Below the pieces are notes generated by a model. It searched no databases. It was not told the DNA's origin and worked only from the letters and a program-made list of their open reading frames with translations. A program made the position numbers and the translations under genes. DNA of 64,000 nt from Chitinophaga pinensis (GTDB taxonomy: Bacteria > Bacteroidota > Bacteroidia > NS11-12g > UBA9320): the NCBI GenBank assembly GCA_945907065.1, contig CAMDSC010000006.1:9111-73110 (forward strand), read 5' to 3'. Shown here one piece after another: positions 1 to 64,000 of this stretch. Position 1 is the stretch's first letter; each line of letters starts with the position of its first letter.

Positions 1-83
1 TGAATAAATGATAAACAATAGGGTAGATTGGTTCAGCCAATGGAAAATCCTTTTGTTTACCGGTAAAGGTAAAAAGGTGTCAC

Positions 84-785
84 TCATTCGTTTGCAAGTG
101 AATCATGTAAAATTGGAACCAGTTCGGATAAATGATGGATTATAAAAGAAGGCAAGTGTATTTGTAACTCCTCTTCACTAAAAGCACCTGTTGTAATACC
201 AATACTGTATTTACATCCTGCATTAAAACCTTCGTTCACATCTACTTCCGTGTCTCCCACTTTTATTACCTTATTAGGATCAATGACTCCAAGATCGTTC
301 ATAATCTTATTAATCATATAAGGATGCGGACGGCCCATGATAACCTCGTCACTGCAAACATATGTATCAATTTTGCCATTTTTTAACCACCCAATTCTGT
401 CAATAATTATATCGGTAATTTCTTTTGAAAATCCAGTGTCTAGACCAATTTTTATGCTTTTAGAATGAAGATATTCAAATAATTCTTCAGCGTATGGCAG
501 TGCTTTAAGTTCCGTGGTGTTTTTATAATATTCAACCATGATGTTTTGAAATCGGCGGTGAATCCTGTTTACATGATTTTCATCAATTAATTCTATATCT
601 TTTTCAAATTCCTCCAATATTTTAAGAATTGCCTCCGGTTTTTTATAACCCATCAGTGGGTTGATCTTTTCAACCGGAACAGTATATCCAAAGTCATGGA
701 ATGCTTTTTGAAAGGATTCAGCGATTTCTCCATTATCCATTACAGTAGTTCCTGCAATGTCAAATACTATTAGTTCTATATTCAT
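84..785 (-). CDS. Phosphonatase-like HAD-superfamily hydrolase (PhnX-like)
   Basis: The N-terminus carries the HAD motif I (FDIAGTTV). The region SFQKAF...PLMGYKK aligns by eye to phosphonoacetaldehyde hydrolase (VILDWAGTTVD...AFRQAF...PMGLGKW), including a Lys at the position of the Schiff-base Lys. C-terminal HAD motifs are present (VGDTEVDVNEGFNAG). Confidence 0.6.
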   Translation of the reverse strand: MNIELIVFDIAGTTVMDNGEIAESFQKAFHDFGYTVPVEKINPLMGYKKPEAILKILEEFEKDIELIDENHVNRIHRRFQNIMVEYYKNTTELKALPYAEELFEYLHSKSIKIGLDTGFSKEITDIIIDRIGWLKNGKIDTYVCSDEVIMGRPHPYMINKIMNDLGVIDPNKVIKVGDTEVDVNEGFNAGCKYSIGITTGAFSEEELQIHLPSFIIHHLSELVPILHDSLANE

Positions 786-791
786 GATTAT

Positions 792-1376
792 TTAGCTTGA
801 TTGATTTTTTGTAAGATGGCTTATCATTAGGTCTTTAAAAATTTTAAGATCACCTATCGCTTTATTGGTTTGTTTTGCCTTTTCATCCCAAATACGGAGT
901 GTAATGTATTGTTCAAACAACTTGTCATTCTCAAATTCAGAGGCTTCTTCCACTGACATTTTACCCCCTTGAAAGACGAGCGTTTTTAAACTTGCTTTCG
1001 ACAATTCTTTTAAATAGGAGGGAAACTTGTATGCGAGATATCTTTTTGCCTCTACATGACTAGCAACCAGTTTCGAAATAGTTTCTGAAAAACCTATACT
1101 TGCCAAATAATTGGCTCCAATACGTTCATGATCGAATACACCAAACCCGTCCATGCTTATTATGCTTTCGTCAGGAAAGGCAAATTCATATAAATGGCCA
1201 ATGTCATGAAAAAAAGCTGCCAAAATTAGCTCCTCATCCGCGTTAGCTTCCATGGCAAGCTCAGCACATTGATACATATGTTCGATTTGGGAAACTGGCT
1301 CACCTATATAATCAGAATCGCCGTACTTTATATATAAGGAGATAATCTCTTCAACTTTGTTTTCTATTGTCATCAT
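792..1376 (-). CDS. HD-domain protein, PhnZ-like (HD metal-dependent oxygenase/phosphohydrolase family found in phosphonate loci)
   Basis: About 190 aa, with an HD motif (FFHDIGHL) and an N-terminal DYIGEPVSQIEHMYQCAELA segment typical of the small HD clade associated with phosphonate catabolism. Its stop overlaps the downstream gene and it sits 6 nt from the HAD gene. Confidence 0.5.
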   Translation of the reverse strand: MMTIENKVEEIISLYIKYGDSDYIGEPVSQIEHMYQCAELAMEANADEELILAAFFHDIGHLYEFAFPDESIISMDGFGVFDHERIGANYLASIGFSETISKLVASHVEAKRYLAYKFPSYLKELSKASLKTLVFQGGKMSVEEASEFENDKLFEQYITLRIWDEKAKQTNKAIGDLKIFKDLMISHLTKNQSS

Positions 1377-3424
1377 TAAAAATTTAATTTTATAGTCAAA
1401 TAAAAATTTCGCCCCATACCATTAATTCCACTTCCATGGGTTCTGTAATCTTTATTAAAAATGTTTTGAATCCCTGGAAAAATGCTCGCTTTTTGGTACC
1501 TGAAACTTCCCGATAAATTAAAAATTTGCCAACCAGGCGTACCTCCAACCGGTATTCTATTATCTTCCTTATCTCCTTGTGCAAGCCTATTCTGATGAAA
1601 AGCAAAAACATATTCTGAATGCAATTGGATTTTTTTATATTGATAACTGACTAAAAATCTTCCATTTAATGGTGGTATTCTTCTTAATGGTTCATTTTTA
1701 GTTAGGTTTTGTCCAAAGCAATAGGAAATATTTCCTGAAAATTTAAAGGATTTATAAAAATAATTGGTAAAAGAAAAGTCTAAACCTTTAAGATAGGATT
1801 CCTGACTGTTTTCTTTTTTGTAAACATTGTAACCCTCAATCTTTTCTCCAACCATTTGTGTCCGGGTGATAAGATCGGAAAGATGCATATAGTAAAAAGA
1901 GATACTAACCAACTCCTTTCTAGTTTGAAGGCGATATCCAACCTCGGTATTAAACGATTTTTCAGGTTTAATTTTATAAGAGGGCACTTCATACCGGAAA
2001 TCTACCAATCCAAGAGTTCCCATATCGTCAATATTGGGTAAACGATATCCTGAACTAAAGGAGGAAAACAGACTTTGCGTTGATGATATTTGAAAGAGAG
2101 CTGCCAAATTAGCAACCATGGATGAAGGATTGATTTGTATTTCCGATGGATTCGAACCTATTTTACCTGTATCGGAAATCAAAAGATTAAATTTATTATA
2201 CCTCAAGCCGGCTTCAATTCTAAATGGGTTCAGTTGAAAATGATGCAGAGTGTACACTGAAAAATTTCCATTCATTGCTAAATCAGGATACAAACCTCTT
2301 TGCAGTAAATGAGTATTTGTCGCTATGCTTATTTGATCTCTAGAACTTCTTACCAAATCATGGTAGAACTCAATTCCTGAATTAGCTAACCAGTTCTTTT
2401 TTAGCTGGGATAAGATATCAATGGTTACTCCATAAGTTAAAATTTGATCCTTTTCAATAAATCGATAATTATTGTTATTTTTAAAATAGCTTCTTGTCTC
2501 ATTATTTTTTTGTGCAGAAACTGTAAAAGTGGTTTTAGTTAATAATTTTCTTTTGCCGGTGTTTTCTAGTCTCGCATAGCTAAGTTGTCGCTTTTGCGGT
2601 TCAAAAAAATAATAATTAAAATTTTCAAGATGAACTTTATGATACAAGGGAACATCTCTTTGTTCAAGATATTGATAAGCTAAAGTTATTATTGAACGAG
2701 AATTTAAAAGGAATTTAAATTTTCCGTTTATGGCATGTTCTTTATAACCCGATGGAGATTGCTTCCCAGTGGTGTCGCCACCATAAAGATCTCCAAACTC
2801 TCGAATAGTGGCACCTATCAAAAAAGCTGTTTTCTTTGTTTGATAAAGCATCTCGGCGTGGCTAGTCCATTCCATTTTTTGCGTAACAGCCTTTAATTGA
2901 ACCTCCGTGTGTAATTTTTTCTTAGCTGAGAAGACAGGTTCTTTAGTAAAGACCTGTATAACCCCTCCAAGTGCATCGGAACCAAATTGAACTGACCCGG
3001 TACCTTTTACGGCTTCAATATGAGATATGGAGTAAACATCAATAGTATTAAAATATTGGTTAGGTCCGTAGCGAAAAATAGAATTATTCATTCTAACCCC
3101 ATCGGTTAAAATGAGTATTTGATTACCTGTTAATCCTCTAATAAAAGGAGAACCTCCGCCATGATTGGTTTTTTGGATAAAGATCCCGCTGCTTCCGGAA
3201 AGTGCATCTGGAGCAGTCCGATATTGGAAATTTTCGATATCTCTTTTATTAAGCGTTACATAGGAATAAGGAATAAATAAAGATTGGGTCTTATTTCTGC
3301 TGGCAGTAACTAAAACTTCCATTAGTTTTATTGTAAAATCAGATGTATCTGCTTGTGAGAAAGCATCTCCATGCAAACCACTGAAAAAAATAACAAGTAA
3401 AAAGATTCGCCATGATTGTAGCAT
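1376..3424 (-). CDS. TonB-dependent outer-membrane receptor
   Basis: Signal peptide, a plug-like N-terminal region, a ~680-aa beta-barrel composition and a C-terminal aromatic residue (…IKLNF). Confidence 0.8.
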   Translation of the reverse strand: MLQSWRIFLLVIFFSGLHGDAFSQADTSDFTIKLMEVLVTASRNKTQSLFIPYSYVTLNKRDIENFQYRTAPDALSGSSGIFIQKTNHGGGSPFIRGLTGNQILILTDGVRMNNSIFRYGPNQYFNTIDVYSISHIEAVKGTGSVQFGSDALGGVIQVFTKEPVFSAKKKLHTEVQLKAVTQKMEWTSHAEMLYQTKKTAFLIGATIREFGDLYGGDTTGKQSPSGYKEHAINGKFKFLLNSRSIITLAYQYLEQRDVPLYHKVHLENFNYYFFEPQKRQLSYARLENTGKRKLLTKTTFTVSAQKNNETRSYFKNNNNYRFIEKDQILTYGVTIDILSQLKKNWLANSGIEFYHDLVRSSRDQISIATNTHLLQRGLYPDLAMNGNFSVYTLHHFQLNPFRIEAGLRYNKFNLLISDTGKIGSNPSEIQINPSSMVANLAALFQISSTQSLFSSFSSGYRLPNIDDMGTLGLVDFRYEVPSYKIKPEKSFNTEVGYRLQTRKELVSISFYYMHLSDLITRTQMVGEKIEGYNVYKKENSQESYLKGLDFSFTNYFYKSFKFSGNISYCFGQNLTKNEPLRRIPPLNGRFLVSYQYKKIQLHSEYVFAFHQNRLAQGDKEDNRIPVGGTPGWQIFNLSGSFRYQKASIFPGIQNIFNKDYRTHGSGINGMGRNFYLTIKLNF

Positions 3425-3430
3425 ATTGAT

Positions 3431-6139
3431 TTAATCTCCCTTGTAATGATTTTGTCTCATAATATCTTCCTGATCCATAGGAGGTCCTTGCATAATTTTA
3501 TGCCAATCTAATTCACGGTTGTATTTTTTCATGGCTTTTTGGGCATCAAAAACCCGAGTGTCATTTGGCTCAAGAGTGAAAGGAATAAAATCAGGTGTTT
3601 CTGTAAAAAAGTCTTGTAAAAGTGTAGCAGTAGCATCGTATTGATTGACATAAGGAATATTTAAAATATTATAAATAGTTTTGAGAATAGAGCCAAAACT
3701 GGCATGTGTATGGCTTACATGTCCTTTTTTTACATATGGACCTGCCATGATTAATATGCTTCTATGCGCATCTATATGATCTACACCTCCTTGAGGATCA
3801 TCTTCCGTAATAATAACTAATGTGTTTTTCCAGTATTTTGTTCTCGATAAAAAATGAAGAATGCGTCCAACAGCCAAATCATTATCGGCAACAAAGGAAT
3901 CTGGAAAATAATATCCATCTTCTGGTCTGGGTCCTGCGGTATGGTCATTTGGCACTTGCATGACAATTAAAGCCGGCATGGTATCTTTTCCTGTCAGCCA
4001 TTTCTCAGTAAATTCATTTTCAAATTGGTTCATTCTGAATTGATCCGGAATGTTGGTATTATAACCCGCGTAATTATGACTGGTTTTATTGAAAAGAGCC
4101 TTTTGCATTGGTACCATAACTCCGTGAGCAGCTCCAGTTGCTGTATCCATGGCCTCTTCCCTCACATGAGCAGTTTCATTGGCTTCACCAAAATTGTAAA
4201 ATGAAATGTTATTTCTTTCTAACGCTTCCCATAATCCGCCAATTTCCGCGTAATCCTCAGGATCCATACTTCCGGTAGAGCCTGGAAACCTTCGGCCGGG
4301 AGCAGATGAAAATAATTTTGCTGTTTTGTCAATACTGGAGTTGGTTTCTACCCATTCATTCGGAATAACTCCAAGCATCCAGTGATGTCCATGGATGGAA
4401 GCATCGCTTTCACAGTAAAAATTGTCGCTGTATGCAAAACTTTTGGCGGCTTTGTGGTGATTGGGTGTCACTTTTAATCCTTGATATTTTATTTTTAAGG
4501 AATCAGGTAGCACGTATTCACAATTGACTCCAAAACGGGCCAAACTGCTATCTCCCTTTCCGTCTTTTAATTGACCAAAAACCTCATCGTAAGTTCTGTT
4601 TTCTTTGGTAATATAAACGATGTGTTTTATAGGGCTGTTTCTCATTCGGGGTAGGAGAGGCAATGGGTTTTTACCATCATCTAAAAGAGTAATGCTTTTA
4701 AAGGTATTGCTCAATGTTTGTGAGGTGTATTTTTTTAATTGCTCATTGGTTGGCATTTTAACTTTTTGGAAACTTCCTAATTGTATATCTCCAATATAAG
4801 TGCCTTGTGGTGGTTTAATAAAGTTTTTTCCTCCATTGGGGCCTGCTCCCAAACCTCTGCATGAAATAATATAAAGTTCATTCTCTGATTTGGATAAAAT
4901 GACCCTGGAGGTACCCCAACCGCTGGGTATTAATCCTTTGGATGTTTTACTTTTAATATCGATAACTGCTAAGGCATTGAATCCTAAAAGGGCCACATAC
5001 AAAGTTTTTTCATCTTGACTTAAAGAAATGCCAAAAGGCAGCAATCCTCTTAATTTATCAATTCGTTGATCTACTCGTATCGGAATATGGGATACAATTC
5101 GATGATTTTTATAATCGATCACAGTTATATTGTCGTTAGTGGCATTGGTAACATAAGCATATTTTTTTCCAACTGCAATGGAATTGGGACTGGAACCGCC
5201 AACTACTTCGGCATTTTCAATCATTTCTCCAATCTGATAACCTGTTTTAAATTTGTCAACTACTTTGTTGGTAACAAGATTAATAGTGTAAACACTCATG
5301 GCTTCAGGTACATTTGGGCTTCCCACTCCAGGGATTTTTCTGCCTTCAATGATGGTTCCATGGATGGACTCCCGAGTATTGTTTCCGTAAGGATGACGAG
5401 AGATTAAGAGTGAATCATAATTTTTTTGATTGGCTCCTTCAATTAGGGGATACGAGTACATGCCCACGTTTGCAACAAAAGCAGTAGTTTTATCAGGACT
5501 CAAAGCTAAACCAAAAGGAAGTCTACCCACAGGAATAGAAGCGGTAATTTTTTTTAGTTTGAGATCATATCTAACCAATCTAAAATTTGCTCGGTCAAGA
5601 ATTAATAATTCATTTTTTGAATCATTCAGCAGTAAATCTGCGGTAAAGCTATCTTCATATTTTATTCCTTCAAACTCACCATTTAAAGAAAAGGTGTCTA
5701 TTTTTTCAAATTTCTCTATGTCGTAAATGATAACTGAACCTTGATCTCCTCCGCTTAAATAAACTGTTTTTGAATCAGGGTGAATGGCGATTCCAAGAAA
5801 AGAACCATGTTGAAGAGGCGATTTTATCTTTCCGTCATAGGATGGAACTCTTACCTGTTTTAGACTTGCAATATCAATAACTGTAAATACCCCATTATGA
5901 AGAGTCACTGCCTTTTTTTCATCAGAAGAAACAGCCATCCCAAAAGGATCATGCGTTATTCGAATAAAATTTCCTGCCGGAGTTAAGAATCTGCCACTAG
6001 CAAGAATTGAAATACCTTTTTCATTTATCCTACAAAAACTGTCTACACCAGGTACCTGCAAAATGGTTACTTTATTTTGGGCAATAGAATTGGAATAGAC
6101 ACTAAATATTAGAAGAGAAATGAGGAATATTTTTTTCAT
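3431..6139 (-). CDS. Secreted fusion protein: N-terminal YVTN/YncE-type beta-propeller and C-terminal phosphoesterase (phospholipase C / acid phosphatase AcpA family)
   Basis: Signal peptide MKKIFLISLLIFSVYSNSIAQ. The N-terminal half has repeated propeller-like blades (GxxxSPDxKxxYV patterns). The C-terminal half contains IKHIVYITKENRTYDEVFG, matching the ENRSFDhyfG signature of the PF04185 phosphoesterases. Confidence 0.6.
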   Translation of the reverse strand: MKKIFLISLLIFSVYSNSIAQNKVTILQVPGVDSFCRINEKGISILASGRFLTPAGNFIRITHDPFGMAVSSDEKKAVTLHNGVFTVIDIASLKQVRVPSYDGKIKSPLQHGSFLGIAIHPDSKTVYLSGGDQGSVIIYDIEKFEKIDTFSLNGEFEGIKYEDSFTADLLLNDSKNELLILDRANFRLVRYDLKLKKITASIPVGRLPFGLALSPDKTTAFVANVGMYSYPLIEGANQKNYDSLLISRHPYGNNTRESIHGTIIEGRKIPGVGSPNVPEAMSVYTINLVTNKVVDKFKTGYQIGEMIENAEVVGGSSPNSIAVGKKYAYVTNATNDNITVIDYKNHRIVSHIPIRVDQRIDKLRGLLPFGISLSQDEKTLYVALLGFNALAVIDIKSKTSKGLIPSGWGTSRVILSKSENELYIISCRGLGAGPNGGKNFIKPPQGTYIGDIQLGSFQKVKMPTNEQLKKYTSQTLSNTFKSITLLDDGKNPLPLLPRMRNSPIKHIVYITKENRTYDEVFGQLKDGKGDSSLARFGVNCEYVLPDSLKIKYQGLKVTPNHHKAAKSFAYSDNFYCESDASIHGHHWMLGVIPNEWVETNSSIDKTAKLFSSAPGRRFPGSTGSMDPEDYAEIGGLWEALERNNISFYNFGEANETAHVREEAMDTATGAAHGVMVPMQKALFNKTSHNYAGYNTNIPDQFRMNQFENEFTEKWLTGKDTMPALIVMQVPNDHTAGPRPEDGYYFPDSFVADNDLAVGRILHFLSRTKYWKNTLVIITEDDPQGGVDHIDAHRSILIMAGPYVKKGHVSHTHASFGSILKTIYNILNIPYVNQYDATATLLQDFFTETPDFIPFTLEPNDTRVFDAQKAMKKYNRELDWHKIMQGPPMDQEDIMRQNHYKGD

Positions 6140-6158
6140 TAATAAGGGTTTCTAATAC

Positions 6159-6189
6159 AAACAGGTAACCTAATTGAGGTTACCTGTTT
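6159..6189 (-). promoter_or_regulatory. Intergenic perfect 12-bp stem-loop between susD-like and the phosphoesterase gene (putative intra-operon attenuator or mRNA-stabilising hairpin)
   Basis: aaacaggtaacc-taattga-ggttacctgttt is a perfect inverted repeat with a 7-nt loop. It sits in the 72-nt gap after the SusD stop, and no strong U-tract follows on the transcribed (minus) strand. Confidence 0.4.
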
Positions 6190-6211
6190 TAAATGAATAT
6201 GACAAGTTTGT

Positions 6212-7768
6212 TTATTTAATAATCCACATTTTTTCATTGATATCATCACTACCAGAAAACTGCGATATAATTGCTGAATTAACATTGACAGCATTAACTG
6301 ATTTTTCGGAAACAGGGTATTGAAATCTCAAAGGAACTCTTTGACTATTTCCTGTACCAGGTCCAACATGGAAAGTTGGTGTTGTAGTTCTTCTCCAGTT
6401 ATAATAAGCTTCAGATCCGCTATTTTGATAAAATGCTAAATATTTTTGAGTTAAAATTTGGGTTAGACCGGCCGCTGAATTTCCGGCGTATTGAATGACT
6501 GGTTGTGCGTAATAGGTATTCCAATCGTAAGAAATGGTAAAGGTATTATAGTCATTAATGGAGCCATTTTTCTTTTGAAAGGTGACAGTATTGTTGCCAT
6601 TTACCAATCCGTAAAAACCGATACTCGACTGAATTCCTTTTTTATACCAATCCTCGGCATCCCCTGTAGTCCATCCGCGATTTATAGCCTCAGCAATATT
6701 AAAACACATTTCAGGATACCCGATTTGAATGATACTTTCTGCTGTGTAAGTTCTGTAATACCTGTTTCTGTTTATATAAGAGTATAATCCTGCCAATGCT
6801 TTGGTAGTCATAGTAGCCAAATCTTCACCACTGCCAGCCCCGTTAAAAGCTTGGAAACTTGTTGGTGAAGCTCCTGCTCTAACCAACGAATCGGCAGGTT
6901 CAGCGACTACGAAGGTTCTTGGGTCTTTATAGCTAACGAGTGTGTTTAAATAAGTACTTGACATATTGTAACGATTTACGTCAAGACCATAGATATCCGG
7001 ATTTGTAGGATATTTATCAAATGAATTTGGTACATAGGCCATATTATCTGTCATGTCTGAAAAAATAGGGTACTTGGAAGAATTGGACAATGTTTCAGTG
7101 AATTTTTGCTTAATGTTTAAATCGGCATCCCCTTCTTGTTTGCTTAGTTGAATAAGCACTCGCAATTTGAAGGTATTAACAGCCTTGCGCCATTTATTTA
7201 AATTATTAGCATAGTAAAAATCACTTGATAATAAATAGCTGCCGTTACTTGTAATGGTGCTTATTTCATTGTTTGATTCTTCAAGCCATACAAGTATTTG
7301 TTTGAAAACTTCCTTTTGACTATCGTACTTTGGCTTGGTGTTATCAATTCCCTTTAAAGCCTCAGATAATGGAATATCTCCAACTTGCATGGTTACATTA
7401 TAATACAAATAGGCACGGAAAAATTTTCCTAAGGCAGTGTATGCATTTGGAGCAGGAATATTTTTTGTGGCTTCCTCTTCCATTTTAAGCACATTGTTCA
7501 ACCATTTAAATGCATCATACGAAACACCTGTCCAACTATATTCCTGATCACCATAATAATTATAATTGCAGCAATAGAACTGATTCCAGCGTTGGGTTGG
7601 ATTAAATGATTTTTGAGTAAAGTCAACCAAAATTCCATTCAAAACTAAATTAGCCGGAACGCTTGTAGCACGGTTCTGATCCATTTCTAATGAATCAAAC
7701 TCTTTTTTACATCCACTCATTGCAAAGATGAAAGTAGAGGTTAATAGAATTATAAATACGTTTTTCAT
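6212..7768 (-). CDS. susD-like: SusD/RagB-family outer-membrane lipoprotein
   Basis: Lipoprotein signal (…FAMSGCKK), ~520 aa, a Trp/Tyr/Asn-rich alpha-helical composition, and a position immediately downstream (19 nt) of a SusC-type receptor. Confidence 0.7.
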   Translation of the reverse strand: MKNVFIILLTSTFIFAMSGCKKEFDSLEMDQNRATSVPANLVLNGILVDFTQKSFNPTQRWNQFYCCNYNYYGDQEYSWTGVSYDAFKWLNNVLKMEEEATKNIPAPNAYTALGKFFRAYLYYNVTMQVGDIPLSEALKGIDNTKPKYDSQKEVFKQILVWLEESNNEISTITSNGSYLLSSDFYYANNLNKWRKAVNTFKLRVLIQLSKQEGDADLNIKQKFTETLSNSSKYPIFSDMTDNMAYVPNSFDKYPTNPDIYGLDVNRYNMSSTYLNTLVSYKDPRTFVVAEPADSLVRAGASPTSFQAFNGAGSGEDLATMTTKALAGLYSYINRNRYYRTYTAESIIQIGYPEMCFNIAEAINRGWTTGDAEDWYKKGIQSSIGFYGLVNGNNTVTFQKKNGSINDYNTFTISYDWNTYYAQPVIQYAGNSAAGLTQILTQKYLAFYQNSGSEAYYNWRRTTTPTFHVGPGTGNSQRVPLRFQYPVSEKSVNAVNVNSAIISQFSGSDDINEKMWIIK

Positions 7769-7787
7769 TTTGTGTTTATTATATTAA

Positions 7788-10700
7788 TTAAAAGGTAAGA
7801 TTTAAATTTATTCCATAGCTCCTCAAAGTAGGAGTTTGAAGGTTTGTACTGCTTTGGTTAGCGAACTGATCCACATCCACATCTTTGAATTTTTTTCCAT
7901 CCTTCAAGAAATAAAGAACATTTCTGGCAACAATAGAAACCGTTGCACCTTGGATAAAACCTTTTTTGGCAATTGAACTTGGTATTTGATAAGTAAGTAC
8001 CACTTCTCTTAATTTTGTATAAGTCTTACTCATCATGTTTGGTTCAGGAATACTGTGAACACGGCTAATATAATCTTGTACATAAGTTTTGGTAGCATTG
8101 TCTGCAAATTGAAGTTCACCATAATTGATAATTTTACCTGTAACTGGATCAAATTTAATGGAAGCACTATTAGATACTTGAACCCCTTCACCTATGTATG
8201 ACTTAATTCCAAGTGCATCCTGATCACGGGAAATGCCGAAATCACCTTCTGTAGTTTCAATGTGTCTTCCTCCTTGGAAGGTTTTTTTCCTTACATAATC
8301 TTCCATTATACCTCCAACACGGCCATCAAATTGAAATCCAAGTGTAAAGCTTTTGTAACCAACCTTATTGTAAACGCTCCATACCCAATCTGGATTTGAA
8401 TGACCAGCCAATTGTGCTACTGGAAGAATAATTGGTCTTCCACCGCCATCATTGATAATTTTACCATCTTCAGTTCTTGCAAATTTTTTAATCCATACTT
8501 CATCTGTTCTGCTGCCAACCTTATAAAAATTGTTTATAGCAGTTAATCCTTCTGGCAATTCCTTGTATGTTTCTTTAAATTTAGACCAGTTAACCATCAC
8601 ATCCCAACTCAATCCTTTACCAACTTTTGATTTTTCAATAATTTTACCAGTAAGGGTTACTTCAAGACCCTTTTTTTCAGTTTTGGTTGCGTTAATAATA
8701 TTATTTGTAAATCCTGAGGCTTGTGAAATTTGTTGTGTAAAAATTTGTGGACCATCGATATATTTAAAGTATGCAAGATCTAGACCTATTCTATTGTTTA
8801 AAAACTTCATATCAATTCCTAATTCTGAATTGGTTCTGTTGTCAGGCTTAATATTTTCGTCTATCAGGTTATTAGAAAAACGAGAAGCAGTAGAATTGTT
8901 ATATCCAATAGAATTGCTGTAAACATCGTTAAATTGATATGAAGGGCCACCATAGGTTGAAGTGTATTGTGAACCATATCCAACAGGGTAAGTATTATTA
9001 GGGGTGACTCCAATTGTATTTGCTACGAATGCCCCTCCACCTCTGCTTTGGGCATAAGAAGCTCTTAACTTCAAAAAGTTTATTACTGAAGGAAGTTTAA
9101 CATAATCTGTAATCACAGTGTTAGCATTTACTGATGGATAAAAGAAGGTGTTGTTATCCTTTTTTAAGGCAGATAATTTATCAACTCTACCAGAGGTATT
9201 CAAGTTTGCATACTTGCCTAATTCAAAATCATAAGAATAGAAAGCACTATTTACTCTCATATCAGAATTGAAGTTATATGCTTTTACAGGATTTCTACTA
9301 TTGGAAAAGCTGTAAACATTTGGAACGTTCAAATAGTCAGTTTTAACAAAGCTTGAAGCATATGAAAACAACCTTATATTTCCACCAATCAAACCGCTTA
9401 CTTTTATAAAATTTGCAATTTTAGGGGCATTCATTCTCAATATTCCATCAGTGTTATTTTCGAATAAGGAGCGTTTGTCCTCAATATAGTCGCCTTGATT
9501 TTCCTCACGTCCATAAGGATGGGCTGAGAATGGCATTTTTTCAGTTCTTGTTAAATCATAAGTTGAAATAGAAGTTCTTCCCATAAAATCAAAATAGTTG
9601 TTGAATTTGTAAGTAAGAGAAGTGTATCCATAGATATCATTTTTATGATGGCCTCTTAACCATTCGTAGCTCATAAAGTATGGATTGTGATACCGCTGAT
9701 ATTCTTCATACTTGCTTTGAACTCCTTCTTTGCCAGGTTGCCAATAATCTTCCATATCGCGGATGTCCCAATCGGCACCTCCCCATATGGTAATGTTGTA
9801 AATTACACTGTTTGGACCATAATTTACATCTGGAATATTATCCGTAAATTGTTTGTTGAAATTAAGATTTGCATCCAACTTAAGTTTTTTAGTCATCTTC
9901 AAGGATGATGATAAATTAAAGTTAATCGTTTTTAAATCCGTATTTGGAATAATGCCCCTTTGATAGTTATTCGAAACCGAGAAACGCAAATCATGCTTTT
10001 CTCCGCTTGAAGATATTGCAATGCTATTATTGGTTAAAATACCGGTTTGGATAAATCGCTCTAAGTTATCTTTACCTCTTGCAGTCCAAGGTGTTGGTGT
10101 TCTTTTTCCAGTAATAGGATCAACAGGACTATCGTATTGTGGTAAAAGGCGTCCATCAAATTTTGGACCCCAAATATCATAATCTCCATCATTAACTCCT
10201 GCTCCTTTTCCGTCTACGAATTCGTATTTTCCATGATCCCCAGGTCCATATAAATCTTGAGTTCTTGGCAAAGCAATAAATCCTTTTTGAAACATTGTGC
10301 TACTGTTATATTCAACTGCAAAACCACGTTTATTTTTGCTTCCTTTTTTTGTATTTATTATAATAGCACCGTTTTGACCGCGGTATCCATACAAAGCTGA
10401 AGCAACAGGGCCTTTTAAAATGGTATAGCTTTCAATATCATCACCATTTATGTTCCAAGTATCAGAATTAATTGGCACACCATCCACTACATATAAATAT
10501 ATGGGATTACCTCTCATAAGTACCTGAGGATTGCCCAATAACTCGGCTGAAGCGCCAACAGTTAATCCGGCAACTTTACCTGTTAATGTGGTAAAGGGGT
10601 TTGGATCTCTGGCTTTAACTAAATCTTCTCCTTGCACTTCCTGTGTGGCATAACTGATATATTTCTTATCTTTTTTAACCCCTAAGGCTGTTATCACCAA

Positions 10701-11033
10701 ATCCTTTAACTCAATTGAATTTGGTTCCATTAAAATTGTTAAAGAAGAACTTTCCACAATTATGGTTTTAGTTTCATAACCAATATTGCTTATAACCAAT
10801 TCAGCACCTTTTGAAGCTGATATTGTAAATTCACCTTTAATGTCAGAAATTGCACCTGTACGGGTGTTTTTTAATACAATAGTAACTCCTTCAATCGGCA
10901 ATTTTGATGTAGCATCATTAATTTTACCATTAATTTGAAGATCTTGGGAAAATAATAAAATTGGTGTTGTAATTAAAAAATTCAAAAATAACAGACCAAT
11001 CCATTTGCGTTTAGTAATACTTTTTAGCATCAT
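7788..11033 (-). CDS. susC-like: SusC/RagA-family TonB-dependent receptor
   Basis: 1081 aa, with an N-terminal carboxypeptidase-regulatory-like domain (INGKINDATSKLPIEGVTIVLKNT), a plug, a large barrel and a terminal …LNLTF. Confidence 0.85.
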   Translation of the reverse strand: MMLKSITKRKWIGLLFLNFLITTPILLFSQDLQINGKINDATSKLPIEGVTIVLKNTRTGAISDIKGEFTISASKGAELVISNIGYETKTIIVESSSLTILMEPNSIELKDLVITALGVKKDKKYISYATQEVQGEDLVKARDPNPFTTLTGKVAGLTVGASAELLGNPQVLMRGNPIYLYVVDGVPINSDTWNINGDDIESYTILKGPVASALYGYRGQNGAIIINTKKGSKNKRGFAVEYNSSTMFQKGFIALPRTQDLYGPGDHGKYEFVDGKGAGVNDGDYDIWGPKFDGRLLPQYDSPVDPITGKRTPTPWTARGKDNLERFIQTGILTNNSIAISSSGEKHDLRFSVSNNYQRGIIPNTDLKTINFNLSSSLKMTKKLKLDANLNFNKQFTDNIPDVNYGPNSVIYNITIWGGADWDIRDMEDYWQPGKEGVQSKYEEYQRYHNPYFMSYEWLRGHHKNDIYGYTSLTYKFNNYFDFMGRTSISTYDLTRTEKMPFSAHPYGREENQGDYIEDKRSLFENNTDGILRMNAPKIANFIKVSGLIGGNIRLFSYASSFVKTDYLNVPNVYSFSNSRNPVKAYNFNSDMRVNSAFYSYDFELGKYANLNTSGRVDKLSALKKDNNTFFYPSVNANTVITDYVKLPSVINFLKLRASYAQSRGGGAFVANTIGVTPNNTYPVGYGSQYTSTYGGPSYQFNDVYSNSIGYNNSTASRFSNNLIDENIKPDNRTNSELGIDMKFLNNRIGLDLAYFKYIDGPQIFTQQISQASGFTNNIINATKTEKKGLEVTLTGKIIEKSKVGKGLSWDVMVNWSKFKETYKELPEGLTAINNFYKVGSRTDEVWIKKFARTEDGKIINDGGGRPIILPVAQLAGHSNPDWVWSVYNKVGYKSFTLGFQFDGRVGGIMEDYVRKKTFQGGRHIETTEGDFGISRDQDALGIKSYIGEGVQVSNSASIKFDPVTGKIINYGELQFADNATKTYVQDYISRVHSIPEPNMMSKTYTKLREVVLTYQIPSSIAKKGFIQGATVSIVARNVLYFLKDGKKFKDVDVDQFANQSSTNLQTPTLRSYGINLNLTF

Positions 11034-11053
11034 TTTTTTTTAATTTGATGCTT

Positions 11054-11061
11054 CAAAAATA
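11054..11061 (-). promoter_or_regulatory. Candidate Bacteroidota -7 promoter element (TAnnTTTG) upstream of the susC-like gene
   Basis: The minus strand reads TATTTTTG about 21 to 28 nt upstream of the SusC ATGATG start, inside a 244-nt AT-rich leader region. Confidence 0.2.
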
Positions 11062-11277
11062 ATTTTGAGTGTATTAAGCGTTCCGTTATTTTAAGTTATT
11101 TTTTAGTGAAAATAACCTTTCTTTAATGTTAATTTGTTTTTTTAAAGATATAATTTCTTAATGATTTAAACATACATAAGTTTTTCAAAACGTTATTTAT
11201 CATTAATTAAGTTATTTGAAAATACTAAGGTTCTCAATTTATGTAAATAAAATTTGATGAATTGGTTTTTATAACTA

Positions 11278-12474
11278 TTAACTTGTTAATGTTTTATAAA
11301 AATTCAATAGCCTTTGAATTACGGCCTCGTTTGAATACTTTGATATTATTAATTCATAACCATTTTTGCTCACTTGCTGATAGTGACTTTGGTTTAGAGC
11401 AATTTGTTTAAATATTCTAGCAAATTCTTCAGGTATATCTGCAATTAGTATGTTTTTTCCATCTATATAGTCAATTCCTTGAGCACCAATTGTAGTGGAA
11501 ATTACCAATTTGGAGGCCGCCATAGCTTCCAATATTTTTAAGCGGATGCCGCTTCCCGAAAGCAAAGGAACTACCGTAATTGATTTGTCTTTTACAAAAT
11601 CAGCTCCATCTTTTACTTCCCCAACCATTACCACGTTTTCAAATACCATTTGCTTCATAGTATCCGGCATATTTTTGCCAGCTATAAAAAGTTTGAATCG
11701 TTTATCCATCTTTAATATTAAAGGCCAAACTTCTTTAAGAAACCATAAAACAGCCTCACGATTTGGCATCCATTCCAATGAACCCAAGTGGAAAATATGA
11801 AACAGATTTTCATTGTTTGAAGGTTTCCAATATTTAGTATCAATACCTGCGGGTGAAATAAAAATGGGTTTTATACATCCCAATTTTTCAAATAATTTAC
11901 CATCATCAGGAGTTACAGGAACTATTGCATCAAATTTATTTATAATCTCTTTTTCAAAATTATAAAGCCGTTTTGAAAGTAAATTGAGGTACCATTTTTT
12001 CAAAAAATTAGTTTCATTAATTGCTAATCGTTTCCATATTTGATACTCAACATTGTGTTGTCTTAATATTATTGGTGCCTTGCTATATAGCTTCAATACA
12101 TCAAAATACATAGCTACAAATGTGCCTTCCACCTGAATGATATCATAGGTTTCCGAATTTAATAGATTTACCAAAAACTGTTCAAAATTTCTATTATAAA
12201 ACCGAATGGCATTGTAGGATTGCTTGGAAAATAAATTAATAAAAGCTGGTATTGGTTTTACATTGGTATCAATATCAAAAATATAAACCGTAGCGTATTT
12301 TTTTAATTCAATGGAAGCTTCTTCAATATCAATATTATGTTTAATTCCGTTTAAACAAGCAAGAGTAACCTCATGGCCTGCTTCTGCAAATCCACGGGTG
12401 TAGTTATAAATTCCTATAGTGCCACCTTCATTTAAAGGATATGGAACCCTATGCGAAACTTGTAAAATCTTCAT
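11278..12474 (-). CDS. Glycosyltransferase, GT4/GT1 family
   Basis: About 400 aa with a GT-B fold. It has the C-terminal EX7E-like region (…PLLSGSGIRLKILEAMAASKLVISTTIGAQG…) and an N-terminal hydrophobic sugar-acceptor domain. Its start overlaps the upstream stop (TAATG). Confidence 0.7.
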   Translation of the reverse strand: MKILQVSHRVPYPLNEGGTIGIYNYTRGFAEAGHEVTLACLNGIKHNIDIEEASIELKKYATVYIFDIDTNVKPIPAFINLFSKQSYNAIRFYNRNFEQFLVNLLNSETYDIIQVEGTFVAMYFDVLKLYSKAPIILRQHNVEYQIWKRLAINETNFLKKWYLNLLSKRLYNFEKEIINKFDAIVPVTPDDGKLFEKLGCIKPIFISPAGIDTKYWKPSNNENLFHIFHLGSLEWMPNREAVLWFLKEVWPLILKMDKRFKLFIAGKNMPDTMKQMVFENVVMVGEVKDGADFVKDKSITVVPLLSGSGIRLKILEAMAASKLVISTTIGAQGIDYIDGKNILIADIPEEFARIFKQIALNQSHYQQVSKNGYELIISKYSNEAVIQRLLNFYKTLTS

Positions 12475-14060
12475 TAAGATTTACTTTTATTTATAAATGG
12501 GAGTTTTTTTAACCAGCTCCAATTAATTCCTTTTTCAAATAATTTAGCATCTGAGTTGGCCTTATAAGTTAGAATTATAGCAAATGGAAGCAGAATTAAA
12601 GTACTTAACCAAACTGAAATATAAGCTGGCATAACTTCTCCTCTGGCTAATTTTTCACCTATTAAATTAATAGAAAAATAAAATATGAAAAGTACAACAG
12701 ATACTACCATTGGCCAGCCAAAACCACCTCTTCGGATAATTGCTCCCATTGGTGCACCAACAAAAAATAATAAGATACACGAAATAGCTAATGTGTATTT
12801 TTTGTGCCATTCCACTTCGTATTTTAACTGGTTTTCACGCTGATTAAGCAAATCTTTATGTGTGGTTTCAACAATACTTGAAATATTACGGGCAAATTGT
12901 TTTGCACTTTCCAATATTTCGGGTTTATTGTCTTTCTTTTTGTTGGGTTTGTCAAGTACTATAGGAGCAGTACTACTAGTTACAATTGGAGTTTCAATTG
13001 TATCTTCTTCAGTTTTTATCTTTACACCTGCAGTTTTTATTTCAGTGGCTTGATAGTCTTCATTCATTGAGTTTCTTAATTCTCTAAAACTTCCAAGGGA
13101 TTGATAATATTTCATTTTAAGTTTTGTAGAATCGAAATTATAATTCTTTGAAGTATCGATTCCAAAATGGAAGTAGGGTAATAAAAATTGATAAGTAAGT
13201 TGTTGTCTTTCCAATATTAACCTGCGCAATGAATCAATTTTAATATCAAGTTCATTGACATTCATCATTCTATAATCATCTTTAAATAAATCTTTTTGGG
13301 TTCTTTTAAATTGTAAATCAGAAAGGTCGATGGCAATATCTTGAGTTTTAAATTTCATTACAGTATGCTGAAATGACTTGTAATAAGTTGGATTATCAAT
13401 CATTTCCTGATATTTAACTCCATCTTTTAATGTAAGAACTAAGTATTTTTCATCAGGTGTCATTTCCATAGTTCCGCTTTTGGCTAATATGATATTATTA
13501 TTTCCTACTCCAGAACTTTTTACGTAAATCAAAATATTTTGAATGGTTTTATTATCATTCAGTTTTTTTCCAATTTTGATTGCATATCCATCAATGTCTT
13601 TAAAAAATACACCTTCTTTTATACTTAAAGCCGGGCGTTTGTTACTCACATCATACAGCAATGCTCCCCAACTTAAATTAGCTTTAGGGATTAAAATATT
13701 AGAGGCATAAAAAGCAAATCCTGCAATTACAAGTATGGTGGCATACATAGGTATAAAAATTCGAAGCAGCGAAATGCCTGCTGATTTTATTGAAACTAAT
13801 TCATAATTTTCGCCAAGGCTACCAAAAGCCATAATAGAAGATAAAAGTACCGCAAGTGGCAATGCCATTGGAATTAAATGAATTGCTGAATAGCCAATAA
13901 ATTCTAATATTACATACCATTCCAGGCCTTTACCAATTAAGTCGCCAATATATTTCCACAAAAATTGAAGAAGAAAAAGAAATAAAGAAACAAAAAAAGT
14001 GGCTATAAATGGACCTATAAAAGAACGAAGTATAAGAATATGAAGTTTCTTTATGCCCAT
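12474..14060 (-). CDS. LptF/LptG (YjgP/YjgQ) family permease, long form
   Basis: The N-terminus MGIKKLHILILRSFIGPFIATFFVSLFLFLLQF… is typical of YjgP/YjgQ. There are three N-terminal and three C-terminal transmembrane helices, and a central region carrying an extra ~150-aa charged insertion. Confidence 0.7.
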   Translation of the reverse strand: MGIKKLHILILRSFIGPFIATFFVSLFLFLLQFLWKYIGDLIGKGLEWYVILEFIGYSAIHLIPMALPLAVLLSSIMAFGSLGENYELVSIKSAGISLLRIFIPMYATILVIAGFAFYASNILIPKANLSWGALLYDVSNKRPALSIKEGVFFKDIDGYAIKIGKKLNDNKTIQNILIYVKSSGVGNNNIILAKSGTMEMTPDEKYLVLTLKDGVKYQEMIDNPTYYKSFQHTVMKFKTQDIAIDLSDLQFKRTQKDLFKDDYRMMNVNELDIKIDSLRRLILERQQLTYQFLLPYFHFGIDTSKNYNFDSTKLKMKYYQSLGSFRELRNSMNEDYQATEIKTAGVKIKTEEDTIETPIVTSSTAPIVLDKPNKKKDNKPEILESAKQFARNISSIVETTHKDLLNQRENQLKYEVEWHKKYTLAISCILLFFVGAPMGAIIRRGGFGWPMVVSVVLFIFYFSINLIGEKLARGEVMPAYISVWLSTLILLPFAIILTYKANSDAKLFEKGINWSWLKKLPFINKSKS

Positions 14061-14698
14061 AGTTGTTTGTTCTTTAATAATTGAAAATCACCATTTTCAA
14101 TTTTAAATTCTTTGGTACAAATAAAATCATATTCCAATGGATTATTGGAAGCTATAATCACCATTCGGTCTTTAGTATATTCAGTTACAAGTTTTTGATA
14201 AAGTTTGATATTATCTTCATCCATATTGGAACAAGGCTCATCCAAAAAAAGAACTTCGGCAGCGGTAAATATTGCCAACGTATTTTTAAACCTTTGTTTT
14301 ATGCCTGATGACAATTGCTTTATTTGTTTTTTTCTATGGTTGTCCAAATTTCCCAAACTTATTATTTCATCCGTCTTAATATTATTCCAAGTTTGTTTTT
14401 GATTAAAATGAAACTCTATATGTTCTTCAATTGTTAGATGTTCAAATAAATCAATATAGGGTGATGAAAATGTGAAATCAGGGGATTCGTATTCTTTGTC
14501 ATCCTTTACCCAGCTAAGTTTTCCTTTGTCAAAATAAAGAAAACCTGCCATAATTTTAAGTAAAGTGCTTTTGCCAGAACCATTGGCTCCTAAGATTGCA
14601 ATTTTTTCGTAAGGGTATACCGTTAGGTTAAGAGATTTTAGTACCCATTGATTACCAAATTTTTTGTAAAGGTTTTCTATGTTTAATGAAATGGCCAA
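14051..14698 (-). CDS. ABC transporter ATP-binding protein (short, LptB/CcmA-like)
   Basis: Walker A GANGSGKST, signature LSSGIKQR, Walker B VLFLDEP and D-loop SNMD. It is 215 aa and its stop overlaps the permease start (ATGGGCATAA). Confidence 0.75.
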   Translation of the reverse strand: MAISLNIENLYKKFGNQWVLKSLNLTVYPYEKIAILGANGSGKSTLLKIMAGFLYFDKGKLSWVKDDKEYESPDFTFSSPYIDLFEHLTIEEHIEFHFNQKQTWNNIKTDEIISLGNLDNHRKKQIKQLSSGIKQRFKNTLAIFTAAEVLFLDEPCSNMDEDNIKLYQKLVTEYTKDRMVIIASNNPLEYDFICTKEFKIENGDFQLLKNKQLWA

Positions 14699-14701
14699 AA
14701 T

Positions 14702-15484
14702 TTATTTCGACGAAAAACCTTTCATTATTCCTCGGTCAGATTCTTTAATAAAGGTTAAAATTTCATCACGTTCTTTTGTGGCAGGCATTTCTGTTTCAAT
14801 TTTTTTGATTGCGGCATTATTATTAAATCCTCTAAGGTAAAGAATTCGATAAATTTCCTGTATCTCGGCTATTTTTTCAGAAGTAAATCCTCGTCTTCTA
14901 AGCCCTATTGAATTTACACCTTCATAGGATAATGGTTCACGAGCAGCTTTTGAATAGGGGGGCACATCTTTACGAACTAGCGAACCACCTGAAATCATTA
15001 CATGGCCACCAATTTTGGCAAACTGATGAACTGCTGATAAACCGCCAAGAATCGCTGATTCACCAATCTCAACATGACCTGCCAACTGAACGGCATTTGC
15101 TAATATACAATTGTCACCAATTATGCAATCATGCGCCACATGCACATAAGCCATAAGAAGGCAGTTATTGCCTATTATAGTTTTTCCACTAGCACTTGTT
15201 CCGCGATTGATAGTAACACACTCTCTTATAACAGAATTATCTCCTATTATAGTAAGACTTTGTTCTCCGTCAAATTTAAGGTCTTGAGGTATTGCGCTTA
15301 TTACAGCACCTGGAAATATTTTAACATTTTTACCAATTCTTGCACCTTCCATTATTGTAACGTTGGATGCAATCCAACTTCCTTCTCCAATTTCCACATT
15401 TCTATGTATGGTTACGAAGGGATCTATCATTACGTTTTGGGCAAGTTTGGCTTCAGGGCTTACGTATGCTAATGGTTGAATCAT
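14702..15484 (-). CDS. lpxA: Acyl-ACP--UDP-N-acetylglucosamine O-acyltransferase
   Basis: Left-handed beta-helix hexapeptide repeats (IDPFVTIHRNVEIGEGSWIASNVTI…), ~260 aa, and a C-terminal helical domain. Confidence 0.85.
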   Translation of the reverse strand: MIQPLAYVSPEAKLAQNVMIDPFVTIHRNVEIGEGSWIASNVTIMEGARIGKNVKIFPGAVISAIPQDLKFDGEQSLTIIGDNSVIRECVTINRGTSASGKTIIGNNCLLMAYVHVAHDCIIGDNCILANAVQLAGHVEIGESAILGGLSAVHQFAKIGGHVMISGGSLVRKDVPPYSKAAREPLSYEGVNSIGLRRRGFTSEKIAEIQEIYRILYLRGFNNNAAIKKIETEMPATKERDEILTFIKESDRGIMKGFSSK

Positions 15485-15491
15485 GTTTTTA

Positions 15492-16919
15492 TTAATTAAG
15501 CTCTGTATTTTCTGATTTATTTCTTATCACTTGAGCCATCATTTCGGCTTCACAAACTATTTTGTTGCCAACAAAAGCTGTACCTCTCATCAGGCACATA
15601 CCACGACGAATGGGGGCTATCAATTCCATTTTTAAAATAAGAGTATCGCCAGGAACTACTTTACCTTTAAATTTTGCAGAATCTATTTTTACAAAATAAG
15701 TACTAAAATTTTCAGGGTCAGGTTCTCTGCTCAGTATTAAAACACCACCAGTTTGAGCTAACGCCTCTATTTGCAATACAGCTGGAAACAAAGCCTCTCC
15801 AGGGAAATGACCTGGAAAAAAATATTGGTCGGCACTCACATTCTTAATGGCCACTACTTCGTTTTCTGATAATTTTATAACTTTATCAACTAATAAAAAA
15901 GGCCATCTGTGAGGTAATAGTTTTTCAACTTGGGTGTGGGTGTATACCGGAGCTTTGGATGGGTCATAAACGGGAACGTCAATTTTAAATTTATTTTCCT
16001 TTTTAATTTTTTCAATCTGTCGCTTTATCTTTTTAGCAAATTCTACATTTGCCGCATGGCCAGGACGAGCTGCCATTATTTGGGCTTTTATGGGGGTTCC
16101 AATTAACGCCAAGTCACCAATTAAATCTAATAGTTTATGACGAGCAGGTTCATTTTGAAACCGCAATTCGACATTATTTAATATTCCTTCTTTTTTTACT
16201 TCTACTTTTGGTTTGTTAAATAATTTTGCCAAATTTTCAAGTTCTGAATCTTCCACTACTCTGTCCACTATCACAATAGCATTATTTAAATCACCCCCTT
16301 TTATGAGGTCGTTTTTTATAAGCATTTCTAACTCATGCAAAAAACAAAAAGTTCGACAACTGGCTATTTGTTCACCAAACTCTGACAGTGAAGTAATAGA
16401 AGCATGCTGACTTCCTAGTACAGGTGAATTGTAATCTACCATTACAGTAAGTCTATAATCATTAAGCGGCATGGCCACCATTTCTATTTGATTATTCTCA
16501 TCACGATAACTTATGTTTTCTGTTATCTCAAAATATTCTCTTTCAAATTTTTGAACCTCAATACCTATAGACTTTAATTGTTTCACAAATTCGACAGAAC
16601 TTCCATCCATAATTGGCATTTCAGGGCCATCAATTTGCAATAAAACATTATCAATTTCTAAGCCGGCTAATGCAGCCAAAACGTGCTCTACTGTAGAAAT
16701 TCTAGCACTATTTTGCTCAAGAGTTGTACCTCTTGAAGTATCAACAACTAAATCACAATCAGCCTTTATAGTTGGCTGATTGGGTAAATCTATACGTTGA
16801 AAAACATAGCCATGATTTTCAACCGCTGGGTTAAAAGTTAAATTAACTTTTTGTCCTGTATGCAACCCAACCCCCGACATGGTAAAGGCTTTTTTAATGG
16901 TTGTCTGAAATTTTTCCAT
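15492..16919 (-). CDS. lpxC/fabZ: Bifunctional UDP-3-O-acyl-GlcNAc deacetylase / 3-hydroxyacyl-ACP dehydratase
   Basis: The N-terminal LpxC motif (FTMSGVGLHTGQKVNLTF) is followed by a C-terminal FabZ hotdog domain (HFPGEALFPAVLQIEALAQTGGVL). This fusion is characteristic of Bacteroidota. Confidence 0.85.
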   Translation of the reverse strand: MEKFQTTIKKAFTMSGVGLHTGQKVNLTFNPAVENHGYVFQRIDLPNQPTIKADCDLVVDTSRGTTLEQNSARISTVEHVLAALAGLEIDNVLLQIDGPEMPIMDGSSVEFVKQLKSIGIEVQKFEREYFEITENISYRDENNQIEMVAMPLNDYRLTVMVDYNSPVLGSQHASITSLSEFGEQIASCRTFCFLHELEMLIKNDLIKGGDLNNAIVIVDRVVEDSELENLAKLFNKPKVEVKKEGILNNVELRFQNEPARHKLLDLIGDLALIGTPIKAQIMAARPGHAANVEFAKKIKRQIEKIKKENKFKIDVPVYDPSKAPVYTHTQVEKLLPHRWPFLLVDKVIKLSENEVVAIKNVSADQYFFPGHFPGEALFPAVLQIEALAQTGGVLILSREPDPENFSTYFVKIDSAKFKGKVVPGDTLILKMELIAPIRRGMCLMRGTAFVGNKIVCEAEMMAQVIRNKSENTELN

Positions 16920-16929
16920 TATTTATGAA

Positions 16930-17946
16930 TCACTTATTTTTTTCTAATTTATTAATTTTATCAGCCAATTCGGGTAATCTACGATAAACAGCCATGGCTT
17001 TAAATGCATCTCTTAATGGCATGCCAGGTCTACCAATCCATTGCTTTCCTTTTTCAGTTATGTTTTTTGTTATTCCGCTTTGGGCTCCAATTTGAGTGCC
17101 ATCAGCTACACTAATATGCCCTACAAAACCTACTTGCCCACCAATAACACAACCATCGCCAAGTTTTACAGAACCTGATACGCCAGTGAGGGCTGCTATT
17201 ACTGTATTTTTACCAATCTCTACATTATGTGCAATTTGAATCAAATTATCCAATTTTGCTCCTTGTTTTATTATTGTACTTCCCATAGTAGCACGGTCAA
17301 TAGCACAATTAGCACCTATTTCCACATCATTTTCAATTTCTACATTACCTACCTGCGGAATTTTAATATAGCTTCCATCTTTTTGCATTGCAAATCCAAA
17401 ACCATCAGAACCGATCACTGTGCCGCTGTGAATAATACAATTATTCCCAATTTTAGTTTCGTTATAAATTTTTACACCTGCATATATAACTGTATTGTCG
17501 CCAAGGGTGCAGTTGTCTCCAATATAAGTTTGAGGGTATAGTTTGACATTTTTTCCAAGAGTTACATTTTTGCCTATTACTGCAAATTCTCCAATATACA
17601 ACCCTTCAATAATATCGATATTGCCCATAACGTGGCACTTTTCAGAAATTCCTGAAGGATGGGTAACCGGATTGAAATATTTACCAAGAATTATACAGAA
17701 TGAAGTATATGGATCCTTAACTTTAATAAAAGTAATATCATTTCGAAGCGGTAAAGCTTGATCTTTATTTACTAATACTATACTGGCAGTAGTAGTTTCT
17801 AGAAAAAGTTCGTATTTGGGGTTTGCAAGAAAACTTATGGCATCTTTAAAGCCTGCATCAATTTTGCAAACTGAATTTATAATAATTGATGAATCGCCAA
17901 CCAATTCACCGTCTAATTCCTGAGCTAATCTTTCGGCTGTAAGCAT
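16930..17946 (-). CDS. lpxD: UDP-3-O-(3-hydroxyacyl)glucosamine N-acyltransferase
   Basis: An N-terminal LpxD-specific domain followed by extended hexapeptide repeats (IGDNCTLGDNTVIYAGVKIYNETKIGNNCIIHSGTVIGSDGFGF). Confidence 0.85.
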   Translation of the reverse strand: MLTAERLAQELDGELVGDSSIIINSVCKIDAGFKDAISFLANPKYELFLETTTASIVLVNKDQALPLRNDITFIKVKDPYTSFCIILGKYFNPVTHPSGISEKCHVMGNIDIIEGLYIGEFAVIGKNVTLGKNVKLYPQTYIGDNCTLGDNTVIYAGVKIYNETKIGNNCIIHSGTVIGSDGFGFAMQKDGSYIKIPQVGNVEIENDVEIGANCAIDRATMGSTIIKQGAKLDNLIQIAHNVEIGKNTVIAALTGVSGSVKLGDGCVIGGQVGFVGHISVADGTQIGAQSGITKNITEKGKQWIGRPGMPLRDAFKAMAVYRRLPELADKINKLEKNK

Positions 17947-18065
17947 GTAAGGTAATGCTGCAAACTTACTTATTTTTTTAGATTTGATTGGATAAATTTA
18001 GATTATACCAGTATTCTATTTTTTTTAATAAAATTTATAAACAAGGTGGCTAAAAATGCTTAATC

Positions 18066-19184
18066 TTAATTATTCAGCATCATTGGCATTATAAGCATCA
18101 GCATGGCTTCTTCTTTCACCTTCTCGTTTGGTAAAATAATGCCAGCACGATTAGGTGTACTCATTTCAAACTTTACTACATCAATATCAAGACTTCCCAA
18201 AAGCTCCAATAATAACTTTGAATTAAACCCTATTTCAATATCTTCTCCTGTATAATCGCAGGCTATTTTTTCAATAGCTTCATTGCTCAAGTCAAAATCT
18301 TCAGCTGAAATACTCATTTCACTACCTGCTAGTTTTAGGCGTATTTGATGGGTTGATTTGCTAGAATAAATAGAAATACGTTTTACGGAATTGTATAAAT
18401 CTTCACGGTTAATAACCAATACATTTGGATTTTCCTGAGGAATAACTGCATTATAATCTGGATATTTTTCATCAATAAAACGACAAACTAATTTAGTATC
18501 ACCAAATGAGAAAAATGCATTGGAACGATTATAATCAATTTGAACAGGCAAGGAAGCTCCTACTAAACTAGATTTTAAAAGGTTAAGAGCTTTTTTAGGT
18601 AAAATAAAGTTGTGCTTTACACCAGGTTTAACATCGTTTCTTTCCACTTTTACCAATCTGTTAGCATCCGTGGCCACAAATGTTATTTTGTCTTCCTCTA
18701 ATTCCACAAAAACACCTGTAAGATTAAGCCTTAATTCATCATTGCCAGTTGCAAAAATTGTTTTGGCAATACAATTTTGTAAGGTTTCAGAAGCAATAGT
18801 GAAAGATGTTTCCGATTCTGTATCCGGTAATTTAGGAAAATCTTTTCCTGGTTGTCCTGCCAATTTATAATTACCAAATTCTGATTGAATTTGCACCTGA
18901 AACGTTTTTTCATCTATGGTAAAAGTAACTGGCTGATTTGGTAAGGACCTTAAGGTTTCAATAGTTAAACGGGAAGGAACCGCTACTGATATAGATCCAT
19001 CAGACTCGATGCTCATATTGGTTGTCATACTGGTTTCCAAATCAGTACTTGTAATACTTAGGTTGTTTTTAACTATTGTAAAAAGAAAATTTTCAATAAT
19101 AGGAAGTGTTGGCTTACTAACAAGTGTTCCACTTATTTTTTGTAAATGTTCGACTAATGAACTTGTATTGGCAATAAATTTCAT
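18066..19184 (-). CDS. dnaN: DNA polymerase III beta sliding clamp
   Basis: 372 aa. The N-terminus MKFIANTSSLVEHLQKISGTLVSKPTLPIIENFLF fits the sliding-clamp family, with a three-domain architecture. Confidence 0.85.
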   Translation of the reverse strand: MKFIANTSSLVEHLQKISGTLVSKPTLPIIENFLFTIVKNNLSITSTDLETSMTTNMSIESDGSISVAVPSRLTIETLRSLPNQPVTFTIDEKTFQVQIQSEFGNYKLAGQPGKDFPKLPDTESETSFTIASETLQNCIAKTIFATGNDELRLNLTGVFVELEEDKITFVATDANRLVKVERNDVKPGVKHNFILPKKALNLLKSSLVGASLPVQIDYNRSNAFFSFGDTKLVCRFIDEKYPDYNAVIPQENPNVLVINREDLYNSVKRISIYSSKSTHQIRLKLAGSEMSISAEDFDLSNEAIEKIACDYTGEDIEIGFNSKLLLELLGSLDIDVVKFEMSTPNRAGIILPNEKVKEEAMLMLIMPMMLNN

Positions 19185-19579
19185 ATTTATTAATTTATAT
19201 TTTTTAAGTTAAAGTAATTATGCCCTGATAATTCCTTGTGGGTTTTTAAAAAAAAATAAGGACATTTCATGATGGGCAAAAATACATAACTCAAAGTAAT
19301 GATTTTAATAAATAATAGTTAGAATTTAAAAATAATTTTACGGTAAAATTTGAATAAAGACAATTTAATACTTTAAGTGTTAGATAACAATTATTACAAC
19401 TTTGATAAGTCGTATTTAAGTAAAAAAATTATTATCAAATTAAATAGTTGCATTTTTCTAATTTATCAGTTTATATTTGTTGTATTAACTCTTTTAATAG
19501 AAAGCACTAAAACCTTTTGTTTATTTGAATAATAGGGCAATAATTGAGGGGTAAACTAACTATTAGAAATGTAAAAGTA

Positions 19580-20305
19580 ATGGATAAAGTAAAAATCGGC
19601 ATTGTTGAAGATGATGAAATAATATCTCGTAATATTCAAATCGTTCTTAAAGAACTTGGATATGAAACAACCTTGCCAGCCAATAATTATGAAACTGCTT
19701 TATCAATGATTGCCAACGAGAAGCCTGATTTAGTAATGCTTGATATTCAACTTGATGGCGAAAAAGATGGTATTAATTTGGCTCAAACCATTAATGAATT
19801 ATTTAAGATTCCTTTTATTTTTCTTACATCAAGTACAGATAAAAATACTATAGAACGGGCAAAAAAGGTTTTTCCGCCTGCTTATTTAATAAAACCTTTT
19901 AATAAAGAAGATCTATACAGTGCCATTGAAATATGTCTTTATAATTTTTCAAAAGAAACAAATCCAATGGAATTGACAGATAGTTACAGTAACAAAGATT
20001 CAATATTTATTAAGGATGGTTATTATTTTCATAAAATAAAAACACAAGATATTTATTATTTGGAAAGTGACCATGTTTATGTAAATGTTTATACAGCTCT
20101 AAAAAAAATATGTGTACGGGCTTCCTTAAATGATTATATCGAAAATTTTAGTAAAAATATTTTCTTTAGACCACACAGAAGTTATGCTGTAAATCTTGAT
20201 CACATTGAAACAATAAATTCAGAATTTATTATCATCAAAGGCGATAAAATCCCAATTACTAAAATAAAAAGGGATGAATTACTTGGTATATTAAATATCA
20301 ACTAA
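19580..20305 (+). CDS. LytTR-family two-component response regulator (REC + LytTR DNA-binding domain)
   Basis: REC-domain motifs (IVEDDEI…, LVMLDIQLDG, …K…) and a C-terminal LytTR domain (YYLESDHVYVNVYT…FFRPHRSYAVNLDHI). The track ORF begins at a TTG at 19544, and the first ATG is at 19580 (MDKVKIG). Confidence 0.75.
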   Translation: MDKVKIGIVEDDEIISRNIQIVLKELGYETTLPANNYETALSMIANEKPDLVMLDIQLDGEKDGINLAQTINELFKIPFIFLTSSTDKNTIERAKKVFPPAYLIKPFNKEDLYSAIEICLYNFSKETNPMELTDSYSNKDSIFIKDGYYFHKIKTQDIYYLESDHVYVNVYTALKKICVRASLNDYIENFSKNIFFRPHRSYAVNLDHIETINSEFIIIKGDKIPITKIKRDELLGILNIN

Positions 20306-20436
20306 TTTTAATAATAACATTATTCGCCATTTCAGAACATTTTTTTCGTAATCATTTAATGGGTATTTAATATTGCATTGGTTTTATTTTATTAATTAAA
20401 ATTTTAACCAGTAAGATATGCCTCAATAAGTATAAT

Positions 20437-20460
20437 CCACAGTGTAAACTGTGGTTTATA
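20437..20460 (+). terminator. Stem-loop with a GNRA (GUAA) tetraloop and a U-rich tail
   Basis: ccacagt-gtaa-actgtgg is followed by tttataatatttta, about 130 nt downstream of the response-regulator stop. Confidence 0.3.
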
Positions 20461-20482
20461 ATATTTTATAGTTAGTAGAATT

Positions 20483-20512
20483 AACAGGTCCGGGTGGGAA
20501 TCCGGGCCTGTT
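20483..20512 (+). other. GC-rich 11-bp hairpin (aacaggtccgg-gtgggaat-ccgggcctgtt) in an otherwise AT-rich spacer
   Basis: Read directly from the sequence. There is one G-U wobble on the plus-strand RNA and an A-C mismatch on the minus strand. It lies 40 nt upstream of the thioesterase start. Confidence 0.3.
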
Positions 20513-20552
20513 TCATTTTATAACGTTTATTTTTGCAAAATAAAACAGATCA

Positions 20553-20957
20553 ATGAACAACCTTTTTAAAAAAGGAGATACCAAAGAATATTTTGGAATG
20601 GTTAATGATAGCGACATTGCATCATTTGATTCAGGTAATGTACATCCTGTATTATCAACATTTGCATTAGGGCGCAATGCCGAATGGGTATGTCGTCTTT
20701 TTGTAATTGATATGAAAGAACCAGATGAGGAAGGAATTGGCACTTTTTTAGAAATAGAACACAAAAGTCCTGCTTTTATTGATGAAACTGTTCGTTACAC
20801 AGGGAAGTTTGATGAACTCAATGGAAATAATGTAATTTGTAGCTTTAAAGCGGAAGTGGGGCAAAGGCTTATTGCAACTGGCCGTACTGGACAAAAAATA
20901 ATGAAGAAAGAAAAAATCAATCAAATATTTAACAGCATTCGTGGCGAAGGACAATAA
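20553..20957 (+). CDS. Hotdog-fold thioesterase-family protein (FlK / fluoroacetyl-CoA thioesterase-like)
   Basis: 134 aa. The pattern PVLSTFALGRNAEWVCR…GTFLEIEHKSP…NGNNVICSFKAEVGQRLIATGRTGQKIM parallels the FlK-family hotdog thioesterases. Confidence 0.5.
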   Translation: MNNLFKKGDTKEYFGMVNDSDIASFDSGNVHPVLSTFALGRNAEWVCRLFVIDMKEPDEEGIGTFLEIEHKSPAFIDETVRYTGKFDELNGNNVICSFKAEVGQRLIATGRTGQKIMKKEKINQIFNSIRGEGQ

Positions 20958-21399
20958 ACAAAAAGCAGTTTTAATTAAAAACAAAAAAGCAGCATTCGAG
21001 TATCACTTGGAGGTTAAATTTATAGCGGGTATTATTCTCAAAGGAACCGAGGTAAAATCTATTAGAGCAGGTCATGTAAATATTAGCGATGCCTATTGCA
21101 TACTAGATAATGGTAAAGTTATTATTAAAAATATGCATATTTCAGAGTTTAAAAATGCAGGATATTCGCAACACATTCCTCTTAATGATAGAGTTTTACT
21201 ATTGAGTAAACATGAAATTAAAAAAATTATGGATAAACTAAAAGATAAAGGTTATACACTTATACCTATTGAGTTGTTCTTTTCTGAAAGTGGTTTTGCT
21301 AAAATTCAAATTGCCTTGGCTAAAGGAAAAAAGACCTTTGATAAGCGAGAAGATTTAAAATCAAAAGATATTCAACGCGAACTGGAGCGATTTGAATAA
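20941..21399 (+). CDS. smpB: SsrA-binding protein
   Basis: 152 aa. IKNKKAAFEYHLEVKFIAGIILKGTEVKSIRAG is the canonical SmpB N-terminal region. The ORF overlaps the upstream one by 17 nt. Confidence 0.85.
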   Translation: MAKDNKQKAVLIKNKKAAFEYHLEVKFIAGIILKGTEVKSIRAGHVNISDAYCILDNGKVIIKNMHISEFKNAGYSQHIPLNDRVLLLSKHEIKKIMDKLKDKGYTLIPIELFFSESGFAKIQIALAKGKKTFDKREDLKSKDIQRELERFE

Positions 21400-21472
21400 T
21401 CGATTTTAATTAATAATAACACCTTGTTATTTCAGAATTATTATAAATTTGTTTCCCATTCATTTTAGATTG

Positions 21473-24235
21473 ATGTATAAAAAATTACTTTTAACCTCTT
21501 TAATACTTTTACAAACTATTGGAGCTTTAGCCCAAAAACCAGGCTCTTTAACAGCATTAGAATTTGATGGAACCGATGATTATGTATTAGTTCCTGATAA
21601 TACGGCTTTAAACCCAACGACCAAAATAACAGTAGAAGCTTGGATAAAAGCGGATGCCTTTGCTACCTCAAATTTTGGAAATAGTATTTTCTGTAAACAC
21701 GGTTGGGCTAGTGGAAATAAAGGATATGTATTAAGATGTGGCGATGGAAGAATAAACTTTAATATTTCAAACTCTTCGGGAGCTTGGGTTGAAGCAGTTA
21801 CGGCTTCCATATTAAAAACAGGCGTTTGGTATCATGTAGCAGGTACGTTTAATGGCGATACTATTGCAGTATACATCAATGGAAATTTAGAAGCCACAAC
21901 TCTTTATTCAGGTGTAATGAGTCCATCCACAGGATTAGCTCCAAAAATTGGGGATATGGCCTACACCGCAGGTGGTAGTCGTCTTTTTAAAGGGCAAATA
22001 GATGAAGTAAGGGTTTGGAATAATGCATTAACTAAAGCGACCCTTCGAAACTGGATGTGCAGAAAAGCAACAAAAACACATCCTGATTATAACAACTTAG
22101 CAGGATATTATAAATTGGATGAAGGCACGGGAGTCAATGCAAAAGATAATTCAAGCAACGGAAATACAGCTACATTAATGAATGGACCAAGATGGGTAAA
22201 TTCAGGTGCAGCATTAGGTGATAGCAGTGCTTATGTTTATTCAGGTACTAGTTTTTCGTTACCTACAAAATTTGGAGATATATTTACAGTTAAAAATATT
22301 AATGGGGCTCCAAGTATGGTTCACGCCTATGTTACCTATGATACAACGGTTCAGGCAGCTGCCAAGAATGTTGTAAGTTCCATTGATTCTACCCATTTTT
22401 TTGGAGTGTATTATTCCGATAATTCAGCAGTAACTTTTGATATTAATTATAATATTAAAAATTTAAATACAATTACCGGTTCTAAAAAATGTGGAGTAGA
22501 TATGTTAGTGAAAACAGCCGGCAATACTGGAACCTGGAACAGTGCACCCTCAAAATTGTATGATAATGGGGATAGCCTTGTTTTGAAAAAACAAACCAAA
22601 AATGAATTTGTAATGGCATTATACAAAACCGATAGTACTAAATTATTAACTACCATTACCGGAAAACAATGGTTTTGTGGCGGAGATAGTTTACTTTTAA
22701 TTACCTCAGGAAATGATTCATTTAATTATGTTTGGTATAAAAATGGGGGAGTATTAAATGGTAAATCAAAGAAAACACTTTGGGTTAGTTCTTTAGGAAA
22801 TTATAAGGTTAAATTGACTCGAAGAGGAACCTCATGCAGTTTTACAAGTACCGACATTACAATTACAAGCCGAAGCACAGCAGTTACATGGAGTTACAGC
22901 ATCAACGCTTGTGAAAATAGTGATAGTATAAAGTTAACTCAGGGAACACCTTCCGGTGGCTATTTTAGCGGCAAATGGGTAACATTTAATGGATATTTTC
23001 ATCCTAAACTTGCAGGAGCGGGTACGAGAACAATTTTTTATAATTATGTGGATACTAATAACTGTATTAACAAGGCATCACTAGATGCCACACTTTTGGA
23101 TACTACCAAACTTATATTTACACCACCAGCTCCTTTGTGTACCAATTCTTTACCGGTAAATCTAACGATTGTAACACCAAGTGGCGGAATTTATCAAGGT
23201 AAGGGAGTTACAACCAATAAATTTTATCCTGCAGTTGCTGGTTTGGGAACACACGCTATTACCTATAGTTATACAAAAACCAATAGTTGTAAAAGTAAAG
23301 CTGTATTTAATATTAGTATTAATAAACCCGATAGTATGTCGGTGATAATTAAAGATAAAGGATGTATTTATGACGATCCAATTGCAGTGCACCTTTTTCC
23401 TATAGGTGGAGTGCTTAAGGGAAGCGCAGTTGTAGGTACTATTTTTTATCCTCTATTTGCAAATAAAGGATGGAATTTAGTTTTTTACACGATAACAGAT
23501 TCGCATCAGTGCAATGTGAAAGATTCGGCCAAGATTTATATATCCGAAGCACCAATAGCTAAATTGGAAAAATTTGCAAGTGTATGTGATAATGTTACCG
23601 ACTTTAATTTATCAGGGGGACAGCCCGCTGATAGTGGAAAATATTGGGTTGAAAATGTATTAAGTGCTAAGTTTAGTCCTATTACAAAAGGTAAAGGTTT
23701 ATATAAAATAGATTACAAAGTGGTTAATTATTTTGGGTGTCGCGATTCGGCCAGTAGTTATTTAAGGGTAAATGCTTCACCTTTAAAACCTACAATTACT
23801 ATCACAAAAAATACACTTACTTCCAGTTCACCTAAAGGTAATCAGTGGCTGAATAAAAGTGGACCAATATTAGGTGCTATTCAGCAAGATTATTCCCCTT
23901 TAATTGATGGTTATTATTTTGTGCAAGTTACTAACGATTCCAATTGCAGCGCCAAATCAGATTCAATTCAGTTTGCCAAACTTGGGGTAAATACCATTCA
24001 TAAATCCAATGTTATTATTTCACCAAATCCCTCAAATACTGGAATTTTTAATATAATAGGATTACCAGATCATGCTGAAATAAAGGTAATGGATAGGATT
24101 GGTAAAGAACTTATTTATTTATTTAAACGCGATTTAAATACTATCATTGACTTGACTTCCTTTGGTTCCGGCTCTTTTTTAATAAGCATTAAAAGTGAGG
24201 AGCAATGGTATAATTACAGAGTAGTGGTATTATAA
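21473..24235 (+). CDS. Secreted LamG/concanavalin-A-like lectin-domain protein with four Ig-like repeats and a type IX secretion C-terminal sorting domain
   Basis: Signal peptide MYKKLLLTSLILLQTIGALAQ. The LamG-like region has a WIKADAF…GNS motif. Four ~75-aa internal repeats each begin GG(Y/I/V)… and end …C…I.V. The C-terminus (VIISPNPSNTGIFNI…FLISIKSEEQWYNYRVVVL) is a Por secretion tail. The track ORF starts at a TTG at 21449, and the first ATG is at 21473. Confidence 0.6.
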   Translation: MYKKLLLTSLILLQTIGALAQKPGSLTALEFDGTDDYVLVPDNTALNPTTKITVEAWIKADAFATSNFGNSIFCKHGWASGNKGYVLRCGDGRINFNISNSSGAWVEAVTASILKTGVWYHVAGTFNGDTIAVYINGNLEATTLYSGVMSPSTGLAPKIGDMAYTAGGSRLFKGQIDEVRVWNNALTKATLRNWMCRKATKTHPDYNNLAGYYKLDEGTGVNAKDNSSNGNTATLMNGPRWVNSGAALGDSSAYVYSGTSFSLPTKFGDIFTVKNINGAPSMVHAYVTYDTTVQAAAKNVVSSIDSTHFFGVYYSDNSAVTFDINYNIKNLNTITGSKKCGVDMLVKTAGNTGTWNSAPSKLYDNGDSLVLKKQTKNEFVMALYKTDSTKLLTTITGKQWFCGGDSLLLITSGNDSFNYVWYKNGGVLNGKSKKTLWVSSLGNYKVKLTRRGTSCSFTSTDITITSRSTAVTWSYSINACENSDSIKLTQGTPSGGYFSGKWVTFNGYFHPKLAGAGTRTIFYNYVDTNNCINKASLDATLLDTTKLIFTPPAPLCTNSLPVNLTIVTPSGGIYQGKGVTTNKFYPAVAGLGTHAITYSYTKTNSCKSKAVFNISINKPDSMSVIIKDKGCIYDDPIAVHLFPIGGVLKGSAVVGTIFYPLFANKGWNLVFYTITDSHQCNVKDSAKIYISEAPIAKLEKFASVCDNVTDFNLSGGQPADSGKYWVENVLSAKFSPITKGKGLYKIDYKVVNYFGCRDSASSYLRVNASPLKPTITITKNTLTSSSPKGNQWLNKSGPILGAIQQDYSPLIDGYYFVQVTNDSNCSAKSDSIQFAKLGVNTIHKSNVIISPNPSNTGIFNIIGLPDHAEIKVMDRIGKELIYLFKRDLNTIIDLTSFGSGSFLISIKSEEQWYNYRVVVL

Positions 24236-24321
24236 TTTAGGATTTCTCATTCTTCTAAATGGTAAAAATTATAAGATTGTAATGCTAACGCTAGAAGGTA
24301 TCTTTTACATTTGTCTTTTAT

Positions 24322-25254
24322 TTATTTTATAATTTTAAAGGTCCAAGCTACAATCCGGCTTATTTTATTTCCCTGTCCCATTTCAATGGTTTTAACTTCT
24401 GTTGCTTCCACTTTTTTAAGTTCATAATATACCTGTTTTAGATTCGATTCCTTGGATATTAAAGTAGAAAACCACAAACACGATTCGGCAAATTGTTTAC
24501 TTTCCTTAATCATATTACCAACAAATGCAGCTTCGCCACCTTCAACCCACAATTCACTGTTTTGGCCACCAAAGTTAAGAACTGGAGTTTTGATTTTCTT
24601 TTGTTTTAAATTTCTTAACTTTCGCAATGTTCCTGCCTGAGCCTCGGCTAATGAGGCGTGAAACGGAGGATTGCAAATGGTTAAATCAAATCGTTCATTG
24701 CTTTGAATAATACCTTCAAAAAAATGCTTCGGATTATTTTGCAACCGTATTTCAATCCTTCCTTTTAATTCAGGATTTAAATCAATTAATGATTTGGCAG
24801 AATCCACAGCAATGGAATCTATCTCCGAACCTATAAAATTCCAGCCATATTCTTTAACTCCAATAATTGGATAGATGCAATTGGCACCCACTCCAATATC
24901 CAAAACTTTTATGGCTGAACCAGTAGGTATTTTTCCACCATTGCTTTTGCCTAACACATCGGCTATATGATGAATATAATCGGCTCTTCCCGGTATTGGT
25001 GGACACAAATATCCTTTCGGAATATCCCAATGAGTTATTTCGTAATACTGTTTCAACAGCGCTTTGTTCAGCATTTTTACAGCTTCCGGATTAAAAAAAT
25101 CGATAGATTCATCATCGTATTTATTCAAGGCTACATACTGCGCCAAATCTGGACAAGCTTCACACAATAGTTTAAAATCATACCTCTCGCGATGTTTATT
25201 GCTGGGGTGCAATGTGGTTTTTATGAGAGGATGTTCTTTTTTGATAAAGGGCAT
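24322..25254 (-). CDS. rlmF: 23S rRNA (adenine1618-N6)-methyltransferase
   Basis: The N-terminus …HPLIKTTLHPSNKHRERYDFKLLCEACPDLAQYV… is typical of RlmF/YbiN, and the Rossmann SAM motif VLDIGVGANCIYP is present. Confidence 0.75.
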   Translation of the reverse strand: MPFIKKEHPLIKTTLHPSNKHRERYDFKLLCEACPDLAQYVALNKYDDESIDFFNPEAVKMLNKALLKQYYEITHWDIPKGYLCPPIPGRADYIHHIADVLGKSNGGKIPTGSAIKVLDIGVGANCIYPIIGVKEYGWNFIGSEIDSIAVDSAKSLIDLNPELKGRIEIRLQNNPKHFFEGIIQSNERFDLTICNPPFHASLAEAQAGTLRKLRNLKQKKIKTPVLNFGGQNSELWVEGGEAAFVGNMIKESKQFAESCLWFSTLISKESNLKQVYYELKKVEATEVKTIEMGQGNKISRIVAWTFKIIK

Positions 25255-25332
25255 TGATACGAAGGATTAACTTTTTGCATCTTGGCTATTTATTCTTAAA
25301 AAGAAAGCCACTAAGGTGCCTATAGGTAGTTT

Positions 25333-25605
25333 TTATTGGTTAATACTATTAACTACTCTAACTGGTACAATTTCGATTTTCATATATGGGTAATAAGGTA
25401 AAGTTGAAAGTTTGGAATGTACATCCTCAGAATCAGTTGCCATCATTACAATGTAAATTCCTGACATATCAAGTTTAATGAAGTTATTTACGATAGACCC
25501 ATTTTGTTCCAACTCTTTTACTGCCTCCTGTTCGTTAGGTAGCAGTTTCATTCTTGTTTCGTTGTCCAATCCTTCTAACAGGATATTTATCATGAATTTT
25601 TTCAT
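25333..25605 (-). CDS. Muconolactone delta-isomerase-family small protein
   Basis: 90 aa. The C-terminal LPYYPYMKIEIVPV matches the MIase motif LPLFPYMDIEV, and the N-terminal pattern is ferredoxin-like. Confidence 0.5.
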   Translation of the reverse strand: MKKFMINILLEGLDNETRMKLLPNEQEAVKELEQNGSIVNNFIKLDMSGIYIVMMATDSEDVHSKLSTLPYYPYMKIEIVPVRVVNSINQ

Positions 25606-25841
25606 TTTTTAGTTTATTGTTTTTTACTAAAGTTTAAAATATGGTTTTTTTTAAAAAATTATAGTCACAATAATATTAGGTATTACTTATTTATTTGTAA
25701 TCCTAAATTGCATAGTCCACTTCCTAGGTTGTTTAAATAAATAGGAATAATAATTATAAAGCTATTACCTCTTGCAAGTAACACAATAAAATTGTTGTAA
25801 AAAAACGATAATCCTTTATTTTTGGAATTTTTATTACTGCA

Positions 25842-26123
25842 ATGGAAAAGGATTTGGAAATATTAAACAATACCGAAAAACTAAGGTTTGAAACCAAGCT
25901 GGGCAAAGAACTTGCCATTATTGACTACCGCTGGAATAACGGCGATATGGTGTTGATGCACACCTTTGTGCCGCCCGAAGGACAAGGCAAAGGCATTGCT
26001 GCTAAAATGGCCAAGCATGCATTAAATTATGTAAAGGAAAATAACCTTAAGGCCAAGCTTTATTGCCCTTATATGATTGGATATGTAGAACGCAATCCTG
26101 AGTATAAAAAAATCATTCGGTAG
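25842..26123 (+). CDS. Small GNAT-like N-acetyltransferase (Acetyltransf_CG / YjdC-like)
   Basis: 93 aa, with the pattern …MVLMHTFVPPEGQGKGIAAKMAKHALNYVKEN…. Confidence 0.5.
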   Translation: MEKDLEILNNTEKLRFETKLGKELAIIDYRWNNGDMVLMHTFVPPEGQGKGIAAKMAKHALNYVKENNLKAKLYCPYMIGYVERNPEYKKIIR

Positions 26124-26799
26124 CTGCCTGTTGGACTGCTTCCTTAACCAGCATTGCCTTAAATTCTTTCATAAATTTTAAACCACGCGGCACATAATAT
26201 CGGTTGTGGGTTCTTGGCGGACCTAGCTTTGGATAGGGTTTTCCGGTATTGTGCAAATGAAAAGCGTCTTTATATTTCTTTTTGTCCAGATATTTTCCGT
26301 AGGCATTTTTTACCCATTGGGTGCCGTGGTAAATTGCTTTTTTGCCTCGCATATCTTTTAGTTTTATGCCAAGGTAAAAACATTGATAGCCCATTAATTG
26401 AAACGGCCCCCACGATGAAGCTAAATTTTTTAAAGCATCATCATTACTAGTAGCAATATCATTGGTAGTTATTCCTTCAAAATTAGGAAGTTCGCCATCC
26501 CTCACTTGTTGCAGTTTAAGAAAAATATGCGGCTCAAATCGGCTGGGAACTTCTTTCGCTCCGCTACATTCTAAAGCAATCAGTGCCAAAAGGTATTCAG
26601 GCGAAACCTGCATTTCTTCACTCACTTTTTTTACATCTTCGCTGTAGTTTAGCCAAGTGCGTTCGGCCGCGGTAAGGCTGGCATCGCTGTGGTCATACAA
26701 GTATTTGTTATATTGTCTTTGGGCAAAAAATACCAAAGTCACCAAAGCGATTATTATTAGAAACCACCTTAAAAATCTATTTTTTTTGCGCTTTACCAA
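26113..26799 (-). CDS. Membrane-anchored lytic-transglycosylase-like (SLT-domain) protein
   Basis: An N-terminal transmembrane helix, the ALIALECSG motif (catalytic Glu context) and GPFQLMGYQ (an SLT G-MQ-like motif). Confidence 0.4.
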   Translation of the reverse strand: MVKRKKNRFLRWFLIIIALVTLVFFAQRQYNKYLYDHSDASLTAAERTWLNYSEDVKKVSEEMQVSPEYLLALIALECSGAKEVPSRFEPHIFLKLQQVRDGELPNFEGITTNDIATSNDDALKNLASSWGPFQLMGYQCFYLGIKLKDMRGKKAIYHGTQWVKNAYGKYLDKKKYKDAFHLHNTGKPYPKLGPPRTHNRYYVPRGLKFMKEFKAMLVKEAVQQAATE

Positions 26800-28485
26800 T
26801 TACTCTAAAAGTCGTCTAAGAATTTTTCCAACATTAGATTTTGGTAATTCATCTCTAAACTGAATGTGCTTAGGAACTTTGTAAGGAGTAAGTTTGTCCT
26901 TTAAAAAATCACGAATGGATTGTTCTGTTAAGTTTGGGTCTTTTTTTACGATAAAAGCACTTACGGCTTCAGTAGTTTTTTCATCAGGAACACCTCTCAC
27001 ACCCACTTCTAATACACCTGGATGCTCAGCAATAGTTTTTTCAATTTCGTTTGGAAAAACATTAAAGCCTGATACAACAACCATTTCTTTTTTGCGGTCG
27101 ATAATACGTGTAAAACCATCTTTGTCCATCACGCCAATATCTCCTGTTAAGAAATAATCACCATTAAAAACTTTGGCCGTTTCATCGGGATGTTGCCAAT
27201 AGCCGGGCATTACCTGAGGTCCTTTTATTGCTATTTCACCCGGTTCTCCAAAAGGAACTTCTTGGCCGTTATCATCAAAAAATTTAAAAATAGTGGAGGA
27301 TAGAGGAAGCCCGATAGTACCTATGCGGTGTGAGCCATCAATAGGATTTACGCTAGCCCCTGGCGAAGTTTCCGATAATCCGTAGGCTTCAATTATTGGC
27401 TTTCCTGTAGCCTCTTTCCAGCGTTTGGCTACAACATCCTGCAAGGCCATTCCACCAGCTAATGCTAATTTCAACCCACTAAAATCAACGGTTTTAAAAT
27501 CAGGATGGTTCATCATTAAGTTATAAAGGGTATTCACACCAGTAATGAATGAAAATTTCTCTTTTCTCAATTCTGCTAAATAAGCTTTCATATCACGAGG
27601 GTTAGTTATCAATTTATTTTTAGCACCCAAATGAATGCTTAAAATACAATTGGCTGTGAGTGAAAAAATATGATACATAGGCAAAGCTGTAATTACAACC
27701 TCTTTGCCCAATGTGAATAATGAACCTACCCAAGCATCTACCTGAGCCATATTGGCGCATATATTTCCATGGGTAAGAGTTACTCCTTTGGGAACTCCGG
27801 TGGTTCCTCCGGTATATTGCAAAAAAGCAACATCAGATAGTTTGTAATTTATAGCTGAGGGTTTATTTTTAATATGTATTGTATCGCCAAAAGGTATGGC
27901 TTTGGGCAAAGAATAGGAGGGAACCAGTTTTTTTATTTTTCTAACTACAAAATTTACAATGGTTCCTTTAATCATTCCTAACATATCTCCAAGTGAGGCA
28001 AGGATAACCGTTTCAACTGGAGTTTCACTAACTATTTTTTCAAGATTGAAGCCAAAGTTTTCAAGTATTAATAACGCTTTTACATCCAAATCTGTAAACT
28101 GATGTTTCATTTCATCGGAAGTGTAAAGTGGGTTTACATTTACTACAATCATTCCCGCCTTTAAGATTCCAAAAACAGCTATCGGAAATTGTATAATATT
28201 TGGTAATTGAATTGCAACTCTATCACCTGCCTTAAGGTTTGTTTTATTTTGCAGCCACCAAGCAAATGCATCTGAATATTCACCCAATTGCTTATAAGTA
28301 ATTGATTTACCCATATTTTCGATAGCCGGCAAATTGCTATAATCAATTACAGCCTTATCTAAAATATCAATTAATGAGGAATATTTCTTTTCATCGATAG
28401 TGTGTGATACAAATTTTGGATAGCTTTTTAGCCAAGGATATTCTTGTTCCATAGTGTGTGATTCGTTTTTATTTAATTTATCCAA
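26800..28485 (-). CDS. fadD: Long-chain-fatty-acid--CoA ligase
   Basis: Near-collinear similarity to E. coli FadD throughout (WLKSYP…, AMP-binding YTGGTTGVPKGV, …GYGLSETSP…, C-terminal KSNVGKILRRLL). The true start may be the internal Met (MEQEYPWL), 33 nt downstream. Confidence 0.85.
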   Translation of the reverse strand: MDKLNKNESHTMEQEYPWLKSYPKFVSHTIDEKKYSSLIDILDKAVIDYSNLPAIENMGKSITYKQLGEYSDAFAWWLQNKTNLKAGDRVAIQLPNIIQFPIAVFGILKAGMIVVNVNPLYTSDEMKHQFTDLDVKALLILENFGFNLEKIVSETPVETVILASLGDMLGMIKGTIVNFVVRKIKKLVPSYSLPKAIPFGDTIHIKNKPSAINYKLSDVAFLQYTGGTTGVPKGVTLTHGNICANMAQVDAWVGSLFTLGKEVVITALPMYHIFSLTANCILSIHLGAKNKLITNPRDMKAYLAELRKEKFSFITGVNTLYNLMMNHPDFKTVDFSGLKLALAGGMALQDVVAKRWKEATGKPIIEAYGLSETSPGASVNPIDGSHRIGTIGLPLSSTIFKFFDDNGQEVPFGEPGEIAIKGPQVMPGYWQHPDETAKVFNGDYFLTGDIGVMDKDGFTRIIDRKKEMVVVSGFNVFPNEIEKTIAEHPGVLEVGVRGVPDEKTTEAVSAFIVKKDPNLTEQSIRDFLKDKLTPYKVPKHIQFRDELPKSNVGKILRRLLE

Positions 28486-28573
28486 ACCAAATCTATTTTA
28501 ATCACAATCACAAATTAATAATTCAAAAACTGTAAAATTGTAGCTATAATATTATTTAAAAAATTATTGAGCG

Positions 28574-29140
28574 ATGAAAAATTCATATTTACCCTTTTTA
28601 TTCGTTTTTGGATTTGCTTTTTCGGCATGTAATAATTCAACCACCACCAATACACCAACCACTGAAAATGTGGTAATTGATACTTCAGAAATTGTAAAGC
28701 AATACATACCAGAAACTAAACCAAAAGGAATGGTATTGTCGCAAAAAGATATAGTGATGAATGATGCGGTAGTTATTTCCAATGATTTTTATAATAATTT
28801 AAAAAACCAAACGTATACAGGGGCCAATAAATATATGCATCCAGATGCTTTAAGTATTACCTCGGTAACTCAATGGACTGAGATTTATAAAAAGGCACAA
28901 ACCAGCAAAGGCCGGTTGGGATTTGTGACAATGTATGATTATGGTGTAAAAACTAATTTAGAATCGGTAAATGGAAAGGGCGATTATGCCGAATTGATTT
29001 TTGATGCACAATATAAAGACGGGAATATGCGTGAAAAGCTTACATTTTTTAGAAAAGACAGTACCGAAAGTCTTAAAATTTTAGCATATCAATATGATGA
29101 AATTGTAGCTAATATTTTTGTTACAGAAATATTTAGATAA
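28574..29140 (+). CDS. Hypothetical lipoprotein
   Basis: Lipobox-like signal (…FAFSACNN) followed by a Thr-rich linker. No motif I recognise. Confidence 0.4.
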   Translation: MKNSYLPFLFVFGFAFSACNNSTTTNTPTTENVVIDTSEIVKQYIPETKPKGMVLSQKDIVMNDAVVISNDFYNNLKNQTYTGANKYMHPDALSITSVTQWTEIYKKAQTSKGRLGFVTMYDYGVKTNLESVNGKGDYAELIFDAQYKDGNMREKLTFFRKDSTESLKILAYQYDEIVANIFVTEIFR

Positions 29141-29145
29141 TTTGA

Positions 29146-30123
29146 TTACAATTTTTGAAACTCAAACTTTGGATATCCTTTAACTCCCAAATCATTATAA
29201 AAATCGAGGAAGTGAAGTTTGTAATAAAACCCATCTGAAACTTTCAAAATATAATTAATCTTTGGGTTTACAATATAAGAGTTGGTGGTAAAATTAAAAG
29301 ATTTCCAGTCATAACCAATTCCATCCCTAATAGTTAAAAAATTATAAGCCGAAATATTATTTGGTGTAATATCTGAATAAGAAGTTTTTGAATCTAACGC
29401 CACTTTTATTCTTTCCGTATTTACCAAAACTCCTAAAAGCTGATAGTTTTGGGTAATCTTGAAGTCATTGGAATACACTAGTTTTACATATTGAGTAAAC
29501 CATAAATCCCACATGTTTTTGGGCGGTTCAATATCAGCAGGTTTATCTTTGATAAAAGAATAGTAATTGAAATTGAATAATTCATTTTTTTTAATAACTC
29601 GTGTTTTGGGCGTGTTTTCATCCAGCTTACACCACGATATTTTAAGGCTTTTATCCGTTTGTAACTCAGGCATACACTTAATAAAACCAATAGGCATTCC
29701 AAAATCATCTGAACCTAAATTTATAATAAAAATTTCAGACGATTTAAGCCACCATTGGCCCATAGCTAAACTATCTAAGTTAAAATCGGGCTGACCCCAC
29801 AAAAATTTCAAACCTACGGTATCTGTAACTTCATTAAAATTAGTTTTTCCGGTGGCTGCTGCATATACACCACGGCCATTATTTAACAAAATAATATGTC
29901 TGTTGGGTTGGCAATCAAATGCAATATCCCAATCCATACGTTTAATGGTTTTAATAATTTTATTGGAATCAAGATTGAAAAAAATATGGTCGGCATAAGT
30001 ATTTCCCATACTTACTGAATTAGTGATAACACTACCACGGTCAAATGGTTTTATTGGTTTTTCTGGGCGTTCGCAACCATATATAAAAGCAATGAGTAAA
30101 AGTAGGTAACCAAATTTTTTCAT
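29146..30123 (-). CDS. HmuY-like lipoprotein (putative haem/ligand-binding partner of the adjacent TonB-dependent receptor)
   Basis: Lipoprotein signal (…FIYGCERP). The motif DWDIAFDCQPNRHIILLN resembles the HmuY NWDMALHRYDVRLN region. It is paralogous to ORF 32467..33672 through shared DWD(I/L)AF and GYDWK(S/T)(F/Y)N motifs. Confidence 0.5.
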   Translation of the reverse strand: MKKFGYLLLLIAFIYGCERPEKPIKPFDRGSVITNSVSMGNTYADHIFFNLDSNKIIKTIKRMDWDIAFDCQPNRHIILLNNGRGVYAAATGKTNFNEVTDTVGLKFLWGQPDFNLDSLAMGQWWLKSSEIFIINLGSDDFGMPIGFIKCMPELQTDKSLKISWCKLDENTPKTRVIKKNELFNFNYYSFIKDKPADIEPPKNMWDLWFTQYVKLVYSNDFKITQNYQLLGVLVNTERIKVALDSKTSYSDITPNNISAYNFLTIRDGIGYDWKSFNFTTNSYIVNPKINYILKVSDGFYYKLHFLDFYNDLGVKGYPKFEFQKL

Positions 30124-32420
30124 TATTTTTTTATAAAGTTATAGTCTAATTTCAGGAAATACAAACGACCCATTCCTAATTGCAAGGAATTACTATTGCC
30201 GCTATGCACACCTCCTGTATTTCCATTGGCGGTTAGCGAAGTTATATTTAAAATATTTTTAACTCCAATTCCAAAAATCCATTTTTGATTAATAAAAGGT
30301 TTTGATAGCGTTAAATCAGCCCAGGTATAACCTGCAATTGTTGATTTTATAGGTTCTCCTAATTCATTGGTAATAAAATTTATCGATTCGCTATTAATCT
30401 TTATAAATAAAGACGTATTAATTCCCGTCTTTTTGTGAAGATAGGAAGTGTTATTTGTAATTTCATAAGAATTGAAAGGGTTTAAAAATCCTTTGGTGGC
30501 GGAAGAAATAACAGTATGTGATATTCCAAAATTCCCTGTAAATGCTTTGAGTTTAAATCCTAAATTACCATTTGTTGTCATGGCTTTAAAAAAATCAAGA
30601 TTACGATAGGTATAGGCTGCATCTTTAATGTTGGCCAATACAATTCTATCGGTAATAGTATTATAAAATAAGGATAACTCAGGCTGAAGCCAGTTGGTTT
30701 TTTTTATAATTTTTTTAACAACTGATAACTGAAAATTGTGAGATTGCTCTGGATTTAAGTTAGGATTTCCTGTAATGTTGTGGTTGACATCTACAAAAAA
30801 CAAGTACAATTCTTTAAGGTCGGGAGCTCTGTATCCTCGAGCATAAGAGGTTCTAAATGTTAAACTTTTTTGAGCAGCCCATTTAATATTCAAACTTGGT
30901 AATGGAATTGTTTTATAAGATGTGTTATCTGAATAACGAATTCCTGGTTTTATTTGCCATTTAATAGTTGGAGAAATTTCCATACTTAAAAAAGTGGCAT
31001 AATCACTTATAGTAATTTCTTCGTTCTTAAGTTTTTTACCAACTCCAGTTTCACGGTTTATGTCATATCCAATTTGATAATTAAATCGTGCATTCATAAG
31101 GGATTTGGTATAAGTTCCTCTTAATACAATGGCTGTAAATTTTGAAGTATCTTGTTCATTGGTTTCAGGAACCAAGTTTTTATCCAATGTAACTCTATTA
31201 AAAAGGTATCTGTTTTTGGTGCGATGATAAACGTTGTAGGCTGCAATAAGATTCAAATATCTATTGTGAGGTAGTTTAGATGTTGCCGTTATTGAATTAT
31301 CAAATCTTCGGGTTTTATAATATTCATCAAAGGCAGTTTCCATATAAGGTAATCGGGGAGTTCCCTTATTTATAAGATTTTCATTAAAAAATTCAGATTT
31401 CATATTTAAATCAAACAATCCAATTTTTCGTAAGTATTGCACTCGTCCAAAGTATTGTTCTTTCGGTTTCCATTCCTGAAATCTTACATAATCTTTGGAT
31501 GACCAACCATCAAAATAATTTCGTCCGGCTGAAATATGATAAACTCCATTGCTTTTTCTCAACCCAATATTTACAGTGTTATTATACCGGCCAACACTTT
31601 CATTATAAGTGGTAGCATTTATAGTTATTTTATTGAGTTGTTTCTTTTTGGTAATAATATTTATAGCTCCAGCCAATGCATTGGTTCCATATGCTACAGA
31701 TAATGGGCCTTCAATTATTTCAATGCGTTCAATATCGTTAAGGTTTATTTGGCTCAGGTCAATATTTCCGTTAACCCTACCTATAATTGGAACTCCGTCG
31801 ATTAAAATTTTTACATTTTGACCGGAAATTCCCATCAAAGTCATGTTACTTCCCAATAAATTATCTTGACCAAGCTTTACATTCAATTGATTGCTCAATA
31901 AATCATTCAGATTATTAGCTGCCATACTTTTTATCTTTCGTTCATCAATTACTATTACTTTGTTAATTGATTTTTCAGGAATTGTTGCTGAATATTGGTC
32001 AGTAATTACCGCTTCGGGCAAATATTTAAGATCTACTTTTAGTTTAATTGTATAATTACCATCCTTGCTGATAGTATCTTTTCTGATTTCAAAACCCAAA
32101 TAAGTTATTAATAAGGCTACCTTACTTCCCTGACTGTATATAGTTATTTCGCCTTGTTCATTCGTAACGGAATGCAAAGTTTGTCCGGTATTTATAACCG
32201 TCCATTTAATAGGGGCATAGGTTAAAAGGCTATTATCTTCTTCATTAATAAGTTTTATTTTTATTTGAGCTATACACGAAAAGCTAAATAAAAAGAAAGC
32301 CAATGCCATTCCTGTTTTTAAAATAGAAAATGGTATCGGCTTAGTTTTAATTGAATTGTTAACCATTAAGGGCTGCAAAAATAGGCCGATGATGATATTT
32401 ATGATTCTGATTTTTGTCAT
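30123..32420 (-). CDS. TonB-dependent receptor (HmuR-like), with an N-terminal carboxypeptidase-regulatory-like domain
   Basis: 765 aa, with a plug region (…DERKIKSMAANNLNDLLS…LMGISGQNVKILIDGVPI…) and an NPNL-like NPNLNPEQS motif typical of TonB-dependent receptor barrels. Confidence 0.8.
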   Translation of the reverse strand: MTKIRIINIIIGLFLQPLMVNNSIKTKPIPFSILKTGMALAFFLFSFSCIAQIKIKLINEEDNSLLTYAPIKWTVINTGQTLHSVTNEQGEITIYSQGSKVALLITYLGFEIRKDTISKDGNYTIKLKVDLKYLPEAVITDQYSATIPEKSINKVIVIDERKIKSMAANNLNDLLSNQLNVKLGQDNLLGSNMTLMGISGQNVKILIDGVPIIGRVNGNIDLSQINLNDIERIEIIEGPLSVAYGTNALAGAINIITKKKQLNKITINATTYNESVGRYNNTVNIGLRKSNGVYHISAGRNYFDGWSSKDYVRFQEWKPKEQYFGRVQYLRKIGLFDLNMKSEFFNENLINKGTPRLPYMETAFDEYYKTRRFDNSITATSKLPHNRYLNLIAAYNVYHRTKNRYLFNRVTLDKNLVPETNEQDTSKFTAIVLRGTYTKSLMNARFNYQIGYDINRETGVGKKLKNEEITISDYATFLSMEISPTIKWQIKPGIRYSDNTSYKTIPLPSLNIKWAAQKSLTFRTSYARGYRAPDLKELYLFFVDVNHNITGNPNLNPEQSHNFQLSVVKKIIKKTNWLQPELSLFYNTITDRIVLANIKDAAYTYRNLDFFKAMTTNGNLGFKLKAFTGNFGISHTVISSATKGFLNPFNSYEITNNTSYLHKKTGINTSLFIKINSESINFITNELGEPIKSTIAGYTWADLTLSKPFINQKWIFGIGVKNILNITSLTANGNTGGVHSGNSNSLQLGMGRLYFLKLDYNFIKK

Positions 32421-32466
32421 AATCCAATATGATTTAATTACATACTGAATTAATCAGTATCAATTA

Positions 32467-33672
32467 TTAAAGCGACGTTTTTGTGAATTTTAAATTTTGA
32501 ATTCCTTTATCAGTAAGCAAATGAATAAAATATATTCCTGAATTTAATGTTGAAATATCAACAATAGTTTCGGTTCCTGAAATAGCTAATTGCCCCAAGA
32601 TATTTATAATTTTATAATTAATCAATGAATTATCTGGAGACAATCTAAGATTTAATATTCCATTAGCCGGGTTAGGATAAACAGTATTTGTAGTAAGTTT
32701 AGGAGATTTTGAACTTGCTGTTACAGCTTGTTTGCTAAAATAGTATGTTCCGCTGGCACCACCTTTATAACCTGTAAAAACAATCTTCCAGTTAGCATCT
32801 TTTGTTTTTATAAAATATACAAGATTGTCAGTAATTATATATTTATTTAACGATTGGTTATAGGTTTTCCAGTCATATCCAATTACGCTATTTGTGTCAG
32901 AAAAACGATAGGGGCTAAAGTCTTTTATGGTTGTAGCAACATTTCTGGCTTCAGCAGTTGTATAACCTTTATTAGTCCATATTCCACCTACATTGTATGG
33001 GGTAGGGATAAAGTCAGTATACTTTGTAAATAACACATCCCAATCTGAAGTTGCAGGCTCGCGATCAATTTTAGTCTCTGTTGTAAATGAATAGTAAGCA
33101 AAGTTCTTTCCTTTAAAATTAGCCTTGTCAATAGATGATATTTTTTCACCTGAACCATCGATATTAGAATACTTAATATTATAAATTCCAGAACTTAGAT
33201 TTAGGATAGTAATTTTTTTGTAATCTCCGGTTGCCAATTTTATAATAAAAATGCTGTCGCCGGCCACTATATGGGTACTTGGGTCATAAGTTCCCCAGCC
33301 TAAATCATATGGATCACCATTGTTATTATTATGCAAGTTAAAAGCTCCCAAACTCCAACTTTGAGGGCTATTATACATTTTTTTCCAGGTCTTGAAACCA
33401 GCAGTATCAAGGTTGGCCCATTTAGAATATGAATAAGGCGATTGCCAAACCATTAAGCCTTTTACGTGATTGGCTAATATACTGGCTGTAAATCCAGTAA
33501 TTTCAAAAGCTAAATCCCAATCATTATTTGGTTGAGATTTTACAATACCGTTGGTAAAACTGTAGTAAACATCATTGGCATTAGATGAGCCGGTACTTAC
33601 TGAATCAGTGGTTTGAGAGTGAGCTGTAAGTGCAACTGCTAGTAAAATAAGTGTAGTTATTTGTTTTATCAT
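32467..33672 (-). CDS. HmuY-like protein with a type IX secretion C-terminal sorting domain
   Basis: A signal peptide, the HmuY-like motifs DWDLAFEITG… and GYDWKTYNQ…, and a C-terminal tail (YPNPANGILNLRL…ISTLNSGIYFIHLLTDKGIQNLKFTKTSL) of Por_Secre_tail type. Confidence 0.5.
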   Translation of the reverse strand: MIKQITTLILLAVALTAHSQTTDSVSTGSSNANDVYYSFTNGIVKSQPNNDWDLAFEITGFTASILANHVKGLMVWQSPYSYSKWANLDTAGFKTWKKMYNSPQSWSLGAFNLHNNNNGDPYDLGWGTYDPSTHIVAGDSIFIIKLATGDYKKITILNLSSGIYNIKYSNIDGSGEKISSIDKANFKGKNFAYYSFTTETKIDREPATSDWDVLFTKYTDFIPTPYNVGGIWTNKGYTTAEARNVATTIKDFSPYRFSDTNSVIGYDWKTYNQSLNKYIITDNLVYFIKTKDANWKIVFTGYKGGASGTYYFSKQAVTASSKSPKLTTNTVYPNPANGILNLRLSPDNSLINYKIINILGQLAISGTETIVDISTLNSGIYFIHLLTDKGIQNLKFTKTSL

Positions 33673-33751
33673 TTTTGTTGTTTTTATGAGGATGCAAAGG
33701 TATTTTTATTTGGTTTTAAAGTAGACCAAAATATTAATAAATATAGCTTTT

Positions 33752-34183
33752 TTACCTTAATGTTATTATCACTACACGGTTTACTAATTTGGTTTTAAAC
33801 GATTTTAATGGTTTCGAAGCTGGCTCTTTCAAGGCATTACCTTCAAAATCAAAAACACTGCCATGCGAGGTACAATAAATATTTTTATTGCTCATAGTTA
33901 GGGGTTGGTCTTCATGTGAACATTTTAATTCTAAAGTTTTAAATTCAGTTTCAGATTTTTTTATAATCAATAAGTCGAAAGCAAAATTTTTAACTCGAAC
34001 AATTACCAGTTTTGATTTTTCGAATTTTGCAATTGGTATAGTAAATTCTTTTACAGTAGTATCCAGTTTAACTTTAACCATTGGCACACTAGCACAACTT
34101 TCCATCAATAAAGCAGTAATGCCGGGCAAAGCAAACATTGCACAGGCAGTGCACGATGATTTTATGAATTGGGATCTCTTCAA
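33752..34183 (-). CDS. Small Rieske-type [2Fe-2S] domain protein with a Tat-like (KR) signal peptide
   Basis: CSH…(13 aa)…CTSHGSVFD resembles the Rieske boxes CxH…CPCHGSxFD. The N-terminal MKRSQFIKSSCTACAMFALPG is signal-like. Confidence 0.5.
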   Translation of the reverse strand: MKRSQFIKSSCTACAMFALPGITALLMESCASVPMVKVKLDTTVKEFTIPIAKFEKSKLVIVRVKNFAFDLLIIKKSETEFKTLELKCSHEDQPLTMSNKNIYCTSHGSVFDFEGNALKEPASKPLKSFKTKLVNRVVIITLR

Positions 34184-34190
34184 TTAATTA

Positions 34191-35423
34191 TTAAAAACTA
34201 TATCCAAAGCCAATATTGACATAACTATTAGTAGTGTTAAATGGTAATGTGGCGCTGTAAGGATTTGTTTTGTATAACGATTGATTATACTTGCCTGTTT
34301 TTTGCCAAACATAATCTGCTTTTATTACTACTCCTTTTGTTGGCGCAAAGGTAATTCCAGATATCGAAATTAACTGATTTTGGTAATCATCCTTAAATGC
34401 GTTTGTTGGAATTTTATAATTTAAGTCAAGACTTTCAAGCCTTGAAAATACTGTTAAATCTTTCTTACTGTCTTTATTTATAAGATAAAGTAGGTGCAAT
34501 CCAGCTTCCACATATCCACCATAAATAATTTCTGGAGTATTAGATTTATATGCCTTATTTATTTTTTCAGCGTCTGAAATTTTTATTACTGCTAACATTG
34601 CTTTCCATTCATAAAGACTATTTGAAAATCTTATATTGGCCTCATTCAAACTAATTGGGGTAGCAAATGCTCCTGATTTTAGCCCCAAACTATCGGATTC
34701 CTTTTTATCTAATCCTGCACTTCCACCAAAGTAGCTAGAGTACTGAATCCTGAAGTTACCGATGTAATACAACAATGCACCACTTATAGCAATATTTGAA
34801 GCGGGGGCATAACTACCAGCCATTCTGCCTTTGCGAATGCCAGAGCCAAAAGCAAAATTTTTACTATTTAAGCCATTAAATAACGCCGTAGAATAATTTA
34901 ATCCTCTAATTTTATTTGAACTACCATAATAAGCCACTCCTATTTCGCGCCAGGTAGAAGGAATGACTTTTTGTTCTATGAACGGGCGGTCATTGCCATT
35001 AAAGGTTGTTGATAGGTGGTTTTCATTTATAAGGCCAATACGGGGTGTAAATAAACCAGTGATTATATAATTAGAAGGATTTAAAGAAAACTTAAGAAAA
35101 AATTGTTCCATTGATATTTCACCTTTAGTGCCTGATGCAACTTTGGCATTTTCAAGTTCCAATTCCGAAAAAAAGAAAACATTGTTTGAAAACTTATGAC
35201 CAAAAAACATAACATTTCTAGTGAGATTGGCAGTTCCTGTTTTTGAACCTAAGTCGTAGTTTACTTTTGCTTCACCATACCCTGAAAGAACCGAATAATT
35301 ATTAGTTCGTCCGGTTAAGCCTGCACTCAATGAATCTTCTTTTGTTAAAATTTGAGCTGATGAATAGGTTACTCCTGCAAATATCAGAAGTGTAGCGAGT
35401 GATATTTTAAATTCTATTTTCAT
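34191..35423 (-). CDS. Outer-membrane beta-barrel (porin-like) protein
   Basis: Signal peptide, an alternating amphipathic beta-strand pattern, abundant Gly/Tyr/Asn and a terminal …GFGYSF. Confidence 0.45.
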   Translation of the reverse strand: MKIEFKISLATLLIFAGVTYSSAQILTKEDSLSAGLTGRTNNYSVLSGYGEAKVNYDLGSKTGTANLTRNVMFFGHKFSNNVFFFSELELENAKVASGTKGEISMEQFFLKFSLNPSNYIITGLFTPRIGLINENHLSTTFNGNDRPFIEQKVIPSTWREIGVAYYGSSNKIRGLNYSTALFNGLNSKNFAFGSGIRKGRMAGSYAPASNIAISGALLYYIGNFRIQYSSYFGGSAGLDKKESDSLGLKSGAFATPISLNEANIRFSNSLYEWKAMLAVIKISDAEKINKAYKSNTPEIIYGGYVEAGLHLLYLINKDSKKDLTVFSRLESLDLNYKIPTNAFKDDYQNQLISISGITFAPTKGVVIKADYVWQKTGKYNQSLYKTNPYSATLPFNTTNSYVNIGFGYSF

Positions 35424-35564
35424 AAATCGAGTGCAAAATTATTTTTATTTAGACTAATTCCAAATAGCAATATAGGTTTTTTTAAAAAACTGATAAAAAT
35501 CATTTTTGATGATAAGTTAGGGCAAAGGGTTTTAATCATTAATTGTAATTTTGCACTATAAATT

Positions 35565-36503
35565 ATGGAAAGAGTAGAATGTTTAATAATAGGCTCAGGG
35601 CCTGCAGGGTATACAGCAGCAATTTATGCTGCTCGCGCCGATATGAAACCTGTTTTATATGAGGGATTGCAACCAGGTGGGCAATTAACAATAACAACAG
35701 AGGTAGAAAATTATCCAGGATATCCTGATGGAATCCAAGGACCTGAAATGATGGATTTATTTAAAAGGCAAGCCGAAAGATTAGGTACAGATATTCGTTA
35801 TGGACTGGCTACTTCGGTTGATTTTTCAAGCTATCCACACAAGGTTACAATTGATGAAACCCATGAAATAGAAGCTGAAACTGTAATAATTGCTACAGGT
35901 GCATCAGCTAAGTGGTTAGGATTACCATCAGAGCAACGGTTAAATGGATCAGGGGTTTCGGCCTGTGCAGTATGCGATGGATTTTTTTATAAAGGAAAAG
36001 ATGTGGCCATTGTAGGAGCGGGGGATACCGCAGCTGAAGAAGCTAGTTATTTATCAAAAATTTGTACAAAAGTGTATATGTTAGTTCGTAAAGATGCCAT
36101 GAGGGCTTCGAAAGCCATGATTCACCGTGTAGAAAATACACCCAATATTGAAATATTGTATAATACTGAAACGGATGAAGTTTTAGGACAATTTGGTGTG
36201 GATGCTGTAAGAGTCAGTAATAATCAAACCAATGTAACACGTGAAATTCCTATTTCAGGATTTTTTGTTGCTATTGGTCATACCCCTAATACTTCAATTT
36301 TTAAAGATTATATAACTTTAGACGAACAAGGTTATATAATAACACAGCCTGATAGTAGCAAAACTAATATTAAAGGTGTTTTTGCTTGCGGTGACGCTCA
36401 AGATAAAATTTACCGCCAAGCTATAACTGCAGCAGGCAGCGGTTGCATGGCAGCATTGGATGCCGAACGATTTTTGGCAGAACATAAATCGGCAGTTTTT
36501 TAA
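35565..36503 (+). CDS. trxB: Thioredoxin-disulfide reductase
   Basis: FAD motif GSGPAGYTAA, redox-active CAVCDG and NADPH motif GAGDTAAEEA. 312 aa. Confidence 0.9.
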   Translation: MERVECLIIGSGPAGYTAAIYAARADMKPVLYEGLQPGGQLTITTEVENYPGYPDGIQGPEMMDLFKRQAERLGTDIRYGLATSVDFSSYPHKVTIDETHEIEAETVIIATGASAKWLGLPSEQRLNGSGVSACAVCDGFFYKGKDVAIVGAGDTAAEEASYLSKICTKVYMLVRKDAMRASKAMIHRVENTPNIEILYNTETDEVLGQFGVDAVRVSNNQTNVTREIPISGFFVAIGHTPNTSIFKDYITLDEQGYIITQPDSSKTNIKGVFACGDAQDKIYRQAITAAGSGCMAALDAERFLAEHKSAVF

Positions 36504-36527
36504 TATTAAATTTACACTAGCAAAAAA

Positions 36528-36556
36528 GCCTGAAACTAAATGTTTCAGGCTTTTTT
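36528..36556. terminator. Bidirectional rho-independent terminator
   Basis: caaaaaa-gcctgaaac-taaat-gtttcaggc-tttttt has a perfect 9-bp GC-containing stem flanked by an A-run upstream and a T-run downstream. It therefore works on both strands, and it sits 25 nt after the trxB stop. Confidence 0.7.
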
Positions 36557-36578
36557 GCTAGTTACGTAATATAAATTT

Positions 36579-36770
36579 TTAGTGTTTCACTACTATCTTA
36601 TGATTTTCAGAAATAGTTTCATTTTCAAGTTTTACAAAATAAATAACACTAGGAAATTCTTTACTATCATTGGTTGCCAAATCTGTATCTATTTGTTTTG
36701 ATATTTTTAAACAAAATGTAAGTTTATCAAGGTCGGTTACCAATGGCGGATTTATCATTTCCGAAAGCAA
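36579..36770 (-). CDS. Candidate small protein (63 aa), hypothetical
   Basis: On the minus strand its ORF stop lies 23 nt upstream of the bidirectional terminator, inside a 300-nt otherwise unassigned spacer. There is no sequence similarity I recognise. Confidence 0.2.
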   Translation of the reverse strand: MLSEMINPPLVTDLDKLTFCLKISKQIDTDLATNDSKEFPSVIYFVKLENETISENHKIVVKH

Positions 36771-36864
36771 CCAATTGCAACGTTATTTTATGATTACCCT
36801 TGTGCGAAACCTAAATAAATCAGGCGATGAAGAGGATGTGGCTATACCAGTTATTAAAAAATAA

Positions 36865-37770
36865 TTACCCTTCGTCCAACACAGCCATCATGGCTTCAAA
36901 CTGGCTTATCATAGCTGGGTTTTTTAGTTTTTCATAAGCTGAGATTAGGTTACGAACCATGCGTTTCAAAATTTCGATATTGGTGCCGGGTAAAAAATAT
37001 TCTTCACGTGGTTCAATATTTACTTGCTTCAAAAAAACATAAAGATTTTCTCGGGGAAAAATAGAGCCTTTATTAAACGGATTGATATAAAACTGAACCC
37101 GGGTATTGGGTTCGGGTATCATAATTTTAGTATCGTTGAGCCGCAAGGGTTCAGTATCGCTGTAGTTTTCGAGATAGCCAACGATAAAATGCTGCGGAAG
37201 ATTAATACCAAACACTGGCAATCGCAGCCGTTGCGCTACCAATGAGTATATAATAGCCAATGAAATTGGGTTTCCTTTTTTGCGCTCAAACACCCGTGAT
37301 AGATAGGAATTATCAGGATTATGATAATCTTCGTTATCACCTAAAAATCGATGAACATCAAAAAAAACATAATTTAATATCTTAATTTTTTCGAAGGAGG
37401 TTAAATCATAGTGCATTTCCAACCACACATCCAGCTTTATTTTATCAATTAAATTATCAATAAACTGGCGGTCAACATCGGGATATTTAACTTTGTTTAT
37501 GATTAAAGCCCCTTCTAGCAAATCGGTTTGATTGGTTTGCTTCCAAAGCCGAAGTTCTGAAGTTAATGCATCAGATTGTATACGTTTGATAATTTCATCC
37601 AGACGGCGTTGGCGAAGTTCATTAATCTCTACCAAATCCCAGTTTTGTTCAATAGCAGGAATAACCTCGGGACCCAATTGAAAAATCCGTTTTTCTACCT
37701 GACTCACCACTTCATCATCGGTGTCGTCGAGCAAAGAAATCAGGGCTTTTATTTCGGATTCGTTTATCAA
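36865..37770 (-). CDS. SirB1/YchA-family transglutaminase-like protein
   Basis: GNPISLAIIYSLVAQRLRLPVFGINLPQHFIVGY parallels the E. coli YchA core ([34 protein letters not shown]). 301 aa. Confidence 0.55.
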   Translation of the reverse strand: MINESEIKALISLLDDTDDEVVSQVEKRIFQLGPEVIPAIEQNWDLVEINELRQRRLDEIIKRIQSDALTSELRLWKQTNQTDLLEGALIINKVKYPDVDRQFIDNLIDKIKLDVWLEMHYDLTSFEKIKILNYVFFDVHRFLGDNEDYHNPDNSYLSRVFERKKGNPISLAIIYSLVAQRLRLPVFGINLPQHFIVGYLENYSDTEPLRLNDTKIMIPEPNTRVQFYINPFNKGSIFPRENLYVFLKQVNIEPREEYFLPGTNIEILKRMVRNLISAYEKLKNPAMISQFEAMMAVLDEG

Positions 37771-37797
37771 AATTTGCTACAGTCAGTTGCTAATTAT

Positions 37798-40116
37798 CTA
37801 CTTCTTCTTTCCTCTAAATGAAGACTTGGCTTTAGGATTGGCTTTGGTTTCGGCTATTATTTTTTCACACATTTCCAAAGTCAATGATTTTGGGTCAGTG
37901 CCTTTCGGGATTTTATAGTTTTCTTTATTTTGGGTAAAATAAGGCCCAAACCGGCCGTTTAAAACAATGATATCGTTGGGCAATTCCATAATGTATTTTT
38001 CAGCTTCCGCTTTGCGCTTATCTAAAATTATTGTTGCACATCGGTCTGAATCCACTTCATAAGGATCATCTTCTTTTCCTAAGGAATAAAACTTACTGTT
38101 GTGTTGCACATAGGGACCAAATCTGCCTACACCAACCTTCATTGGTTTTCCTTCAAACTCATCTAAAGTACGGGGCAATGCAAATAACTCCAAGGCTTCA
38201 TCCAGGGTTATGCTATCAATGCTTTGTCCTTTTTTTAGCTTCGCAAAAACCGGTTTTATTTCGTTGGCACCATCGCCTTTTTGAATCATCGGACCGTAGC
38301 GACCAATTTTAGAAAATACCGGCATCTGAGTTTTTGGGTCGATTCCCAATTCACGTTCACCGGTTACTTTTTCCGAAATTTTTAAGGTTTTATCTACAGA
38401 TTCGTGAAACGGGTGATAAAAACCATCCAACATTTTAGTCCAGCTTTGATTTCCTGATGCTATTTCATCAAATTCTTTTTCAACGGAGGCTGTAAAATTG
38501 TAATCCATGATGTGATCAAAATTTTTCATCAAAAAATCTGTAACTACTCCTCCAATATCAGTGGGGAATAGTTTGTTTTTTTCGGCTCCTGTTATTTCTG
38601 ATTTTGTTTGAGCAGTGATTTTACCATTTACCAATTGCAACACATCAAAATTTCGTTTTTCACCCTCTCTGGTTTCCTTTTCAACATACCCACGTTTTTG
38701 AATAGTGCTTATGGTTGGGGCATAAGTAGAAGGACGGCCAATGCCTAATTCTTCCAAATCTTTCACCAAACTGGCTTCTGTATATCGCGGGGCAGCACGG
38801 GTAAAACGTTGAGTAGCGGTTATCCCTAAATTATTAAGTTTGTCACCATTTTTCATGGCAGGCATTAATCCGCCTTGCTCATCTTCATCGTCTTTACTTT
38901 CGTCTTTTCCCTCTAAATAAACCTTTAAAAAACCTTCAAAAGTGATAACTTCTCCAGAGGCTATTAGCACCTCTTTATTTTTGGTGATATCAATTCTTAC
39001 CTCAGTTCTTTCAATTTTAGCCTCACTCATTTGCGAAGCAATGGCTCGTTTCCAAATCAAATCATACAAACGCTTTTGCTGGTCATCATCGCCCGAGGTA
39101 TGATTTTCAAAATAAGTGGGCCGTATGGCTTCGTGAGCTTCCTGTGCTCCGGCACTTTTGGTTGTATATTTTCGAGGATTGCTGAATTCTTTTCCGTACG
39201 CTGAGGTTATTTCTTCTTTGGCTGCTGCAATGGCTAATTCTGATAAGTTAACCGAATCGGTTCTCATATAAGTTATATAACCGGCTTCATAAAGTCGTTG
39301 TGCCAAAGTCATGGTTTGTGATACTGAATATCCAAGTTTTCTGCTGGCTTCTTGTTGTAAGGTAGAAGTGGTGAAAGGAGCCGCAGGTTTGCGGGTTCCC
39401 GGTTTTACATCTACTGAGTTAACAATAAAATCAGACCCAATACAACTTTCTAAAAATTTTAAAGCTTGGTCTTTGGTATCAAAACGTTTTGGTAGTTCGG
39501 CATTGAATTTCTTATTACTAAATTCAAATTCGGCAACAATCCTAAAAGCGGATTTAACCTGAAATCCTTTAATTTCCCGTTCACGTTCCACTACCAATCT
39601 CACGGCAACACTTTGAACTCTACCTGCTGATAAAGAAGGTTTTACTTTTTTCCAAAGTACTGGCGATAATTCAAAACCTACCAAACGATCCAACAAACGT
39701 CGTGCTTGCTGTGCATCCACAAGATTTTTATCAATATCTCTTGGATTTTCAATTGCTTTTAAAATTGCAGGTTTTGTTATTTCGTGGAAAACAATTCGCT
39801 TGGATGTTTGGTTATTTAACCCTAATACTTCTGATAAGTGCCAGGAAATAGCTTCTCCCTCGCGGTCCTCATCCGATGCCAACCAAACCATATCGGCACC
39901 TTTTGCAAGTTTTTTTAGTTCATTAACTACAGCAGATTTATCTTCGGGTACAATATACTTTGGGGTAAATTTGTTATTGATATCAATGGCATCATCGCCC
40001 TTATCAAGGTCGCGAATATGGCCAAAACAGGATTTTACCTGAAAATCTTTTCCAAGAAATTTTTCAATTGTTTTAGCTTTGGCAGGTGACTCTACGATTA
40101 CTAGGTTTTTTGACAT
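37798..40116 (-). CDS. topA: DNA topoisomerase I
   Basis: Toprim N-terminus MSKNLVIVESPAKAKTIEKFLG…, an active-site Tyr region, ~770 aa and a basic C-terminal tail. Confidence 0.9.
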   Translation of the reverse strand: MSKNLVIVESPAKAKTIEKFLGKDFQVKSCFGHIRDLDKGDDAIDINNKFTPKYIVPEDKSAVVNELKKLAKGADMVWLASDEDREGEAISWHLSEVLGLNNQTSKRIVFHEITKPAILKAIENPRDIDKNLVDAQQARRLLDRLVGFELSPVLWKKVKPSLSAGRVQSVAVRLVVEREREIKGFQVKSAFRIVAEFEFSNKKFNAELPKRFDTKDQALKFLESCIGSDFIVNSVDVKPGTRKPAAPFTTSTLQQEASRKLGYSVSQTMTLAQRLYEAGYITYMRTDSVNLSELAIAAAKEEITSAYGKEFSNPRKYTTKSAGAQEAHEAIRPTYFENHTSGDDDQQKRLYDLIWKRAIASQMSEAKIERTEVRIDITKNKEVLIASGEVITFEGFLKVYLEGKDESKDDEDEQGGLMPAMKNGDKLNNLGITATQRFTRAAPRYTEASLVKDLEELGIGRPSTYAPTISTIQKRGYVEKETREGEKRNFDVLQLVNGKITAQTKSEITGAEKNKLFPTDIGGVVTDFLMKNFDHIMDYNFTASVEKEFDEIASGNQSWTKMLDGFYHPFHESVDKTLKISEKVTGERELGIDPKTQMPVFSKIGRYGPMIQKGDGANEIKPVFAKLKKGQSIDSITLDEALELFALPRTLDEFEGKPMKVGVGRFGPYVQHNSKFYSLGKEDDPYEVDSDRCATIILDKRKAEAEKYIMELPNDIIVLNGRFGPYFTQNKENYKIPKGTDPKSLTLEMCEKIIAETKANPKAKSSFRGKKK

Positions 40117-40124
40117 CTATTTTT

Positions 40125-42257
40125 TTAATGTATTACTGTAAATTTTTTAACGATTGTTTGTCCTCCCAAATTAATTTGAGCAAAATAAATACCTGAAGGA
40201 ATATGCTTTAAGGTGCAGGTAATAGTTGTATTATTTTTTTTAATCAAAGTTTCAATATTTTCGATTATCTGACCTGTAGAATTTATTATTTTTATTCCTC
40301 CGAACGATTTTCCATAGGTTTCAAAATCAATGTTTACAATGTCTTTTGAAGGATTAGGATAGATATTTATGGAAGAACCATTTGCATTAAGCAATTTAGC
40401 AGAAGCAGCCAAATCAGCTTCAATATTTACATTGTCTAAATATATACTATTTCCACTGCGGCTTCTTGCTTCAAATTTTACCATCAGATTTGCAGAGCTT
40501 TCGTAGTTTGCCAAATCTAAAGTAAGTTCTTTCCAATCAGCCTGTGAGGTAGGAACCCATCCTAAATCTACAATTTTATCAACCCCTAATCCATTTGAAT
40601 TGATATAGGCTTTTAATACTTTCCATGTTTGTCCGCAAGTGGTACTTACTGAAACTGTTAATATTTCGGTGCTACCCACTACTGAAGGCCGGTAGGCTAC
40701 TCTAAATCTTAATTTTGGCGCTCGGCCTTTAATAATAGAAATATTATATGGAGAGGAAACAAGACTGAATAATGCATTGTCAGTAGTTCCTTGATCAATT
40801 TTGGCTACCATTGCTGCACTGCCTTCATACTTGGCTGAAGTAGTTCTTTCCCAACCATAACTACCTTTTTCTAATACACTCCAATTATTAACCAATATTT
40901 GGCTGTTTTCAAAGCCTTCACTCACTGGAGTTTTATTTGAAGAAATAGTTGGTATCACATTTATCATTTTGTCTACTATTTTGGTGTTTGTACCTTGGGA
41001 ATTAGTTACTTTTAGGGTAACTTTATAAAAACCAGAAGTAGCATAAGTAATAACTGGTGAAACAGATGGGGAAGTTGAAGGGGTTCCTCCGTCAAAGCTC
41101 CATTCATAGGTTGCTACTGTACCATTATAACTGTAATCCTTAAAACTGACAGTACCACCTTGGCAAACTGTAACGATATTATTTGAAGTATTAAAATCGG
41201 CTACTGCAGAACAGGAGGGGTTAGTAAAAATACCGGTTGCAGTATGAGTTGCTGTTGTGATATTTTTGGATCGGGTTCGAGGACTAGTAAGGTAATAGTC
41301 AACAACTGCTTTTTGCCCTTTAGTAAATGCATTTTGGCAACTTCCATTAGCATAATCCATAAAGTTTTCTACCATATCCAACTGATTTGGGGAATCATTA
41401 CTACATGTATTATTTGTCGTAGGGCATCCAAAACTTGGCGCATCAACAGGTGGTGTATCGCAAATATAATCACCCGAATTACTGCAATTGGTGCTGCCAC
41501 AACCTGATGATTGGCCTTGCTCGTAGCCTTGAAAAGGATGCAATAAACCCAACCAATGACCAGCTTCATGCACTAATACACGACCCTTATTGCCATTACC
41601 TGCGGCTGTTCCTATACTTCCAACATAATCCGCACAAATTACAATGCCGTCAATGGTAGAATTGGTTGAGGAAGGAAGATATGAATAACCTAATGTTTTT
41701 CCGAGGCCACCACTTCCGGTTATCGTTTTTATAACCCAAATATTCAGGTATTTAGTATAATCCCAACGAATTAGAGATTTTACGTCTTCATCTCCACCAT
41801 CGGTAAGGTTTGAAACTGTTCGGGTTATTCCTTCTGTGCATTTTCCATTTGGATCTATTCTGGCCAATTTAAATTCAATATCCATATCCCCTAATATGCT
41901 TTTGAAAATGCTTCTTGTGGCAGTTGTATCTTTATTTAATCGTTGATAATCTTCATTGATAATCTTCATTTGGTCTTCTATCTGAGCCTTTGAAATATTT
42001 TCAACCCCGTATGTGTGTATTACATGAAAAACTACAGGAATAGTTCTCGTAGTTCCTTTCTTGTAAATTTTTTGAGTGTTATTATTTAACTGTGAAATTT
42101 CATTAAATGATTCAGTAAGTGATTTTAAAAGCTCTGGGTTGGTTTTTAATAATTCAGCCATCCTTTCATCCGTTCCGCAACGACCGTTTTGTGCTTTTGA
42201 TAAAAAGGCACTTTGTATTAATAATAAAAATAATAGTGAAGATATTAAAACTTTCAT
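40125..42257 (-). CDS. Secreted M43-family (cytophagalysin/pappalysin-like metzincin) zinc metalloprotease with PKD-like domains and a type IX secretion C-terminal domain
   Basis: A signal peptide, HEAGHWLGLLHPF (HExxHxxGxxH) and a PKD-like region (…YEWSFDGGTPSTS…). The C-terminus …IYPNPSKDIVNIDFE…GIYFAQINLGGQTIVKKFTVIH is the sorting tail. Confidence 0.65.
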   Translation of the reverse strand: MKVLISSLLFLLLIQSAFLSKAQNGRCGTDERMAELLKTNPELLKSLTESFNEISQLNNNTQKIYKKGTTRTIPVVFHVIHTYGVENISKAQIEDQMKIINEDYQRLNKDTTATRSIFKSILGDMDIEFKLARIDPNGKCTEGITRTVSNLTDGGDEDVKSLIRWDYTKYLNIWVIKTITGSGGLGKTLGYSYLPSSTNSTIDGIVICADYVGSIGTAAGNGNKGRVLVHEAGHWLGLLHPFQGYEQGQSSGCGSTNCSNSGDYICDTPPVDAPSFGCPTTNNTCSNDSPNQLDMVENFMDYANGSCQNAFTKGQKAVVDYYLTSPRTRSKNITTATHTATGIFTNPSCSAVADFNTSNNIVTVCQGGTVSFKDYSYNGTVATYEWSFDGGTPSTSPSVSPVITYATSGFYKVTLKVTNSQGTNTKIVDKMINVIPTISSNKTPVSEGFENSQILVNNWSVLEKGSYGWERTTSAKYEGSAAMVAKIDQGTTDNALFSLVSSPYNISIIKGRAPKLRFRVAYRPSVVGSTEILTVSVSTTCGQTWKVLKAYINSNGLGVDKIVDLGWVPTSQADWKELTLDLANYESSANLMVKFEARSRSGNSIYLDNVNIEADLAASAKLLNANGSSINIYPNPSKDIVNIDFETYGKSFGGIKIINSTGQIIENIETLIKKNNTTITCTLKHIPSGIYFAQINLGGQTIVKKFTVIH

Positions 42258-42371
42258 AATAGTAATTGTATGATTTTCAATTTATGGTTAAACAAAAAGT
42301 GTGCAATAATAGTTCTTTTAAAAATTGTTAAAAACCAATGATTGAATTTTTACCTTAATGAGAGGTAGCAT

Positions 42372-44024
42372 TTATTTATTCAATAATTGTTTTGCACTTT
42401 CTAAAATTGAGTTTCCGAAGGCTTTTCCACCAATCATTTCGGCTATTTCATTGATACGTTCATTTTCTGTTAATTCACGAATGTCCGAAGTTGTTTTATT
42501 GTCAATTATATTTTTATAAACAAAATAATGACAGTTTCCTTTGGCAGCTATTTGAGGTAAATGAGTAATAACTATCAGCTGCATATTGTCAGACATTTTT
42601 TTTAACATTTCACCCATTTTAAGTGCAACATCACCGGAAACACCTGAATCTATTTCGTCAAAAATAATGGTAGGCATAATATTTTTTTTGGCAAGTATAG
42701 CTTTTAACACAAGCATTACTCTTGAAATTTCGCCACCAGAGGCAATATTTTGAATAGGATTAAATGATTTTTCGCGAGCTGGTGAATATAAAAAATTAGT
42801 ATCATTTATTCCATAAATCCAGAGTTCTTTGTCATTGCGCAATGATACTTCTACTTTTATTCTTCCCCCAGGCATACCTAATTGAACAATCATTTCATTA
42901 ATCTGCTTTTCAAGTAAAAGGCTTTGTTCCTTTCGAAGTTTTGAATTAGTGTTGGCTAATTTAAAACATTCTTTTTCTAAAGTTTGTCTTTCGATTTCAA
43001 TAGTTTGTATTTCACTGTCTATATGAGCAAATTTTGAGAGTTCTTGTTCTAGTGTTTTTTGTTTTAAGATTAAATCTTCATCACGGTGTTTTTTAGCTAG
43101 GTTATGCAATAATGAAAGTCTTTGGTTTATTATATCAAGCCTTTCGGGGTCTAAATTGGTGGCTTGCGCCAATTGGTCTATTTCTATTGCCAAATCTTTA
43201 AACGAATAATTTATTTCACTAAATCGAGTTGATATTTCATCAAAACGTTTATCATTTTTGGCTACTTGATTTAGTTGATTTTTTATCAGAGCTAATTGGT
43301 CAATAATAGCGGTTTCCGATTCTGTTAATTGATTATGGATGGTTGCTAAAATCTGTAAATTTTGATCAACATTGCTTAATGCTAATAGTTCTTCTTCTAA
43401 TAATATGGTTTCACCTTCGATAAGATTTGCGGCCAAAAGTTCCTCATATAAAAACTGTTTATAATCCTTTTCATCGGTTCCATGTTTCTCGGCCAATTTT
43501 AATTCTGTAAGTTTTTTGTCAAGTGCTTTTAAAGCTTCAAAATTTTTAATATAAGTTTTTTGATGGCTTTCAATTCCGGTAAAACTATCCAATACCTTAA
43601 ATTGAAATGATTTTTGAAATAAATCAAGATTGTCATGTTGGGAGTGAATGTCAATTAAAAATTTACCAAGTTCCTTTAATTGGGCCAATTGAGCTGGGGT
43701 ATCATTTATAAAAGCCCTAGATTTACCGTTTATTAATATTTCACGCCGTATTATTAATTCTTCACAAAAATCCAATTCATTGTGTTCAAACCAATTTTTT
43801 AATGAATAAGCTTTAATGTCAAAATAGCCCTCGATAATGCATTTTTCTTCATTTTCTTTAACAGCAATAGAATCAGTTCTTTCACCCAATATTAATCCCA
43901 TGGCGCCAAGTAATATTGACTTTCCCGCTCCTGTTTCACCAGTTATAACATTAAAAGACTGACCTGGTTTAAAAACCAAATCTTTGATAAGAGCATAATT
44001 CTTAACTCTCAGTTGGGTGAGCAT
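42372..44024 (-). CDS. recN: DNA repair protein RecN
   Basis: N-terminal Walker A (ITGETGAGKSIL), a long coiled-coil middle region and a C-terminal ABC signature/Walker B (…ASGGEISRVMLVLK…IIFDEIDSGVSG). Confidence 0.9.
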   Translation of the reverse strand: MLTQLRVKNYALIKDLVFKPGQSFNVITGETGAGKSILLGAMGLILGERTDSIAVKENEEKCIIEGYFDIKAYSLKNWFEHNELDFCEELIIRREILINGKSRAFINDTPAQLAQLKELGKFLIDIHSQHDNLDLFQKSFQFKVLDSFTGIESHQKTYIKNFEALKALDKKLTELKLAEKHGTDEKDYKQFLYEELLAANLIEGETILLEEELLALSNVDQNLQILATIHNQLTESETAIIDQLALIKNQLNQVAKNDKRFDEISTRFSEINYSFKDLAIEIDQLAQATNLDPERLDIINQRLSLLHNLAKKHRDEDLILKQKTLEQELSKFAHIDSEIQTIEIERQTLEKECFKLANTNSKLRKEQSLLLEKQINEMIVQLGMPGGRIKVEVSLRNDKELWIYGINDTNFLYSPAREKSFNPIQNIASGGEISRVMLVLKAILAKKNIMPTIIFDEIDSGVSGDVALKMGEMLKKMSDNMQLIVITHLPQIAAKGNCHYFVYKNIIDNKTTSDIRELTENERINEIAEMIGGKAFGNSILESAKQLLNK

Positions 44025-44109
44025 AGCGGCAAAAGTAAGGCAATTTAAAGATTTGGGGATTTAGACTTTAATATTCAGAAAAGATTTTTTCTAATAAAAT
44101 GAACTTATT

Positions 44110-44634
44110 TTATTCAGCTAAAGTGTCTTTTACAAAATCCTTTGGTTTATCATATTTCGTCCAGTCTATTTTGCCCATAAACTTTTTTTCAAGAGCGCTC
44201 CATTTTGCTGGTTCTTTCCAATGTCCTCTGGCATAGGCATAACGTGCCTTTTGCCAACTTCCAAATGTTTTGTGAAGTGATTTTAAATAATAAATACCAA
44301 CAATTAAATAATTTTCACGAGTTTTCCCTCCAGTTAGTTTTAGTTTTTTATACCAATGAAAAAATGTATTGTCAACAATTTGAAGATCCCCATGAGCTGT
44401 TCCTCCATTAAAATCTCTTATGAATCGCCAACCAGTTTCATTGTTTCCAATATCACGAATAAGCCCAGGAGGGACACCGGTTGCTATGCAAACGCTATCA
44501 CTAAATGAAAGAATTTGAGCTTTTGATTTTGGTTTTGATTGAGCAATGGATACCTCAGAAACTACTATCAGTAGAGTCAATGCCGTAAAAAATAATTTAA
44601 GTTTATGCATTAATTGTTTCATTTGCATATTCAA
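44110..44634 (-). CDS. Small secreted protein, possibly lytic-transglycosylase-like
   Basis: Signal peptide. The …NETGW…GDLQIV… pattern weakly resembles the SLT E(S/T)…GLMQI pattern. Confidence 0.3.
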   Translation of the reverse strand: MNMQMKQLMHKLKLFFTALTLLIVVSEVSIAQSKPKSKAQILSFSDSVCIATGVPPGLIRDIGNNETGWRFIRDFNGGTAHGDLQIVDNTFFHWYKKLKLTGGKTRENYLIVGIYYLKSLHKTFGSWQKARYAYARGHWKEPAKWSALEKKFMGKIDWTKYDKPKDFVKDTLAE

Positions 44635-45075
44635 ATTTAGAATTACATAACTTTAATAAAAACATAAGTTCTTAACACGCTTTGCAATAATCATGTTTTG
44701 TGTCAATTATATTTGTCTAGTCTAGTATGTTTAACATTTATTGATTCATCATAATTATGTTGAGTATAAAAAAGCTTGAAGTTTTATTGATTTACTTTTA
44801 AAAATATTTTTTTAATAAAAAATGACTAAAATCATTGCTAGCCAATTACTATATGCTAATAATTAACTATTTATCAAAATTTTGGACAACAATATCAATC
44901 GTGTAGACAAACTGCAGTAAAATTGTCTTTCTATTTTTTTGATGTGTACAAAAATATTTTATAGTTAATAATAACTTTTAAAGTATTGTAAAATAAATAC
45001 TTACGTATTATTTAGATGAATTCTAAATTGACGATATTGTGTAAAAATTAAACTAGCCTCATAAGTTTACTCCCT

Positions 45076-45083
45076 TATATTTG
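45076..45083 (+). promoter_or_regulatory. Candidate -7 promoter box (TATATTTG, TAnnTTTG consensus) for the alternative complex III operon
   Basis: It sits at the 3' end of a ~450-nt AT-rich leader region and overlaps the TTG that the ORF track used as a start. The first ATG (45111) lies ~28 nt downstream. Confidence 0.3.
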
Positions 45084-45110
45084 CAGCCGAAAAATCAGGT
45101 TTCCCCCTAT

Positions 45111-46070
45111 ATGTTTAAATATCTAAATAGTAGTAGAAATGCAGCAGCATTAATGTCGGTGTTATCCGCATCTACTGCCCTAATGGCACAGCAAACCGCT
45201 GCAGCTCCCGGAGAAAAACCGAGTCTGTTTTATACCGACACTACATTCGTAATCGTATTATTACTTTGTTTATTATTCTTCGTAATCGCCTATTTTCTTT
45301 ATAGGGTAAAAAGTCATTTGGATAAAATGATTGATGAGAATGTGGAAGGTGGTAGAGAATTGTCACGATATGATAAAGTTGTTAAACCATGGTTAAAAAC
45401 ACTTAATCCAACTGTTACTGCACTGCTTTTAGGAACTATTTTTGGATTGTTTGCTTTTGTAAAAGCATACAAATTTGGTGTGACAGAAGTAGGTGTACAA
45501 AAAGGATATTCGCCAACTCAACCAATTAAATTTTCACATACAATGCATGCCGGAAAGTTACAAGTGGATTGTAAATATTGCCATTCAACGGCTGACAAAA
45601 GTAAGCAGGCAAGTATTCCTTCTGCTAATACTTGTATGAATTGTCATAAGTATATTACACTTCGGGATAGGTATAATGGTCAGGTATCCCCTGAAATAAG
45701 TAAAATATATAAAGCTATAGGATGGGATGCGGAAACAAATTCATACATTCCTAATTATAAACAAAAACCGATTGAATGGGTAAGAATTCATAATTTGCCT
45801 GACTTAGCTTACTTTAATCACTCACAACACGTAGTTGTTGGAAAAGTGGAGTGCCAAACTTGTCACGGACCTATTCAGGAAATGGATCAGGTTTATCAGT
45901 TTTCAAGTCTTCAGATGAACTGGTGTATAAACTGTCACAAAGAAAGAAGTGTAGATGTAGCCAATAATAAATATTATGAAGATCTTCATAAGCGCTTGAA
46001 AATTCAAGGCAAAACTGTTTATACGGTAGCTGATAATGGAGGTTTGGAATGTGGTAAATGTCATTATTAA
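45111..46070 (+). CDS. actA: Alternative complex III subunit ActA (pentahaem cytochrome c)
   Basis: Five CxxCH motifs (CKYCH, CMNCH, CQTCH, CINCH, CGKCH), an N-terminal transmembrane helix, and a position as the first gene of an actABCDEF cluster. The track ORF starts at TTG 45081. Confidence 0.75.
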   Translation: MFKYLNSSRNAAALMSVLSASTALMAQQTAAAPGEKPSLFYTDTTFVIVLLLCLLFFVIAYFLYRVKSHLDKMIDENVEGGRELSRYDKVVKPWLKTLNPTVTALLLGTIFGLFAFVKAYKFGVTEVGVQKGYSPTQPIKFSHTMHAGKLQVDCKYCHSTADKSKQASIPSANTCMNCHKYITLRDRYNGQVSPEISKIYKAIGWDAETNSYIPNYKQKPIEWVRIHNLPDLAYFNHSQHVVVGKVECQTCHGPIQEMDQVYQFSSLQMNWCINCHKERSVDVANNKYYEDLHKRLKIQGKTVYTVADNGGLECGKCHY

Positions 46071-46086
46071 TTTTAGATTATACTAA

Positions 46087-49000
46087 ATGGAACAAAACAA
46101 TCAATATTGGAAAGGAATAGAAGAGGCTGAAAAGCAACCAGAGTTTTTACAAACTAAGGGCAATGAGTTTCATGAAGCTCTGCCACTAGAGGAGGTCTTA
46201 AATGCAACCGACCTTGATTTATCTTCTAATCGCCGTGATTTCCTTAAATTTTTCGGGTTTAGTGTATCAGCAGTTGCTTTAGCTGCTTGCCAAAAAACCC
46301 CTGTTAAATATGCAATCCCTTATGTTGTAAAACCAGAAAATATTACTCCAGGCAATGCAAATTATTATGCATCTACCTGTGGAGGATGCAATAGCGGATG
46401 TGGAATATTAGTTAAGACAAGAGAAGGCCGACCTATAAAATTAGATGGGAATGAGTTATCACCTTTATCACAAGGAGCTACTTGCGCCACTGGTCAGGCA
46501 AGTATATTATCATTATATGATATTAATCGTTTGGCTAATCCTTTAAAAGATGGAAAAGAAGAAAAAGAATGGTCAAAATTAGATAGTGAAATTACTTCTA
46601 AATTAGCAAATATAGCATCTTCAAATGGAGGAATCAGAATTGTTATCAAAACTTCTAATAGCCCATCGTTTGATAAAGCTTTAGTAGCGTTTAAAACTAA
46701 ATATCCAACAACTGAAGTAGTTGTTTATGACCCGATTTCTTATTCAGGAATTTTATTGGCCAATGAGAAATCATTTGGCAAACGTGTAATACCGTCTTAT
46801 AATTTTGATAAAGCGGAAGTTATAGTTTCTTTTGGTGCCGACTTTTTAGGAACTTGGATTTCACCAGTAGAATTTACAAAACAATGGGTAACAAACCGTA
46901 ATCCAAAAGGTGGTAAATTATCCAAACATTTCCAGTTTGAATCAACCCTTTCATTAACAGGAACCAATGCAGATGTAAGAGTGCCAATGCGTGAATCCAA
47001 AGAAGGGATTTATCTTATTTCTTTATACAATGAAATAGCCAAACTTGCCGGTAATGCTCAATTAGCGGTTACTCAAAATGCTGAATTAGCTGGAAATGCT
47101 ATTAAGAATTCGGCCAAAGAACTATTTGCTGCTAAAGGAAAATCATTAGTGATTTCTAAATCAAATAATATAAATAACCAAACCATAGTTAACGGCATAA
47201 ATATTATGCTTGGGAATTATGGAACAACTATTGACCTTGATAATTATTCAAATCAATCAAAATTTGTAGAAGCTGATTTTGAGAAATTTATAAATGATTT
47301 ATCCTCTGGATCGATAAAAGGCGTAATATTTATTAATTCAAACCCAGTTTATTCCTACCATAATTCAACCAAATTAGTTGAAGGGCTTAAAAAAGCAACT
47401 TTGGTGGTTTCTACATCTGACCAAAACGATGAAACATCAGACTTAGCTGGATATGTTTGTCCTGATAATCATTTCCTTGAAAGTTGGGGAGATGCTGAAC
47501 CAAAAGCAGGTGTTTATTCATTTACACAACCAACTATAGCACCAGTATTTAATTCTCGTCAGGCTATTGAATCACTATTATTATGGTCAGGAACACCGGC
47601 TAACGAAGCTAATGCTTACAATTATATTAAAACAAATTGGGCTGCAGATGCAACCATTTGGAACAATGCTATTCATGATGGTATTTATTTAAAGCCAGCA
47701 TCAATTGCCTCTGTCCCTTCATTTGCGGCTAACCTAACTGAAGTTGCCTTTGCAGTTGTGGCAGATGCTCCAAAAAGTGATACTCCTGAGTTAATTATAT
47801 ATCAAAAAGTAGGAGTGAGGGATGGTTCGCAAGCTAATAATCCTTGGTTACATGAAGTGCCAGATCCTGTTTCAAAAGTTTGTTATGATAACTATGTGTC
47901 TGTTTCCAAAACAGAAGCGCAAAGCAAAGGTATAAAACAAGACGATCTTATAAATATTTCTGCAGGAGGATACACCCTTAAAAATATACCTGTTTTAATT
48001 CAGCCGGGACAGGCTTCAGGCACTTATGCTATAGCATTAGGATACGGTCGTACACAATCAGGAAAAGTAGGAAAAGATTTAGGTAAAAATGCCTACCCTT
48101 TTCTTAAATTAGCTAATGGTACCACATCTTATAGCAATGCAGGTGTTTCCATTGAAACCACTGGTGATACCTATAAATTAGCACAAACACAAACGCACCA
48201 TACTATTGAAGGACGTGATTATATTCGCGAAGCTTCTTTAGATGAATACAATAAAAATCCTTTTGTTAGAAACGAAAACAAGACGGATTTAGTTTCTTTA
48301 TGGGAGGAATACGATTATTCTACTGGTCATAAATGGGGCATGGCTATTGACTTAAATGCTTGCACGGGTTGTGGAGCTTGTGTTGTTAGTTGCCATATCG
48401 AAAATAACGTTCCTGTAGTAGGTCGTGATGAAATTCGTCTTCGTCGTGAAATGCATTGGATTCGTATAGACCGTTATTATAGCTTTTATTCTCCAGAAGC
48501 ATATTTAACCAAAGAGGATGATATAGAAAAAGAAAAGGCTGATATTTATGATAACATACGTGTCGTTCATGCCCCTGTAATGTGTCAGCATTGTGCTCAT
48601 GCTCCTTGCGAAACAGTTTGTCCTGTATTGGCCACTACACATAGTGCCGAAGGTTTAAATCAAATGACCTATAATAGATGTATTGGTACCAAGTATTGTG
48701 GAAACAACTGTCCTTATAAAGTTCGTCGTTTTAACTGGTTCCGTTATAATGATAATGATGCATTTGATAATCATTTTAACAATGACTTAGGTAAAATGGT
48801 TATAAATCCTGATGTTACAGTTCGTACTCGTGGGGTTATGGAAAAATGCAGTTTCTGTGTACAACGTATTCAAGCAGGAAAATTATCAGCAAAAAGAGAT
48901 GGTCGTAAAATGAAAGATGGAGATGTTAAAACAGCTTGTGCCGCCGCTTGTCCTTCAAACGCAATTGTATTTGGTGACATGAACGATCCAAACAGTGAAA

Positions 49001-49128
49001 TTTCTAAATTATATAAAAACGAAAGATCATATCACATGTTGGAGGAAGTTGGTATAAAACCATCTGTGGTTTATATGACCAAAATTCGTAACGTAGAGCC
49101 ATTAAAATTAACCGAAAAACACTCATAA
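46087..49128 (+). CDS. actB: Alternative complex III subunit ActB (molybdopterin-oxidoreductase-like domain fused to a 4Fe-4S ferredoxin domain)
   Basis: Tat signal SNRRDFLKFFGFSVSAVALAAC, an N-terminal CxxC…C cluster (CGGCNSGCGIL) and C-terminal multiple CxxCxxCxxxCP ferredoxin motifs. 1013 aa. Confidence 0.85.
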   Translation: MEQNNQYWKGIEEAEKQPEFLQTKGNEFHEALPLEEVLNATDLDLSSNRRDFLKFFGFSVSAVALAACQKTPVKYAIPYVVKPENITPGNANYYASTCGGCNSGCGILVKTREGRPIKLDGNELSPLSQGATCATGQASILSLYDINRLANPLKDGKEEKEWSKLDSEITSKLANIASSNGGIRIVIKTSNSPSFDKALVAFKTKYPTTEVVVYDPISYSGILLANEKSFGKRVIPSYNFDKAEVIVSFGADFLGTWISPVEFTKQWVTNRNPKGGKLSKHFQFESTLSLTGTNADVRVPMRESKEGIYLISLYNEIAKLAGNAQLAVTQNAELAGNAIKNSAKELFAAKGKSLVISKSNNINNQTIVNGINIMLGNYGTTIDLDNYSNQSKFVEADFEKFINDLSSGSIKGVIFINSNPVYSYHNSTKLVEGLKKATLVVSTSDQNDETSDLAGYVCPDNHFLESWGDAEPKAGVYSFTQPTIAPVFNSRQAIESLLLWSGTPANEANAYNYIKTNWAADATIWNNAIHDGIYLKPASIASVPSFAANLTEVAFAVVADAPKSDTPELIIYQKVGVRDGSQANNPWLHEVPDPVSKVCYDNYVSVSKTEAQSKGIKQDDLINISAGGYTLKNIPVLIQPGQASGTYAIALGYGRTQSGKVGKDLGKNAYPFLKLANGTTSYSNAGVSIETTGDTYKLAQTQTHHTIEGRDYIREASLDEYNKNPFVRNENKTDLVSLWEEYDYSTGHKWGMAIDLNACTGCGACVVSCHIENNVPVVGRDEIRLRREMHWIRIDRYYSFYSPEAYLTKEDDIEKEKADIYDNIRVVHAPVMCQHCAHAPCETVCPVLATTHSAEGLNQMTYNRCIGTKYCGNNCPYKVRRFNWFRYNDNDAFDNHFNNDLGKMVINPDVTVRTRGVMEKCSFCVQRIQAGKLSAKRDGRKMKDGDVKTACAAACPSNAIVFGDMNDPNSEISKLYKNERSYHMLEEVGIKPSVVYMTKIRNVEPLKLTEKHS

Positions 49129-49135
49129 TATTTAA

Positions 49136-50491
49136 ATGTCAGTAATAGATGCAGCCATAAGGCCACCGTTAATTCAAGGTGGAAAAACCTACACAGATGT
49201 AACAACCGATATCTGCCGTCCGCTGGAAAATAAGCCAACACGGATGTGGTGGATAGGATTTACATTATCCTTCCTATGTTTATTGATTTTATTTGCCACT
49301 TTGTTTTGGACGGTCTGGACAGGTATTGGTGTTTGGAATATCAATAAATCAGTTATGTGGGGTTGGGATATAACCAACTTTGTATTTTGGATTGGTATTG
49401 GTCATGCCGGAACTCTGATTTCCGCAATTCTTTTGTTATTTAGGCAAAAATGGAGAATGTCCATTAATCGCTCCGCAGAAGCAATGACAATATTTGCAGT
49501 TATGTGCGCTGCTGTATTTCCATTTTTTCACATGGGTAGAATCTGGGTTGGTATCTATTGGGTTTTTCCATTACCAAATGCGTTTGGTTCATTATGGGTA
49601 AACTTTAATTCACCGCTACTTTGGGATGTATTTGCTATTTCAACTTACTTTTCGGTATCTTTAGTCTTTTGGTATTTAGGACTTATTCCAGATATAGCTA
49701 CTATTCGCGATCGTTCTACTACAAAAGCTAGGAAATATTGGTATAACTTTTTTGCCATGGGTTGGACCGGTTCTGTTAGAACTTGGGCTCGTTATGAAGT
49801 AGTATCATTAATTTTAGCAGGTATTTCAACTCCATTGGTACTTTCAGTACATACCATTGTATCCATGGACTTTGCAACATCTATTGTTCCTGGTTGGCAT
49901 ACAACAATATTTCCTCCCTATTTCGTAGCAGGTGCTATCTTCTCGGGTTTTGGAATGGTACTTACATTATTATTAGTAGCTCGAAAGGTTTTAAATTATG
50001 AAAATTATATAACTATAGGTCACCTAGAAGCTATGGCAAAAGTTGTAATGCTAACTGGTACTATGGTTGGGTTAGCTTATATTACAGAGTTCTTTATAGC
50101 TTGGTATTCGGGTTTTGAATACGAACAATATGCATTTATGAACAGAGCCTTTGGACCTTATTGGTGGGCTTATTGGACCATGATGAGTTGTAATCTAATT
50201 GCACCTCAGGTTTTTTGGTTCAAATGGGCTAGGACAACACCTTGGTTTTTATTTATGATGTCTATAATTGTTAACGTTGGTATGTGGTTTGAACGTTTTG
50301 TAATCATTGTTACCTCATTGCACCGTGATTACCTTACCTCCTCATGGGTTATGTACTCAGCATCATGGGTTGAGGTTGGTATATTTGTAGGGACGTTTGG
50401 TTTATTTTTCACTCTTTTCTTTGTGTTCTGCAGATTCCTTCCGGTAATCAATATGGCAGAAGTGAAAGGAATTTTAAAAAACAAAGAATAA
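49136..50491 (+). CDS. actC: Alternative complex III subunit ActC (NrfD/PsrC-like quinol-interacting membrane subunit)
   Basis: About 10 transmembrane helices, NrfD-like, positioned after ActB. Confidence 0.8.
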
Positions 50492-50492
50492 T

Positions 50493-51074
50493 ATGTTTTG
50501 CTTTAGCACGTCAATAAATAAACGCAATTTAATTTACGGTGTATTTGATGATGATAGTAATCTCATCAATACCGTTGAAGAAGTAAGAGAAAAAGGAATC
50601 GAAGTATTTGATTGCTACACTCCATTTCCTGTTCACCATTTAGATACTGCTATGGGTATCAACCGTACACGCCTTACTATTGCCGCATTTCTATGTGGTA
50701 CTACAGGTTTTTGCCTCGGTTTGTTACTACAGTTTTATACAATGATTTTTGATTGGCCAATGAATATTGGTGGTAAACCTAGTGATTATCATATGTTGCC
50801 AAGTATGGTTCCGGTAGTATTTGAATGTACTGTATTATGCACTGCCTATGGCTTAGCCTTTTTATTTTTCTTTCGTAATAAAATGGGTCATGGTGTAAGG
50901 CCTGATATTTTGGACCTGCGTCAGACAGATGACCATTTATTAATAGCTTTTGATTCTGACACAATGGATCAAGCTACTAAAACTGAGTTAAATGCTATAT
51001 TAACAAAAAACGGAGTATTATCAATTCATGAATATAGCGGACAATATGCCATTGAAGGAGGTGCCCATGCATAA
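50493..51074 (+). CDS. actD: Alternative complex III subunit ActD (DUF3341 membrane protein)
   Basis: A small two-transmembrane protein. Its start lies 1 nt after the actC stop and its stop overlaps the actE start. Confidence 0.65.
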   Translation: MFCFSTSINKRNLIYGVFDDDSNLINTVEEVREKGIEVFDCYTPFPVHHLDTAMGINRTRLTIAAFLCGTTGFCLGLLLQFYTMIFDWPMNIGGKPSDYHMLPSMVPVVFECTVLCTAYGLAFLFFFRNKMGHGVRPDILDLRQTDDHLLIAFDSDTMDQATKTELNAILTKNGVLSIHEYSGQYAIEGGAHA

Positions 51075-51687
51075 ATTATATAAATTATTGGTTGTTGCTT
51101 TTATAGCAATTACCTTTTACTCATGCAAAAGCCGTGGCGAAAATACAGGGATTGAATATGCTCCCGATATGTATATTTCTAAGGGTTATGAGCCTTTCAC
51201 TCAAACTCGTCATATGAAGTATAGCGCTACCGGGATGACTATGCGTTTGCCTGTGGTCGGTTCAATTGCACGTGGTCAGTTAGATTTTGTTTACAATTAC
51301 CCAGATTCACCTGAAGGATATGAAGCTTCTTCAGCTAATATTAATCCTGTTGAAAAAACAGCTGTTAATTTATTAGCTGGAAAAAAATTATACGATGTGT
51401 ATTGCTGGAGTTGTCATGGCAAAGATGGAAAAAATGATGGGCCTGTAATAGTAGAAGGGAAATTTGCAAAACCACCATTTGCTAATTATCAAACCCCTTA
51501 TATACAAACCTTAGCTGATGGAAAAATATTTCATGTTATTACTTATGGTAAAAATATGATGGGTTCGCATGCCGCTATGCTCACACCAACGGAGCGTTGG
51601 AAGGTAATAAATTATGTTAAAAGTTTGAGTTTTGCCAATGGCGCCGCTCCGGCTGCTGGCGATAGTACAGTAGTTAAAGTAAATTAA
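51067..51687 (+). CDS. actE: Alternative complex III subunit ActE (monohaem cytochrome c lipoprotein)
   Basis: Lipoprotein signal (…ITFYSCKS) and a single CWSCHG haem motif. The ATG overlaps the actD stop (ATGCATAA). The track ORF is extended upstream to 51028. Confidence 0.75.
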   Translation: MHKLYKLLVVAFIAITFYSCKSRGENTGIEYAPDMYISKGYEPFTQTRHMKYSATGMTMRLPVVGSIARGQLDFVYNYPDSPEGYEASSANINPVEKTAVNLLAGKKLYDVYCWSCHGKDGKNDGPVIVEGKFAKPPFANYQTPYIQTLADGKIFHVITYGKNMMGSHAAMLTPTERWKVINYVKSLSFANGAAPAAGDSTVVKVN

Positions 51688-51698
51688 GTAATCAACAA

Positions 51699-53030
51699 AT
51701 GGGACATCATCATATAGAAATAAAGCAGGAAAAATTTGAGTTTACCTCGCGATCCAAGATGCTGAGTATAATACTGCTGGCTGTTGGAATTATATTGTCA
51801 GTTATTGGAGTATATCAAATCAAAGCAAATGATAGTAAAGTGGCTACCGAAACCACCACTGTGCATGCCGAAGCTTCACACGAAACAGCGGCTCCTGTAG
51901 CACATGGAGGAGAGCACTCTGAACAACTACTACCAACCCGTTTTTGGGCCAATATGCTGGTAAATAGTTATTATTTTTTACTGTTTGCTGTTGGAGCGTT
52001 ATTTTTTGTGGCACTTAATTATGTAGCTAATGCCGGTTGGGCAGTTATGGTAAAGCGAGTAGCCGAAGGAATTAGTGCCTATATTCCTATTGGGTTAATA
52101 TTACTTTTTATTACCCTTTACTTTGGAGGAACGCAATTGTATCATTGGTTGCATTATGAGCATGAAGGACTTAAAGAAGGAATGGAAGGATATGATAAAA
52201 TATTAGCTGGTAAAAGCCCCTTCTTAAATACGAAATTTTTATTTTTAGGAGTGCCATTATTTATATTAATCTGGTATTGCTTCCGTATAATACTTCGCCG
52301 TTTGTCTATTAAGGAAGATAGCGAGGGTGGTTTAACCTTTTTTAGACGTTCTACTCGTTTTTCAGCTGCATTTTTAGTAATCTTTGGATTTAGTTTTTCT
52401 ATGCTAGTATGGCTGATGATAATGAGTGTGGATGCACATTGGTACAGCACTATTTATACTATTAATAATTTTGCTGTAATGTTTGTAACCGCAGTAACAG
52501 TTATTTGTTTCTTTACAATATATCTGAAATCTAAGGGATATATGGAACTGGTTTCGTCTGAAATTATGCATGACTTAGGTAAATTTATGTTTGCTTTCTG
52601 TATATTTTGGGCATATACATGGTTAGCTCAGTATCTATTAATTTGGTATGCTAATATTCATGAGGAAGTTGTTTATTTTCAAGTTCGTTTGCATAGCTCA
52701 TTTCGGCCATTATTTTTTACAAATTTATTTATGAATTTCTTCATTCCATTTTTATTATTAATGATGCGAAATGCTAAGCGTAATCCAAAATCATTATTGG
52801 TAGCAGGATCTATTATTTTAGTTGGTCATTGGTTAGATATATATTTAATGATTATGCCAGGAACATTAGGTAGTGCTTCAGCCGGTCTAGGTTTGCTTGA
52901 GCTAGGTATGCCAATGGCATTTGCAGGTTTATTTATTTATGTAGTTAAATATAGTTTATCCAAAGCTAATTTGTACGCAATTAATCACCCTTATATTATG
53001 GAATCTGCAACTTATGATGTAGGGCCATAA
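51699..53030 (+). CDS. actF: Alternative complex III subunit ActF (second NrfD-like membrane subunit)
   Basis: A polytopic membrane protein paralogous in composition to ActC, and the last gene of the cluster. Confidence 0.7.
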   Translation: MGHHHIEIKQEKFEFTSRSKMLSIILLAVGIILSVIGVYQIKANDSKVATETTTVHAEASHETAAPVAHGGEHSEQLLPTRFWANMLVNSYYFLLFAVGALFFVALNYVANAGWAVMVKRVAEGISAYIPIGLILLFITLYFGGTQLYHWLHYEHEGLKEGMEGYDKILAGKSPFLNTKFLFLGVPLFILIWYCFRIILRRLSIKEDSEGGLTFFRRSTRFSAAFLVIFGFSFSMLVWLMIMSVDAHWYSTIYTINNFAVMFVTAVTVICFFTIYLKSKGYMELVSSEIMHDLGKFMFAFCIFWAYTWLAQYLLIWYANIHEEVVYFQVRLHSSFRPLFFTNLFMNFFIPFLLLMMRNAKRNPKSLLVAGSIILVGHWLDIYLMIMPGTLGSASAGLGLLELGMPMAFAGLFIYVVKYSLSKANLYAINHPYIMESATYDVGP

Positions 53031-53051
53031 TATAAAAGTTTTTAATTTTAT

Positions 53052-53082
53052 AAAGCCCTAAACATATTCTGTTTAGGGCTTT
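53052..53082 (+). terminator. Rho-independent terminator-like hairpin after actF
   Basis: aaagccctaaac-atattct-gtttagggcttt forms a 12-bp stem and is followed by atattt. Confidence 0.5.
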
Positions 53083-53153
53083 ATATTTAAGTAAAAATTT
53101 ATAGTAAGGAGTTTGTTAGAGATAAATATTTCAATTTTTGAGAAAGCTAAACT

Positions 53154-53369
53154 ATGAATATTAACCAACCTAATAATCTTTTGCATGGAATTACACTTGA
53201 AGCAATACTAAAACATTTAGTGGATTATTATGGTTGGGAACAATTGGGTATAAGGATAAATATTAGGTGTTTCAATGAAAATCCTAGTATAAAATCGAGT
53301 TTGGTCTTTTTACGAAAAACACCTTGGGCCAGAAAAAAAGTAGAGAATTTGTATTTAGAAACTCTTTAG
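53154..53369 (+). CDS. DUF2132-family small protein
   Basis: [59 protein letters not shown] matches the conserved DUF2132 (VF530-like) pattern. Confidence 0.5.
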
Positions 53370-54685
53370 ATTTCTCTGTTCACATCCCAATTCTCTAAAT
53401 AATCAGCAACCCGTCTTACAAAACTGCCGCCTAAAGCGCCGTCTACCACTCGATGGTCGTAACTATGACTTAAAAACATCATATGACGGATGGCTATTAC
53501 ATCGCCATATTCAGTTTCTAATACAGCTGGTTTTTTCCGAATGGCTCCAGTAGCCAATATTGCCACTTGAGGTTGATTAATTATTGGAGTGCCCATAACA
53601 TTGCCAAAAGTTCCTACATTGGTCAAAGTATAAGTTCCTCCTTGAATATCATCTGGAGTTAGTTTGTTTGTTCTAGCGCGATTGGCCAAATCATTAACAG
53701 CTTTAGCAAGTCCAAGTAAATTCATCATATCCGCATTTTTAATTACAGGAACAATCAAATTTCCTGATGGCAAAGCTGCTGCCATACCGATATTAATATT
53801 TTTTCTTTTTATAATATTTGTGCCGTCCAACGAAATATTTATCATTGGAAAATCTTTGATAGCTTTTACTACTGCTTCAATAAACAAAGGGGTAAAAGTT
53901 AAATTTTCACCTTCACGCTTTTTAAATACATCCTTCATTTTATTGCGCCAGTTTACTAAATTTGTAACATCGGCTTCTACAAACGAAGTAACGTGAGGCG
54001 AGGTACTAACACTCATTACCATGTGATCGGCAATCAGTTTTCGCATTCGGTCCATTTCTATTATTTCGTCTCCGTTATTTAAAGAAATAGCTGGCTTTTG
54101 TGCAGGTTTTGCAGGTTCGTTTACCGTAATTGAAGGAACTGCTTGGCTTGCAGCAGCTGTTAAAGGCTGTTTGTCTTTATTCTCAACGTATTCTAATATA
54201 TCCCGTTTGGTTACACGATCATCTTTTCCTGTTCCAGGTATCTTCTCTAATTCGGTCATTCCAACTCCTTCGGCACGAGCAATATTTAAAACCAAAGGCG
54301 AATAAAATTTGTTGCCGTTATTGGATGGTGCATCTGTATTTTCTATGGCATTAGCCACAAAATTCTCAGCTACTTTCATAGCTTCAGTAAGTTTTAAACT
54401 ATCATTGGCAACCTGTGAAATTACAGGAACTGAAGCTACTTCACCTTCTGTAATAATTATAGCAACCGGAGCACCAACTTTTACTACATCTCCTTCATTA
54501 AATAGTTTTTTACTTAAAATTCCTCCTTTTGGAGTTGGTACTTCACTATCTACTTTATCGGTGGCTATTTCTAAAATCGCTTCATCAATTTCAATTTTAT
54601 CTCCTTCATTTTTTAGCCAACGTATAATAGTTGCTTCTGCAATACTTTCCCCCATTTTGGGCATCACTAATTGAAATTCAGCCAT
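53366..54685 (-). CDS. 2-oxo-acid dehydrogenase complex E2 component (dihydrolipoamide acyltransferase)
   Basis: An N-terminal lipoyl domain (…[12 protein letters not shown]…), an E3-binding segment, an Ala/Pro linker and a catalytic domain with [11 protein letters not shown]. Confidence 0.8.
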
Positions 54686-54779
54686 AATATTATTTATTTA
54701 AAAAGGACTGCAAAAATGCAAAAAAATGTTGAAGATTAGATTGGTAATTTGTTAAAATCAAATGCCATTTTTGTAATGA

Positions 54780-55319
54780 ATGAAAAACTTACTAAACATA
54801 CCTTCAAAAAGTGACGAAGGAAATTATCAAGCCGTTATTGAAATTCCTGCCGGAACCAATCGTAAAACTGAAATTAATAAGGTAACAGGTGCTTTTGAAA
54901 CTAGCCTTAGAAATGGAAATCCACGCATTATTGATTTTTTGGGTTATCCTGTTAATTATGGTTTTGTTCCCAGCACATCAATGGCTAAAAGCAGGGGAGG
55001 AGATGGTGACCCGATAGATGCATTAATTATTTGTGATAGTTTGCCAATGGCAATTAGTGTTGAATTTATTCCAATTGCATTATTACGATTGAAAGATAAT
55101 AATGAGTTAGATTCAAAAATTATTGGTGTACCCGCCAATCCATATTCTCGAACTATATGCGCTACTGATTTTAATGAATTTAAAACAATGTATCCTGCAA
55201 TAATGGATATTTTGGTAAAATGGTTTTTGAATTATGACAAACAAAATGATACGACTGAATTTATTTGTTGGGACAATGAATTAAAAGCTATTGAAGAAAT
55301 TGAAAAATGGAGAGTGTAA
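54780..55319 (+). CDS. ppa: Inorganic pyrophosphatase (family I)
   Basis: EIPAGTN…K…, DGDPIDALI and 179 aa. Confidence 0.85.
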   Translation: MKNLLNIPSKSDEGNYQAVIEIPAGTNRKTEINKVTGAFETSLRNGNPRIIDFLGYPVNYGFVPSTSMAKSRGGDGDPIDALIICDSLPMAISVEFIPIALLRLKDNNELDSKIIGVPANPYSRTICATDFNEFKTMYPAIMDILVKWFLNYDKQNDTTEFICWDNELKAIEEIEKWRV

Positions 55320-55403
55320 TTAGAAAATTATCTTTTATTTTAAAAAAAAGTATTAAATGATTGTAAATAATTTCATCAACAAATCCCTAATAAATTTGCA
55401 TTT

Positions 55404-56075
55404 TTGCAGTGTTATTCAAAGGTGAGATATTTAGTTTATAGTTTATTACTTTTTATTGTAAATACAGTTTCGGCTCAAGAAGGGCCATTGCGAATAGCAA
55501 AACTTAAATATGCCGGTGGTGGCGATTGGTATGCCGCCCGAACCGCCCTTCCAAATTTAATTAAGTATTGTAACCGTCAATTAGGTACTAGTATTGATGC
55601 TAATGATGCCATTGTGGAACCTGCAAGTAAGGAGATTTTTAATTATCCATATATTTTTATGACAGGTCATGGAACCTTTTTATTTAGTGATAATGAAGCC
55701 GATAATCTTCGAAATTATTTAATGGCCGGTGGTTTCTTGCATATAGATGATAACTATGGACTCGATCCACACGTTCGACCTCAACTTAAAAAAGTATTTC
55801 CTGAACTTGATTTTGTAGAACTTCCTTTTAGTCATCCGATATTTCATCAGAGATATGAATTTACCAATGGGTTACCCAAAATTCATGAGCATGATGGAAA
55901 ATCCGCTCAAGCATTTGGATTGTTATTTGAAGGAAGATTAGTTTGCCTTTATACCTTTGAATGTGACCTTGGAAATGGTTGGGAAGATTTTGGAATCCAT
56001 GGGGATAGCGAGGATAAGCGCCAACAGGCATTAAAAATGGGAGCAAATATTTTACAATATATTTTTAGCCAATAA
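55404..56075 (+). CDS. DUF4159-family secreted protein
   Basis: A signal peptide, then RIAKLKYAGGGDWYAARTALPNL… and …YPYIFMTGHGTFLFSDNEADNLRNYLMAGGFLHIDDNYG, which fit the conserved DUF4159 core. Confidence 0.45.
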   Translation: MQCYSKVRYLVYSLLLFIVNTVSAQEGPLRIAKLKYAGGGDWYAARTALPNLIKYCNRQLGTSIDANDAIVEPASKEIFNYPYIFMTGHGTFLFSDNEADNLRNYLMAGGFLHIDDNYGLDPHVRPQLKKVFPELDFVELPFSHPIFHQRYEFTNGLPKIHEHDGKSAQAFGLLFEGRLVCLYTFECDLGNGWEDFGIHGDSEDKRQQALKMGANILQYIFSQ

Positions 56076-56078
56076 ATA

Positions 56079-56960
56079 ATGCCAGAAACCAGACGTTATT
56101 ATTTTATTATTAATCCGATTTCGGGCGGTCGTACTAAAAAGGATGCTGTTAAATACATTAACGAATTAATGAATGAAAACCAGCTGGAATTTGGAATTGG
56201 CTGGTGGGAAACAGGAGTAAAAGTAGCTGACTTAGTAAATGAAGGTATTTCGCGTGGATTTAATACTATGGTGGCTGTGGGTGGTGATGGAACTATCAAT
56301 CAGGTTGCTAAAGAAATTGTAAATACAAATATAGTTTTAGGGATAATTCCATTTGGTTCGGGCAATGGATTTGCAAGGCATCTTGGTATAAAAGGACACA
56401 TCGATGATCAAATGCAAATACTGCTTAACGGACATGTGAAAACAATTGATACTGGCTGCTGCAATGACCATTTTTTTATAAACGTTTCTGGTATTGGATT
56501 TGATGCCCATGTGAGTCATTTATTTGCCCATACAGAAGGTAGAGGTATTATTAATTATGCTAAAGTATCGCTAAAAGAAGCACGATTATACCCTGAAGAA
56601 ACCTACCAATTAATTATAGATGGTAAAGAATCGGAAGAAACGGTTTTTTTGATAAGTGTAGCCAATGGTTCGCAGTGGGGCAATGAATTTTATATAGCTC
56701 CTGATGCTGAACTTAACGATGGTCAATTAAGATGTTGCCTATTAAATAAACCCCCGTTAATGGCTATTCCAGGTTTAATAAAACGTTTTTTAACCGGCGA
56801 AATAGCCGAAAGTAAATATTACAAGGATATTGCGTTTCATAATCTAAAAATAAAGCGCCAAAAGGAAGGCCCTGTTCATTTGGATGGCGAACCCATTTGG
56901 CTCAAAGAAGATTTGGAATTTAAAGTGGTGAAGGATTCGCTGAAAGTTATTTGTTCTTAA
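56079..56960 (+). CDS. Diacylglycerol/lipid kinase catalytic-domain protein (YegS/BmrU-like)
   Basis: FIINPISGG…, GGDGTINQVA and 293 aa. Confidence 0.7.
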   Translation: MPETRRYYFIINPISGGRTKKDAVKYINELMNENQLEFGIGWWETGVKVADLVNEGISRGFNTMVAVGGDGTINQVAKEIVNTNIVLGIIPFGSGNGFARHLGIKGHIDDQMQILLNGHVKTIDTGCCNDHFFINVSGIGFDAHVSHLFAHTEGRGIINYAKVSLKEARLYPEETYQLIIDGKESEETVFLISVANGSQWGNEFYIAPDAELNDGQLRCCLLNKPPLMAIPGLIKRFLTGEIAESKYYKDIAFHNLKIKRQKEGPVHLDGEPIWLKEDLEFKVVKDSLKVICS

Positions 56961-56963
56961 GGA

Positions 56964-58190
56964 TTATTTACCACACTCCACAATTGTTCTTTCAATTATA
57001 TCTGCCGCTTCATTTATCTCCGCTTCGTTAATAATTAATGGCGGAGCAAAGCGGATAATATGATCGTGGGTTTGTTTGGCTAATAAGCCATTGTCTTTTA
57101 AAGCAAGGCAAACATCCAAAGCAGTTTTATTATCTCTAAATGGTTTTATAACAACGGCATTAAACAAACCTTTTCCGCGGATGGTTTCAATTATTGGTGA
57201 TTTTATATTTTGCAATCTTGCTCTAAAAATTTCACCCATTTTAAACGAATTTTCAGAAAGATTTTCATCTTTAATAACTTCTAATGCGGCCATTGCCACT
57301 TTGCATGCCAATGGATTTCCACCAAAGGTGGAACCATGTTGACCGGGCTTAATAGTCATCATTATTTCATCATTGCACAGCACAGCAGATACCGGAATTA
57401 CACCGCCACCAAGTGCTTTTCCTAATATTAAAATATCAGGTTTTACATTTTCATAATCACAGGCCAATAATTTTCCGGTACGGCCCAATCCTGTTTGTAT
57501 TTCATCGGCTATAAATAATACATTTTTGCCTTTGCATAAATCATACGCTTTTTTTAAATAACCTTCATCTGGAATAACCACTCCGGCTTCCCCTTGTATA
57601 GGTTCCACAATAAATCCAGCTATATTTGGGTCTTCTAGGGCTTTTGCCAAAGCGGGAATATTATTATAAGGAATTACTTCAAAACCCGGCATAAATGGTC
57701 CAAAATTATTATAACTGCTTGGGTCGGTAGATGAAGAAACCGCAGACAAGGTTCGTCCCCAAAAATTACCTTCCACAAAAAGAATTTTAGCTTTATTGGC
57801 TGTTACACCTTTTACTTCATAAGCCCATTTTCGACAAAGTTTTAAAGCTGTTTCACCACCTTCAACACCTGTATTCATTGGCAAAACTTTGTCATATCCA
57901 AAATAAGAGGTTATGAATTTTTCGTATTCGCCAAGTATATTATTATGAAAGGCACGTGAAGTAAGCGTCAATTTACGAGCCTGGTCAGTAAGAGTATTTA
58001 TTATTTTAGGATGGCAATGGCCTTGGTTTACTGCACTGTATGCTGATAAAAAGTCAAAGTATTTTTTACCTTCAATATCCCACAAATATATTCCGTGCCC
58101 ACGCTCTAATACTACTGGGATAGGATGATAATTGTGAGCCCCAAATTTGTCTTCAAGTTCTATTGCAGTTGGTGTTTGCTTAGCCATCAT
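56964..58190 (-). CDS. rocD: Ornithine--oxo-acid aminotransferase
   Basis: The class-III aminotransferase signature [17 protein letters not shown] characteristic of OAT, plus a PLP-Lys region. Confidence 0.85.
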
Positions 58191-58281
58191 GCTGCAAAGG
58201 TAAGTTAATCCTTTTAAAAGATTATTTTAGTAATTTTGTTAAATCACAAATAAGACCAATATATTACTTCTTTTGTTTTTA

Positions 58282-61185
58282 ATGTTTTTTAGTATTTGTA
58301 TAAAAGCAAGTAATGAAAAGCAAAAGGTTCTTAAATCCTTTAATTTTAAATTATACTATACTGAAGGTGGTGAAAAACTTGCAAGGCAACTAATAAATGA
58401 AGCTGAAAATAGTCTTGAATCTATTGAAAATTTTTTAGGTGCTCGGTTGGTTGAACAGATTGATATTTTATTATCTGAATCTCCAATTGTTGAAGAAAAT
58501 AAAGTGCCTCAGCGTAATGGAAACATAATTCTTGACAACTCTTCCATATATCTTTATTACTGTGGTAATACCAAAACTGTAACTTTAAAACTTAAAGAGC
58601 GATTGGCTGAAATATTAATAAACGGAATGCTGTATGGTAATACTGTAAAGGAACGCCTTAAAAACAATCGTGAAATAAATGTGCCAGATTGGTATGTTTC
58701 GGGTTTGGCTAAATATGTGTCGGGTAATAAAGCATCTAATACCAGTTGGATGGCCGATTATTATGAAGGTAAATTAAAACTAAATCTTAATTTAACGGAT
58801 AAAAATGAATTGGCTGAATTTGGGCATTCTGTATTCAATCATATAAATGATTCGTTTGGAATTAATAAATTGAGGCAGATATTGTTTTATACCAAGATAT
58901 CGGGAAAAACGGATTATGCATTTCAATATGTTTTAAATAAAAGCCTTAATTGGGTTATTGCAGATTGGTTTAAACTAGAAAAGGAAAAGTATTTAAAAGA
59001 AAGCAATAAACGATTGCCAAATGATCCTGAACCTATTTCCAATAAATTGAAAACTGCGGATTTGATTGATATTAAATTTTCTAAAGATGGGAATGAACTC
59101 AATTTTTTGATACAAACCTTTAAGGGGATTGAATTATGGAACTATGATATTAGTAGCCATAAATCGATAAAAATATTTAAAGCTGTTTCAGTTAATAAAA
59201 AAACACTTTGGGCTTTTGAGCAATTTAATAACAAATACATACTTACCAAAAGCAATGGTTATAAAAGTGATTTGATGGTAATTGATAATGGTAAAGTTGA
59301 AAGAACATTAAAATTGGACTTTAATTATATTTTATCCATCAAAGCACATCCTGTTTCAGGTTTAGCAATCTTGGCACAAACTAATTATCAAATTGATGTT
59401 TTTCAATTACAATTGAATGAGCCTCTGCAATTGATTAATTTAACAGATAATTTATTGGAAGAAACTGATTTTACATTTTCAAAAAATGGTAATCTTATTA
59501 TATCATTTACCGATAATAAAAATTTTAGAATTAAAAATACTAAGCTTGGACAAAATATTTATATTTCTACAAATCCAATGTATAAGTTAAATTTATATAA
59601 AAATAATTATTTGTCGTTTATTCAGTCTGGAAGTGATAAAAACACTGGAATAATAGTGAATATGGATGATACAAGCCAAACATATCAAGTAACTAATTAT
59701 ACCCGATCTGTTATTCATTATGATTATAATTCTATAACCAATAAAGTGGTGGAAGAATTAAAATATGGCAAGATAAATTATTTTGTAATTTCTGAAGCCT
59801 CAATTGATAGTGTTAAAACTAAGAACAAGGCTACTACCAATATTTTTAAAATTGAACCTCAAAAAACAGAACTTGATACTTCTGCAAAATCTATATTTTC
59901 CTATAAATTTATTACTGGTTTTGAATATAAAACTAAGAAAACTGTAAATACTAATTTACAAATAATTAGAGAAAATATAACGCAACCCAAAGTAAAAGAA
60001 TATTTGGCTCCTCAATATGAATTTAAGCCGAGTGTTATAAGATTTGGATATACAAACTCTCAATTTAATTCGCCATTTTTTGCAAATTTTTTTCCAATAG
60101 GAGCTGGGCTTAATAATGGAGCTAATATTATTGTAGGTTGCAAAATATCAGATGTTTTTAAAAAGTACTCTCTTACTGCCAATATAAGACAACCATTAAA
60201 TGGTAAAGGAACAGATTTAGATTTTTTAATTAGGGCCAATAATACAAGCCTTTCCTATGGGATTTTTATGTTCAATTCTATTTATCAAAAAGAACTTTAT
60301 AATCAGTCCCAAAAAATTACAGCTAAAGATATAAAGTTTTTTATAAAAGTAAATTGGCATCCTCAATTTACCACAACTACTAATATTGGGTATAGGGCAG
60401 ATATACTATTTCCTTTATCTATAAGTGCCGAAAATTTGAGAAAGGATATTACGAAACTCCGTCAACCGTATATTCAAAATACCTTTAATGGGATTATTTG
60501 GAATAAATCAAAGCTTAATTATTCTCAAAATCTATCGGCTGTTTTTAACTTTTTAGTTTTTAAACCTCTCAACAAATCTGGAGTTAATACAAATCTGTAT
60601 TTTAATTTAAAATTTGATCAAACTTTTTTTAGAATCTTTCGTTTAAGCACTCGATTTAACTTGCAAAGTTCGGTTGGTAAACAAAAGACTGTTTGGCTTA
60701 TGGGAGGAGTTTCCAATTGGTTGAGGCCTGTTTTAGCTAACGCTTCGGTCTTTAATACTGATAAAATAGGGTTGTATTCATCGATGGATGATTTTGCAGG
60801 ACTTCCTTATAATTACAAGGCCGGCACATCGGCGGGGATTGCTAAAATGATTCTCTCAATTCCTATTAATCCTATTATTTCTCAGCAAAATTTTAATCAG
60901 AATTTCTTTAAATATTTAACAATCAGGTCTTATGTAAATTTGGGGACTGCTTGGTTTGGGCAAAATCCTTTTTCAATTACCAATCCTGAAAATAAGGATA
61001 TATATGAAACCGGAAGTATTACTATTACTAATTATGTGGCCAAAAACCCTCTGGTATGGAGTTGGGGGGCAGGAGCTAATTCTGTTCTATTTGGTTATGA
61101 AATAGGTTTTGATTATGCAATTGGTTACAATGAACGTGGGCAAATAGGAAAGTTTTGGTATTTAACGGTAGGTAAAGAGTTTTAA
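58282..61185 (+). CDS. Large hypothetical protein (~967 aa) with no recognisable catalytic motif
   Basis: A long uninterrupted ORF with Asn/Lys/Ile-rich composition and no obvious signal peptide. It has an N-terminal alpha-helical-looking ~230 aa, a central region with repeated beta-strand-like segments, and a C-terminal ~400 aa with alternating aromatic/polar strands ending …FWYLTVGKEF. The track ORF begins at TTG 58273. Confidence 0.5.
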   Translation: MFFSICIKASNEKQKVLKSFNFKLYYTEGGEKLARQLINEAENSLESIENFLGARLVEQIDILLSESPIVEENKVPQRNGNIILDNSSIYLYYCGNTKTVTLKLKERLAEILINGMLYGNTVKERLKNNREINVPDWYVSGLAKYVSGNKASNTSWMADYYEGKLKLNLNLTDKNELAEFGHSVFNHINDSFGINKLRQILFYTKISGKTDYAFQYVLNKSLNWVIADWFKLEKEKYLKESNKRLPNDPEPISNKLKTADLIDIKFSKDGNELNFLIQTFKGIELWNYDISSHKSIKIFKAVSVNKKTLWAFEQFNNKYILTKSNGYKSDLMVIDNGKVERTLKLDFNYILSIKAHPVSGLAILAQTNYQIDVFQLQLNEPLQLINLTDNLLEETDFTFSKNGNLIISFTDNKNFRIKNTKLGQNIYISTNPMYKLNLYKNNYLSFIQSGSDKNTGIIVNMDDTSQTYQVTNYTRSVIHYDYNSITNKVVEELKYGKINYFVISEASIDSVKTKNKATTNIFKIEPQKTELDTSAKSIFSYKFITGFEYKTKKTVNTNLQIIRENITQPKVKEYLAPQYEFKPSVIRFGYTNSQFNSPFFANFFPIGAGLNNGANIIVGCKISDVFKKYSLTANIRQPLNGKGTDLDFLIRANNTSLSYGIFMFNSIYQKELYNQSQKITAKDIKFFIKVNWHPQFTTTTNIGYRADILFPLSISAENLRKDITKLRQPYIQNTFNGIIWNKSKLNYSQNLSAVFNFLVFKPLNKSGVNTNLYFNLKFDQTFFRIFRLSTRFNLQSSVGKQKTVWLMGGVSNWLRPVLANASVFNTDKIGLYSSMDDFAGLPYNYKAGTSAGIAKMILSIPINPIISQQNFNQNFFKYLTIRSYVNLGTAWFGQNPFSITNPENKDIYETGSITITNYVAKNPLVWSWGAGANSVLFGYEIGFDYAIGYNERGQIGKFWYLTVGKEF

Positions 61186-61188
61186 AAT

Positions 61189-61248
61189 AATGGTTAATAA
61201 TAAATGGTTAATTGTAAATTAAAGATTAACCATTAACACTTAACCATT
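61189..61248. repeat. Nested composite palindrome (two direct aatggttaat copies followed by two inverted attaaccatt copies)
   Basis: Direct copies lie at 61189..61198 and 61203..61212, and inverted copies at 61225..61234 and 61239..61248. Both pairs are centred on the same axis (~61218.5). The element starts 4 nt after the upstream stop, about 25 nt before the ftcD ATG. Confidence 0.55.
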
Positions 61249-61271
61249 CAAACATTAAATTTGCACCCGTT

Positions 61272-62963
61272 ATGTCAAATCTCCCAATCATAGAGTGTGT
61301 GCCAAATTTTAGTGAAGGCCGCAACTTACAAATCATAAAACAAATTACAGATGTTATTGAAGCCGTTGAAGGAGTAACTCTTTTGGATGTAGATCCAGGA
61401 AAAGCTACCAATCGCACGGTTGTCACGTTTGTTGGCCATCCTGAAGATGTTATCGAAGCAGCTTTTCAGGCCATAGTAAAAGCCGGGGAATTAATAGATA
61501 TGCGACAGCATAAAGGTGAACATCCCCGAATGGGAGCAACCGATGTTTGTCCATTGGTTCCTGTAAGTGGAATAAGTATGGAGGAAACCGCCAAATATGC
61601 CCAAAAGTTAGCAGAACGAGTTGGTAAGCATACCGATATCCCTGTTTACTTATACGGTTACGCACAACCCAAAAGTACCAGAAATGATTTATCAATAATT
61701 AGGGCTGGTGAATACGAAGGTTTTCCGGAAAAAATAAAACAACCTGAATGGAAACCGGACTTTGGGCCAACAATTTTTAATACCAAAAAAGGCGCAACGG
61801 TAATAGGCGCGAGGGATTTTTTGATAGCGTATAATATTAACCTTAATACCAAAAGTACCCGTATTGCCAATCGCATAGCGTTTGATGTAAGGGAAGCAGG
61901 AAGGATAAAACGTATTGGTAATCCAATAAGCGGTGAAATAGCTTTGGATGAAACAGGAGAGCCTATTCGCATCCCTGGGAAATGCAAAGAGGTGAAAGCC
62001 ATTGGCTGGTATATTGACGAATATGGTGTGGCTCAAATTTCAGCCAACCTTACCAATTATAATGTAACACCAGTTCATGTTTTTTTTGATGAAGTAAACG
62101 AGAGTGCTCTTTCGCGCGGGGTAAGGGTTACCGGAAGTGAGTTGGTAGGATTGGTTCCATTAAATGCGATGCTGGATGCCGGAAAGCATTATTTAGCAAA
62201 ACAAGAGCGAAGTGTTGGAGTATCGGAAAAAGAATTGATAGAGATTGCTATAAAATCTTTGGGATTGGATGAATTGGTGCCGTTTGACCCTAACAAAAAA
62301 ATAATAGAATATCAAATGAGAAGTACTTCTAAAAAATTGGTGGACATGACTTGTAGTGATTTTGCTGATATTACTGCCAGTGAAAGTACTGCACCGGGCG
62401 GCGGTTCTATTGCAGCTTATACAGGTGCCTTGGGAGCTGCATTAGCCACCATGGTAGCCAATGTGAGTGCCAATAAAAAAGGCTGGGAAGACCGCTGGGA
62501 ATATTTTAGCAACATAGCCGAAAAAGGCCAGGTATTAAAGGTGGAATTGCTAAGATTAGTGGATGAAGATACCAACGCCTTTGCCGGAATAATGGAAGCC
62601 TTTAAATTACCAAAAACCAATGCAGAAGAAATTACCCTTCGCAAAGCTGCCATTGAAGCGGCTTCGTTATATGCCACACAAATTCCTTTGCTAACCATGA
62701 AAGTAGCCCACAAAATATTGGAAATAGCCAAAGAAATGATTGAAAACGGAAACCAAAACACCTTATCCGACGGGGCTGCCGGAGTATTGTGCAATAAAAC
62801 CGCCGTACAGGCTGCCTATTATAATGTGAAGATAAATGCCAAAGGATTAACGAATCAAACTATGGCTCGACAATTAGCTGATGAAGCCAAAGCCTTGTTG
62901 GAGAAAAACCATAAAGAAGCGGATGAGTTATTGGGGATAGTGGAGAAGGGGATTGGGTTTTAG
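61272..62963 (+). CDS. ftcD: Bifunctional glutamate formimidoyltransferase / formimidoyltetrahydrofolate cyclodeaminase
   Basis: N-terminal formiminotransferase domain (IIECVPNFSEGRN…), C-terminal cyclodeaminase domain and 563 aa, giving a mammalian-FTCD-like fused architecture. Confidence 0.8.
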   Translation: MSNLPIIECVPNFSEGRNLQIIKQITDVIEAVEGVTLLDVDPGKATNRTVVTFVGHPEDVIEAAFQAIVKAGELIDMRQHKGEHPRMGATDVCPLVPVSGISMEETAKYAQKLAERVGKHTDIPVYLYGYAQPKSTRNDLSIIRAGEYEGFPEKIKQPEWKPDFGPTIFNTKKGATVIGARDFLIAYNINLNTKSTRIANRIAFDVREAGRIKRIGNPISGEIALDETGEPIRIPGKCKEVKAIGWYIDEYGVAQISANLTNYNVTPVHVFFDEVNESALSRGVRVTGSELVGLVPLNAMLDAGKHYLAKQERSVGVSEKELIEIAIKSLGLDELVPFDPNKKIIEYQMRSTSKKLVDMTCSDFADITASESTAPGGGSIAAYTGALGAALATMVANVSANKKGWEDRWEYFSNIAEKGQVLKVELLRLVDEDTNAFAGIMEAFKLPKTNAEEITLRKAAIEAASLYATQIPLLTMKVAHKILEIAKEMIENGNQNTLSDGAAGVLCNKTAVQAAYYNVKINAKGLTNQTMARQLADEAKALLEKNHKEADELLGIVEKGIGF

Positions 62964-63088
62964 TATTTTAATAAATTGTTAGAGCCAAAATAACAAAAAA
63001 CCTGAATTTAATAACAAACTACCCTTATTCAGAACATTCGTTTTGATATTATTTATTTTGAAATTCTATTTGAATCAAAATAAATCAA

Positions 63089-63964
63089 ATGTTAAGTCAA
63101 GATTGTTTTATTAGAATTTATTTACAAAGATTATTTATTCTAATAATTGCCTTTATTATCATTGGTTCGGCTTTTTCTCAAACAGCCAAAAAATCAAATC
63201 CAGATAGCCTTGTTCCTTATAGAATTGGAGCAAAATGGGGCTTTTCCGATGTAAATGGAAAAATAATAATCAAGCCGGAATATCAATCCGTTTCTTTTTT
63301 TTATAATAAACTTGCAATAGTTCAAAAACATAATCATTATTATCTAATAGATTCTAAAAATAGGAAGGCTTCTAAAAAGAAATTTTCTGAAGCGAGTTTA
63401 AGTGAAAATTGTTTTGGACGTAAGTGTTATGAAGTAAAAGAAAAAAATAATGCTTACAATTTAGATGTGAATGGGAATAGAACGGATGAAGGTTGCGGTT
63501 GTATGATAGATATGCAATCAAATCAATATGATTATTTGGATCATCCACTTACAAAAGATACAATTATTGAAGATGCTAAGCTTGAATATTTTGCAAACGA
63601 TCCTAAAAAAATAATATATGGTGAGGCAATATTTCCGGTTTTTAATAAAGGCTTTGATGATTATTTCATTATTGAAAACGAGCAATTATATGGCCTTATA
63701 TATAATGATGGAATTAAAATAAAACAAGTATTTGAAGCAAACTTGGAAGGAATAGATTTTTACAAGACCGCCACAGGAAAAAAACGTTTTATAGTTACTA
63801 AAGACGAAAAATCTGCCGTATACAGCGAAACTGAAAATCTTATTCCCTATAAGTATAAATCAATAGCTGCAGTTGATTTAAGAGAAAATATGCTTTGGGT
63901 TGAAACTGAAAGTAATCATAGCGGTTTTGTAAACGTAAACGGTTTTGAATATTTTAAAGATTAG
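63089..63964 (+). CDS. WG-repeat (KWG) containing secreted protein
   Basis: A signal/transmembrane N-terminus and a YRIGAKWGFSDVNGKIIIKPEYQSV WG-repeat unit, with further degenerate repeats. Confidence 0.55.
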   Translation: MLSQDCFIRIYLQRLFILIIAFIIIGSAFSQTAKKSNPDSLVPYRIGAKWGFSDVNGKIIIKPEYQSVSFFYNKLAIVQKHNHYYLIDSKNRKASKKKFSEASLSENCFGRKCYEVKEKNNAYNLDVNGNRTDEGCGCMIDMQSNQYDYLDHPLTKDTIIEDAKLEYFANDPKKIIYGEAIFPVFNKGFDDYFIIENEQLYGLIYNDGIKIKQVFEANLEGIDFYKTATGKKRFIVTKDEKSAVYSETENLIPYKYKSIAAVDLRENMLWVETESNHSGFVNVNGFEYFKD

Positions 63965-64000
63965 TTTATTTTAATAAACTCGATATTCTGCTTAAATTGT

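Follow-up and report, generated by a model that had tools for sequence, protein, structure and literature searches.

What does a SusC/SusD pair take up when its locus encodes no glycan-active enzyme? SusCD systems are the archetypal importers of glycans, and the locus raising this question lies within a 64,000-nucleotide stretch of DNA (hereafter the window) from a Chitinophagales bacterium. The operon is real and directs import across the outer membrane, and it apparently serves the harvest not of sugars but of compounds of the 2-aminoethylphosphonate (AEP) type, which carry a C-P bond and occur naturally in lipids and glycans.

Organization of the operon

As described in the initial annotation, six co-directional open reading frames are present on the minus strand, encoding, in the order of transcription, a PusC-like TonB-dependent transporter of the SusC/RagA type (7788-11033, 1081 aa), a PusD-like surface lipoprotein of the SusD type (6212-7768, 518 aa), the beta-propeller/phosphoesterase fusion BP_PE1 (3431-6139, 902 aa), a classical (non-SusC) TonB-dependent transporter, TBDT (1376-3424, 682 aa), a PhnZ-like HD-domain di-iron oxygenase (792-1376, 194 aa) and a PhnX-like, phosphonatase-like HAD hydrolase (84-785, 233 aa). 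The intergenic gaps of 19, 72, 6 and 6 nt were reproduced, while the TBDT and HD genes, given as 0 nt apart, share one nucleotide (TAATG). The operon had been taken to stop at base 84, but it continues and is truncated by the edge of the window. An ATG at 87-85 overlaps the stop codon of the HAD gene (ATGA, 87-84) and opens a seventh reading frame on the same strand, DUF5690, the first 29 codons of which (1..87) precede its running off base 1. A contig 100% identical to the window across their overlap adds three co-directional genes past the edge, coding for DUF5690 (434 aa in full), a PbfD-type FAD oxidase (376 aa) and a second fusion enzyme, BP_PE2 (808 aa), and therefore the transcription unit contains nine genes. 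Its genes overlap (ATGA, TAATG) or are at most 72 nt apart, and an intergenic search found no terminator-like site between them. Upstream are located the LPS genes for GT4, LptF/G, an LptB-like ABC ATPase, LpxA and LpxC-FabZ; downstream, past the window, the DUF58/MoxR genes are convergent.

The claim that glycoside hydrolases, sulfatases and lyases are missing holds both inside and adjoining the block, and no CAZymes were found in the flanks of the operon. The assignment of all enzymes to P-O or P-C chemistry is borne out by the family matches, and the three additional genes strengthen the phosphonate reading.

Predicted phosphonate enzymes and inner-membrane permease

Profile searches placed the HD and HAD proteins in phosphonate-specific families and not in generic nucleotidase or dehalogenase families. 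The best match of the HD protein was TIGR03276 (Phn-HD), whose cutoff of 214.6 bits it narrowly missed with 195.7 bits, and its identity to crystallized PhnZ (4MLM) was 45% (E 2.9e-47). All six Fe ligands of PhnZ (H34, H58, D59, H80, H104 and D161) align to identical residues, as do the substrate residues Y24, E27 and H62, and the predicted reaction is the conversion of (R)-1-hydroxy-2-aminoethylphosphonate to glycine and phosphate. A PhnZ with conserved active site is shared with the oxidative PhnY*/PhnZ pathway of AEP degradation (McSorley 2012; van Staalduinen 2014). A PhnY*-type 2-oxoglutarate dioxygenase was not found in the locus or among the annotated recurrent neighbor families, and therefore this PhnZ must either receive (R)-1-hydroxy-AEP ready-made or rely on a hydroxylase encoded elsewhere.

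The HAD protein scored 186.8 bits with TIGR03351 (PhnX-like; cutoff 218.9), followed by TIGR01422 (true PhnX) at 131.5 bits, and its best PDB matches were the B. cereus PhnX structures (E 3.7e-22). It keeps the nucleophile motif DxAGT, the equivalent of the Schiff-base Lys53 and the Arg of GRP(Y/H)P. Cys22 and His56 of true PhnX are not conserved, so that the exact substrate could differ; the predicted reaction yields aldehyde and phosphate from phosphonoacetaldehyde or a closely similar compound. The FAD oxidase matched TIGR03364 at 412 bits (cutoff 285) and is about 40% identical to PbfD2.

DUF5690 constitutes its own Pfam family (PF18943, 488 bits), for which a search found no functional literature, and similarity to a local MFS_1 set or to PDB proteins was not detectable by sequence or profile. 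An AF2 model built on a 93%-identical homologue (P0121; pLDDT 87) gave as best Foldseek matches G6PT1/SLC37A4 (E 5e-8, TM about 0.6-0.65), which are its nearest solved structures and belong, like GlpT, to the organophosphate antiporter family. On this model, DUF5690 is predicted to be an inner-membrane transporter of MFS fold, nearest to the organophosphate:phosphate antiporters. Like the AepP/GlpT-type MFS permeases of the antiporter family (Murphy et al. 2021, PMC8316502), it combines a 12-helix MFS fold with a position beside AEP catabolic genes, and this context suggests that it may transport AEP.

Outer-membrane proteins and fusion enzymes

SusC matched TIGR04056 at 409 bits (cutoff 368.25) as well as PF13715 and PF07715; it has a signal peptide, an N-terminal CarboxypepD_reg domain and a plug. 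SusD matched PF12771 (SusD-like_2) at 194.5 bits and PF12741 at 126 bits, and its translation carries the lipobox AMSG-C20. In related loci the SusD partners are without exception of PF12771 type, even at 26-32% identity. This type resembles glycan-binding relatives, propeller domains often bind carbohydrates, and AEP is a known glycan decoration. Together with the archetypal role of SusCD, these points would suit a phosphonoglycan PUL: oligosaccharides decorated with AEP, derived from capsules, exopolysaccharides or the glycans of invertebrates and protists, would enter through SusCD, with the propeller binding the glycan and the esterase stripping off AEP. We consider this unlikely: the operon, the flanks and the annotated recurrent neighbor families yielded no glycoside hydrolase or lyase and no permease or kinase for sugars, so the sugar part of an AEP-glycan would be wasted, and the recurrent accessory genes (GDPD, ceramidase-like, lipase-like) are related to lipids.

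The TBDT carries a signal peptide, a TonB box near LMEVLVTAS, a plug (PF07715, 75 bits) and a barrel (PF00593, 93 bits); its best NCBIfam match, the TonB-hemin subfamily, reached 189 bits, far under the cutoff of 316.85. Of 80 related loci, 29 have an ortholog at this position and 10 have a TBDT of a second type in its stead.

BP_PE1 is composed of an SPI-type signal peptide, a YVTN/YncE-type beta-propeller (residues about 25-480; matches to TIGR03866, YncE and 1L0Q) and a phosphoesterase domain of the PLC/AcpA family within the alkaline phosphatase superfamily (residues about 495-880). The profile search confirmed PF04185 for this C-terminal half (40.8 bits, cutoff 23); its structure model was poor. 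Neither a lipobox nor a T9SS C-terminal domain was found, and the type of signal peptide points to a periplasmic location. Identity is 71-77% across orders, with DASIHGHHW at 579-587 invariant. BP_PE2 matched PF04185 at 35 bits and is 31% identical to BP_PE1.

In common with Francisella AcpA (2D1G), BP_PE1 keeps the metal-site motifs ENxxxD (ENRTYD, 513-518) and DDxxGxxDH (EDDPQGGVDH, 779-788). In contrast to AcpA, which has no propeller as aligned, it is fused to a probably 7-bladed one, and it is very divergent from AcpA (E about 1e-4 even with a profile). Assignment of the nucleophile is uncertain. The PLC/AcpA family is known for phosphate esters and not for phosphonate esters; a phosphonate-ester substrate, by which the fusion enzymes would differ from AcpA and PlcH, is our proposal. 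PlcH of Pseudomonas aeruginosa, a PF04185 phospholipase C/sphingomyelinase, works alongside a neutral ceramidase, and this pairing is echoed in Bacteroidales, where the fusion enzyme is clustered with a ceramidase-like gene, lipase-like hydrolases and an MFS permease.

Conservation of the gene arrangement

Synteny was compared among GTDB species representatives carrying the 80 closest relatives of one protein, a biased sample, 51 of which had full flanks. The same gene order was found in dozens of species despite protein divergence of 30-60%, and the arrangement is not due to chance. HD and HAD are very broad superfamilies and the nearest named relatives of the TBDT are haem receptors, from which one might argue for mere adjacency, with the TBDT and the HD protein engaged in iron/haem uptake or nucleotide metabolism. 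Given this conserved order, the overlapping start and stop codons with tiny gaps, the retention of every PhnZ-specific residue and the low score of the haem-receptor match, such an explanation is hardly credible.

SusCD is located beside the fusion enzyme, on its upstream side, in 32 of the 51 species with full flanks. Of these 32 loci, 27 keep three or more of the four phosphonate genes, all of which are absent from 18 of the 19 loci without SusCD. In three loci (L015, L020 and L074), PhnZ, PhnX and PbfD are replaced by PhnW-PhnY-PhnA, the other AEP pathway, and another DAO enzyme, with DUF5690 kept; the scores against cutoffs were 496 vs 408 for PhnA, 670 vs 636 for PhnY and 485 vs 401 for PhnW. 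What stays the same is thus the substrate, AEP, indicating cargo of the AEP type.

A theme of lipid head groups surrounds the fusion enzyme in related loci, some of which add GDPD and NPP-type phosphodiesterases. These genes, the classical action of PF04185 enzymes on phosphate esters, the loci in which the fusion enzyme occurs without phosphonate genes, and the phosphoinositol head groups handled by the characterized PusCD1/2 are all consistent with a Pus locus for organophosphate esters in general (phospholipid head groups, nucleic acids), the phosphonate genes being an add-on module that does not define the cargo. The near-constant company of SusCD and the phosphonate module, the exchange of one AEP pathway for another in an otherwise preserved locus, which argues for AEP as the selected cargo, and the co-variation of a dedicated inner-membrane permease with the phosphonate genes make this quite improbable. 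Moreover, the operon has no phosphomonoesterase of a recognized alkaline phosphatase type (PhoA, PhoX, PhoD or PafA) that could complete the breakdown of phosphate esters, even though PF04185 itself includes the acid phosphatase AcpA.

Relation to known systems

The locus had been thought to represent an undescribed PUL class, a view contradicted by the literature on Pus systems. SusCD 'Pus' loci induced by Pi starvation were defined in Flavobacterium, where PusCD clusters co-localize with TBDTs and phosphonate-degrading enzymes including phnX, a dao oxidoreductase and metal-dependent hydrolases (pusCD4/5/6) (Lidbury et al. 2020, PMC8115612; 2019 preprint 10.1101/719427), and aminophosphonate genes often co-localize with pusCD-like pairs (Connolly et al. 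2026, bioRxiv 10.64898/2026.09.03.749221). The operon is an informative member of this known Bacteroidota class, not a new class; a search of the literature yielded no functionally characterized aminophosphonate-linked Pus locus. Common to the operon and the Flavobacterium loci are a SusC/SusD pair with phosphoesterases in place of CAZymes, additional TBDTs, inner-membrane organophosphate permeases and esterases predicted to be periplasmic. They differ in that PusD1 and PusD2, serving the import of lipid-derived organophosphate head groups (phosphoinositol), are of PF07980/PF14322 type and bind inositol phosphates by a Trp stack, whereas the SusD of the operon is of PF12771/PF12741 type. In addition, the Pus loci encode PI-PLC, calcineurin-like phosphodiesterases or PhoA instead of beta-propeller/PF04185 fusions. 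Pi-dependent induction is the defining feature of Pus, and the operon is likened to Pus by its gene content.

The HD/HAD/FAD trio is also known already (Zangelmi et al. 2023, PMC10590968). PbfD2 oxidizes AEP and N-methyl-AEP to phosphonoacetaldehyde and is clustered in its source organism with phnX and a phnZ homologue. This PbfD2-PhnX cluster of Mariniblastus fucicola is PhnW-free like the operon, includes the phnZ homologue and leads via the FAD oxidase to phosphonoacetaldehyde and then to the HAD phosphonatase; it is described as catabolic with putative phosphonate transporter genes, and the text searched mentions no SusCD, TBDT or secreted esterases for it. The HAD protein of the operon differs from the M. 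fucicola PhnX in belonging to the 'PhnX-like' clade, its activity on phosphonoacetaldehyde being assumed. As in canonical Sus-like PULs, a SusC/SusD pair comes first among co-directional genes that also encode secreted hydrolases and a permease of the inner membrane, but the operon is devoid of CAZymes, sugar catabolism and a hybrid two-component or ECF/anti-sigma regulator, and its enzymes target P-O and C-P bonds.

Proposed route of phosphonate acquisition

Taken together, we estimate a probability of roughly 70% that this nine-gene operon of Pus type, SusCD-based and non-glycan, acquires and mineralizes AEP-type phosphonates by the following steps. The SusD lipoprotein and the SusC barrel would bind and take in a conjugate that carries a phosphonate and is too bulky to pass through porins, most likely a de-acylated or lyso phosphonolipid head group and possibly an AEP-decorated oligosaccharide, while the classical TBDT may provide a second, high-affinity route for small free phosphonates. 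In the periplasm, BP_PE1 and BP_PE2 would cleave the P-O ester joining the phosphonate to its carrier, releasing AEP, N-methyl-AEP or 1-hydroxy-AEP for transfer across the inner membrane by the DUF5690 permease. In the cytoplasm, the PbfD2-type FAD oxidase would deaminate AEP and N-methyl-AEP to phosphonoacetaldehyde, the C-P bond of which would be cleaved by the PhnX-like hydrolase, yielding acetaldehyde and phosphate. Alongside this branch, the PhnZ-like oxygenase would cleave (R)-1-hydroxy-AEP that is already hydroxylated in nature, producing glycine and phosphate. Against this scheme stand the HD and HAD scores, which fall short of the curated cutoffs, the loss of Cys22 and His56 from the HAD protein, the missing PhnY*-type hydroxylase, the phosphate-ester chemistry known for the PLC/AcpA family together with the poor model of that domain, the bias of the synteny sample, the lack of profile similarity between DUF5690 and the MFS_1 set, and the haem receptors nearest to the TBDT, though far under cutoff; intact lipids are not an obvious cargo for SusC.

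Putative promoter region and regulation

AEP can also be used as a nitrogen source, and the same machinery might serve the acquisition of nitrogen and carbon from aminophosphonates under induction by substrate instead of phosphate starvation. PbfD liberates ammonia or methylamine, and in 14 related loci the gene immediately preceding susC encodes an XRE-HTH/cupin regulator; its best match, far under cutoff, is PuuR, an amine-responsive repressor. Much of bacterial AEP catabolism is Pi-insensitive and substrate-induced (Murphy et al. 2021), and a Pho box, sought in the region upstream of susC (11034..11277, minus strand), was not recognizable, nor was one of the E. coli type present. On the other hand, the locus of the window has no PuuR-like gene, in 4-5 species the locus borders on Pit/PhoU and PhoBR-like genes, and the Flavobacterium PusCD clusters with phnX and dao are induced by low Pi. 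A nitrogen and carbon role is thus a possibility to be entertained, if the less probable one; it and phosphorus scavenging are not mutually exclusive.

The region upstream of susC contains a candidate Bacteroidota-type -7 box, TATTTTTG, at 11061-11054, preceded by ATAAC (11099-11095), ATAAC (11089-11085) and TTAATAC (11077-11071), read from the sequence as putative regulatory elements. In about 20 other species the susC promoter has T[TA]AC elements in an 11-bp phase, at -58, -47, -36 and -14 as counted from the -7 box; a PWM derived from these promoters gave no score for the window's own upstream region. In the nearest relative (L007), the elements of the window are kept with different spacers.

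Extent of the operon

The six minus-strand ORFs of the SusC/SusD locus were found exactly where the initial annotation had placed them: the SusC-type receptor (7788-11033, 1081 aa), the SusD-type lipoprotein (6212-7768, 518 aa), BP_PE1, a fusion of a beta-propeller and a PF04185 phosphoesterase domain (3431-6139, 902 aa), a classical TonB-dependent transporter or TBDT (1376-3424, 682 aa), a PhnZ-like HD protein (792-1376, 194 aa) and a PhnX-like HAD protein (84-785, 233 aa). The gaps of 19, 72, 6 and 6 nt were also reproduced, except for the junction between the TBDT and HD genes, given earlier as a gap of 0 nt, where stop and start overlap by one base in TAATG. Terminator-like sites on the coding strand of the operon were all intragenic and occurred at chance frequency; the scans for sigma-70 promoters and terminators, which are uninformative for Bacteroidota, gave results at chance level.

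The operon continues beyond the HAD gene. The stop codon of this gene overlaps an ATG (ATGA at 87-84), from which a new frame stays open as far as base 1. The HAD protein was detected on at least 23 metagenomic contigs by exact-match look-up, and the metagenomic contig L001, identical to the window (100%) across an overlap of 886 bases, extends the operon past this edge. Since L001 adds three co-directional genes, coding for a DUF5690 protein (434 aa; PF18943, 488 bits), an FAD oxidoreductase (376 aa) and BP_PE2, a second beta-propeller/PF04185 fusion (808 aa from its true ATG), the unit consists of nine genes, after which convergent DUF58 and MoxR genes follow. The feature is real and its annotation was good. 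The functional reading of the locus was largely right, but its extent had been cut at the window edge, and the three genes beyond that edge matter for the interpretation.

On the other side, a leader of 244 nt separates susC from a compact LPS/lipid A cluster on the same strand (11278-16919, minus), which includes a GT4 glycosyltransferase, an LptF/G-type permease, an LptB-like ABC ATPase, LpxA and a fused LpxC-FabZ. This glycosyltransferase of LPS biosynthesis is the only one near the operon. In agreement with the earlier description of the locus as free of glycan-active enzymes, no glycoside hydrolase, polysaccharide lyase or sulfatase was found in the nine-gene operon or its flanks; the locus is thus not a canonical glycan PUL, in which SusCD is accompanied by CAZymes. 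The remainder of the window also carries housekeeping genes, including those for alternative complex III, TopA, RecN, FTCD and cargo of the type IX secretion system (T9SS). A 1013-aa molybdopterin/4Fe-4S protein followed by a 451-aa NrfD-type membrane subunit (46087-50491, plus) resembles the ActB/ActC pair of alternative complex III. Two T9SS cargo proteins with Por_Secre_tail C-terminal domains (21449-24235 and 40125-42257) were identified, one carrying Laminin_G_3, the other being an M43 peptidase that also has a PKD domain. No match was obtained when the window was scanned for Rfam families and tRNAs, and Pfam gave none for the ORFs of 443 aa (51699-53030) and 970 aa (58273-61185).

Predicted enzymes of C-P bond cleavage

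The HD and HAD proteins had been assigned to phosphonate families, and their best matches are indeed of this kind, although both score below the curated cutoffs. The HD protein is closest to TIGR03276, a family of phosphonate HD oxygenases (195.7 bits, cutoff 214.6), with a lead of about 65 bits over TmpB, and its ortholog at the syntenic position in L022, a related locus, passes the same cutoff with 226.3 bits. The protein is 45% identical to the crystallised PhnZ (4MLM; E 2.9e-47) and agrees with it at nine of nine PhnZ positions: the six iron ligands H34, H58, D59, H80, H104 and D161, and Y24, E27 and H62, which hold the amino group of (R)-1-hydroxy-2-aminoethylphosphonate. PhnY*, the 2-oxoglutarate dioxygenase that supplies this hydroxylated form of 2-aminoethylphosphonate (AEP), is absent from the nine-gene operon. 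It was also absent from the annotated recurrent families of neighbouring genes in related loci, many small clusters of neighbours being judged by length and N-terminus only.

The best match of the HAD protein is the PhnX-like family TIGR03351 (186.8 bits, cutoff 218.9), and its score against TIGR01422 is 131.5 (cutoff 220). Alignment with PhnX of B. cereus pairs FDIAGTT with FDWAGTT, MGYKK with MGLLK and GRPHPYM with GRPYPWM. The protein keeps the DxAGT nucleophile motif with Ala for the second Asp, the Schiff-base Lys53 of the cap domain and the phosphonate-binding Arg. Cys22 and His56, found in true PhnX, are not conserved. The syntenic HAD proteins of other species are also of the TIGR03351 type, one of them above the cutoff (224.7).

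The FAD enzyme, encoded on L001 outside the window, scores above the cutoff of TIGR03364 (411.9 versus 285.1 bits). Over its full length it shares about 40% identity with PbfD2 of Mariniblastus fucicola, 30% with PbfD1 and none with PbfC, these values being approximate as the PbfD and PbfC reference sequences were read by OCR from Fig. S2 of Zangelmi et al. The PbfD enzymes were shown to form phosphonoacetaldehyde by oxidising AEP and N-methyl-AEP, PbfD2 and PhnX together form a PhnW-free AEP pathway, and the M. fucicola cluster also holds a phnZ homologue (Zangelmi et al. 2023, PMC10590968).

Conservation and pathway exchange among related loci

Relatives of BP_PE1 were detected in at least 584 species by a pattern scan in which each GTDB species was represented by a single genome. 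The 80 closest loci were collected with 10-kb flanks, the nine operon proteins were mapped onto each, and all neighbouring ORFs were clustered and the recurrent families annotated. Synteny of the block across Bacteroidota, proposed at the outset as a check, was confirmed: SusC-SusD lies directly upstream of BP_PE1 in 32 of the 51 adequately flanked loci, and 27 of these 32 carry at least three of PhnZ, the PhnX-like protein, DUF5690 and PbfD, the gene order being usually that of the nine-gene operon. The TBDT is present in at least 15 and BP_PE2 in at least 14 of these 27 loci. Where SusCD is missing, none of the phosphonate genes was found in 18 of 19 loci. Identity to the window proteins ranges from 32 to 66% for the cytoplasmic enzymes and from 26 to 85% for the SusCD pairs, and the organisation of the locus is conserved across this considerable sequence divergence. 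Cultivable carriers of the syntenic locus include Ferruginibacter, Parasediminibacterium paludis and Mucilaginibacter angelicae.

In three species, at the loci L015 (about 8600-16300), L020 (about 12700-22700) and L074 (about 10700-19700), the genes for PhnZ, the PhnX-like protein and PbfD are replaced, between the TBDT and DUF5690, by those for PhnA, PhnY and PhnW (all above equivalog cutoffs) and a different DAO-family oxidoreductase. SusCD, BP_PE1 and DUF5690 are retained in all three, and the TBDT is of a second type in L015 and L020 and of the window's type in L074. These loci represent a non-orthologous swap of the AEP pathway within an otherwise conserved locus. Since the exchange is between one AEP pathway and the other known one, it is the substrate that stays constant.

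The accessory genes of the related loci code for lipid-head-group enzymes, including periplasmic NPP-type phosphodiesterases (10 loci) and GDPD (7 loci). The Bacteroidales loci have BP_PE1 but neither SusCD nor phosphonate genes; its neighbours there (6-7 loci) are a ceramidase-like protein, alpha/beta hydrolases of lipase-like type and an MFS permease. This conserved cluster was observed in Bacteroidales MAGs at L038 (4669-17606) and also at L042, L064, L066, L070 and L080, where the gene for the fusion enzyme is sometimes duplicated in tandem. It codes for a ceramidase-like PF04734 protein (35 bits, cutoff 32), for propeller proteins of the DUF3748/PD40 kind, for one or two alpha/beta hydrolases resembling lipases, and for an MFS_1 permease and proteins with PKD domains, and looks like a cluster for sphingolipid or lipid degradation.

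Outer-membrane components

SusC passes the SusC/RagA model (409 versus 368 bits), and SusD is a PF12771/PF12741 lipoprotein with its lipobox at Cys20. The characterised SusCD-based phosphate utilisation system (Pus) of Flavobacterium differs in this respect: PusD1 and PusD2 belong to PF07980/PF14322, with a pocket for Trp-centred binding of inositol phosphate. A binding mode different from that of PusD1/D2 is expected for the aminophosphonate-linked pairs (Connolly et al. 2026, 10.64898/2026.09.03.749221).

The 682-aa TBDT is of the ordinary plug-and-barrel type. Its best named match is a haem-receptor subfamily, at 189 bits against a cutoff of 317. A role in haem or iron uptake was rejected, the score being far under the cutoff and the position of the gene being fixed within phosphonate operons.

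BP_PE1 and BP_PE2 fusion enzymes

BP_PE1 starts with an SPI-type signal peptide, followed by a propeller of the YVTN/YncE type with matches to 1L0Q, hydrazine synthase beta and YncE. The C-terminal domain passes PF04185 (40.8 bits, cutoff 23) and carries the metal motifs of this family, ENxxFD and DDxDGxxDH; in a profile of 41 homologues, AcpA of Francisella (2D1G) aligns at ENRTYD as well as at EDDPQGGVDH, the two metal-site sequences of BP_PE1. Neither motif varies among the 41 homologues, and both also occur in BP_PE2, which is 31% identical to BP_PE1. The membership of BP_PE1 in PF04185 is based on this Pfam and motif evidence. In the AF2 model of the full protein, made from a 41-sequence alignment of low diversity, the propeller is confident and the catalytic domain is mostly of pLDDT below 50, across residues 514-634 and elsewhere. 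Ser581, within the invariant DASIHGHHW (VSADGHNW in BP_PE2), is only a candidate for the nucleophile.

Neither a lipobox nor a T9SS C-terminal domain is present on BP_PE1 or BP_PE2. Because the window holds Por_Secre_tail proteins, indicating that the organism uses T9SS, this absence is informative, and both enzymes are predicted to be located in the periplasm.

BP_PE1 is unusually conserved. In a comparison covering loci L007-L086, identity over about 900 aa remains at 70-77% in four orders, namely Chitinophagales, Bacteroidales (Prolixibacteraceae), Flavobacteriales (Arenibacter) and Sphingobacteriales (Mucilaginibacter). In contrast, identity decreases to 26-32% for the adjoining SusC and SusD, and for the cytoplasmic enzymes it is 32-66%. 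The conservation of BP_PE1 suggests either a very strong constraint or a recent horizontal spread.

Fjoh_3414 of F. johnsoniae is listed as a strongly Pi-induced 'hypothetical lipoprotein - putative phosphatase', and its InterPro signatures are those of a quinoprotein/cd1/YVTN propeller (Lidbury et al. 2020, PMC8115612, Table 1). This protein may be a relative of the BP_PE family and, if so, would provide expression evidence for Pho control of the family.

DUF5690 as a putative permease

DUF5690 is without functional literature. The AF2 model, built on a 93%-identical homologue (P0121), has a pLDDT of 87, a pTM of 0.86 and 12 long helices in an MFS fold. A Foldseek search gave 322 PDB matches at E <= 1e-3, and all of the 50 matches listed were MFS-type transporters, with G6PT1 as the best. 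The nearest solved structures, G6PT1/SLC37A4, sialin and DgoT, are transporters of organophosphates and organic anions. DUF5690 shares the 12-TM fold of the AepP/GlpT/G6PT-like MFS proteins but falls outside them at the sequence level: it has no Pfam MFS_1 or NCBIfam match, phmmer against the PDB gave no match at E <= 10, and hhalign against a local MFS_1 set gave a probability of 0.1. Both sequence-level searches being negative, the link to the MFS is drawn from structure comparison only. DUF5690 is likely an aminophosphonate permease.

Model of aminophosphonate utilisation

The best-supported model for the nine-gene operon is a Pus-type aminophosphonate utilisation system. SusCD and the TBDT would take up phosphonate conjugates and free phosphonates, BP_PE1 and BP_PE2 would release the phosphonate head group in the periplasm, DUF5690 would carry it across the inner membrane, and the C-P bond would be cleaved both by PbfD with the PhnX-like hydrolase and by PhnZ. 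The cytoplasmic steps are predicted from strong homology to characterised enzymes, and the transport and esterase steps are proposed from context. As the cargo, phosphonolipid head groups are favoured over phosphonoglycans, because no glycan-degrading genes accompany the locus, because its accessory genes are lipid-related, and because head groups derived from lipids are what the sole characterised Pus system takes up, its phospholipases being predicted to be periplasmic (Connolly et al. 2026). The presence of PhnZ without PhnY*, together with a PbfD accepting N-methyl-AEP, is consistent with a supply of head groups that are modified in nature. Lipids with hydroxy-AEP and N-methyl-AEP are known from protists, molluscs and predatory bacteria (see also the discussion in Zangelmi et al. 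2023).

BP_PE1 and BP_PE2 may be, in effect, a 'phosphonolipid phospholipase C'; their products would be AEP, N-methyl-AEP and hydroxy-AEP, released from the phosphonolipid head groups or phosphonoglycans that the dedicated SusCD would import. The joint proposal that the two fusions form a new class of periplasmic phosphonate-ester hydrolases and DUF5690 an unrecognised MFS family of aminophosphonate importers is tentative, with roughly one chance in three of being correct. If correct, it would provide the upstream steps still missing between macromolecular phosphonates, a large environmental P pool, and the known pathways of C-P cleavage in Bacteroidota.

In gene content the locus agrees with Pus, having SusCD, two PF04185 fusions and PhnZ-like, PhnX-like and PbfD-like enzymes and no CAZymes; the defining feature of Pus loci is their specific induction at phosphate depletion, as members of the PHO regulon. 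The initial annotation regarded it as an undescribed class of PUL, but SusCD loci induced by Pi starvation had already been defined as Pus, with PusCD clusters containing phnX, a dao oxidoreductase, metal-dependent hydrolases, TBDTs and inner-membrane permeases (Lidbury et al. 2020, PMC8115612; preprint 10.1101/719427). PusCD1/2 have since been characterised, and pusCD-like pairs beside aminophosphonate genes were pointed out and called unexplored (Connolly et al. 2026, 10.64898/2026.09.03.749221); the combination of PbfD, PhnX and PhnZ was also described before (Zangelmi et al. 2023, PMC10590968). Since both the Pus concept and its link to aminophosphonates are published, the operon is not a new category of system. 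Four points were not found in the literature searched: the nine-gene architecture, the tight association of the BP_PE enzyme with SusCD and with genes for AEP use, widespread in Chitinophagales, the exchange of AEP pathways within the locus, and the assignment of an MFS fold to DUF5690 as a likely aminophosphonate permease.

The operon and its roughly 30 syntenic relatives hold every candidate step within a single transcription unit, namely the SusCD pair and second TBDT, two esterases that are both unusual and highly conserved, a DUF-family permease and two parallel routes of C-P cleavage. They form a concrete and testable list of parts, including the putative fusion enzyme and the putative permease DUF5690. 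Phosphonates, AEP foremost, make up a major store of the organic phosphorus present in waters and soils, and most of this store is bound up in lipids and glycans. Cleavage of the C-P bond by cytoplasmic enzymes is well studied, but release of the phosphonate from its carrier and transport across two membranes are much less clear. Bacteroidota often lack ABC importers and, to our knowledge, their release and transport of phosphonates are essentially uncharacterised.

Promoters and candidate regulators

The leader in the window carries a Bacteroidota -7 box, TATTTTTG, located 20 nt 5' of the susC ATG, with ATAAC, ATAAC and TTAATAC in front of it, spaced by about 10-11 bp. All these elements are kept in L007, the closest related locus. 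The susC promoters of about 20 other species show T[TA]AC elements at -58, -47, -36 and -14 as counted from the -7 box, in 11-bp phase. Their shared layout is GTAAC-N5/6-GTTTAC, then CTTAAC, then GTTAAC, with a -7 box of TAnnTTTG (L012, L017, L019, L020, L022, L027, L032, L044, L058, L062, L068, L074 and others), and it is often located 3' of a gene for a PuuR-like regulator with XRE-HTH and cupin domains. For Chitinophagales, this repeat promoter may represent an operator or a box of the Pho type; either a PhoB-type or the PuuR-like regulator could bind the repeats. A 54-column PWM made from the roughly 20 related susC promoters did not recognise the window's own promoter, its best match in the window being intragenic, and the 11-bp-phased T[TA]AC repeats therefore cannot be transferred to the window. 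No Pho box of the E. coli type is present: with 3 mismatches allowed, the E. coli consensus matched at a single unrelated site, fewer than expected by chance.

Genes for a PuuR-like regulator, NPP, GDPD, Pit, PhoU, PhoBR-like proteins and PhnWYA were not found within the window. Among the related loci, the XRE-HTH/cupin regulator, with PuuR as its best match, is encoded directly upstream of susC in 14, and Pit (PHO4) and a PhoU-like protein (PhoU_div) are encoded divergently from susC in 4-5, including L021, L023, L041 and L061. In four loci (L021, L029, L030 and L061), genes for a PhoB/PhoR-like two-component pair lie behind those for the FAD oxidoreductase and DUF5690, the PhoB-like protein scoring 229 bits with the PhoB model, below the cutoff of 296. 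This pair, co-transcribed with the phosphonate genes, may be a dedicated paralogue of PhoBR.

Follow-up and report, generated by a model that had tools for sequence, protein, structure and literature searches.

Enzymes of the PhnZ and PhnX types both stand at the end of phosphonate catabolic routes, where they cleave the C-P bond and release phosphate. The oxidative pathway for 2-aminoethylphosphonate (AEP), in which PhnZ acts with PhnY*, is said to go back to McSorley 2012 and van Staalduinen 2014 (PDB 4MLM). Among gene clusters that encode the oxidase PbfD (family TIGR03364), which functionally replaces PhnW, the most frequent type combines pbfD with phnX and phnZ and lacks phnW (Zangelmi et al. 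2023, iScience, PMC10590968, Table S1). The chemistry leading from PbfD to PhnX has been demonstrated, and phnZ was assigned by inference to the degradation of (R)-1-hydroxy-2-aminoethylphosphonate (HAEP) (PMC10590968). Operons of Achromobacter similarly contain PhnX, a TIGR03364 oxidase (HpnW) and a TIGR03276 HD protein (PhnHD) without PhnW, and HAEP was proposed as the substrate of the HD protein (Epiktetov et al. 2024, PMC11203657). In Flavobacterium, phosphate utilisation systems known as PusCD clusters have been described, in which a SusC/SusD pair is accompanied not by CAZymes but by phosphoesterases, enzymes of phosphonate degradation and an inner-membrane transporter (Lidbury et al. 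2020, ISME J, PMC8115612).

We analysed a stretch of 64,000 nucleotides (the window) from an uncultured Chitinophagaceae-like Bacteroidota bacterium, at the left edge of which an HD-domain protein and a HAD hydrolase are encoded side by side. The locus shares features with each of the systems above. As in the pbfD-phnX-phnZ clusters of Mariniblastus fucicola and others, DUF5690 and a TIGR03364 FAD oxidase occur with a HAD of the phosphonatase type and a TIGR03276 HD protein, without phnW or phnY*. However, the gene order is different (the M. fucicola PbfD2 locus runs DUF5690, PbfD2, PhnX, an AraC regulator and HD), and the cassette follows genes for SusC/SusD, for a TonB receptor and for secreted phosphoesterases. 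In addition, the HAD protein belongs to the TIGR03351 clade (H56A, Y128F, shorter cap) and not to TIGR01422, the model on which the canonical PhnX of M. fucicola scores 334.8 bits. The PhnX of Achromobacter is likewise canonical and retains the His56 that is absent here, and those operons have a PhnSTU ABC transporter and a LysR regulator where the present locus has DUF5690 and SusCD. The locus also has the composition that defines PusCD clusters, although it differs from those of Flavobacterium in its host and in its beta-propeller/AcpA-type phosphoesterase fusions.

Organization of the operon

Both genes lie on the minus strand, with the HD protein (194 aa) at 792-1376 and the HAD protein (233 aa) at 84-785, separated by six nucleotides (786-791). 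The initial annotation had described them as an HD protein of the phosphonate-associated clade and a phosphonatase-like HAD enzyme, and the best NCBIfam models, TIGR03276 and TIGR03351, agree. It had also treated the two as a pair without partners. However, the stop codon of the HAD gene overlaps (ATGA) the start of a further gene that leaves the window at its left edge, so the pair is not the end of the operon. Contigs L001 and L007 match the window at 100% identity over its first 10,785 and 11,376 nucleotides, respectively. Beyond the edge these contigs encode DUF5690, a TIGR03364 FAD oxidase (DAO) and a second phosphoesterase, with gene overlaps of 4 and 11 nucleotides. Of the nine genes of the operon, the first six are complete in the window. 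The orphan pair is an artefact of the window edge, and the partner oxidase lies just past it.

The first gene of the operon encodes a SusC-like TonB-dependent transporter (7788-11033, minus strand; CarbopepD_reg_2 and Plug domains) and is preceded by an intergenic stretch of 244 nucleotides. It is followed on the same strand by a SusD-like outer-membrane lipoprotein (6212-7768; SusD-like_2, E 3.6e-57) and by a secreted fusion protein of 902 aa (3431-6139). This fusion has a signal-like sequence at its N-terminus, a YVTN/YncE-type beta-propeller in its N-terminal part and an AcpA/PLC-type phosphoesterase (PF04185) at its C-terminus, and is predicted to free aminophosphonate head groups from esters. 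The fourth gene, for a 682-aa TonB-dependent outer-membrane receptor (1376-3424; Plug and TonB_dep_Rec_b-barrel domains), has a stop codon that overlaps the HD start codon. The HD and HAD genes come fifth and sixth, followed by DUF5690, of which the window holds the first 29 codons (1-87, minus strand), by PbfD (the TIGR03364 FAD amine oxidase) and by the second beta-propeller/phosphoesterase, which has 798 aa.

When the operon was scanned for sigma-70 promoters and terminators, shuffled sequence yielded as many sites; the consensus used is not applicable to Bacteroidota. As a possible Pho box we considered the AATAAC repeats that precede SusC, and dropped the idea. The pattern was set with a 7-nucleotide spacer and matched 3 of 20 related SusC upstream regions, whereas the window repeat has a 6-nucleotide spacer and was itself unmatched, which makes the test invalid.

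Search for PhnW and PhnY* partners

The initial annotation had reported that neither PhnW nor PhnY is present. Our search covered the scanned window ORFs and the 8-10 kb flanks of related loci. Of the 49 window ORFs of at least 120 aa, 45 were run against Pfam (those left out are 8530-8922, 46087-49128, 50493-51074 and 58273-61185), and among these 45 there was neither a class-V aminotransferase (PhnW) nor a TauD/PhyH dioxygenase (PhnY*). PhnY* was likewise not found among the Pfam-scanned recurrent neighbour families of 80 related metagenomic loci. The HD protein would therefore depend on a pre-formed hydroxyphosphonate, a difference from the PhnY*/PhnZ pathway. A class-III aminotransferase at 56964-58190 was considered as a hidden PhnW and rejected, as it is of the wrong class and 55 kb away. 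The earlier observation holds for PhnW and PhnY* in the ORFs scanned but not for the partner function, since PbfD, the replacement for PhnW, is encoded just past the edge.

The PhnZ-like HD protein

The HD protein is most similar to the model TIGR03276, named 'phosphonate degradation HD-domain oxygenase', which it matches over positions 3-179 of 179. Its 195.7 bits fall short of the curated cut-off, 214.6. Relatives score close to this limit, with P0045 passing at 215.4 and both P0083 (210.6) and the M. fucicola HD protein (203.2) just under. With crystallised PhnZ (PDB 4MLM; E 2.9e-47) the HD protein shares 45% identity. All six diiron ligands, which the initial annotation had proposed to check, are present: H33, H57, D58, H83, H107 and D164 correspond to PhnZ H34, H58, D59, H80, H104 and D161. 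The substrate and loop residues examined are also kept, with Y23, E26, H61, R161 and E165 corresponding to PhnZ Y24, E27, H62, R158 and E162. The list of six ligands and the residue roles, E27 with the amino group and H62 with the hydroxyl, are taken from a review (PMC7916636). In a 38-sequence alignment all of the matched residues apart from E165 are listed as invariant.

Judged by its residues, the protein has all the features expected of a mixed-valent diiron oxygenase acting on an alpha-hydroxylated phosphonate, and we predict that it converts (R)-HAEP to glycine and phosphate. However, E27 occurs in TmpB as well, so that it does not discriminate between substrates. The Y..GEP motif is also common to the HD protein and TmpB. 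Given this shared motif, N-methylated variants of HAEP may also be substrates.

The PhnX-like HAD hydrolase

The best model for the HAD protein is TIGR03351, 'phosphonatase-like hydrolase', matched over positions 1-219 of 220 with 186.8 bits against a cut-off of 218.9. Its relatives in loci L014 and L015 pass this cut-off with 232.6 and 233.4 bits. On the model for true PhnX, TIGR01422, it stays under the cut-off of 220, with 131.5 bits. Models for a BT2127-type pyrophosphatase, a phosphoglycolate phosphatase and a beta-phosphoglucomutase were considered and rejected, since they score at least 100 bits below the phosphonatase models.

The TIGR03351 family is described by a DxAGT motif, a lysine in the cap and an arginine at the position of PhnX Arg160. 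The HAD protein agrees with this in its DIAGT sequence, K49 and R152, and its gene has a TIGR03364 neighbour 1.3 kb downstream. Synteny of the family with the TIGR03364 oxidase, and not with PhnW, is part of the description as quoted by Zangelmi et al. (PMC10590968).

The likeness to the PhnX of the PhnW/PhnX pathway (B. cereus; PDB 1RQL, E 3.7e-22) extends to the HAD fold, the DxAGT motif, the Asp nucleophile, the Schiff-base Lys, Arg160 and the two Asp of the Mg site. The core catalytic residues D9, A11, K49, R152, D178 and D182 correspond to PhnX D12, A14, K53, R160, D186 and D190, and are kept in 51-52 of 52 relatives. K49 is the second lysine of the GYKK segment, which the initial annotation had rightly aligned with the Schiff-base lysine. 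Further matches are T13/T16, M45/M49, G46/G50, T117/T126 and G118/G127. The agreement with PhnX is nevertheless partial. The cap is shorter than that of canonical PhnX, and His56, Tyr128 and Cys22 are replaced by A52, F119 and E20, respectively. The changes of His56 to Ala and Tyr128 to Phe are found in all 52 PhnX-like HADs examined. According to a review (PMC7916636), both residues of PhnX serve to activate water for hydrolysis of the Schiff base, and because the clade invariably lacks His56 and the Tyr128 hydroxyl, it may use a somewhat different aldehyde substrate or mechanism. A single-sequence AlphaFold model of the protein (mean pLDDT 39) was unusable.

By alignment the HAD protein has the Asp nucleophile and the Schiff-base Lys expected for an aldehyde-bearing phosphonate. 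At the level of single enzymes, earlier suggestions of a hydroxylated substrate and of an aldehyde-bearing one fit the residues of the HD and HAD proteins, respectively.

The oxidase and the DUF5690 protein

The oxidase beyond the window edge scores 411.9 bits on TIGR03364, above the cut-off of 285.1. It is 39.8% identical over 369 aa to M. fucicola PbfD2, the sequence of which was read from a figure of the paper, and 29.9% identical to PbfD1. PbfD2 oxidises both AEP and N-methyl-AEP to phosphonoacetaldehyde, with kcat/KM values of 3400 and 13500 per M per s (PMC10590968).

The complete DUF5690 gene on L001 and L007 encodes a membrane protein of 434 aa (PF18943, E 1.6e-146), and no match to PF18943 was found at the sequence level in the PDB. 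An AF2 model of P0241, which is 93% identical to it, has a pLDDT of 85 and an MFS fold, with G6PT1/SLC37A4, sialin and NorA as its best PDB matches. G6PT1/SLC37A4 is an organophosphate:phosphate antiporter. We predict that DUF5690 is an inner-membrane aminophosphonate importer. AepP was considered as the identity of this transporter and rejected, since AepP is a GlpT-like MFS protein and the gene here belongs to a different family that shares its fold class.

Related loci

A scan of a genome collection with the HAD protein gave a single locus, L013, where the amino-acid identity is 91% and the gene order the same; its metagenome-assembled genome carries the label Chitinophaga pinensis. The comparison therefore rests on contigs looked up by exact protein match and on a scan of metagenomes. 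In 29 well-flanked metagenomic loci, which extend 4.5 kb or more to either side of the HD homologue, DUF5690 is always present, PbfD is present in 28 and a PhnX-like HAD in 27, and all three occur jointly in 27. SusC is found in 24 of these loci and SusD in 23, and in most of them the cassette lies behind a SusC/SusD pair and phosphoesterases. Relatives of the TonB-dependent receptor directly upstream of the HD gene are less frequent (7/29), as are homologues of the 902-aa fusion (7/29). NPP-like PF01663 proteins, true phospholipase C and GDPD also recur among the neighbours. The L016 counterpart of the locus adjoins PHO4 and PhoU_div genes.

Two kinds of variant bear on the HAD step. Locus L033 lacks the HAD gene and has instead genes for an aldehyde dehydrogenase and for a PF01663 enzyme, as would fit PhnY and PhnA, which marks the HAD slot as the one that consumes phosphonoacetaldehyde. 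In five loci a PbfG-like Zn-dependent alcohol dehydrogenase lies between two HADs. PbfG converts 2-hydroxyethylphosphonate to phosphonoacetaldehyde (PMC13576164).

Proposed function and alternatives

We consider it likely that the HD and HAD proteins form the cytoplasmic core of a phosphorus-scavenging operon with two parallel branches of C-P cleavage. SusCD, the TonB receptor and the secreted phosphoesterases would capture and cleave phosphonate esters, probably the head groups of phosphonolipids or phosphonoglycans. The free aminophosphonates would then enter through DUF5690, a role suggested by its fold and strict co-occurrence. In the first cytoplasmic branch PbfD, by analogy with the 40%-identical PbfD2, would oxidatively deaminate AEP and N-methyl-AEP to phosphonoacetaldehyde. 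The HAD protein would form a Schiff base with this product through Lys49 and transfer the phosphoryl group to Asp9, yielding acetaldehyde and phosphate, as its residues and the genes that replace it in variant loci suggest. In the second branch, running in parallel, the HD protein would cleave imported, ready-made (R)-HAEP to glycine and phosphate, in keeping with its identity to PhnZ and the full match of the active site. With (R)-HAEP taken up ready-made, the hydroxylase PhnY* would not be needed. Expression of the operon may respond to phosphate depletion, for which the PHO4 and PhoU_div genes beside the L016 locus are an indirect sign.

A different use of the oxidase was proposed in the TIGR03364 description quoted in PMC10590968, where the enzyme makes hydroxy-phosphonoacetaldehyde from HAEP and the HAD protein converts this to glycolaldehyde and phosphate. 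In favour of this, the PhnX-like clade has an altered active site and a shorter cap. However, both characterised PbfD enzymes turn AEP and N-methyl-AEP into plain phosphonoacetaldehyde, the M. fucicola version of the cassette has a canonical PhnX, and HAEP is already covered by the PhnZ gene of the operon. Moreover, the PhnY- and PhnA-like enzymes in the place of the HAD in L033 have phosphonoacetaldehyde and phosphonoacetate as substrates, and the PbfG-like dehydrogenases, which make phosphonoacetaldehyde, adjoin PhnX-like HADs. We regard this route as unlikely.

It is a little harder still to credit that the HD protein acts on another alpha-hydroxyphosphonate (N-methylated HAEP, hydroxymethylphosphonate or 1,2-dihydroxyethylphosphonate), or that the HAD protein is an ordinary phosphatase. 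PhnZ-type enzymes have some substrate tolerance (PMC10574752), Y..GEP occurs in TmpB as well, and both proteins fall under their curated family cut-offs. However, PhnZ is the better match for the HD protein, at 164 bits compared with 105 for TmpB, and on the NCBIfam models for TmpB and PhnZ1 it reaches only 130 and 108 against cut-offs of 300. The HAD protein has DxAGT and not the phosphatase motif DxDxT, together with the cap Lys and the Arg at the Arg160 position, and reaches just 41 bits on the BT2127-type pyrophosphatase model.

That the two proteins act consecutively, in the new two-step route for an unidentified phosphonate without an amine-oxidising partner that was first suggested for them, is highly improbable: the narrow gap, the adjacency of HAD and HD in 56 of 62 related loci and the absence of PhnW and PhnY* from the window ORFs scanned agree with it, but both families break the C-P bond and release phosphate, so that neither product would be a phosphonate substrate for the other and parallel branches are indicated, PbfD and DUF5690 follow within the operon in overlapping genes, and independent branches fit both the regulator gene between HD and PhnX in M. 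fucicola and the divergent orientation of the HD gene in 16 related loci.

Conclusions

The proposed phosphorus-scavenging operon with two parallel branches belongs to a published cluster type, and in this respect the finding is largely ordinary and its residual novelty modest. The statement that the pairing has no assigned chemistry does not stand for pbfD, phnX and phnZ (PMC10590968, PMC11203657), but it does describe TIGR03351, for which no direct assay of any 'PhnX-like' enzyme was found in the literature searched. We tentatively suggest, at somewhat short of even confidence, that TIGR03351 represents a mechanistically distinct second lineage of C-P hydrolases, that DUF5690 is a new family of MFS aminophosphonate importers, and that both belong, with SusCD, a TonB receptor and esterases of the beta-propeller/PLC type, to a locus dedicated to the use of phosphonolipid head groups, which would be widespread among Chitinophagales, Cytophagales and other Bacteroidota of soil and fresh water.

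The aminophosphonate cassette of PbfD and PhnZ in Bacteroidota uses the PhnX-like clade, is nearly always tied to the uncharacterised MFS-fold protein DUF5690, and usually lies behind SusCD-type outer-membrane uptake and genes for a phosphodiesterase, PLC or GDPD. The clade offers a natural H56A/Y128F variant of phosphonatase for mechanistic work, and these genes are candidates for the means by which abundant Bacteroidota of soil and fresh water might draw phosphorus from phosphonolipids.

The gene pair and its operon

Two minus-strand ORFs at the left end of the window, separated by 6 nt, encode a 194-aa HD-domain protein (792-1376) and a 233-aa HAD hydrolase (84-785). The best NCBIfam model for the HD protein is TIGR03276, 'phosphonate degradation HD-domain oxygenase' (195.7 bits, below the curated cut-off of 214.6); scores on the models for TmpB and PhnZ1 are 130 and 108 bits, both well under their cut-offs of 300. 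The HAD protein is best matched by TIGR03351, 'phosphonatase-like hydrolase' (186.8 bits, below the cut-off of 218.9), and scores 131.5 bits on the true PhnX model, TIGR01422. These assignments support the initial annotation, which described an HD protein of the phosphonate-associated clade lying 6 nt from a phosphonatase-like HAD enzyme.

Upstream of the HD gene, with gaps of -1 to 72 nt, are genes for a haem/siderophore-type TonB-dependent receptor (1376-3424, minus), which might import phosphonate or iron and whose stop overlaps the HD start (TAATG), a secreted 902-aa beta-propeller/phosphoesterase fusion (3431-6139, minus; PF04185), SusD, and SusC. AATAAC repeats about 10 nt apart occur in the 244-nt region upstream of SusC (11034-11277). 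On the other side, the HAD stop overlaps (ATGA) an ORF that leaves the window at its left edge. Exact-protein look-ups in metagenomes yielded two longer contigs, L001 and L007, to which the window DNA is 100% identical over 10,785 and 11,376 nt, respectively. On both, the HAD gene is followed by genes for a 434-aa DUF5690 protein (PF18943, E 1.6e-146; start only at window 1-87, minus; full gene L001:10699-12003), a 376-aa FAD oxidoreductase overlapping the DUF5690 gene by 11 nt, and a second, paralogous beta-propeller/phosphoesterase fusion (L001:13165-15561; PF04185), beyond which lie convergent MoxR and DUF58 genes. Each of these secreted fusions joins a YVTN/YncE-type beta-propeller at the N-terminus to an AcpA/PLC-type (PF04185) phosphoesterase at the C-terminus; the latter contains an ENRTYD motif. 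Given the tightly spaced upstream genes and the three further genes, the unit is a nine-gene operon, cut by the window edge after the sixth gene.

At 411.9 bits on TIGR03364 (cut-off 285.1), the FAD oxidoreductase falls in the family named PbfD by Zangelmi et al. 2023 (PMC10590968); its identity is 39.8% to PbfD2 and 29.9% to PbfD1. Mariniblastus fucicola PbfD2 acts on 2-aminoethylphosphonate (AEP) and N-methyl-AEP, oxidising both to phosphonoacetaldehyde and thereby 'surrogating' PhnW, and the commonest cluster type of its subgroup combines pbfD, phnX and phnZ without phnW (PMC10590968). The initial annotation had also stated that the pair lacks any usual partner. Pfam scans of 45 of the 49 window ORFs of at least 120 aa indeed revealed neither a class-V aminotransferase (PhnW) nor a TauD/PhyH dioxygenase (PhnY*); however, PbfD lies just past the window edge, and the 'orphan' status of the pair is a product of the cut. 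The sole aminotransferase found in the window is class-III, 55 kb away, and is not a PhnW.

Nor is this a pairing without assigned chemistry, as had been proposed, since the locus belongs to a cluster type already described. The M. fucicola PbfD2 locus reads DUF5690, PbfD2, PhnX, AraC regulator, HD, and thus has the same four families. Its HD protein is likewise TIGR03276-like (203 bits), whereas its HAD protein is a canonical PhnX (TIGR01422, 334.8 bits) rather than a PhnX-like TIGR03351 member. Similarly, Achromobacter operons carry PhnX, HpnW (TIGR03364) and PhnHD (TIGR03276) without PhnW, and 1-hydroxy-2-aminoethylphosphonate (HAEP) has been proposed as their HD substrate (PMC11203657).

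Active sites

The HD protein shares 45% identity with the crystallised PhnZ of PDB 4MLM (E 2.9e-47), and the six diiron ligands are all conserved in it (H33, H57, D58, H83, H107 and D164). Among the substrate-handling residues, Y23, E26 and H61 correspond to PhnZ Tyr24, Glu27 (which binds the amino group) and His62 (the residue that binds the hydroxyl); R161 and E165 of the same set are also kept (PMC7916636). With the exception of E165, the residues checked are invariant across a 38-sequence alignment. The Y..GEP motif is shared with TmpB, so Glu26 by itself is not enough to define the substrate. By score, the protein is far nearer PhnZ (164 bits) than TmpB (105 bits), and its substrate is probably (R)-HAEP.

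The HAD protein aligns to Bacillus cereus PhnX (E 3.7e-22) and retains the Asp nucleophile (D9), the DxAGT motif, both Mg-site Asp residues, and PhnX Met49, Gly50, Thr126, Gly127 and Arg160. The GYKK lysine previously aligned with the phosphonatase Schiff-base Lys is confirmed as K49, the second K of that segment. Relative to PhnX, His56 is replaced by Ala, Tyr128 by Phe and Cys22 by Glu, and the cap is shorter. In 52 full-length HAD relatives adjoining HD genes (from loci L013-L097), Lys53 is always kept and both H56A and Y128F are invariant (52/52 each); in this clade the Cys22 position is variable and the cap shorter. In canonical PhnX, Schiff-base hydrolysis is said to use water activated by His56 and Tyr128 (PMC7916636). 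The two invariant substitutions are the main ground for a minority alternative in which the substrate is another aldehyde, such as hydroxy-phosphonoacetaldehyde, the route of the original TIGRFAM proposal (PMC10590968). We found no assay of a TIGR03351-clade enzyme in the literature searched; we infer that the clade consists of phosphonoacetaldehyde hydrolases.

Related loci

A metagenome scan with the HD alignment identified 80 loci. Where at least 4.5 kb flanks HD on each side (n=29), DUF5690 is present in 29 loci, PbfD in 28, the PhnX-like HAD in 27, all three jointly in 27, SusC in 24 and SusD in 23. Of 62 loci, 40 place HAD immediately downstream of HD, and 16 place it upstream in divergent orientation. 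Among the neighbour families scanned, none that recurs is PhnW-like or PhnY*-like. Recurrent neighbours include an NPP-like PF01663 protein (29 loci), an HTH-cupin regulator (17 loci), bona fide phospholipase C (7 loci) and GDPD; the NPP-like proteins, phospholipase C or GDPD hold the position of the fusions. Three Bacteroidota genomes or MAGs, whose HD proteins are 58% identical to that of the window, carry SusC, SusD and a PF04185 or PF01663 phosphoesterase followed by HD, HAD, DUF5690 and the PbfD-family oxidase (DAO); in one of the three, PHO4 and PhoU_div genes adjoin the locus.

Two variants bear on the role of the HAD enzyme. Locus L033 (5287-12989) lacks HAD and has HD, a 414-aa PF01663 enzyme, an aldehyde dehydrogenase, a divergent DAO and DUF5690. 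The dehydrogenase and PF01663 enzyme are consistent with PhnY and PhnA, and the locus resembles the cassette in a PbfD/PhnY/PhnA form. This exchange argues that the HAD slot is the phosphonoacetaldehyde-consuming one. In five other loci, two different HAD genes flank a PF00107 Zn-dependent dehydrogenase gene downstream of HD (for example L039:8555-11065; also L042, L056 and L069). The dehydrogenase matches PbfG, a recently characterised 2-hydroxyethylphosphonate dehydrogenase producing phosphonoacetaldehyde (PMC13576164), which suggests an extra branch for 2-hydroxyethylphosphonate, served by a second phosphonatase-like enzyme of its own.

Proposed function

The best-supported model is two parallel cytoplasmic branches. 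In one, PbfD would convert AEP and N-methyl-AEP to phosphonoacetaldehyde, which the PhnX-like HAD would hydrolyse. In the other, the HD oxygenase would cleave (R)-HAEP imported ready-made, an uptake suggested for phnZ of such clusters by Zangelmi et al. (PMC10590968). The chemistry of PbfD2, PhnZ, PhnX and PbfG has been shown for homologues. The two-step route through HD and HAD put forward initially is not borne out, because PhnZ-type and PhnX-type enzymes alike free phosphate by breaking the C-P bond (PMC10574752, PMC7916636) and so cannot act successively.

Aminophosphonates plausibly enter through DUF5690, a family on which the literature searched holds almost nothing. The AlphaFold (AF2) model of a 93%-identical homologue (pLDDT 85, pTM 0.82) has an MFS fold, with G6PT1/SLC37A4, sialin and NorA as top PDB matches (TM-scores 0.59-0.66). 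G6PT1/SLC37A4 is an organophosphate:phosphate antiporter. DUF5690 also accompanies the HD/HAD/PbfD cassette in the planctomycete M. fucicola. Its fold and its co-occurrence with the cassette make it a candidate for a new family of aminophosphonate importers, separate from AepP.

The SusCD pair, TonB receptor and secreted phosphoesterases match the Flavobacterium 'phosphate utilisation systems', in which Pi-induction of PusCD clusters has been shown for homologues (PMC8115612); the present operon is predicted to be Pi-regulated as well. Its esterases would release aminophosphonate head groups from phosphonolipids or phosphonoglycans. A Maribacter proteome includes proteins from a comparable neighbourhood of SusCD, alkaline phosphatase, FAD oxidoreductase and phosphonatase-like hydrolase.

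Host and significance

The host is an uncultured Chitinophagaceae-like bacterium. The nearest genome record, L013 (CAMDGU010000002.1; 83% DNA identity), is a MAG labelled Chitinophaga pinensis. This label looks doubtful, since window GC is about 34%, that of C. pinensis is much higher, and the closest named DUF5690 homologues belong to Ferruginibacter and Sediminibacterium. Elsewhere the window carries HmuY paired with a TonB receptor, as is typical for haem uptake (29146-32420, minus), a cluster of multihaem cytochrome c, NrfD and cytochrome c that resembles alternative complex III (45081-53030, plus) and a fused formiminotransferase-cyclodeaminase (61272-62963, plus).

The interest that remains in the locus is modest, and lies in the PhnX-like clade, the DUF5690 protein and the SusCD context.

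Follow-up and report, generated by a model that had tools for sequence, protein, structure and literature searches.

Five minus-strand genes lie at positions 29146-35423 of the window, by which we mean the whole 64-kb stretch of Chitinophaga pinensis DNA that was analysed. In transcription order they encode an outer-membrane barrel, a small Rieske [2Fe-2S] protein, a HmuY-like protein with a type IX secretion system (T9SS) tail, a TonB-dependent receptor and a HmuY-like lipoprotein; we refer to the last three as the triad. All five open reading frames of the original prediction, which took them for a single haem- or metal-uptake cluster, are present with unchanged endpoints (Table 1).

The Rieske gene begins 7 nt past the porin stop, and the next two gaps are 79 and 46 nt. 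The last two genes overlap by 1 nt, the receptor stop and the lipoprotein start sharing one base (TAATG at 30123) as had been noticed earlier, and through this TAATG the lipoprotein gene appears to be translationally coupled to the receptor gene. Neither a terminator nor a conserved internal promoter was found within the cluster, and we infer that the five genes are co-transcribed.

Table 1. Genes and sequence elements of the locus, in transcription order
Feature	Position	Strand	Remarks
Fur-box-like 19-bp palindrome ATTTGGAATTAGTCTAAAT	35447..35465	-	2 mismatches to Riemerella Fur box ATTTAGAATTATTCTAAAT
Bacteroidota-type -7 element TAATTTTG (TAnnTTTG)	35434..35441	-	10 nt upstream of porin ATG
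OprP-like outer-membrane porin gene	34191..35423	-	410 aa, Sec signal, 16 strands predicted by modelling
Small Rieske [2Fe-2S] protein gene	33752..34183	-	143 aa, TTG start, PF00355
Inter-module spacer	33673..33751	-	79 nt, between Rieske and T9SS-tailed HmuY-like genes
HmuY-like gene with T9SS tail	32467..33672	-	Sec signal, type A sorting domain, PF18962
T9SS type A sorting domain	32470-32682	-	Residues 331-401
TonB-dependent receptor gene	30123..32420	-	N-terminal extension, plug, barrel; likely true start 32309
HmuY-like lipoprotein gene	29146..30123	-	325 aa, lipid-anchor Cys17, PF14064

TAnnTTTG is the established -7 consensus of Bacteroidetes promoters. The porin gene has such an element 19 nt downstream of a -33 TTTG element (35461-35464), and the predicted Fur box covers the TTTG and most of the 19-nt promoter spacer. 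The -7 consensus is cited in PMC5609570, from which we also took the Riemerella Fur box as reference motif. Sites with at most three mismatches to it number only three across the 64 kb, against 0.36 expected. A search for a Fur box upstream had been proposed as a check; the Riemerella-type box found there, overlapping the porin promoter, supports iron regulation of the cluster.

The 79-nt spacer contains neither a Fur box nor a terminator. It carries a -7-like TACCTTTG at 33695-33702 and an inverted repeat, ATTTTGGT-N9-ACCAAAT. Since the -7-like element is missing from the corresponding spacer of three relatives (L001, L004 and L007), the triad is more likely transcribed by read-through from the Fur promoter.

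The porin and the Rieske protein

The barrel had been called porin-like, and modelling agrees, giving a 16-strand, OprP-like fold. The family is without a Pfam model: no family match was obtained at E<=0.1 among Pfam and NCBIfam models, and phmmer against PDB sequences returned nothing relevant. The window porin retains all family-invariant residues. It differs from the phosphate-specific porins OprP and OprO in sequence (only 13% identity), in that its family matches no Pfam porin models, in its family invariants (12 Asp/Glu versus 7 Arg/Lys, plus two His, by a count of invariant columns) and in its predicted control by Fur, not phosphate.

The Rieske protein matches PF00355 at 2e-8 and contains CSH...CTSH. 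Conservation of its cluster ligands was borne out: C88-S-H90 and C104-T-S-H107 are invariant in eight close orthologues, and C88, H90, C104 and H107 occur in 66/66 family members, as does a lipobox-like Cys30. The claim of a Tat signal holds for the family, in which 57 of 66 members have the canonical motif RRxF[ILV], but not for the window copy and its close orthologues, which read KRSQFIK with the second Arg replaced (RR to RS). About 506 clusters at 50% identity match it with E<=1e-10, and median identity to the wider family is 36% for the window Rieske protein versus 51% for the window porin. Loss of the second Arg and the faster divergence of the Rieske protein could reflect either a changed role or relaxed constraint.

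Metagenome loci were selected for their resemblance to the window porin, and phylogenetically they are not independent of one another. The porin gene is immediately followed by the Rieske gene in 66 of the 70 that are informative, and genes for an imelysin (Peptidase_M75) and a di-haem oxidoreductase (DHOR) come next in 40 of 47; both identities were confirmed with Pfam. A similar Fur box lies 5' of 55 of the 71 porin genes in these loci (0.0045 expected per segment), and feoAB adjoins the porin operon in L016 and L093. Fur-regulated imelysin and DUF1111/DHOR operons are known from PA4370-PA4373 of P. aeruginosa, IrpA and Efe-like outer-membrane clusters (Xu et al. 2011, PMC3143127), whose published description includes neither a porin nor a Rieske protein. 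In relatives the porin-Rieske pair opens an operon that closes with these two proteins and has a Fur box; in the window the Fur box is present, and the imelysin and DHOR genes are missing, replaced downstream by the triad. We found no published description of the pair, which is apparently widespread and previously undescribed, and we regard it as the more interesting object of the locus.

A search of the 64-kb window by tblastn detected neither M75 nor DHOR (DUF1111), which are not adjacent in this lineage. Together with the degenerate Tat motif and the relatively fast evolution of the Rieske protein, this would fit a pair left behind as a decaying, functionless remnant once imelysin and DHOR were lost. 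We consider that highly improbable. Both reading frames are intact in all lineage members (55-77% identity), as are the cluster ligands in all eight, and no porin invariant has been lost. Pair-only states, without M75 and DHOR, arose several times, independently in at least four other lineages, so the pair appears viable alone.

The HmuY-like proteins and the receptor

The lipoprotein matches the HmuY model PF14064 at 2e-16 (61 bits against a cut-off of 27) and has the all-beta fold of HmuY. HmuY membership had been predicted for both proteins; the T9SS-tailed protein of the window has no direct match to the Pfam HmuY model, and three of its seven orthologues do match PF14064 (best E=2e-11). 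That the two are paralogues is clear from direct comparison (28% identical, E=1e-19) and from profile-profile alignment of their families with hhalign (probability 100%, E=1e-44). Their different targeting, around a TonB-dependent receptor, is likewise upheld as a prediction from sequence, with a lipid anchor on one and a T9SS tail on the other. The sorting domain (residues 331-398) scores E=5.5e-12 with PF18962 and 6.8e-11 with TIGR04183 and is found in six of seven orthologues; that of L020 has a lipoprotein signal instead.

HmuY-HmuR of Porphyromonas gingivalis and HfpR-HfpY of Flavobacterium psychrophilum likewise place a HmuY-fold protein beside a TonB-dependent receptor under iron control, and F. 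columnare is known to secrete a HmuY with a T9SS tail (PMC9618737). The triad also resembles the strongly Fur-regulated trio of HmuY, receptor and hypothetical protein in Riemerella (PMC5609570). The window locus is distinguished from these systems by its two paralogues, one with a lipid anchor and the other apparently secreted or surface-attached by way of T9SS, and by the lack of HmuS/T/U/V genes in the cluster. Both paralogues are about 300 aa long, ~150 aa larger than solved HmuY proteins, the T9SS-tailed protein belonging to an expanded subfamily of ~310 aa.

The haem-ligating residues that were to be looked for did not emerge: the 42 lipoprotein-family sequences contain no invariant or near-invariant His or Met, and the canonical axial ligands (His134/His166 of HmuY; Met/Met of Tfo) are not conserved in the window proteins. 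The middle region of the lipoprotein, where the ligands would lie, gave no sequence alignment to solved HmuY proteins. His134 of the T9SS-tailed family is invariant in seven orthologues.

The receptor has a plug (PF07715, 1.4e-19) and a barrel domain (PF00593, 8e-24). The first 37 residues of its reading frame are common only to L001, and the true start is probably the Met at 32309. The sequence YRAPDLKELYLFFVDVNHNITGNPNL, of the form YRAP-x14-His-x5-NPNL, includes a His that is invariant in six orthologues; FRAP and NPNL boxes are not confined to this receptor class, so assignment as a haem receptor is supported, not settled. All NCBIfam receptor sub-family models score far below cut-off, the best being the B12 model (115 against 600 bits), with the haem models TIGR01785 and TIGR01786 at 93 and 90 bits against 317 and 324. 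Among solved structures, the best match by sequence is the xenosiderophore receptor 9gbc; this match and that to the B12 model are sub-threshold and lie mostly in the plug region.

The triad occurs alone in L018, L019, L020 and L102. The receptor gene of a triad-type cluster in L101 is displaced, and the L103 cluster consists of just the lipoprotein gene and that for the T9SS-tailed protein. Three of these six stand-alone clusters have a Fur box, which in L019 immediately precedes the triad and in L101 and L102 heads the cluster. The L102 cluster further includes a PepSY_TM-like protein and a chelatase lipoprotein of the CbiX type.

The ligand of the triad is probably haem or another iron tetrapyrrole, haem itself being plausible. 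A non-haem ligand (another metallo-tetrapyrrole, a corrinoid or an iron chelate), with proteins HmuY-like in fold only, would suit the missing His and Met ligands, the ~150 extra residues, the plug-centred B12 and 9gbc scores and the Fur boxes in only half of the stand-alone clusters. We judge it unlikely, in view of the Fur boxes that are found (window, L019, L101 and L102), the invariant His between the FRAP and NPNL boxes, the CbiX tetrapyrrole chelatase in L102 and the lack of a cobalamin riboswitch anywhere in the window. HmuY relatives including HfpY bind haem, moreover, and the divergent HfpY does so without canonical ligands (PMC9331221).

Two modules behind one Fur box

Outside the window lineage no HmuY or receptor gene lies downstream of the porin-Rieske pair (0 of 47 loci), and in seven distant genomes the porin gene adjoins the Rieske gene with no HmuY or receptor genes. 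None of the six triad-type clusters (L018-L020, L101-L103) includes the pair. L019 is a syntenic relative, with flanks (trxB ... orf188 ... AMP-ligase) as in the window and no porin-Rieske pair. The five-gene arrangement is kept in the window, L001, L004 and L007, and in a neighbor-joining tree of the porin these form one derived clade that lies within the four-gene operons; the junction of the two modules had a single evolutionary origin.

The account that we favour, with moderate confidence, is a composite iron-starvation operon in which two modules of separate origin stand behind one Fur-repressed promoter 5' of the porin gene. The first, an OprP-like porin and a small exported Rieske [2Fe-2S] lipoprotein, is the conserved part of an operon found widely in Bacteroidota, in which imelysin (an EfeO-like iron-binding protein) and DHOR usually come next. 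A small iron species, probably Fe(II), may reach the periplasm through its porin, and its Rieske protein may carry single electrons for periplasmic iron redox chemistry. The putative role of the pair in iron uptake is deduced from the Fur boxes and neighbouring genes.

The second module would be a hemophore-type relay. The T9SS-exported HmuY-like protein would capture the ligand outside the cell and hand it to the paralogous lipoprotein, presumably surface-exposed and seated on the receptor, which would import it, most likely as haem or another iron tetrapyrrole. Comparable relays, from a secreted or surface binder to a receptor-capping lipoprotein, are BtuH-BtuG-BtuB (B12) and XusB-XusA (enterobactin), in which receptor and lipoprotein genes are translationally coupled, as they seem to be here; the binder of the window differs in having a HmuY-like fold, not a beta-propeller.

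The five genes might instead form one dedicated haem-uptake machine, with a periplasmic Rieske protein that reduces Fe(III)-haem or aids iron release after receptor import, much as the original prediction suggested. Bacteroidetes are thought to strip ferrous iron from haem in the periplasm, for which a reductant would be needed (PMC10100974), and the PepSY_TM-like protein and CbiX chelatase recruited in L102 indicate that redox or dechelation partners do join triad modules. Co-directional genes, short gaps, one Fur box, the lack of a conserved internal promoter or terminator, and an arrangement kept in all four genomes point the same way. We nevertheless give this reading little credence: the junction arose once, the Rieske gene is tied to the porin gene rather than to the receptor gene, triads occur without it even in syntenic L019, and none of the 47 other porin-Rieske loci has HmuY or receptor genes downstream. 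The proposals that the Rieske protein and barrel belong to a haem module, and that the Rieske protein reduces haem, thus find no support. Given two independently distributed modules, the Rieske protein is unlikely to be dedicated to haem. All five genes have nevertheless stayed together behind one Fur box in the four genomes despite divergence to 62-77% protein identity, and the modules of the composite operon may therefore still cooperate functionally.

A more specific idea, which we put forward tentatively and as possible rather than probable, is that the porin and the Tat-type Rieske lipoprotein together make up a Fur-controlled iron gate of Bacteroidota, built from two proteins and not described before. 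An iron species would enter through the porin, and the Rieske protein would perform a one-electron Fe(II)/Fe(III) step feeding imelysin/DHOR or FeoB; in the window lineage the gate would have been redirected to the haem-type receptor module, where it might, for instance, reduce ferric haem ahead of iron removal.

Cyc2 is a fused cytochrome-porin Fe(II) oxidase, and MtrAB-type systems are porin-cytochrome complexes. By analogy, they too link an outer-membrane barrel genetically with a protein for one-electron redox chemistry, in connection with iron. In the window the redox partner is a Rieske [2Fe-2S] lipoprotein, not a c-type cytochrome, the pairing is known from the genes, and the context is iron acquisition within the predicted Fur regulon, not respiration.

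Gene content and iron control of the cluster

The ORF listing bears out, with three small corrections, the original prediction of five co-directional genes (minus strand). The Rieske TTG start lies 7 nt past the barrel stop, and the TAA of the receptor gene and the ATG of the lipoprotein gene have one base in common (TAATG). At its N-terminus the receptor ORF is extended by 37 residues (32310-32420) that it has in common with the relative L001 only; because of the orthologue alignment we take the true start to be probably the Met at 32309, where the signal peptide would begin, the annotated start being too far upstream. A predicted lipoprotein gene (orf188) converges on the HmuY lipoprotein gene; it also adjoins the HmuY-receptor-HmuY triad in relatives L001, L004 and L019, an adjacency that L018 and L020 lack.

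Features of the uptake cluster and of other sites discussed in the text
Feature	Position	Strand	Evidence or note
Barrel protein (porin), 410 aa	34191-35423	minus	ORF listing; no Pfam or NCBIfam match
Rieske protein, 143 aa, TTG start	33752-34183	minus	ORF listing; Pfam Rieske 2e-8
HmuY-like protein with T9SS tail, 401 aa	32467-33672	minus	ORF listing; Pfam Por_Secre_tail 5.5e-12
TonB-dependent receptor, 765 aa	30123-32420	minus	ORF listing; Pfam plug 1.4e-19, receptor barrel 8e-24
HmuY-like lipoprotein, 325 aa	29146-30123	minus	ORF listing; Pfam HmuY 2e-16, 61 bits vs cut-off 27
Predicted lipoprotein (orf188), 188 aa	28574-29140	plus
Candidate Fur box, 19 bp	35447-35465		ATTTGGAATTAGTCTAAAT; two mismatches
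Second Fur-box-like palindrome	45010-45028		ATTTAGAATTCATCTAAAT; two mismatches
Third, weaker Fur-box-like site	21430-21448		three mismatches
Multihaem cytochrome c gene	45081-46070
Molybdopterin/4Fe-4S protein, 1013 aa	46087-49128		Tat signal
Laminin_G_3 protein, 928 aa	21449-24235		T9SS sorting tail
Inverted repeat, 19 nt	32442-32460		ATACTGA-TTAAT-TCAGTAT; no T-run

Iron control, anticipated for the region upstream of the cluster, is supported by the palindrome ATTTGGAATTAGTCTAAAT, which lies 42 nt upstream of the porin ATG and has two mismatches against the Riemerella Fur box ATTTAGAATTATTCTAAAT; in Riemerella, Fur bound promoter fragments with such boxes in EMSA (PMC5609570). Overlapping this candidate box is a promoter of the Bacteroidota type, in which TTTG is followed after a 19-nt spacer by TAATTTTG. 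A sigma-70 promoter and terminator scan was uninformative (31 promoter-like sites against 34.5 expected), and the Bacteroidota -33/-7 consensus was used instead. Scanning with the Riemerella-type palindrome gave three sites with at most three mismatches across the 64 kb of the window, where 0.36 would be expected. Among metagenome porin genes 55 of 71 have a box within 250 nt upstream, allowing up to four mismatches, against a background of 0.0045 per segment. A Fur box also lies directly upstream of the triad in L019, and one heads the cluster in L101 and L102.

The triad is most likely transcribed by read-through from the Fur promoter, because the 79-nt Rieske-HmuY spacer contains no terminator and its -7-like motif, TACCTTTG, is missing in relatives. 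That motif was rejected as an internal promoter before the T9SS gene, being unconserved in L001, L004 and L007, which share the window's arrangement.

The second Fur-box-like palindrome of the window is approximately 50 nt upstream of the multihaem cytochrome c gene, which is followed by the molybdopterin/4Fe-4S protein gene. The two look like ActA/ActB of alternative complex III, and such a pair under this box would hint that an iron-rich respiratory complex is controlled by iron. The third site abuts the start of the Laminin_G_3 protein gene.

Two modules joined once

The original prediction had the Rieske protein as a possible partner in haem uptake. The Rieske alignment, scanned against genomes, found ten loci. 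Three close relatives (L005-L007) have the same HmuY and receptor genes downstream, to their contig ends; the remaining seven (33-40% identity) have the barrel and Rieske genes side by side, but no HmuY or receptor genes with them. Distant barrel homologues belong to a four-gene operon of barrel, Rieske, Peptidase_M75 (imelysin) and DHOR (di-haem oxidoreductase). At times feoAB, the ferrous iron transporter genes, adjoin this operon, which fits a link to Fe(II). In L016 feoAB is directly upstream and divergent (5615-7880), and in L093 directly upstream on the same strand (5286-7603).

The barrel alignment, scanned against metagenomes, yielded 80 loci. The Rieske gene is directly downstream of the barrel in 66 of the 70 with enough flank, and M75 and DHOR genes follow the pair in 40/47; a few lineages keep the pair without them. 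HmuY or receptor genes follow it in none of these 47. A small clade (L027, L043, L046 and also L092) has the porin without a downstream Rieske gene, and so the porin can persist alone; Fur boxes are upstream in L027, L043 and L046.

The triad stands alone in L018, L019 and L020, with variants in L101-L103. The decisive case for two separate modules is L019, which keeps the window's flanks (trxB on one side, orf188 and AMP-ligase on the other) without the barrel-Rieske pair. In a neighbour-joining porin tree, pair-only states arose several times, and the window lineage is one clade nested among four-gene operons; the junction of pair and triad therefore arose once.

The original interpretation is supported in part, namely for an uptake locus under iron control whose HmuY paralogues are genuine; it is unsupported for the Rieske protein as haem-locus partner, given the 47 other loci and L019. 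Its position next to haem-type genes is best explained by two Fur-regulon modules joined once. A functional link between the Rieske protein and the haem module is conceivable, since the arrangement is kept in four diverged genomes and periplasmic haem dechelation requires a reductant, although only one evolutionary event stands behind it. The two-module result corrects a tempting misreading, in that the adjacency would reflect this junction and not a need of haem uptake for the Rieske protein.

Among the triad variants, L102 (737-7975) has the order GerE-type response regulator (Fur box upstream), HmuY (T9SS), CbiX-type chelatase, PepSY_TM-like protein, DUF6686, receptor and HmuY lipoprotein. 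Its chelatase is an exported lipoprotein, and the cluster is a possible set for haem dechelation/reduction in the periplasm. The query lipoprotein was listed in 75 collection blocks, and 22 further places have mostly the same neighbouring genes.

Protein families of the two modules

The barrel belongs to a large family (974 matches across Bacteroidota at approximately 55% identity) whose conservation is unusual, with more than 90 invariant columns in 40 sequences. Searches by sequence (phmmer against PDB, Pfam, NCBIfam) were all empty, and structure prediction alone resolved the barrel. A full HMMER scan for the Rieske protein gave approximately 506 clusters (50% identity) at E<=1e-10; nearly all of the best 150 listed are about 140 aa long and matched over almost their whole length. 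The Rieske CxH/CxxH ligands, whose conservation had been in question, are kept in all eight close orthologues and in 66/66 family members (alignment drawn from L021-L100). The family also shows RRxF[ILV] in 57/66, a CxxC directly after it in 58/66 and a lipobox-like Cys in 66/66. The window lineage has KRSQFIK in place of RRxF[ILV], which points to a degenerate Tat motif. The family's CxxC (residues 11-14 of the window's protein) sits inside the expected cleaved signal peptide, yet is conserved; the lipobox Cys is residue 30. In Bizionia argentinensis the Rieske gene BZARG_RS03005 and a neighbouring cytochrome c gene are down in an iron-regulator mutant (PMC9478572), a lead only, as kinship with the window's Rieske family could not be established.

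The HmuY-like proteins are true paralogues, with 28% identity over approximately 296 aligned positions (E=1e-19) and family profiles that align end to end (probability 100%, E=1e-44). The Pfam HmuY model recognizes the lipoprotein but not the window's T9SS-tailed copy, although 3/7 orthologues of the latter match. In the lipoprotein only about 140-157 of 325 residues align, and its profile-to-PDB alignment reaches only the N-terminal and C-terminal portions of the fold, which argues for an expanded HmuY subfamily. Canonical haem ligation is unconserved, because no His or Met is invariant across 42 lipoprotein-family sequences and the T9SS-tailed family has a single invariant His, H134. HfpY, likewise without conserved canonical ligation, binds haem (PMC9331221).

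The receptor has the signature YRAP-x14-H-x5-NPNL, its His invariant across six orthologues; this fits haem receptors, though it is found outside them too. Curated NCBIfam sub-family models all fail on it (B12, 115 of 600; haemin, 93 of 317). Its best solved relatives (XusA 9gbc, CirA, BtuB, PhuR) match the N-terminal extension and plug only; NCBIfam and PDB sequence matches, confined to these regions, leave haem, B12 and siderophore classes unseparated. An Rfam scan found zero RNA families in the whole window, hence no cobalamin riboswitch.

Proposed roles in iron acquisition

Read from sequence, these are two modules with separate histories, both intact and both tied to iron by candidate Fur boxes. 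In the pair, a small iron species would enter through the porin, and the Rieske lipoprotein would be a one-electron carrier in the redox chemistry of periplasmic iron. Among most relatives this chemistry presumably involves imelysin, an EfeO analogue, and the di-haem enzyme, an EfeB analogue (PMC3143127). Iron acquisition by imelysin/IrpA-type systems has long been poorly understood (Xu et al. 2011, PMC3143127). Bacteroidota imelysin operons are almost always headed by a Fur box and the genes of a dedicated porin and of a small, exported Rieske protein, which points to a specific iron entry route and a defined electron carrier. The searchable literature yielded no description of the porin-Rieske-imelysin operon, or of the pair as a conserved leading part, with Fur box, of imelysin-DHOR operons, and an F. 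psychrophilum paper supplement mentions neither Rieske, imelysin, peroxidase nor electron transfer. The pair is the part of the locus deserving follow-up.

The HmuY/receptor part is a member or variant of the HmuYR, HfpRY and F. columnare T9SS HmuY systems. The T9SS-exported paralogue would capture the ligand and the lipid-anchored one, translationally coupled to the receptor, would take it at the receptor for TonB-dependent import. Given the fold, receptor signature, Fur control and the exported CbiX-type chelatase and PepSY_TM-like protein of L102, the ligand is most likely haem or some other iron tetrapyrrole. There is published evidence for iron removal from haem in the periplasm of Bacteroidetes (PMC10100974).

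The twin arrangement, T9SS-exported and lipid-anchored, is common across environmental Bacteroidota and suggests a two-tier hemophore relay. In L020 the first HmuY-like copy carries a lipoprotein signal, without a T9SS tail. The inverted repeat between the T9SS HmuY-like stop and the receptor gene is a possible hairpin for RNA processing or stability that would raise hemophore transcript levels over those of the receptor, an effect reported for hmuY and hfpY.
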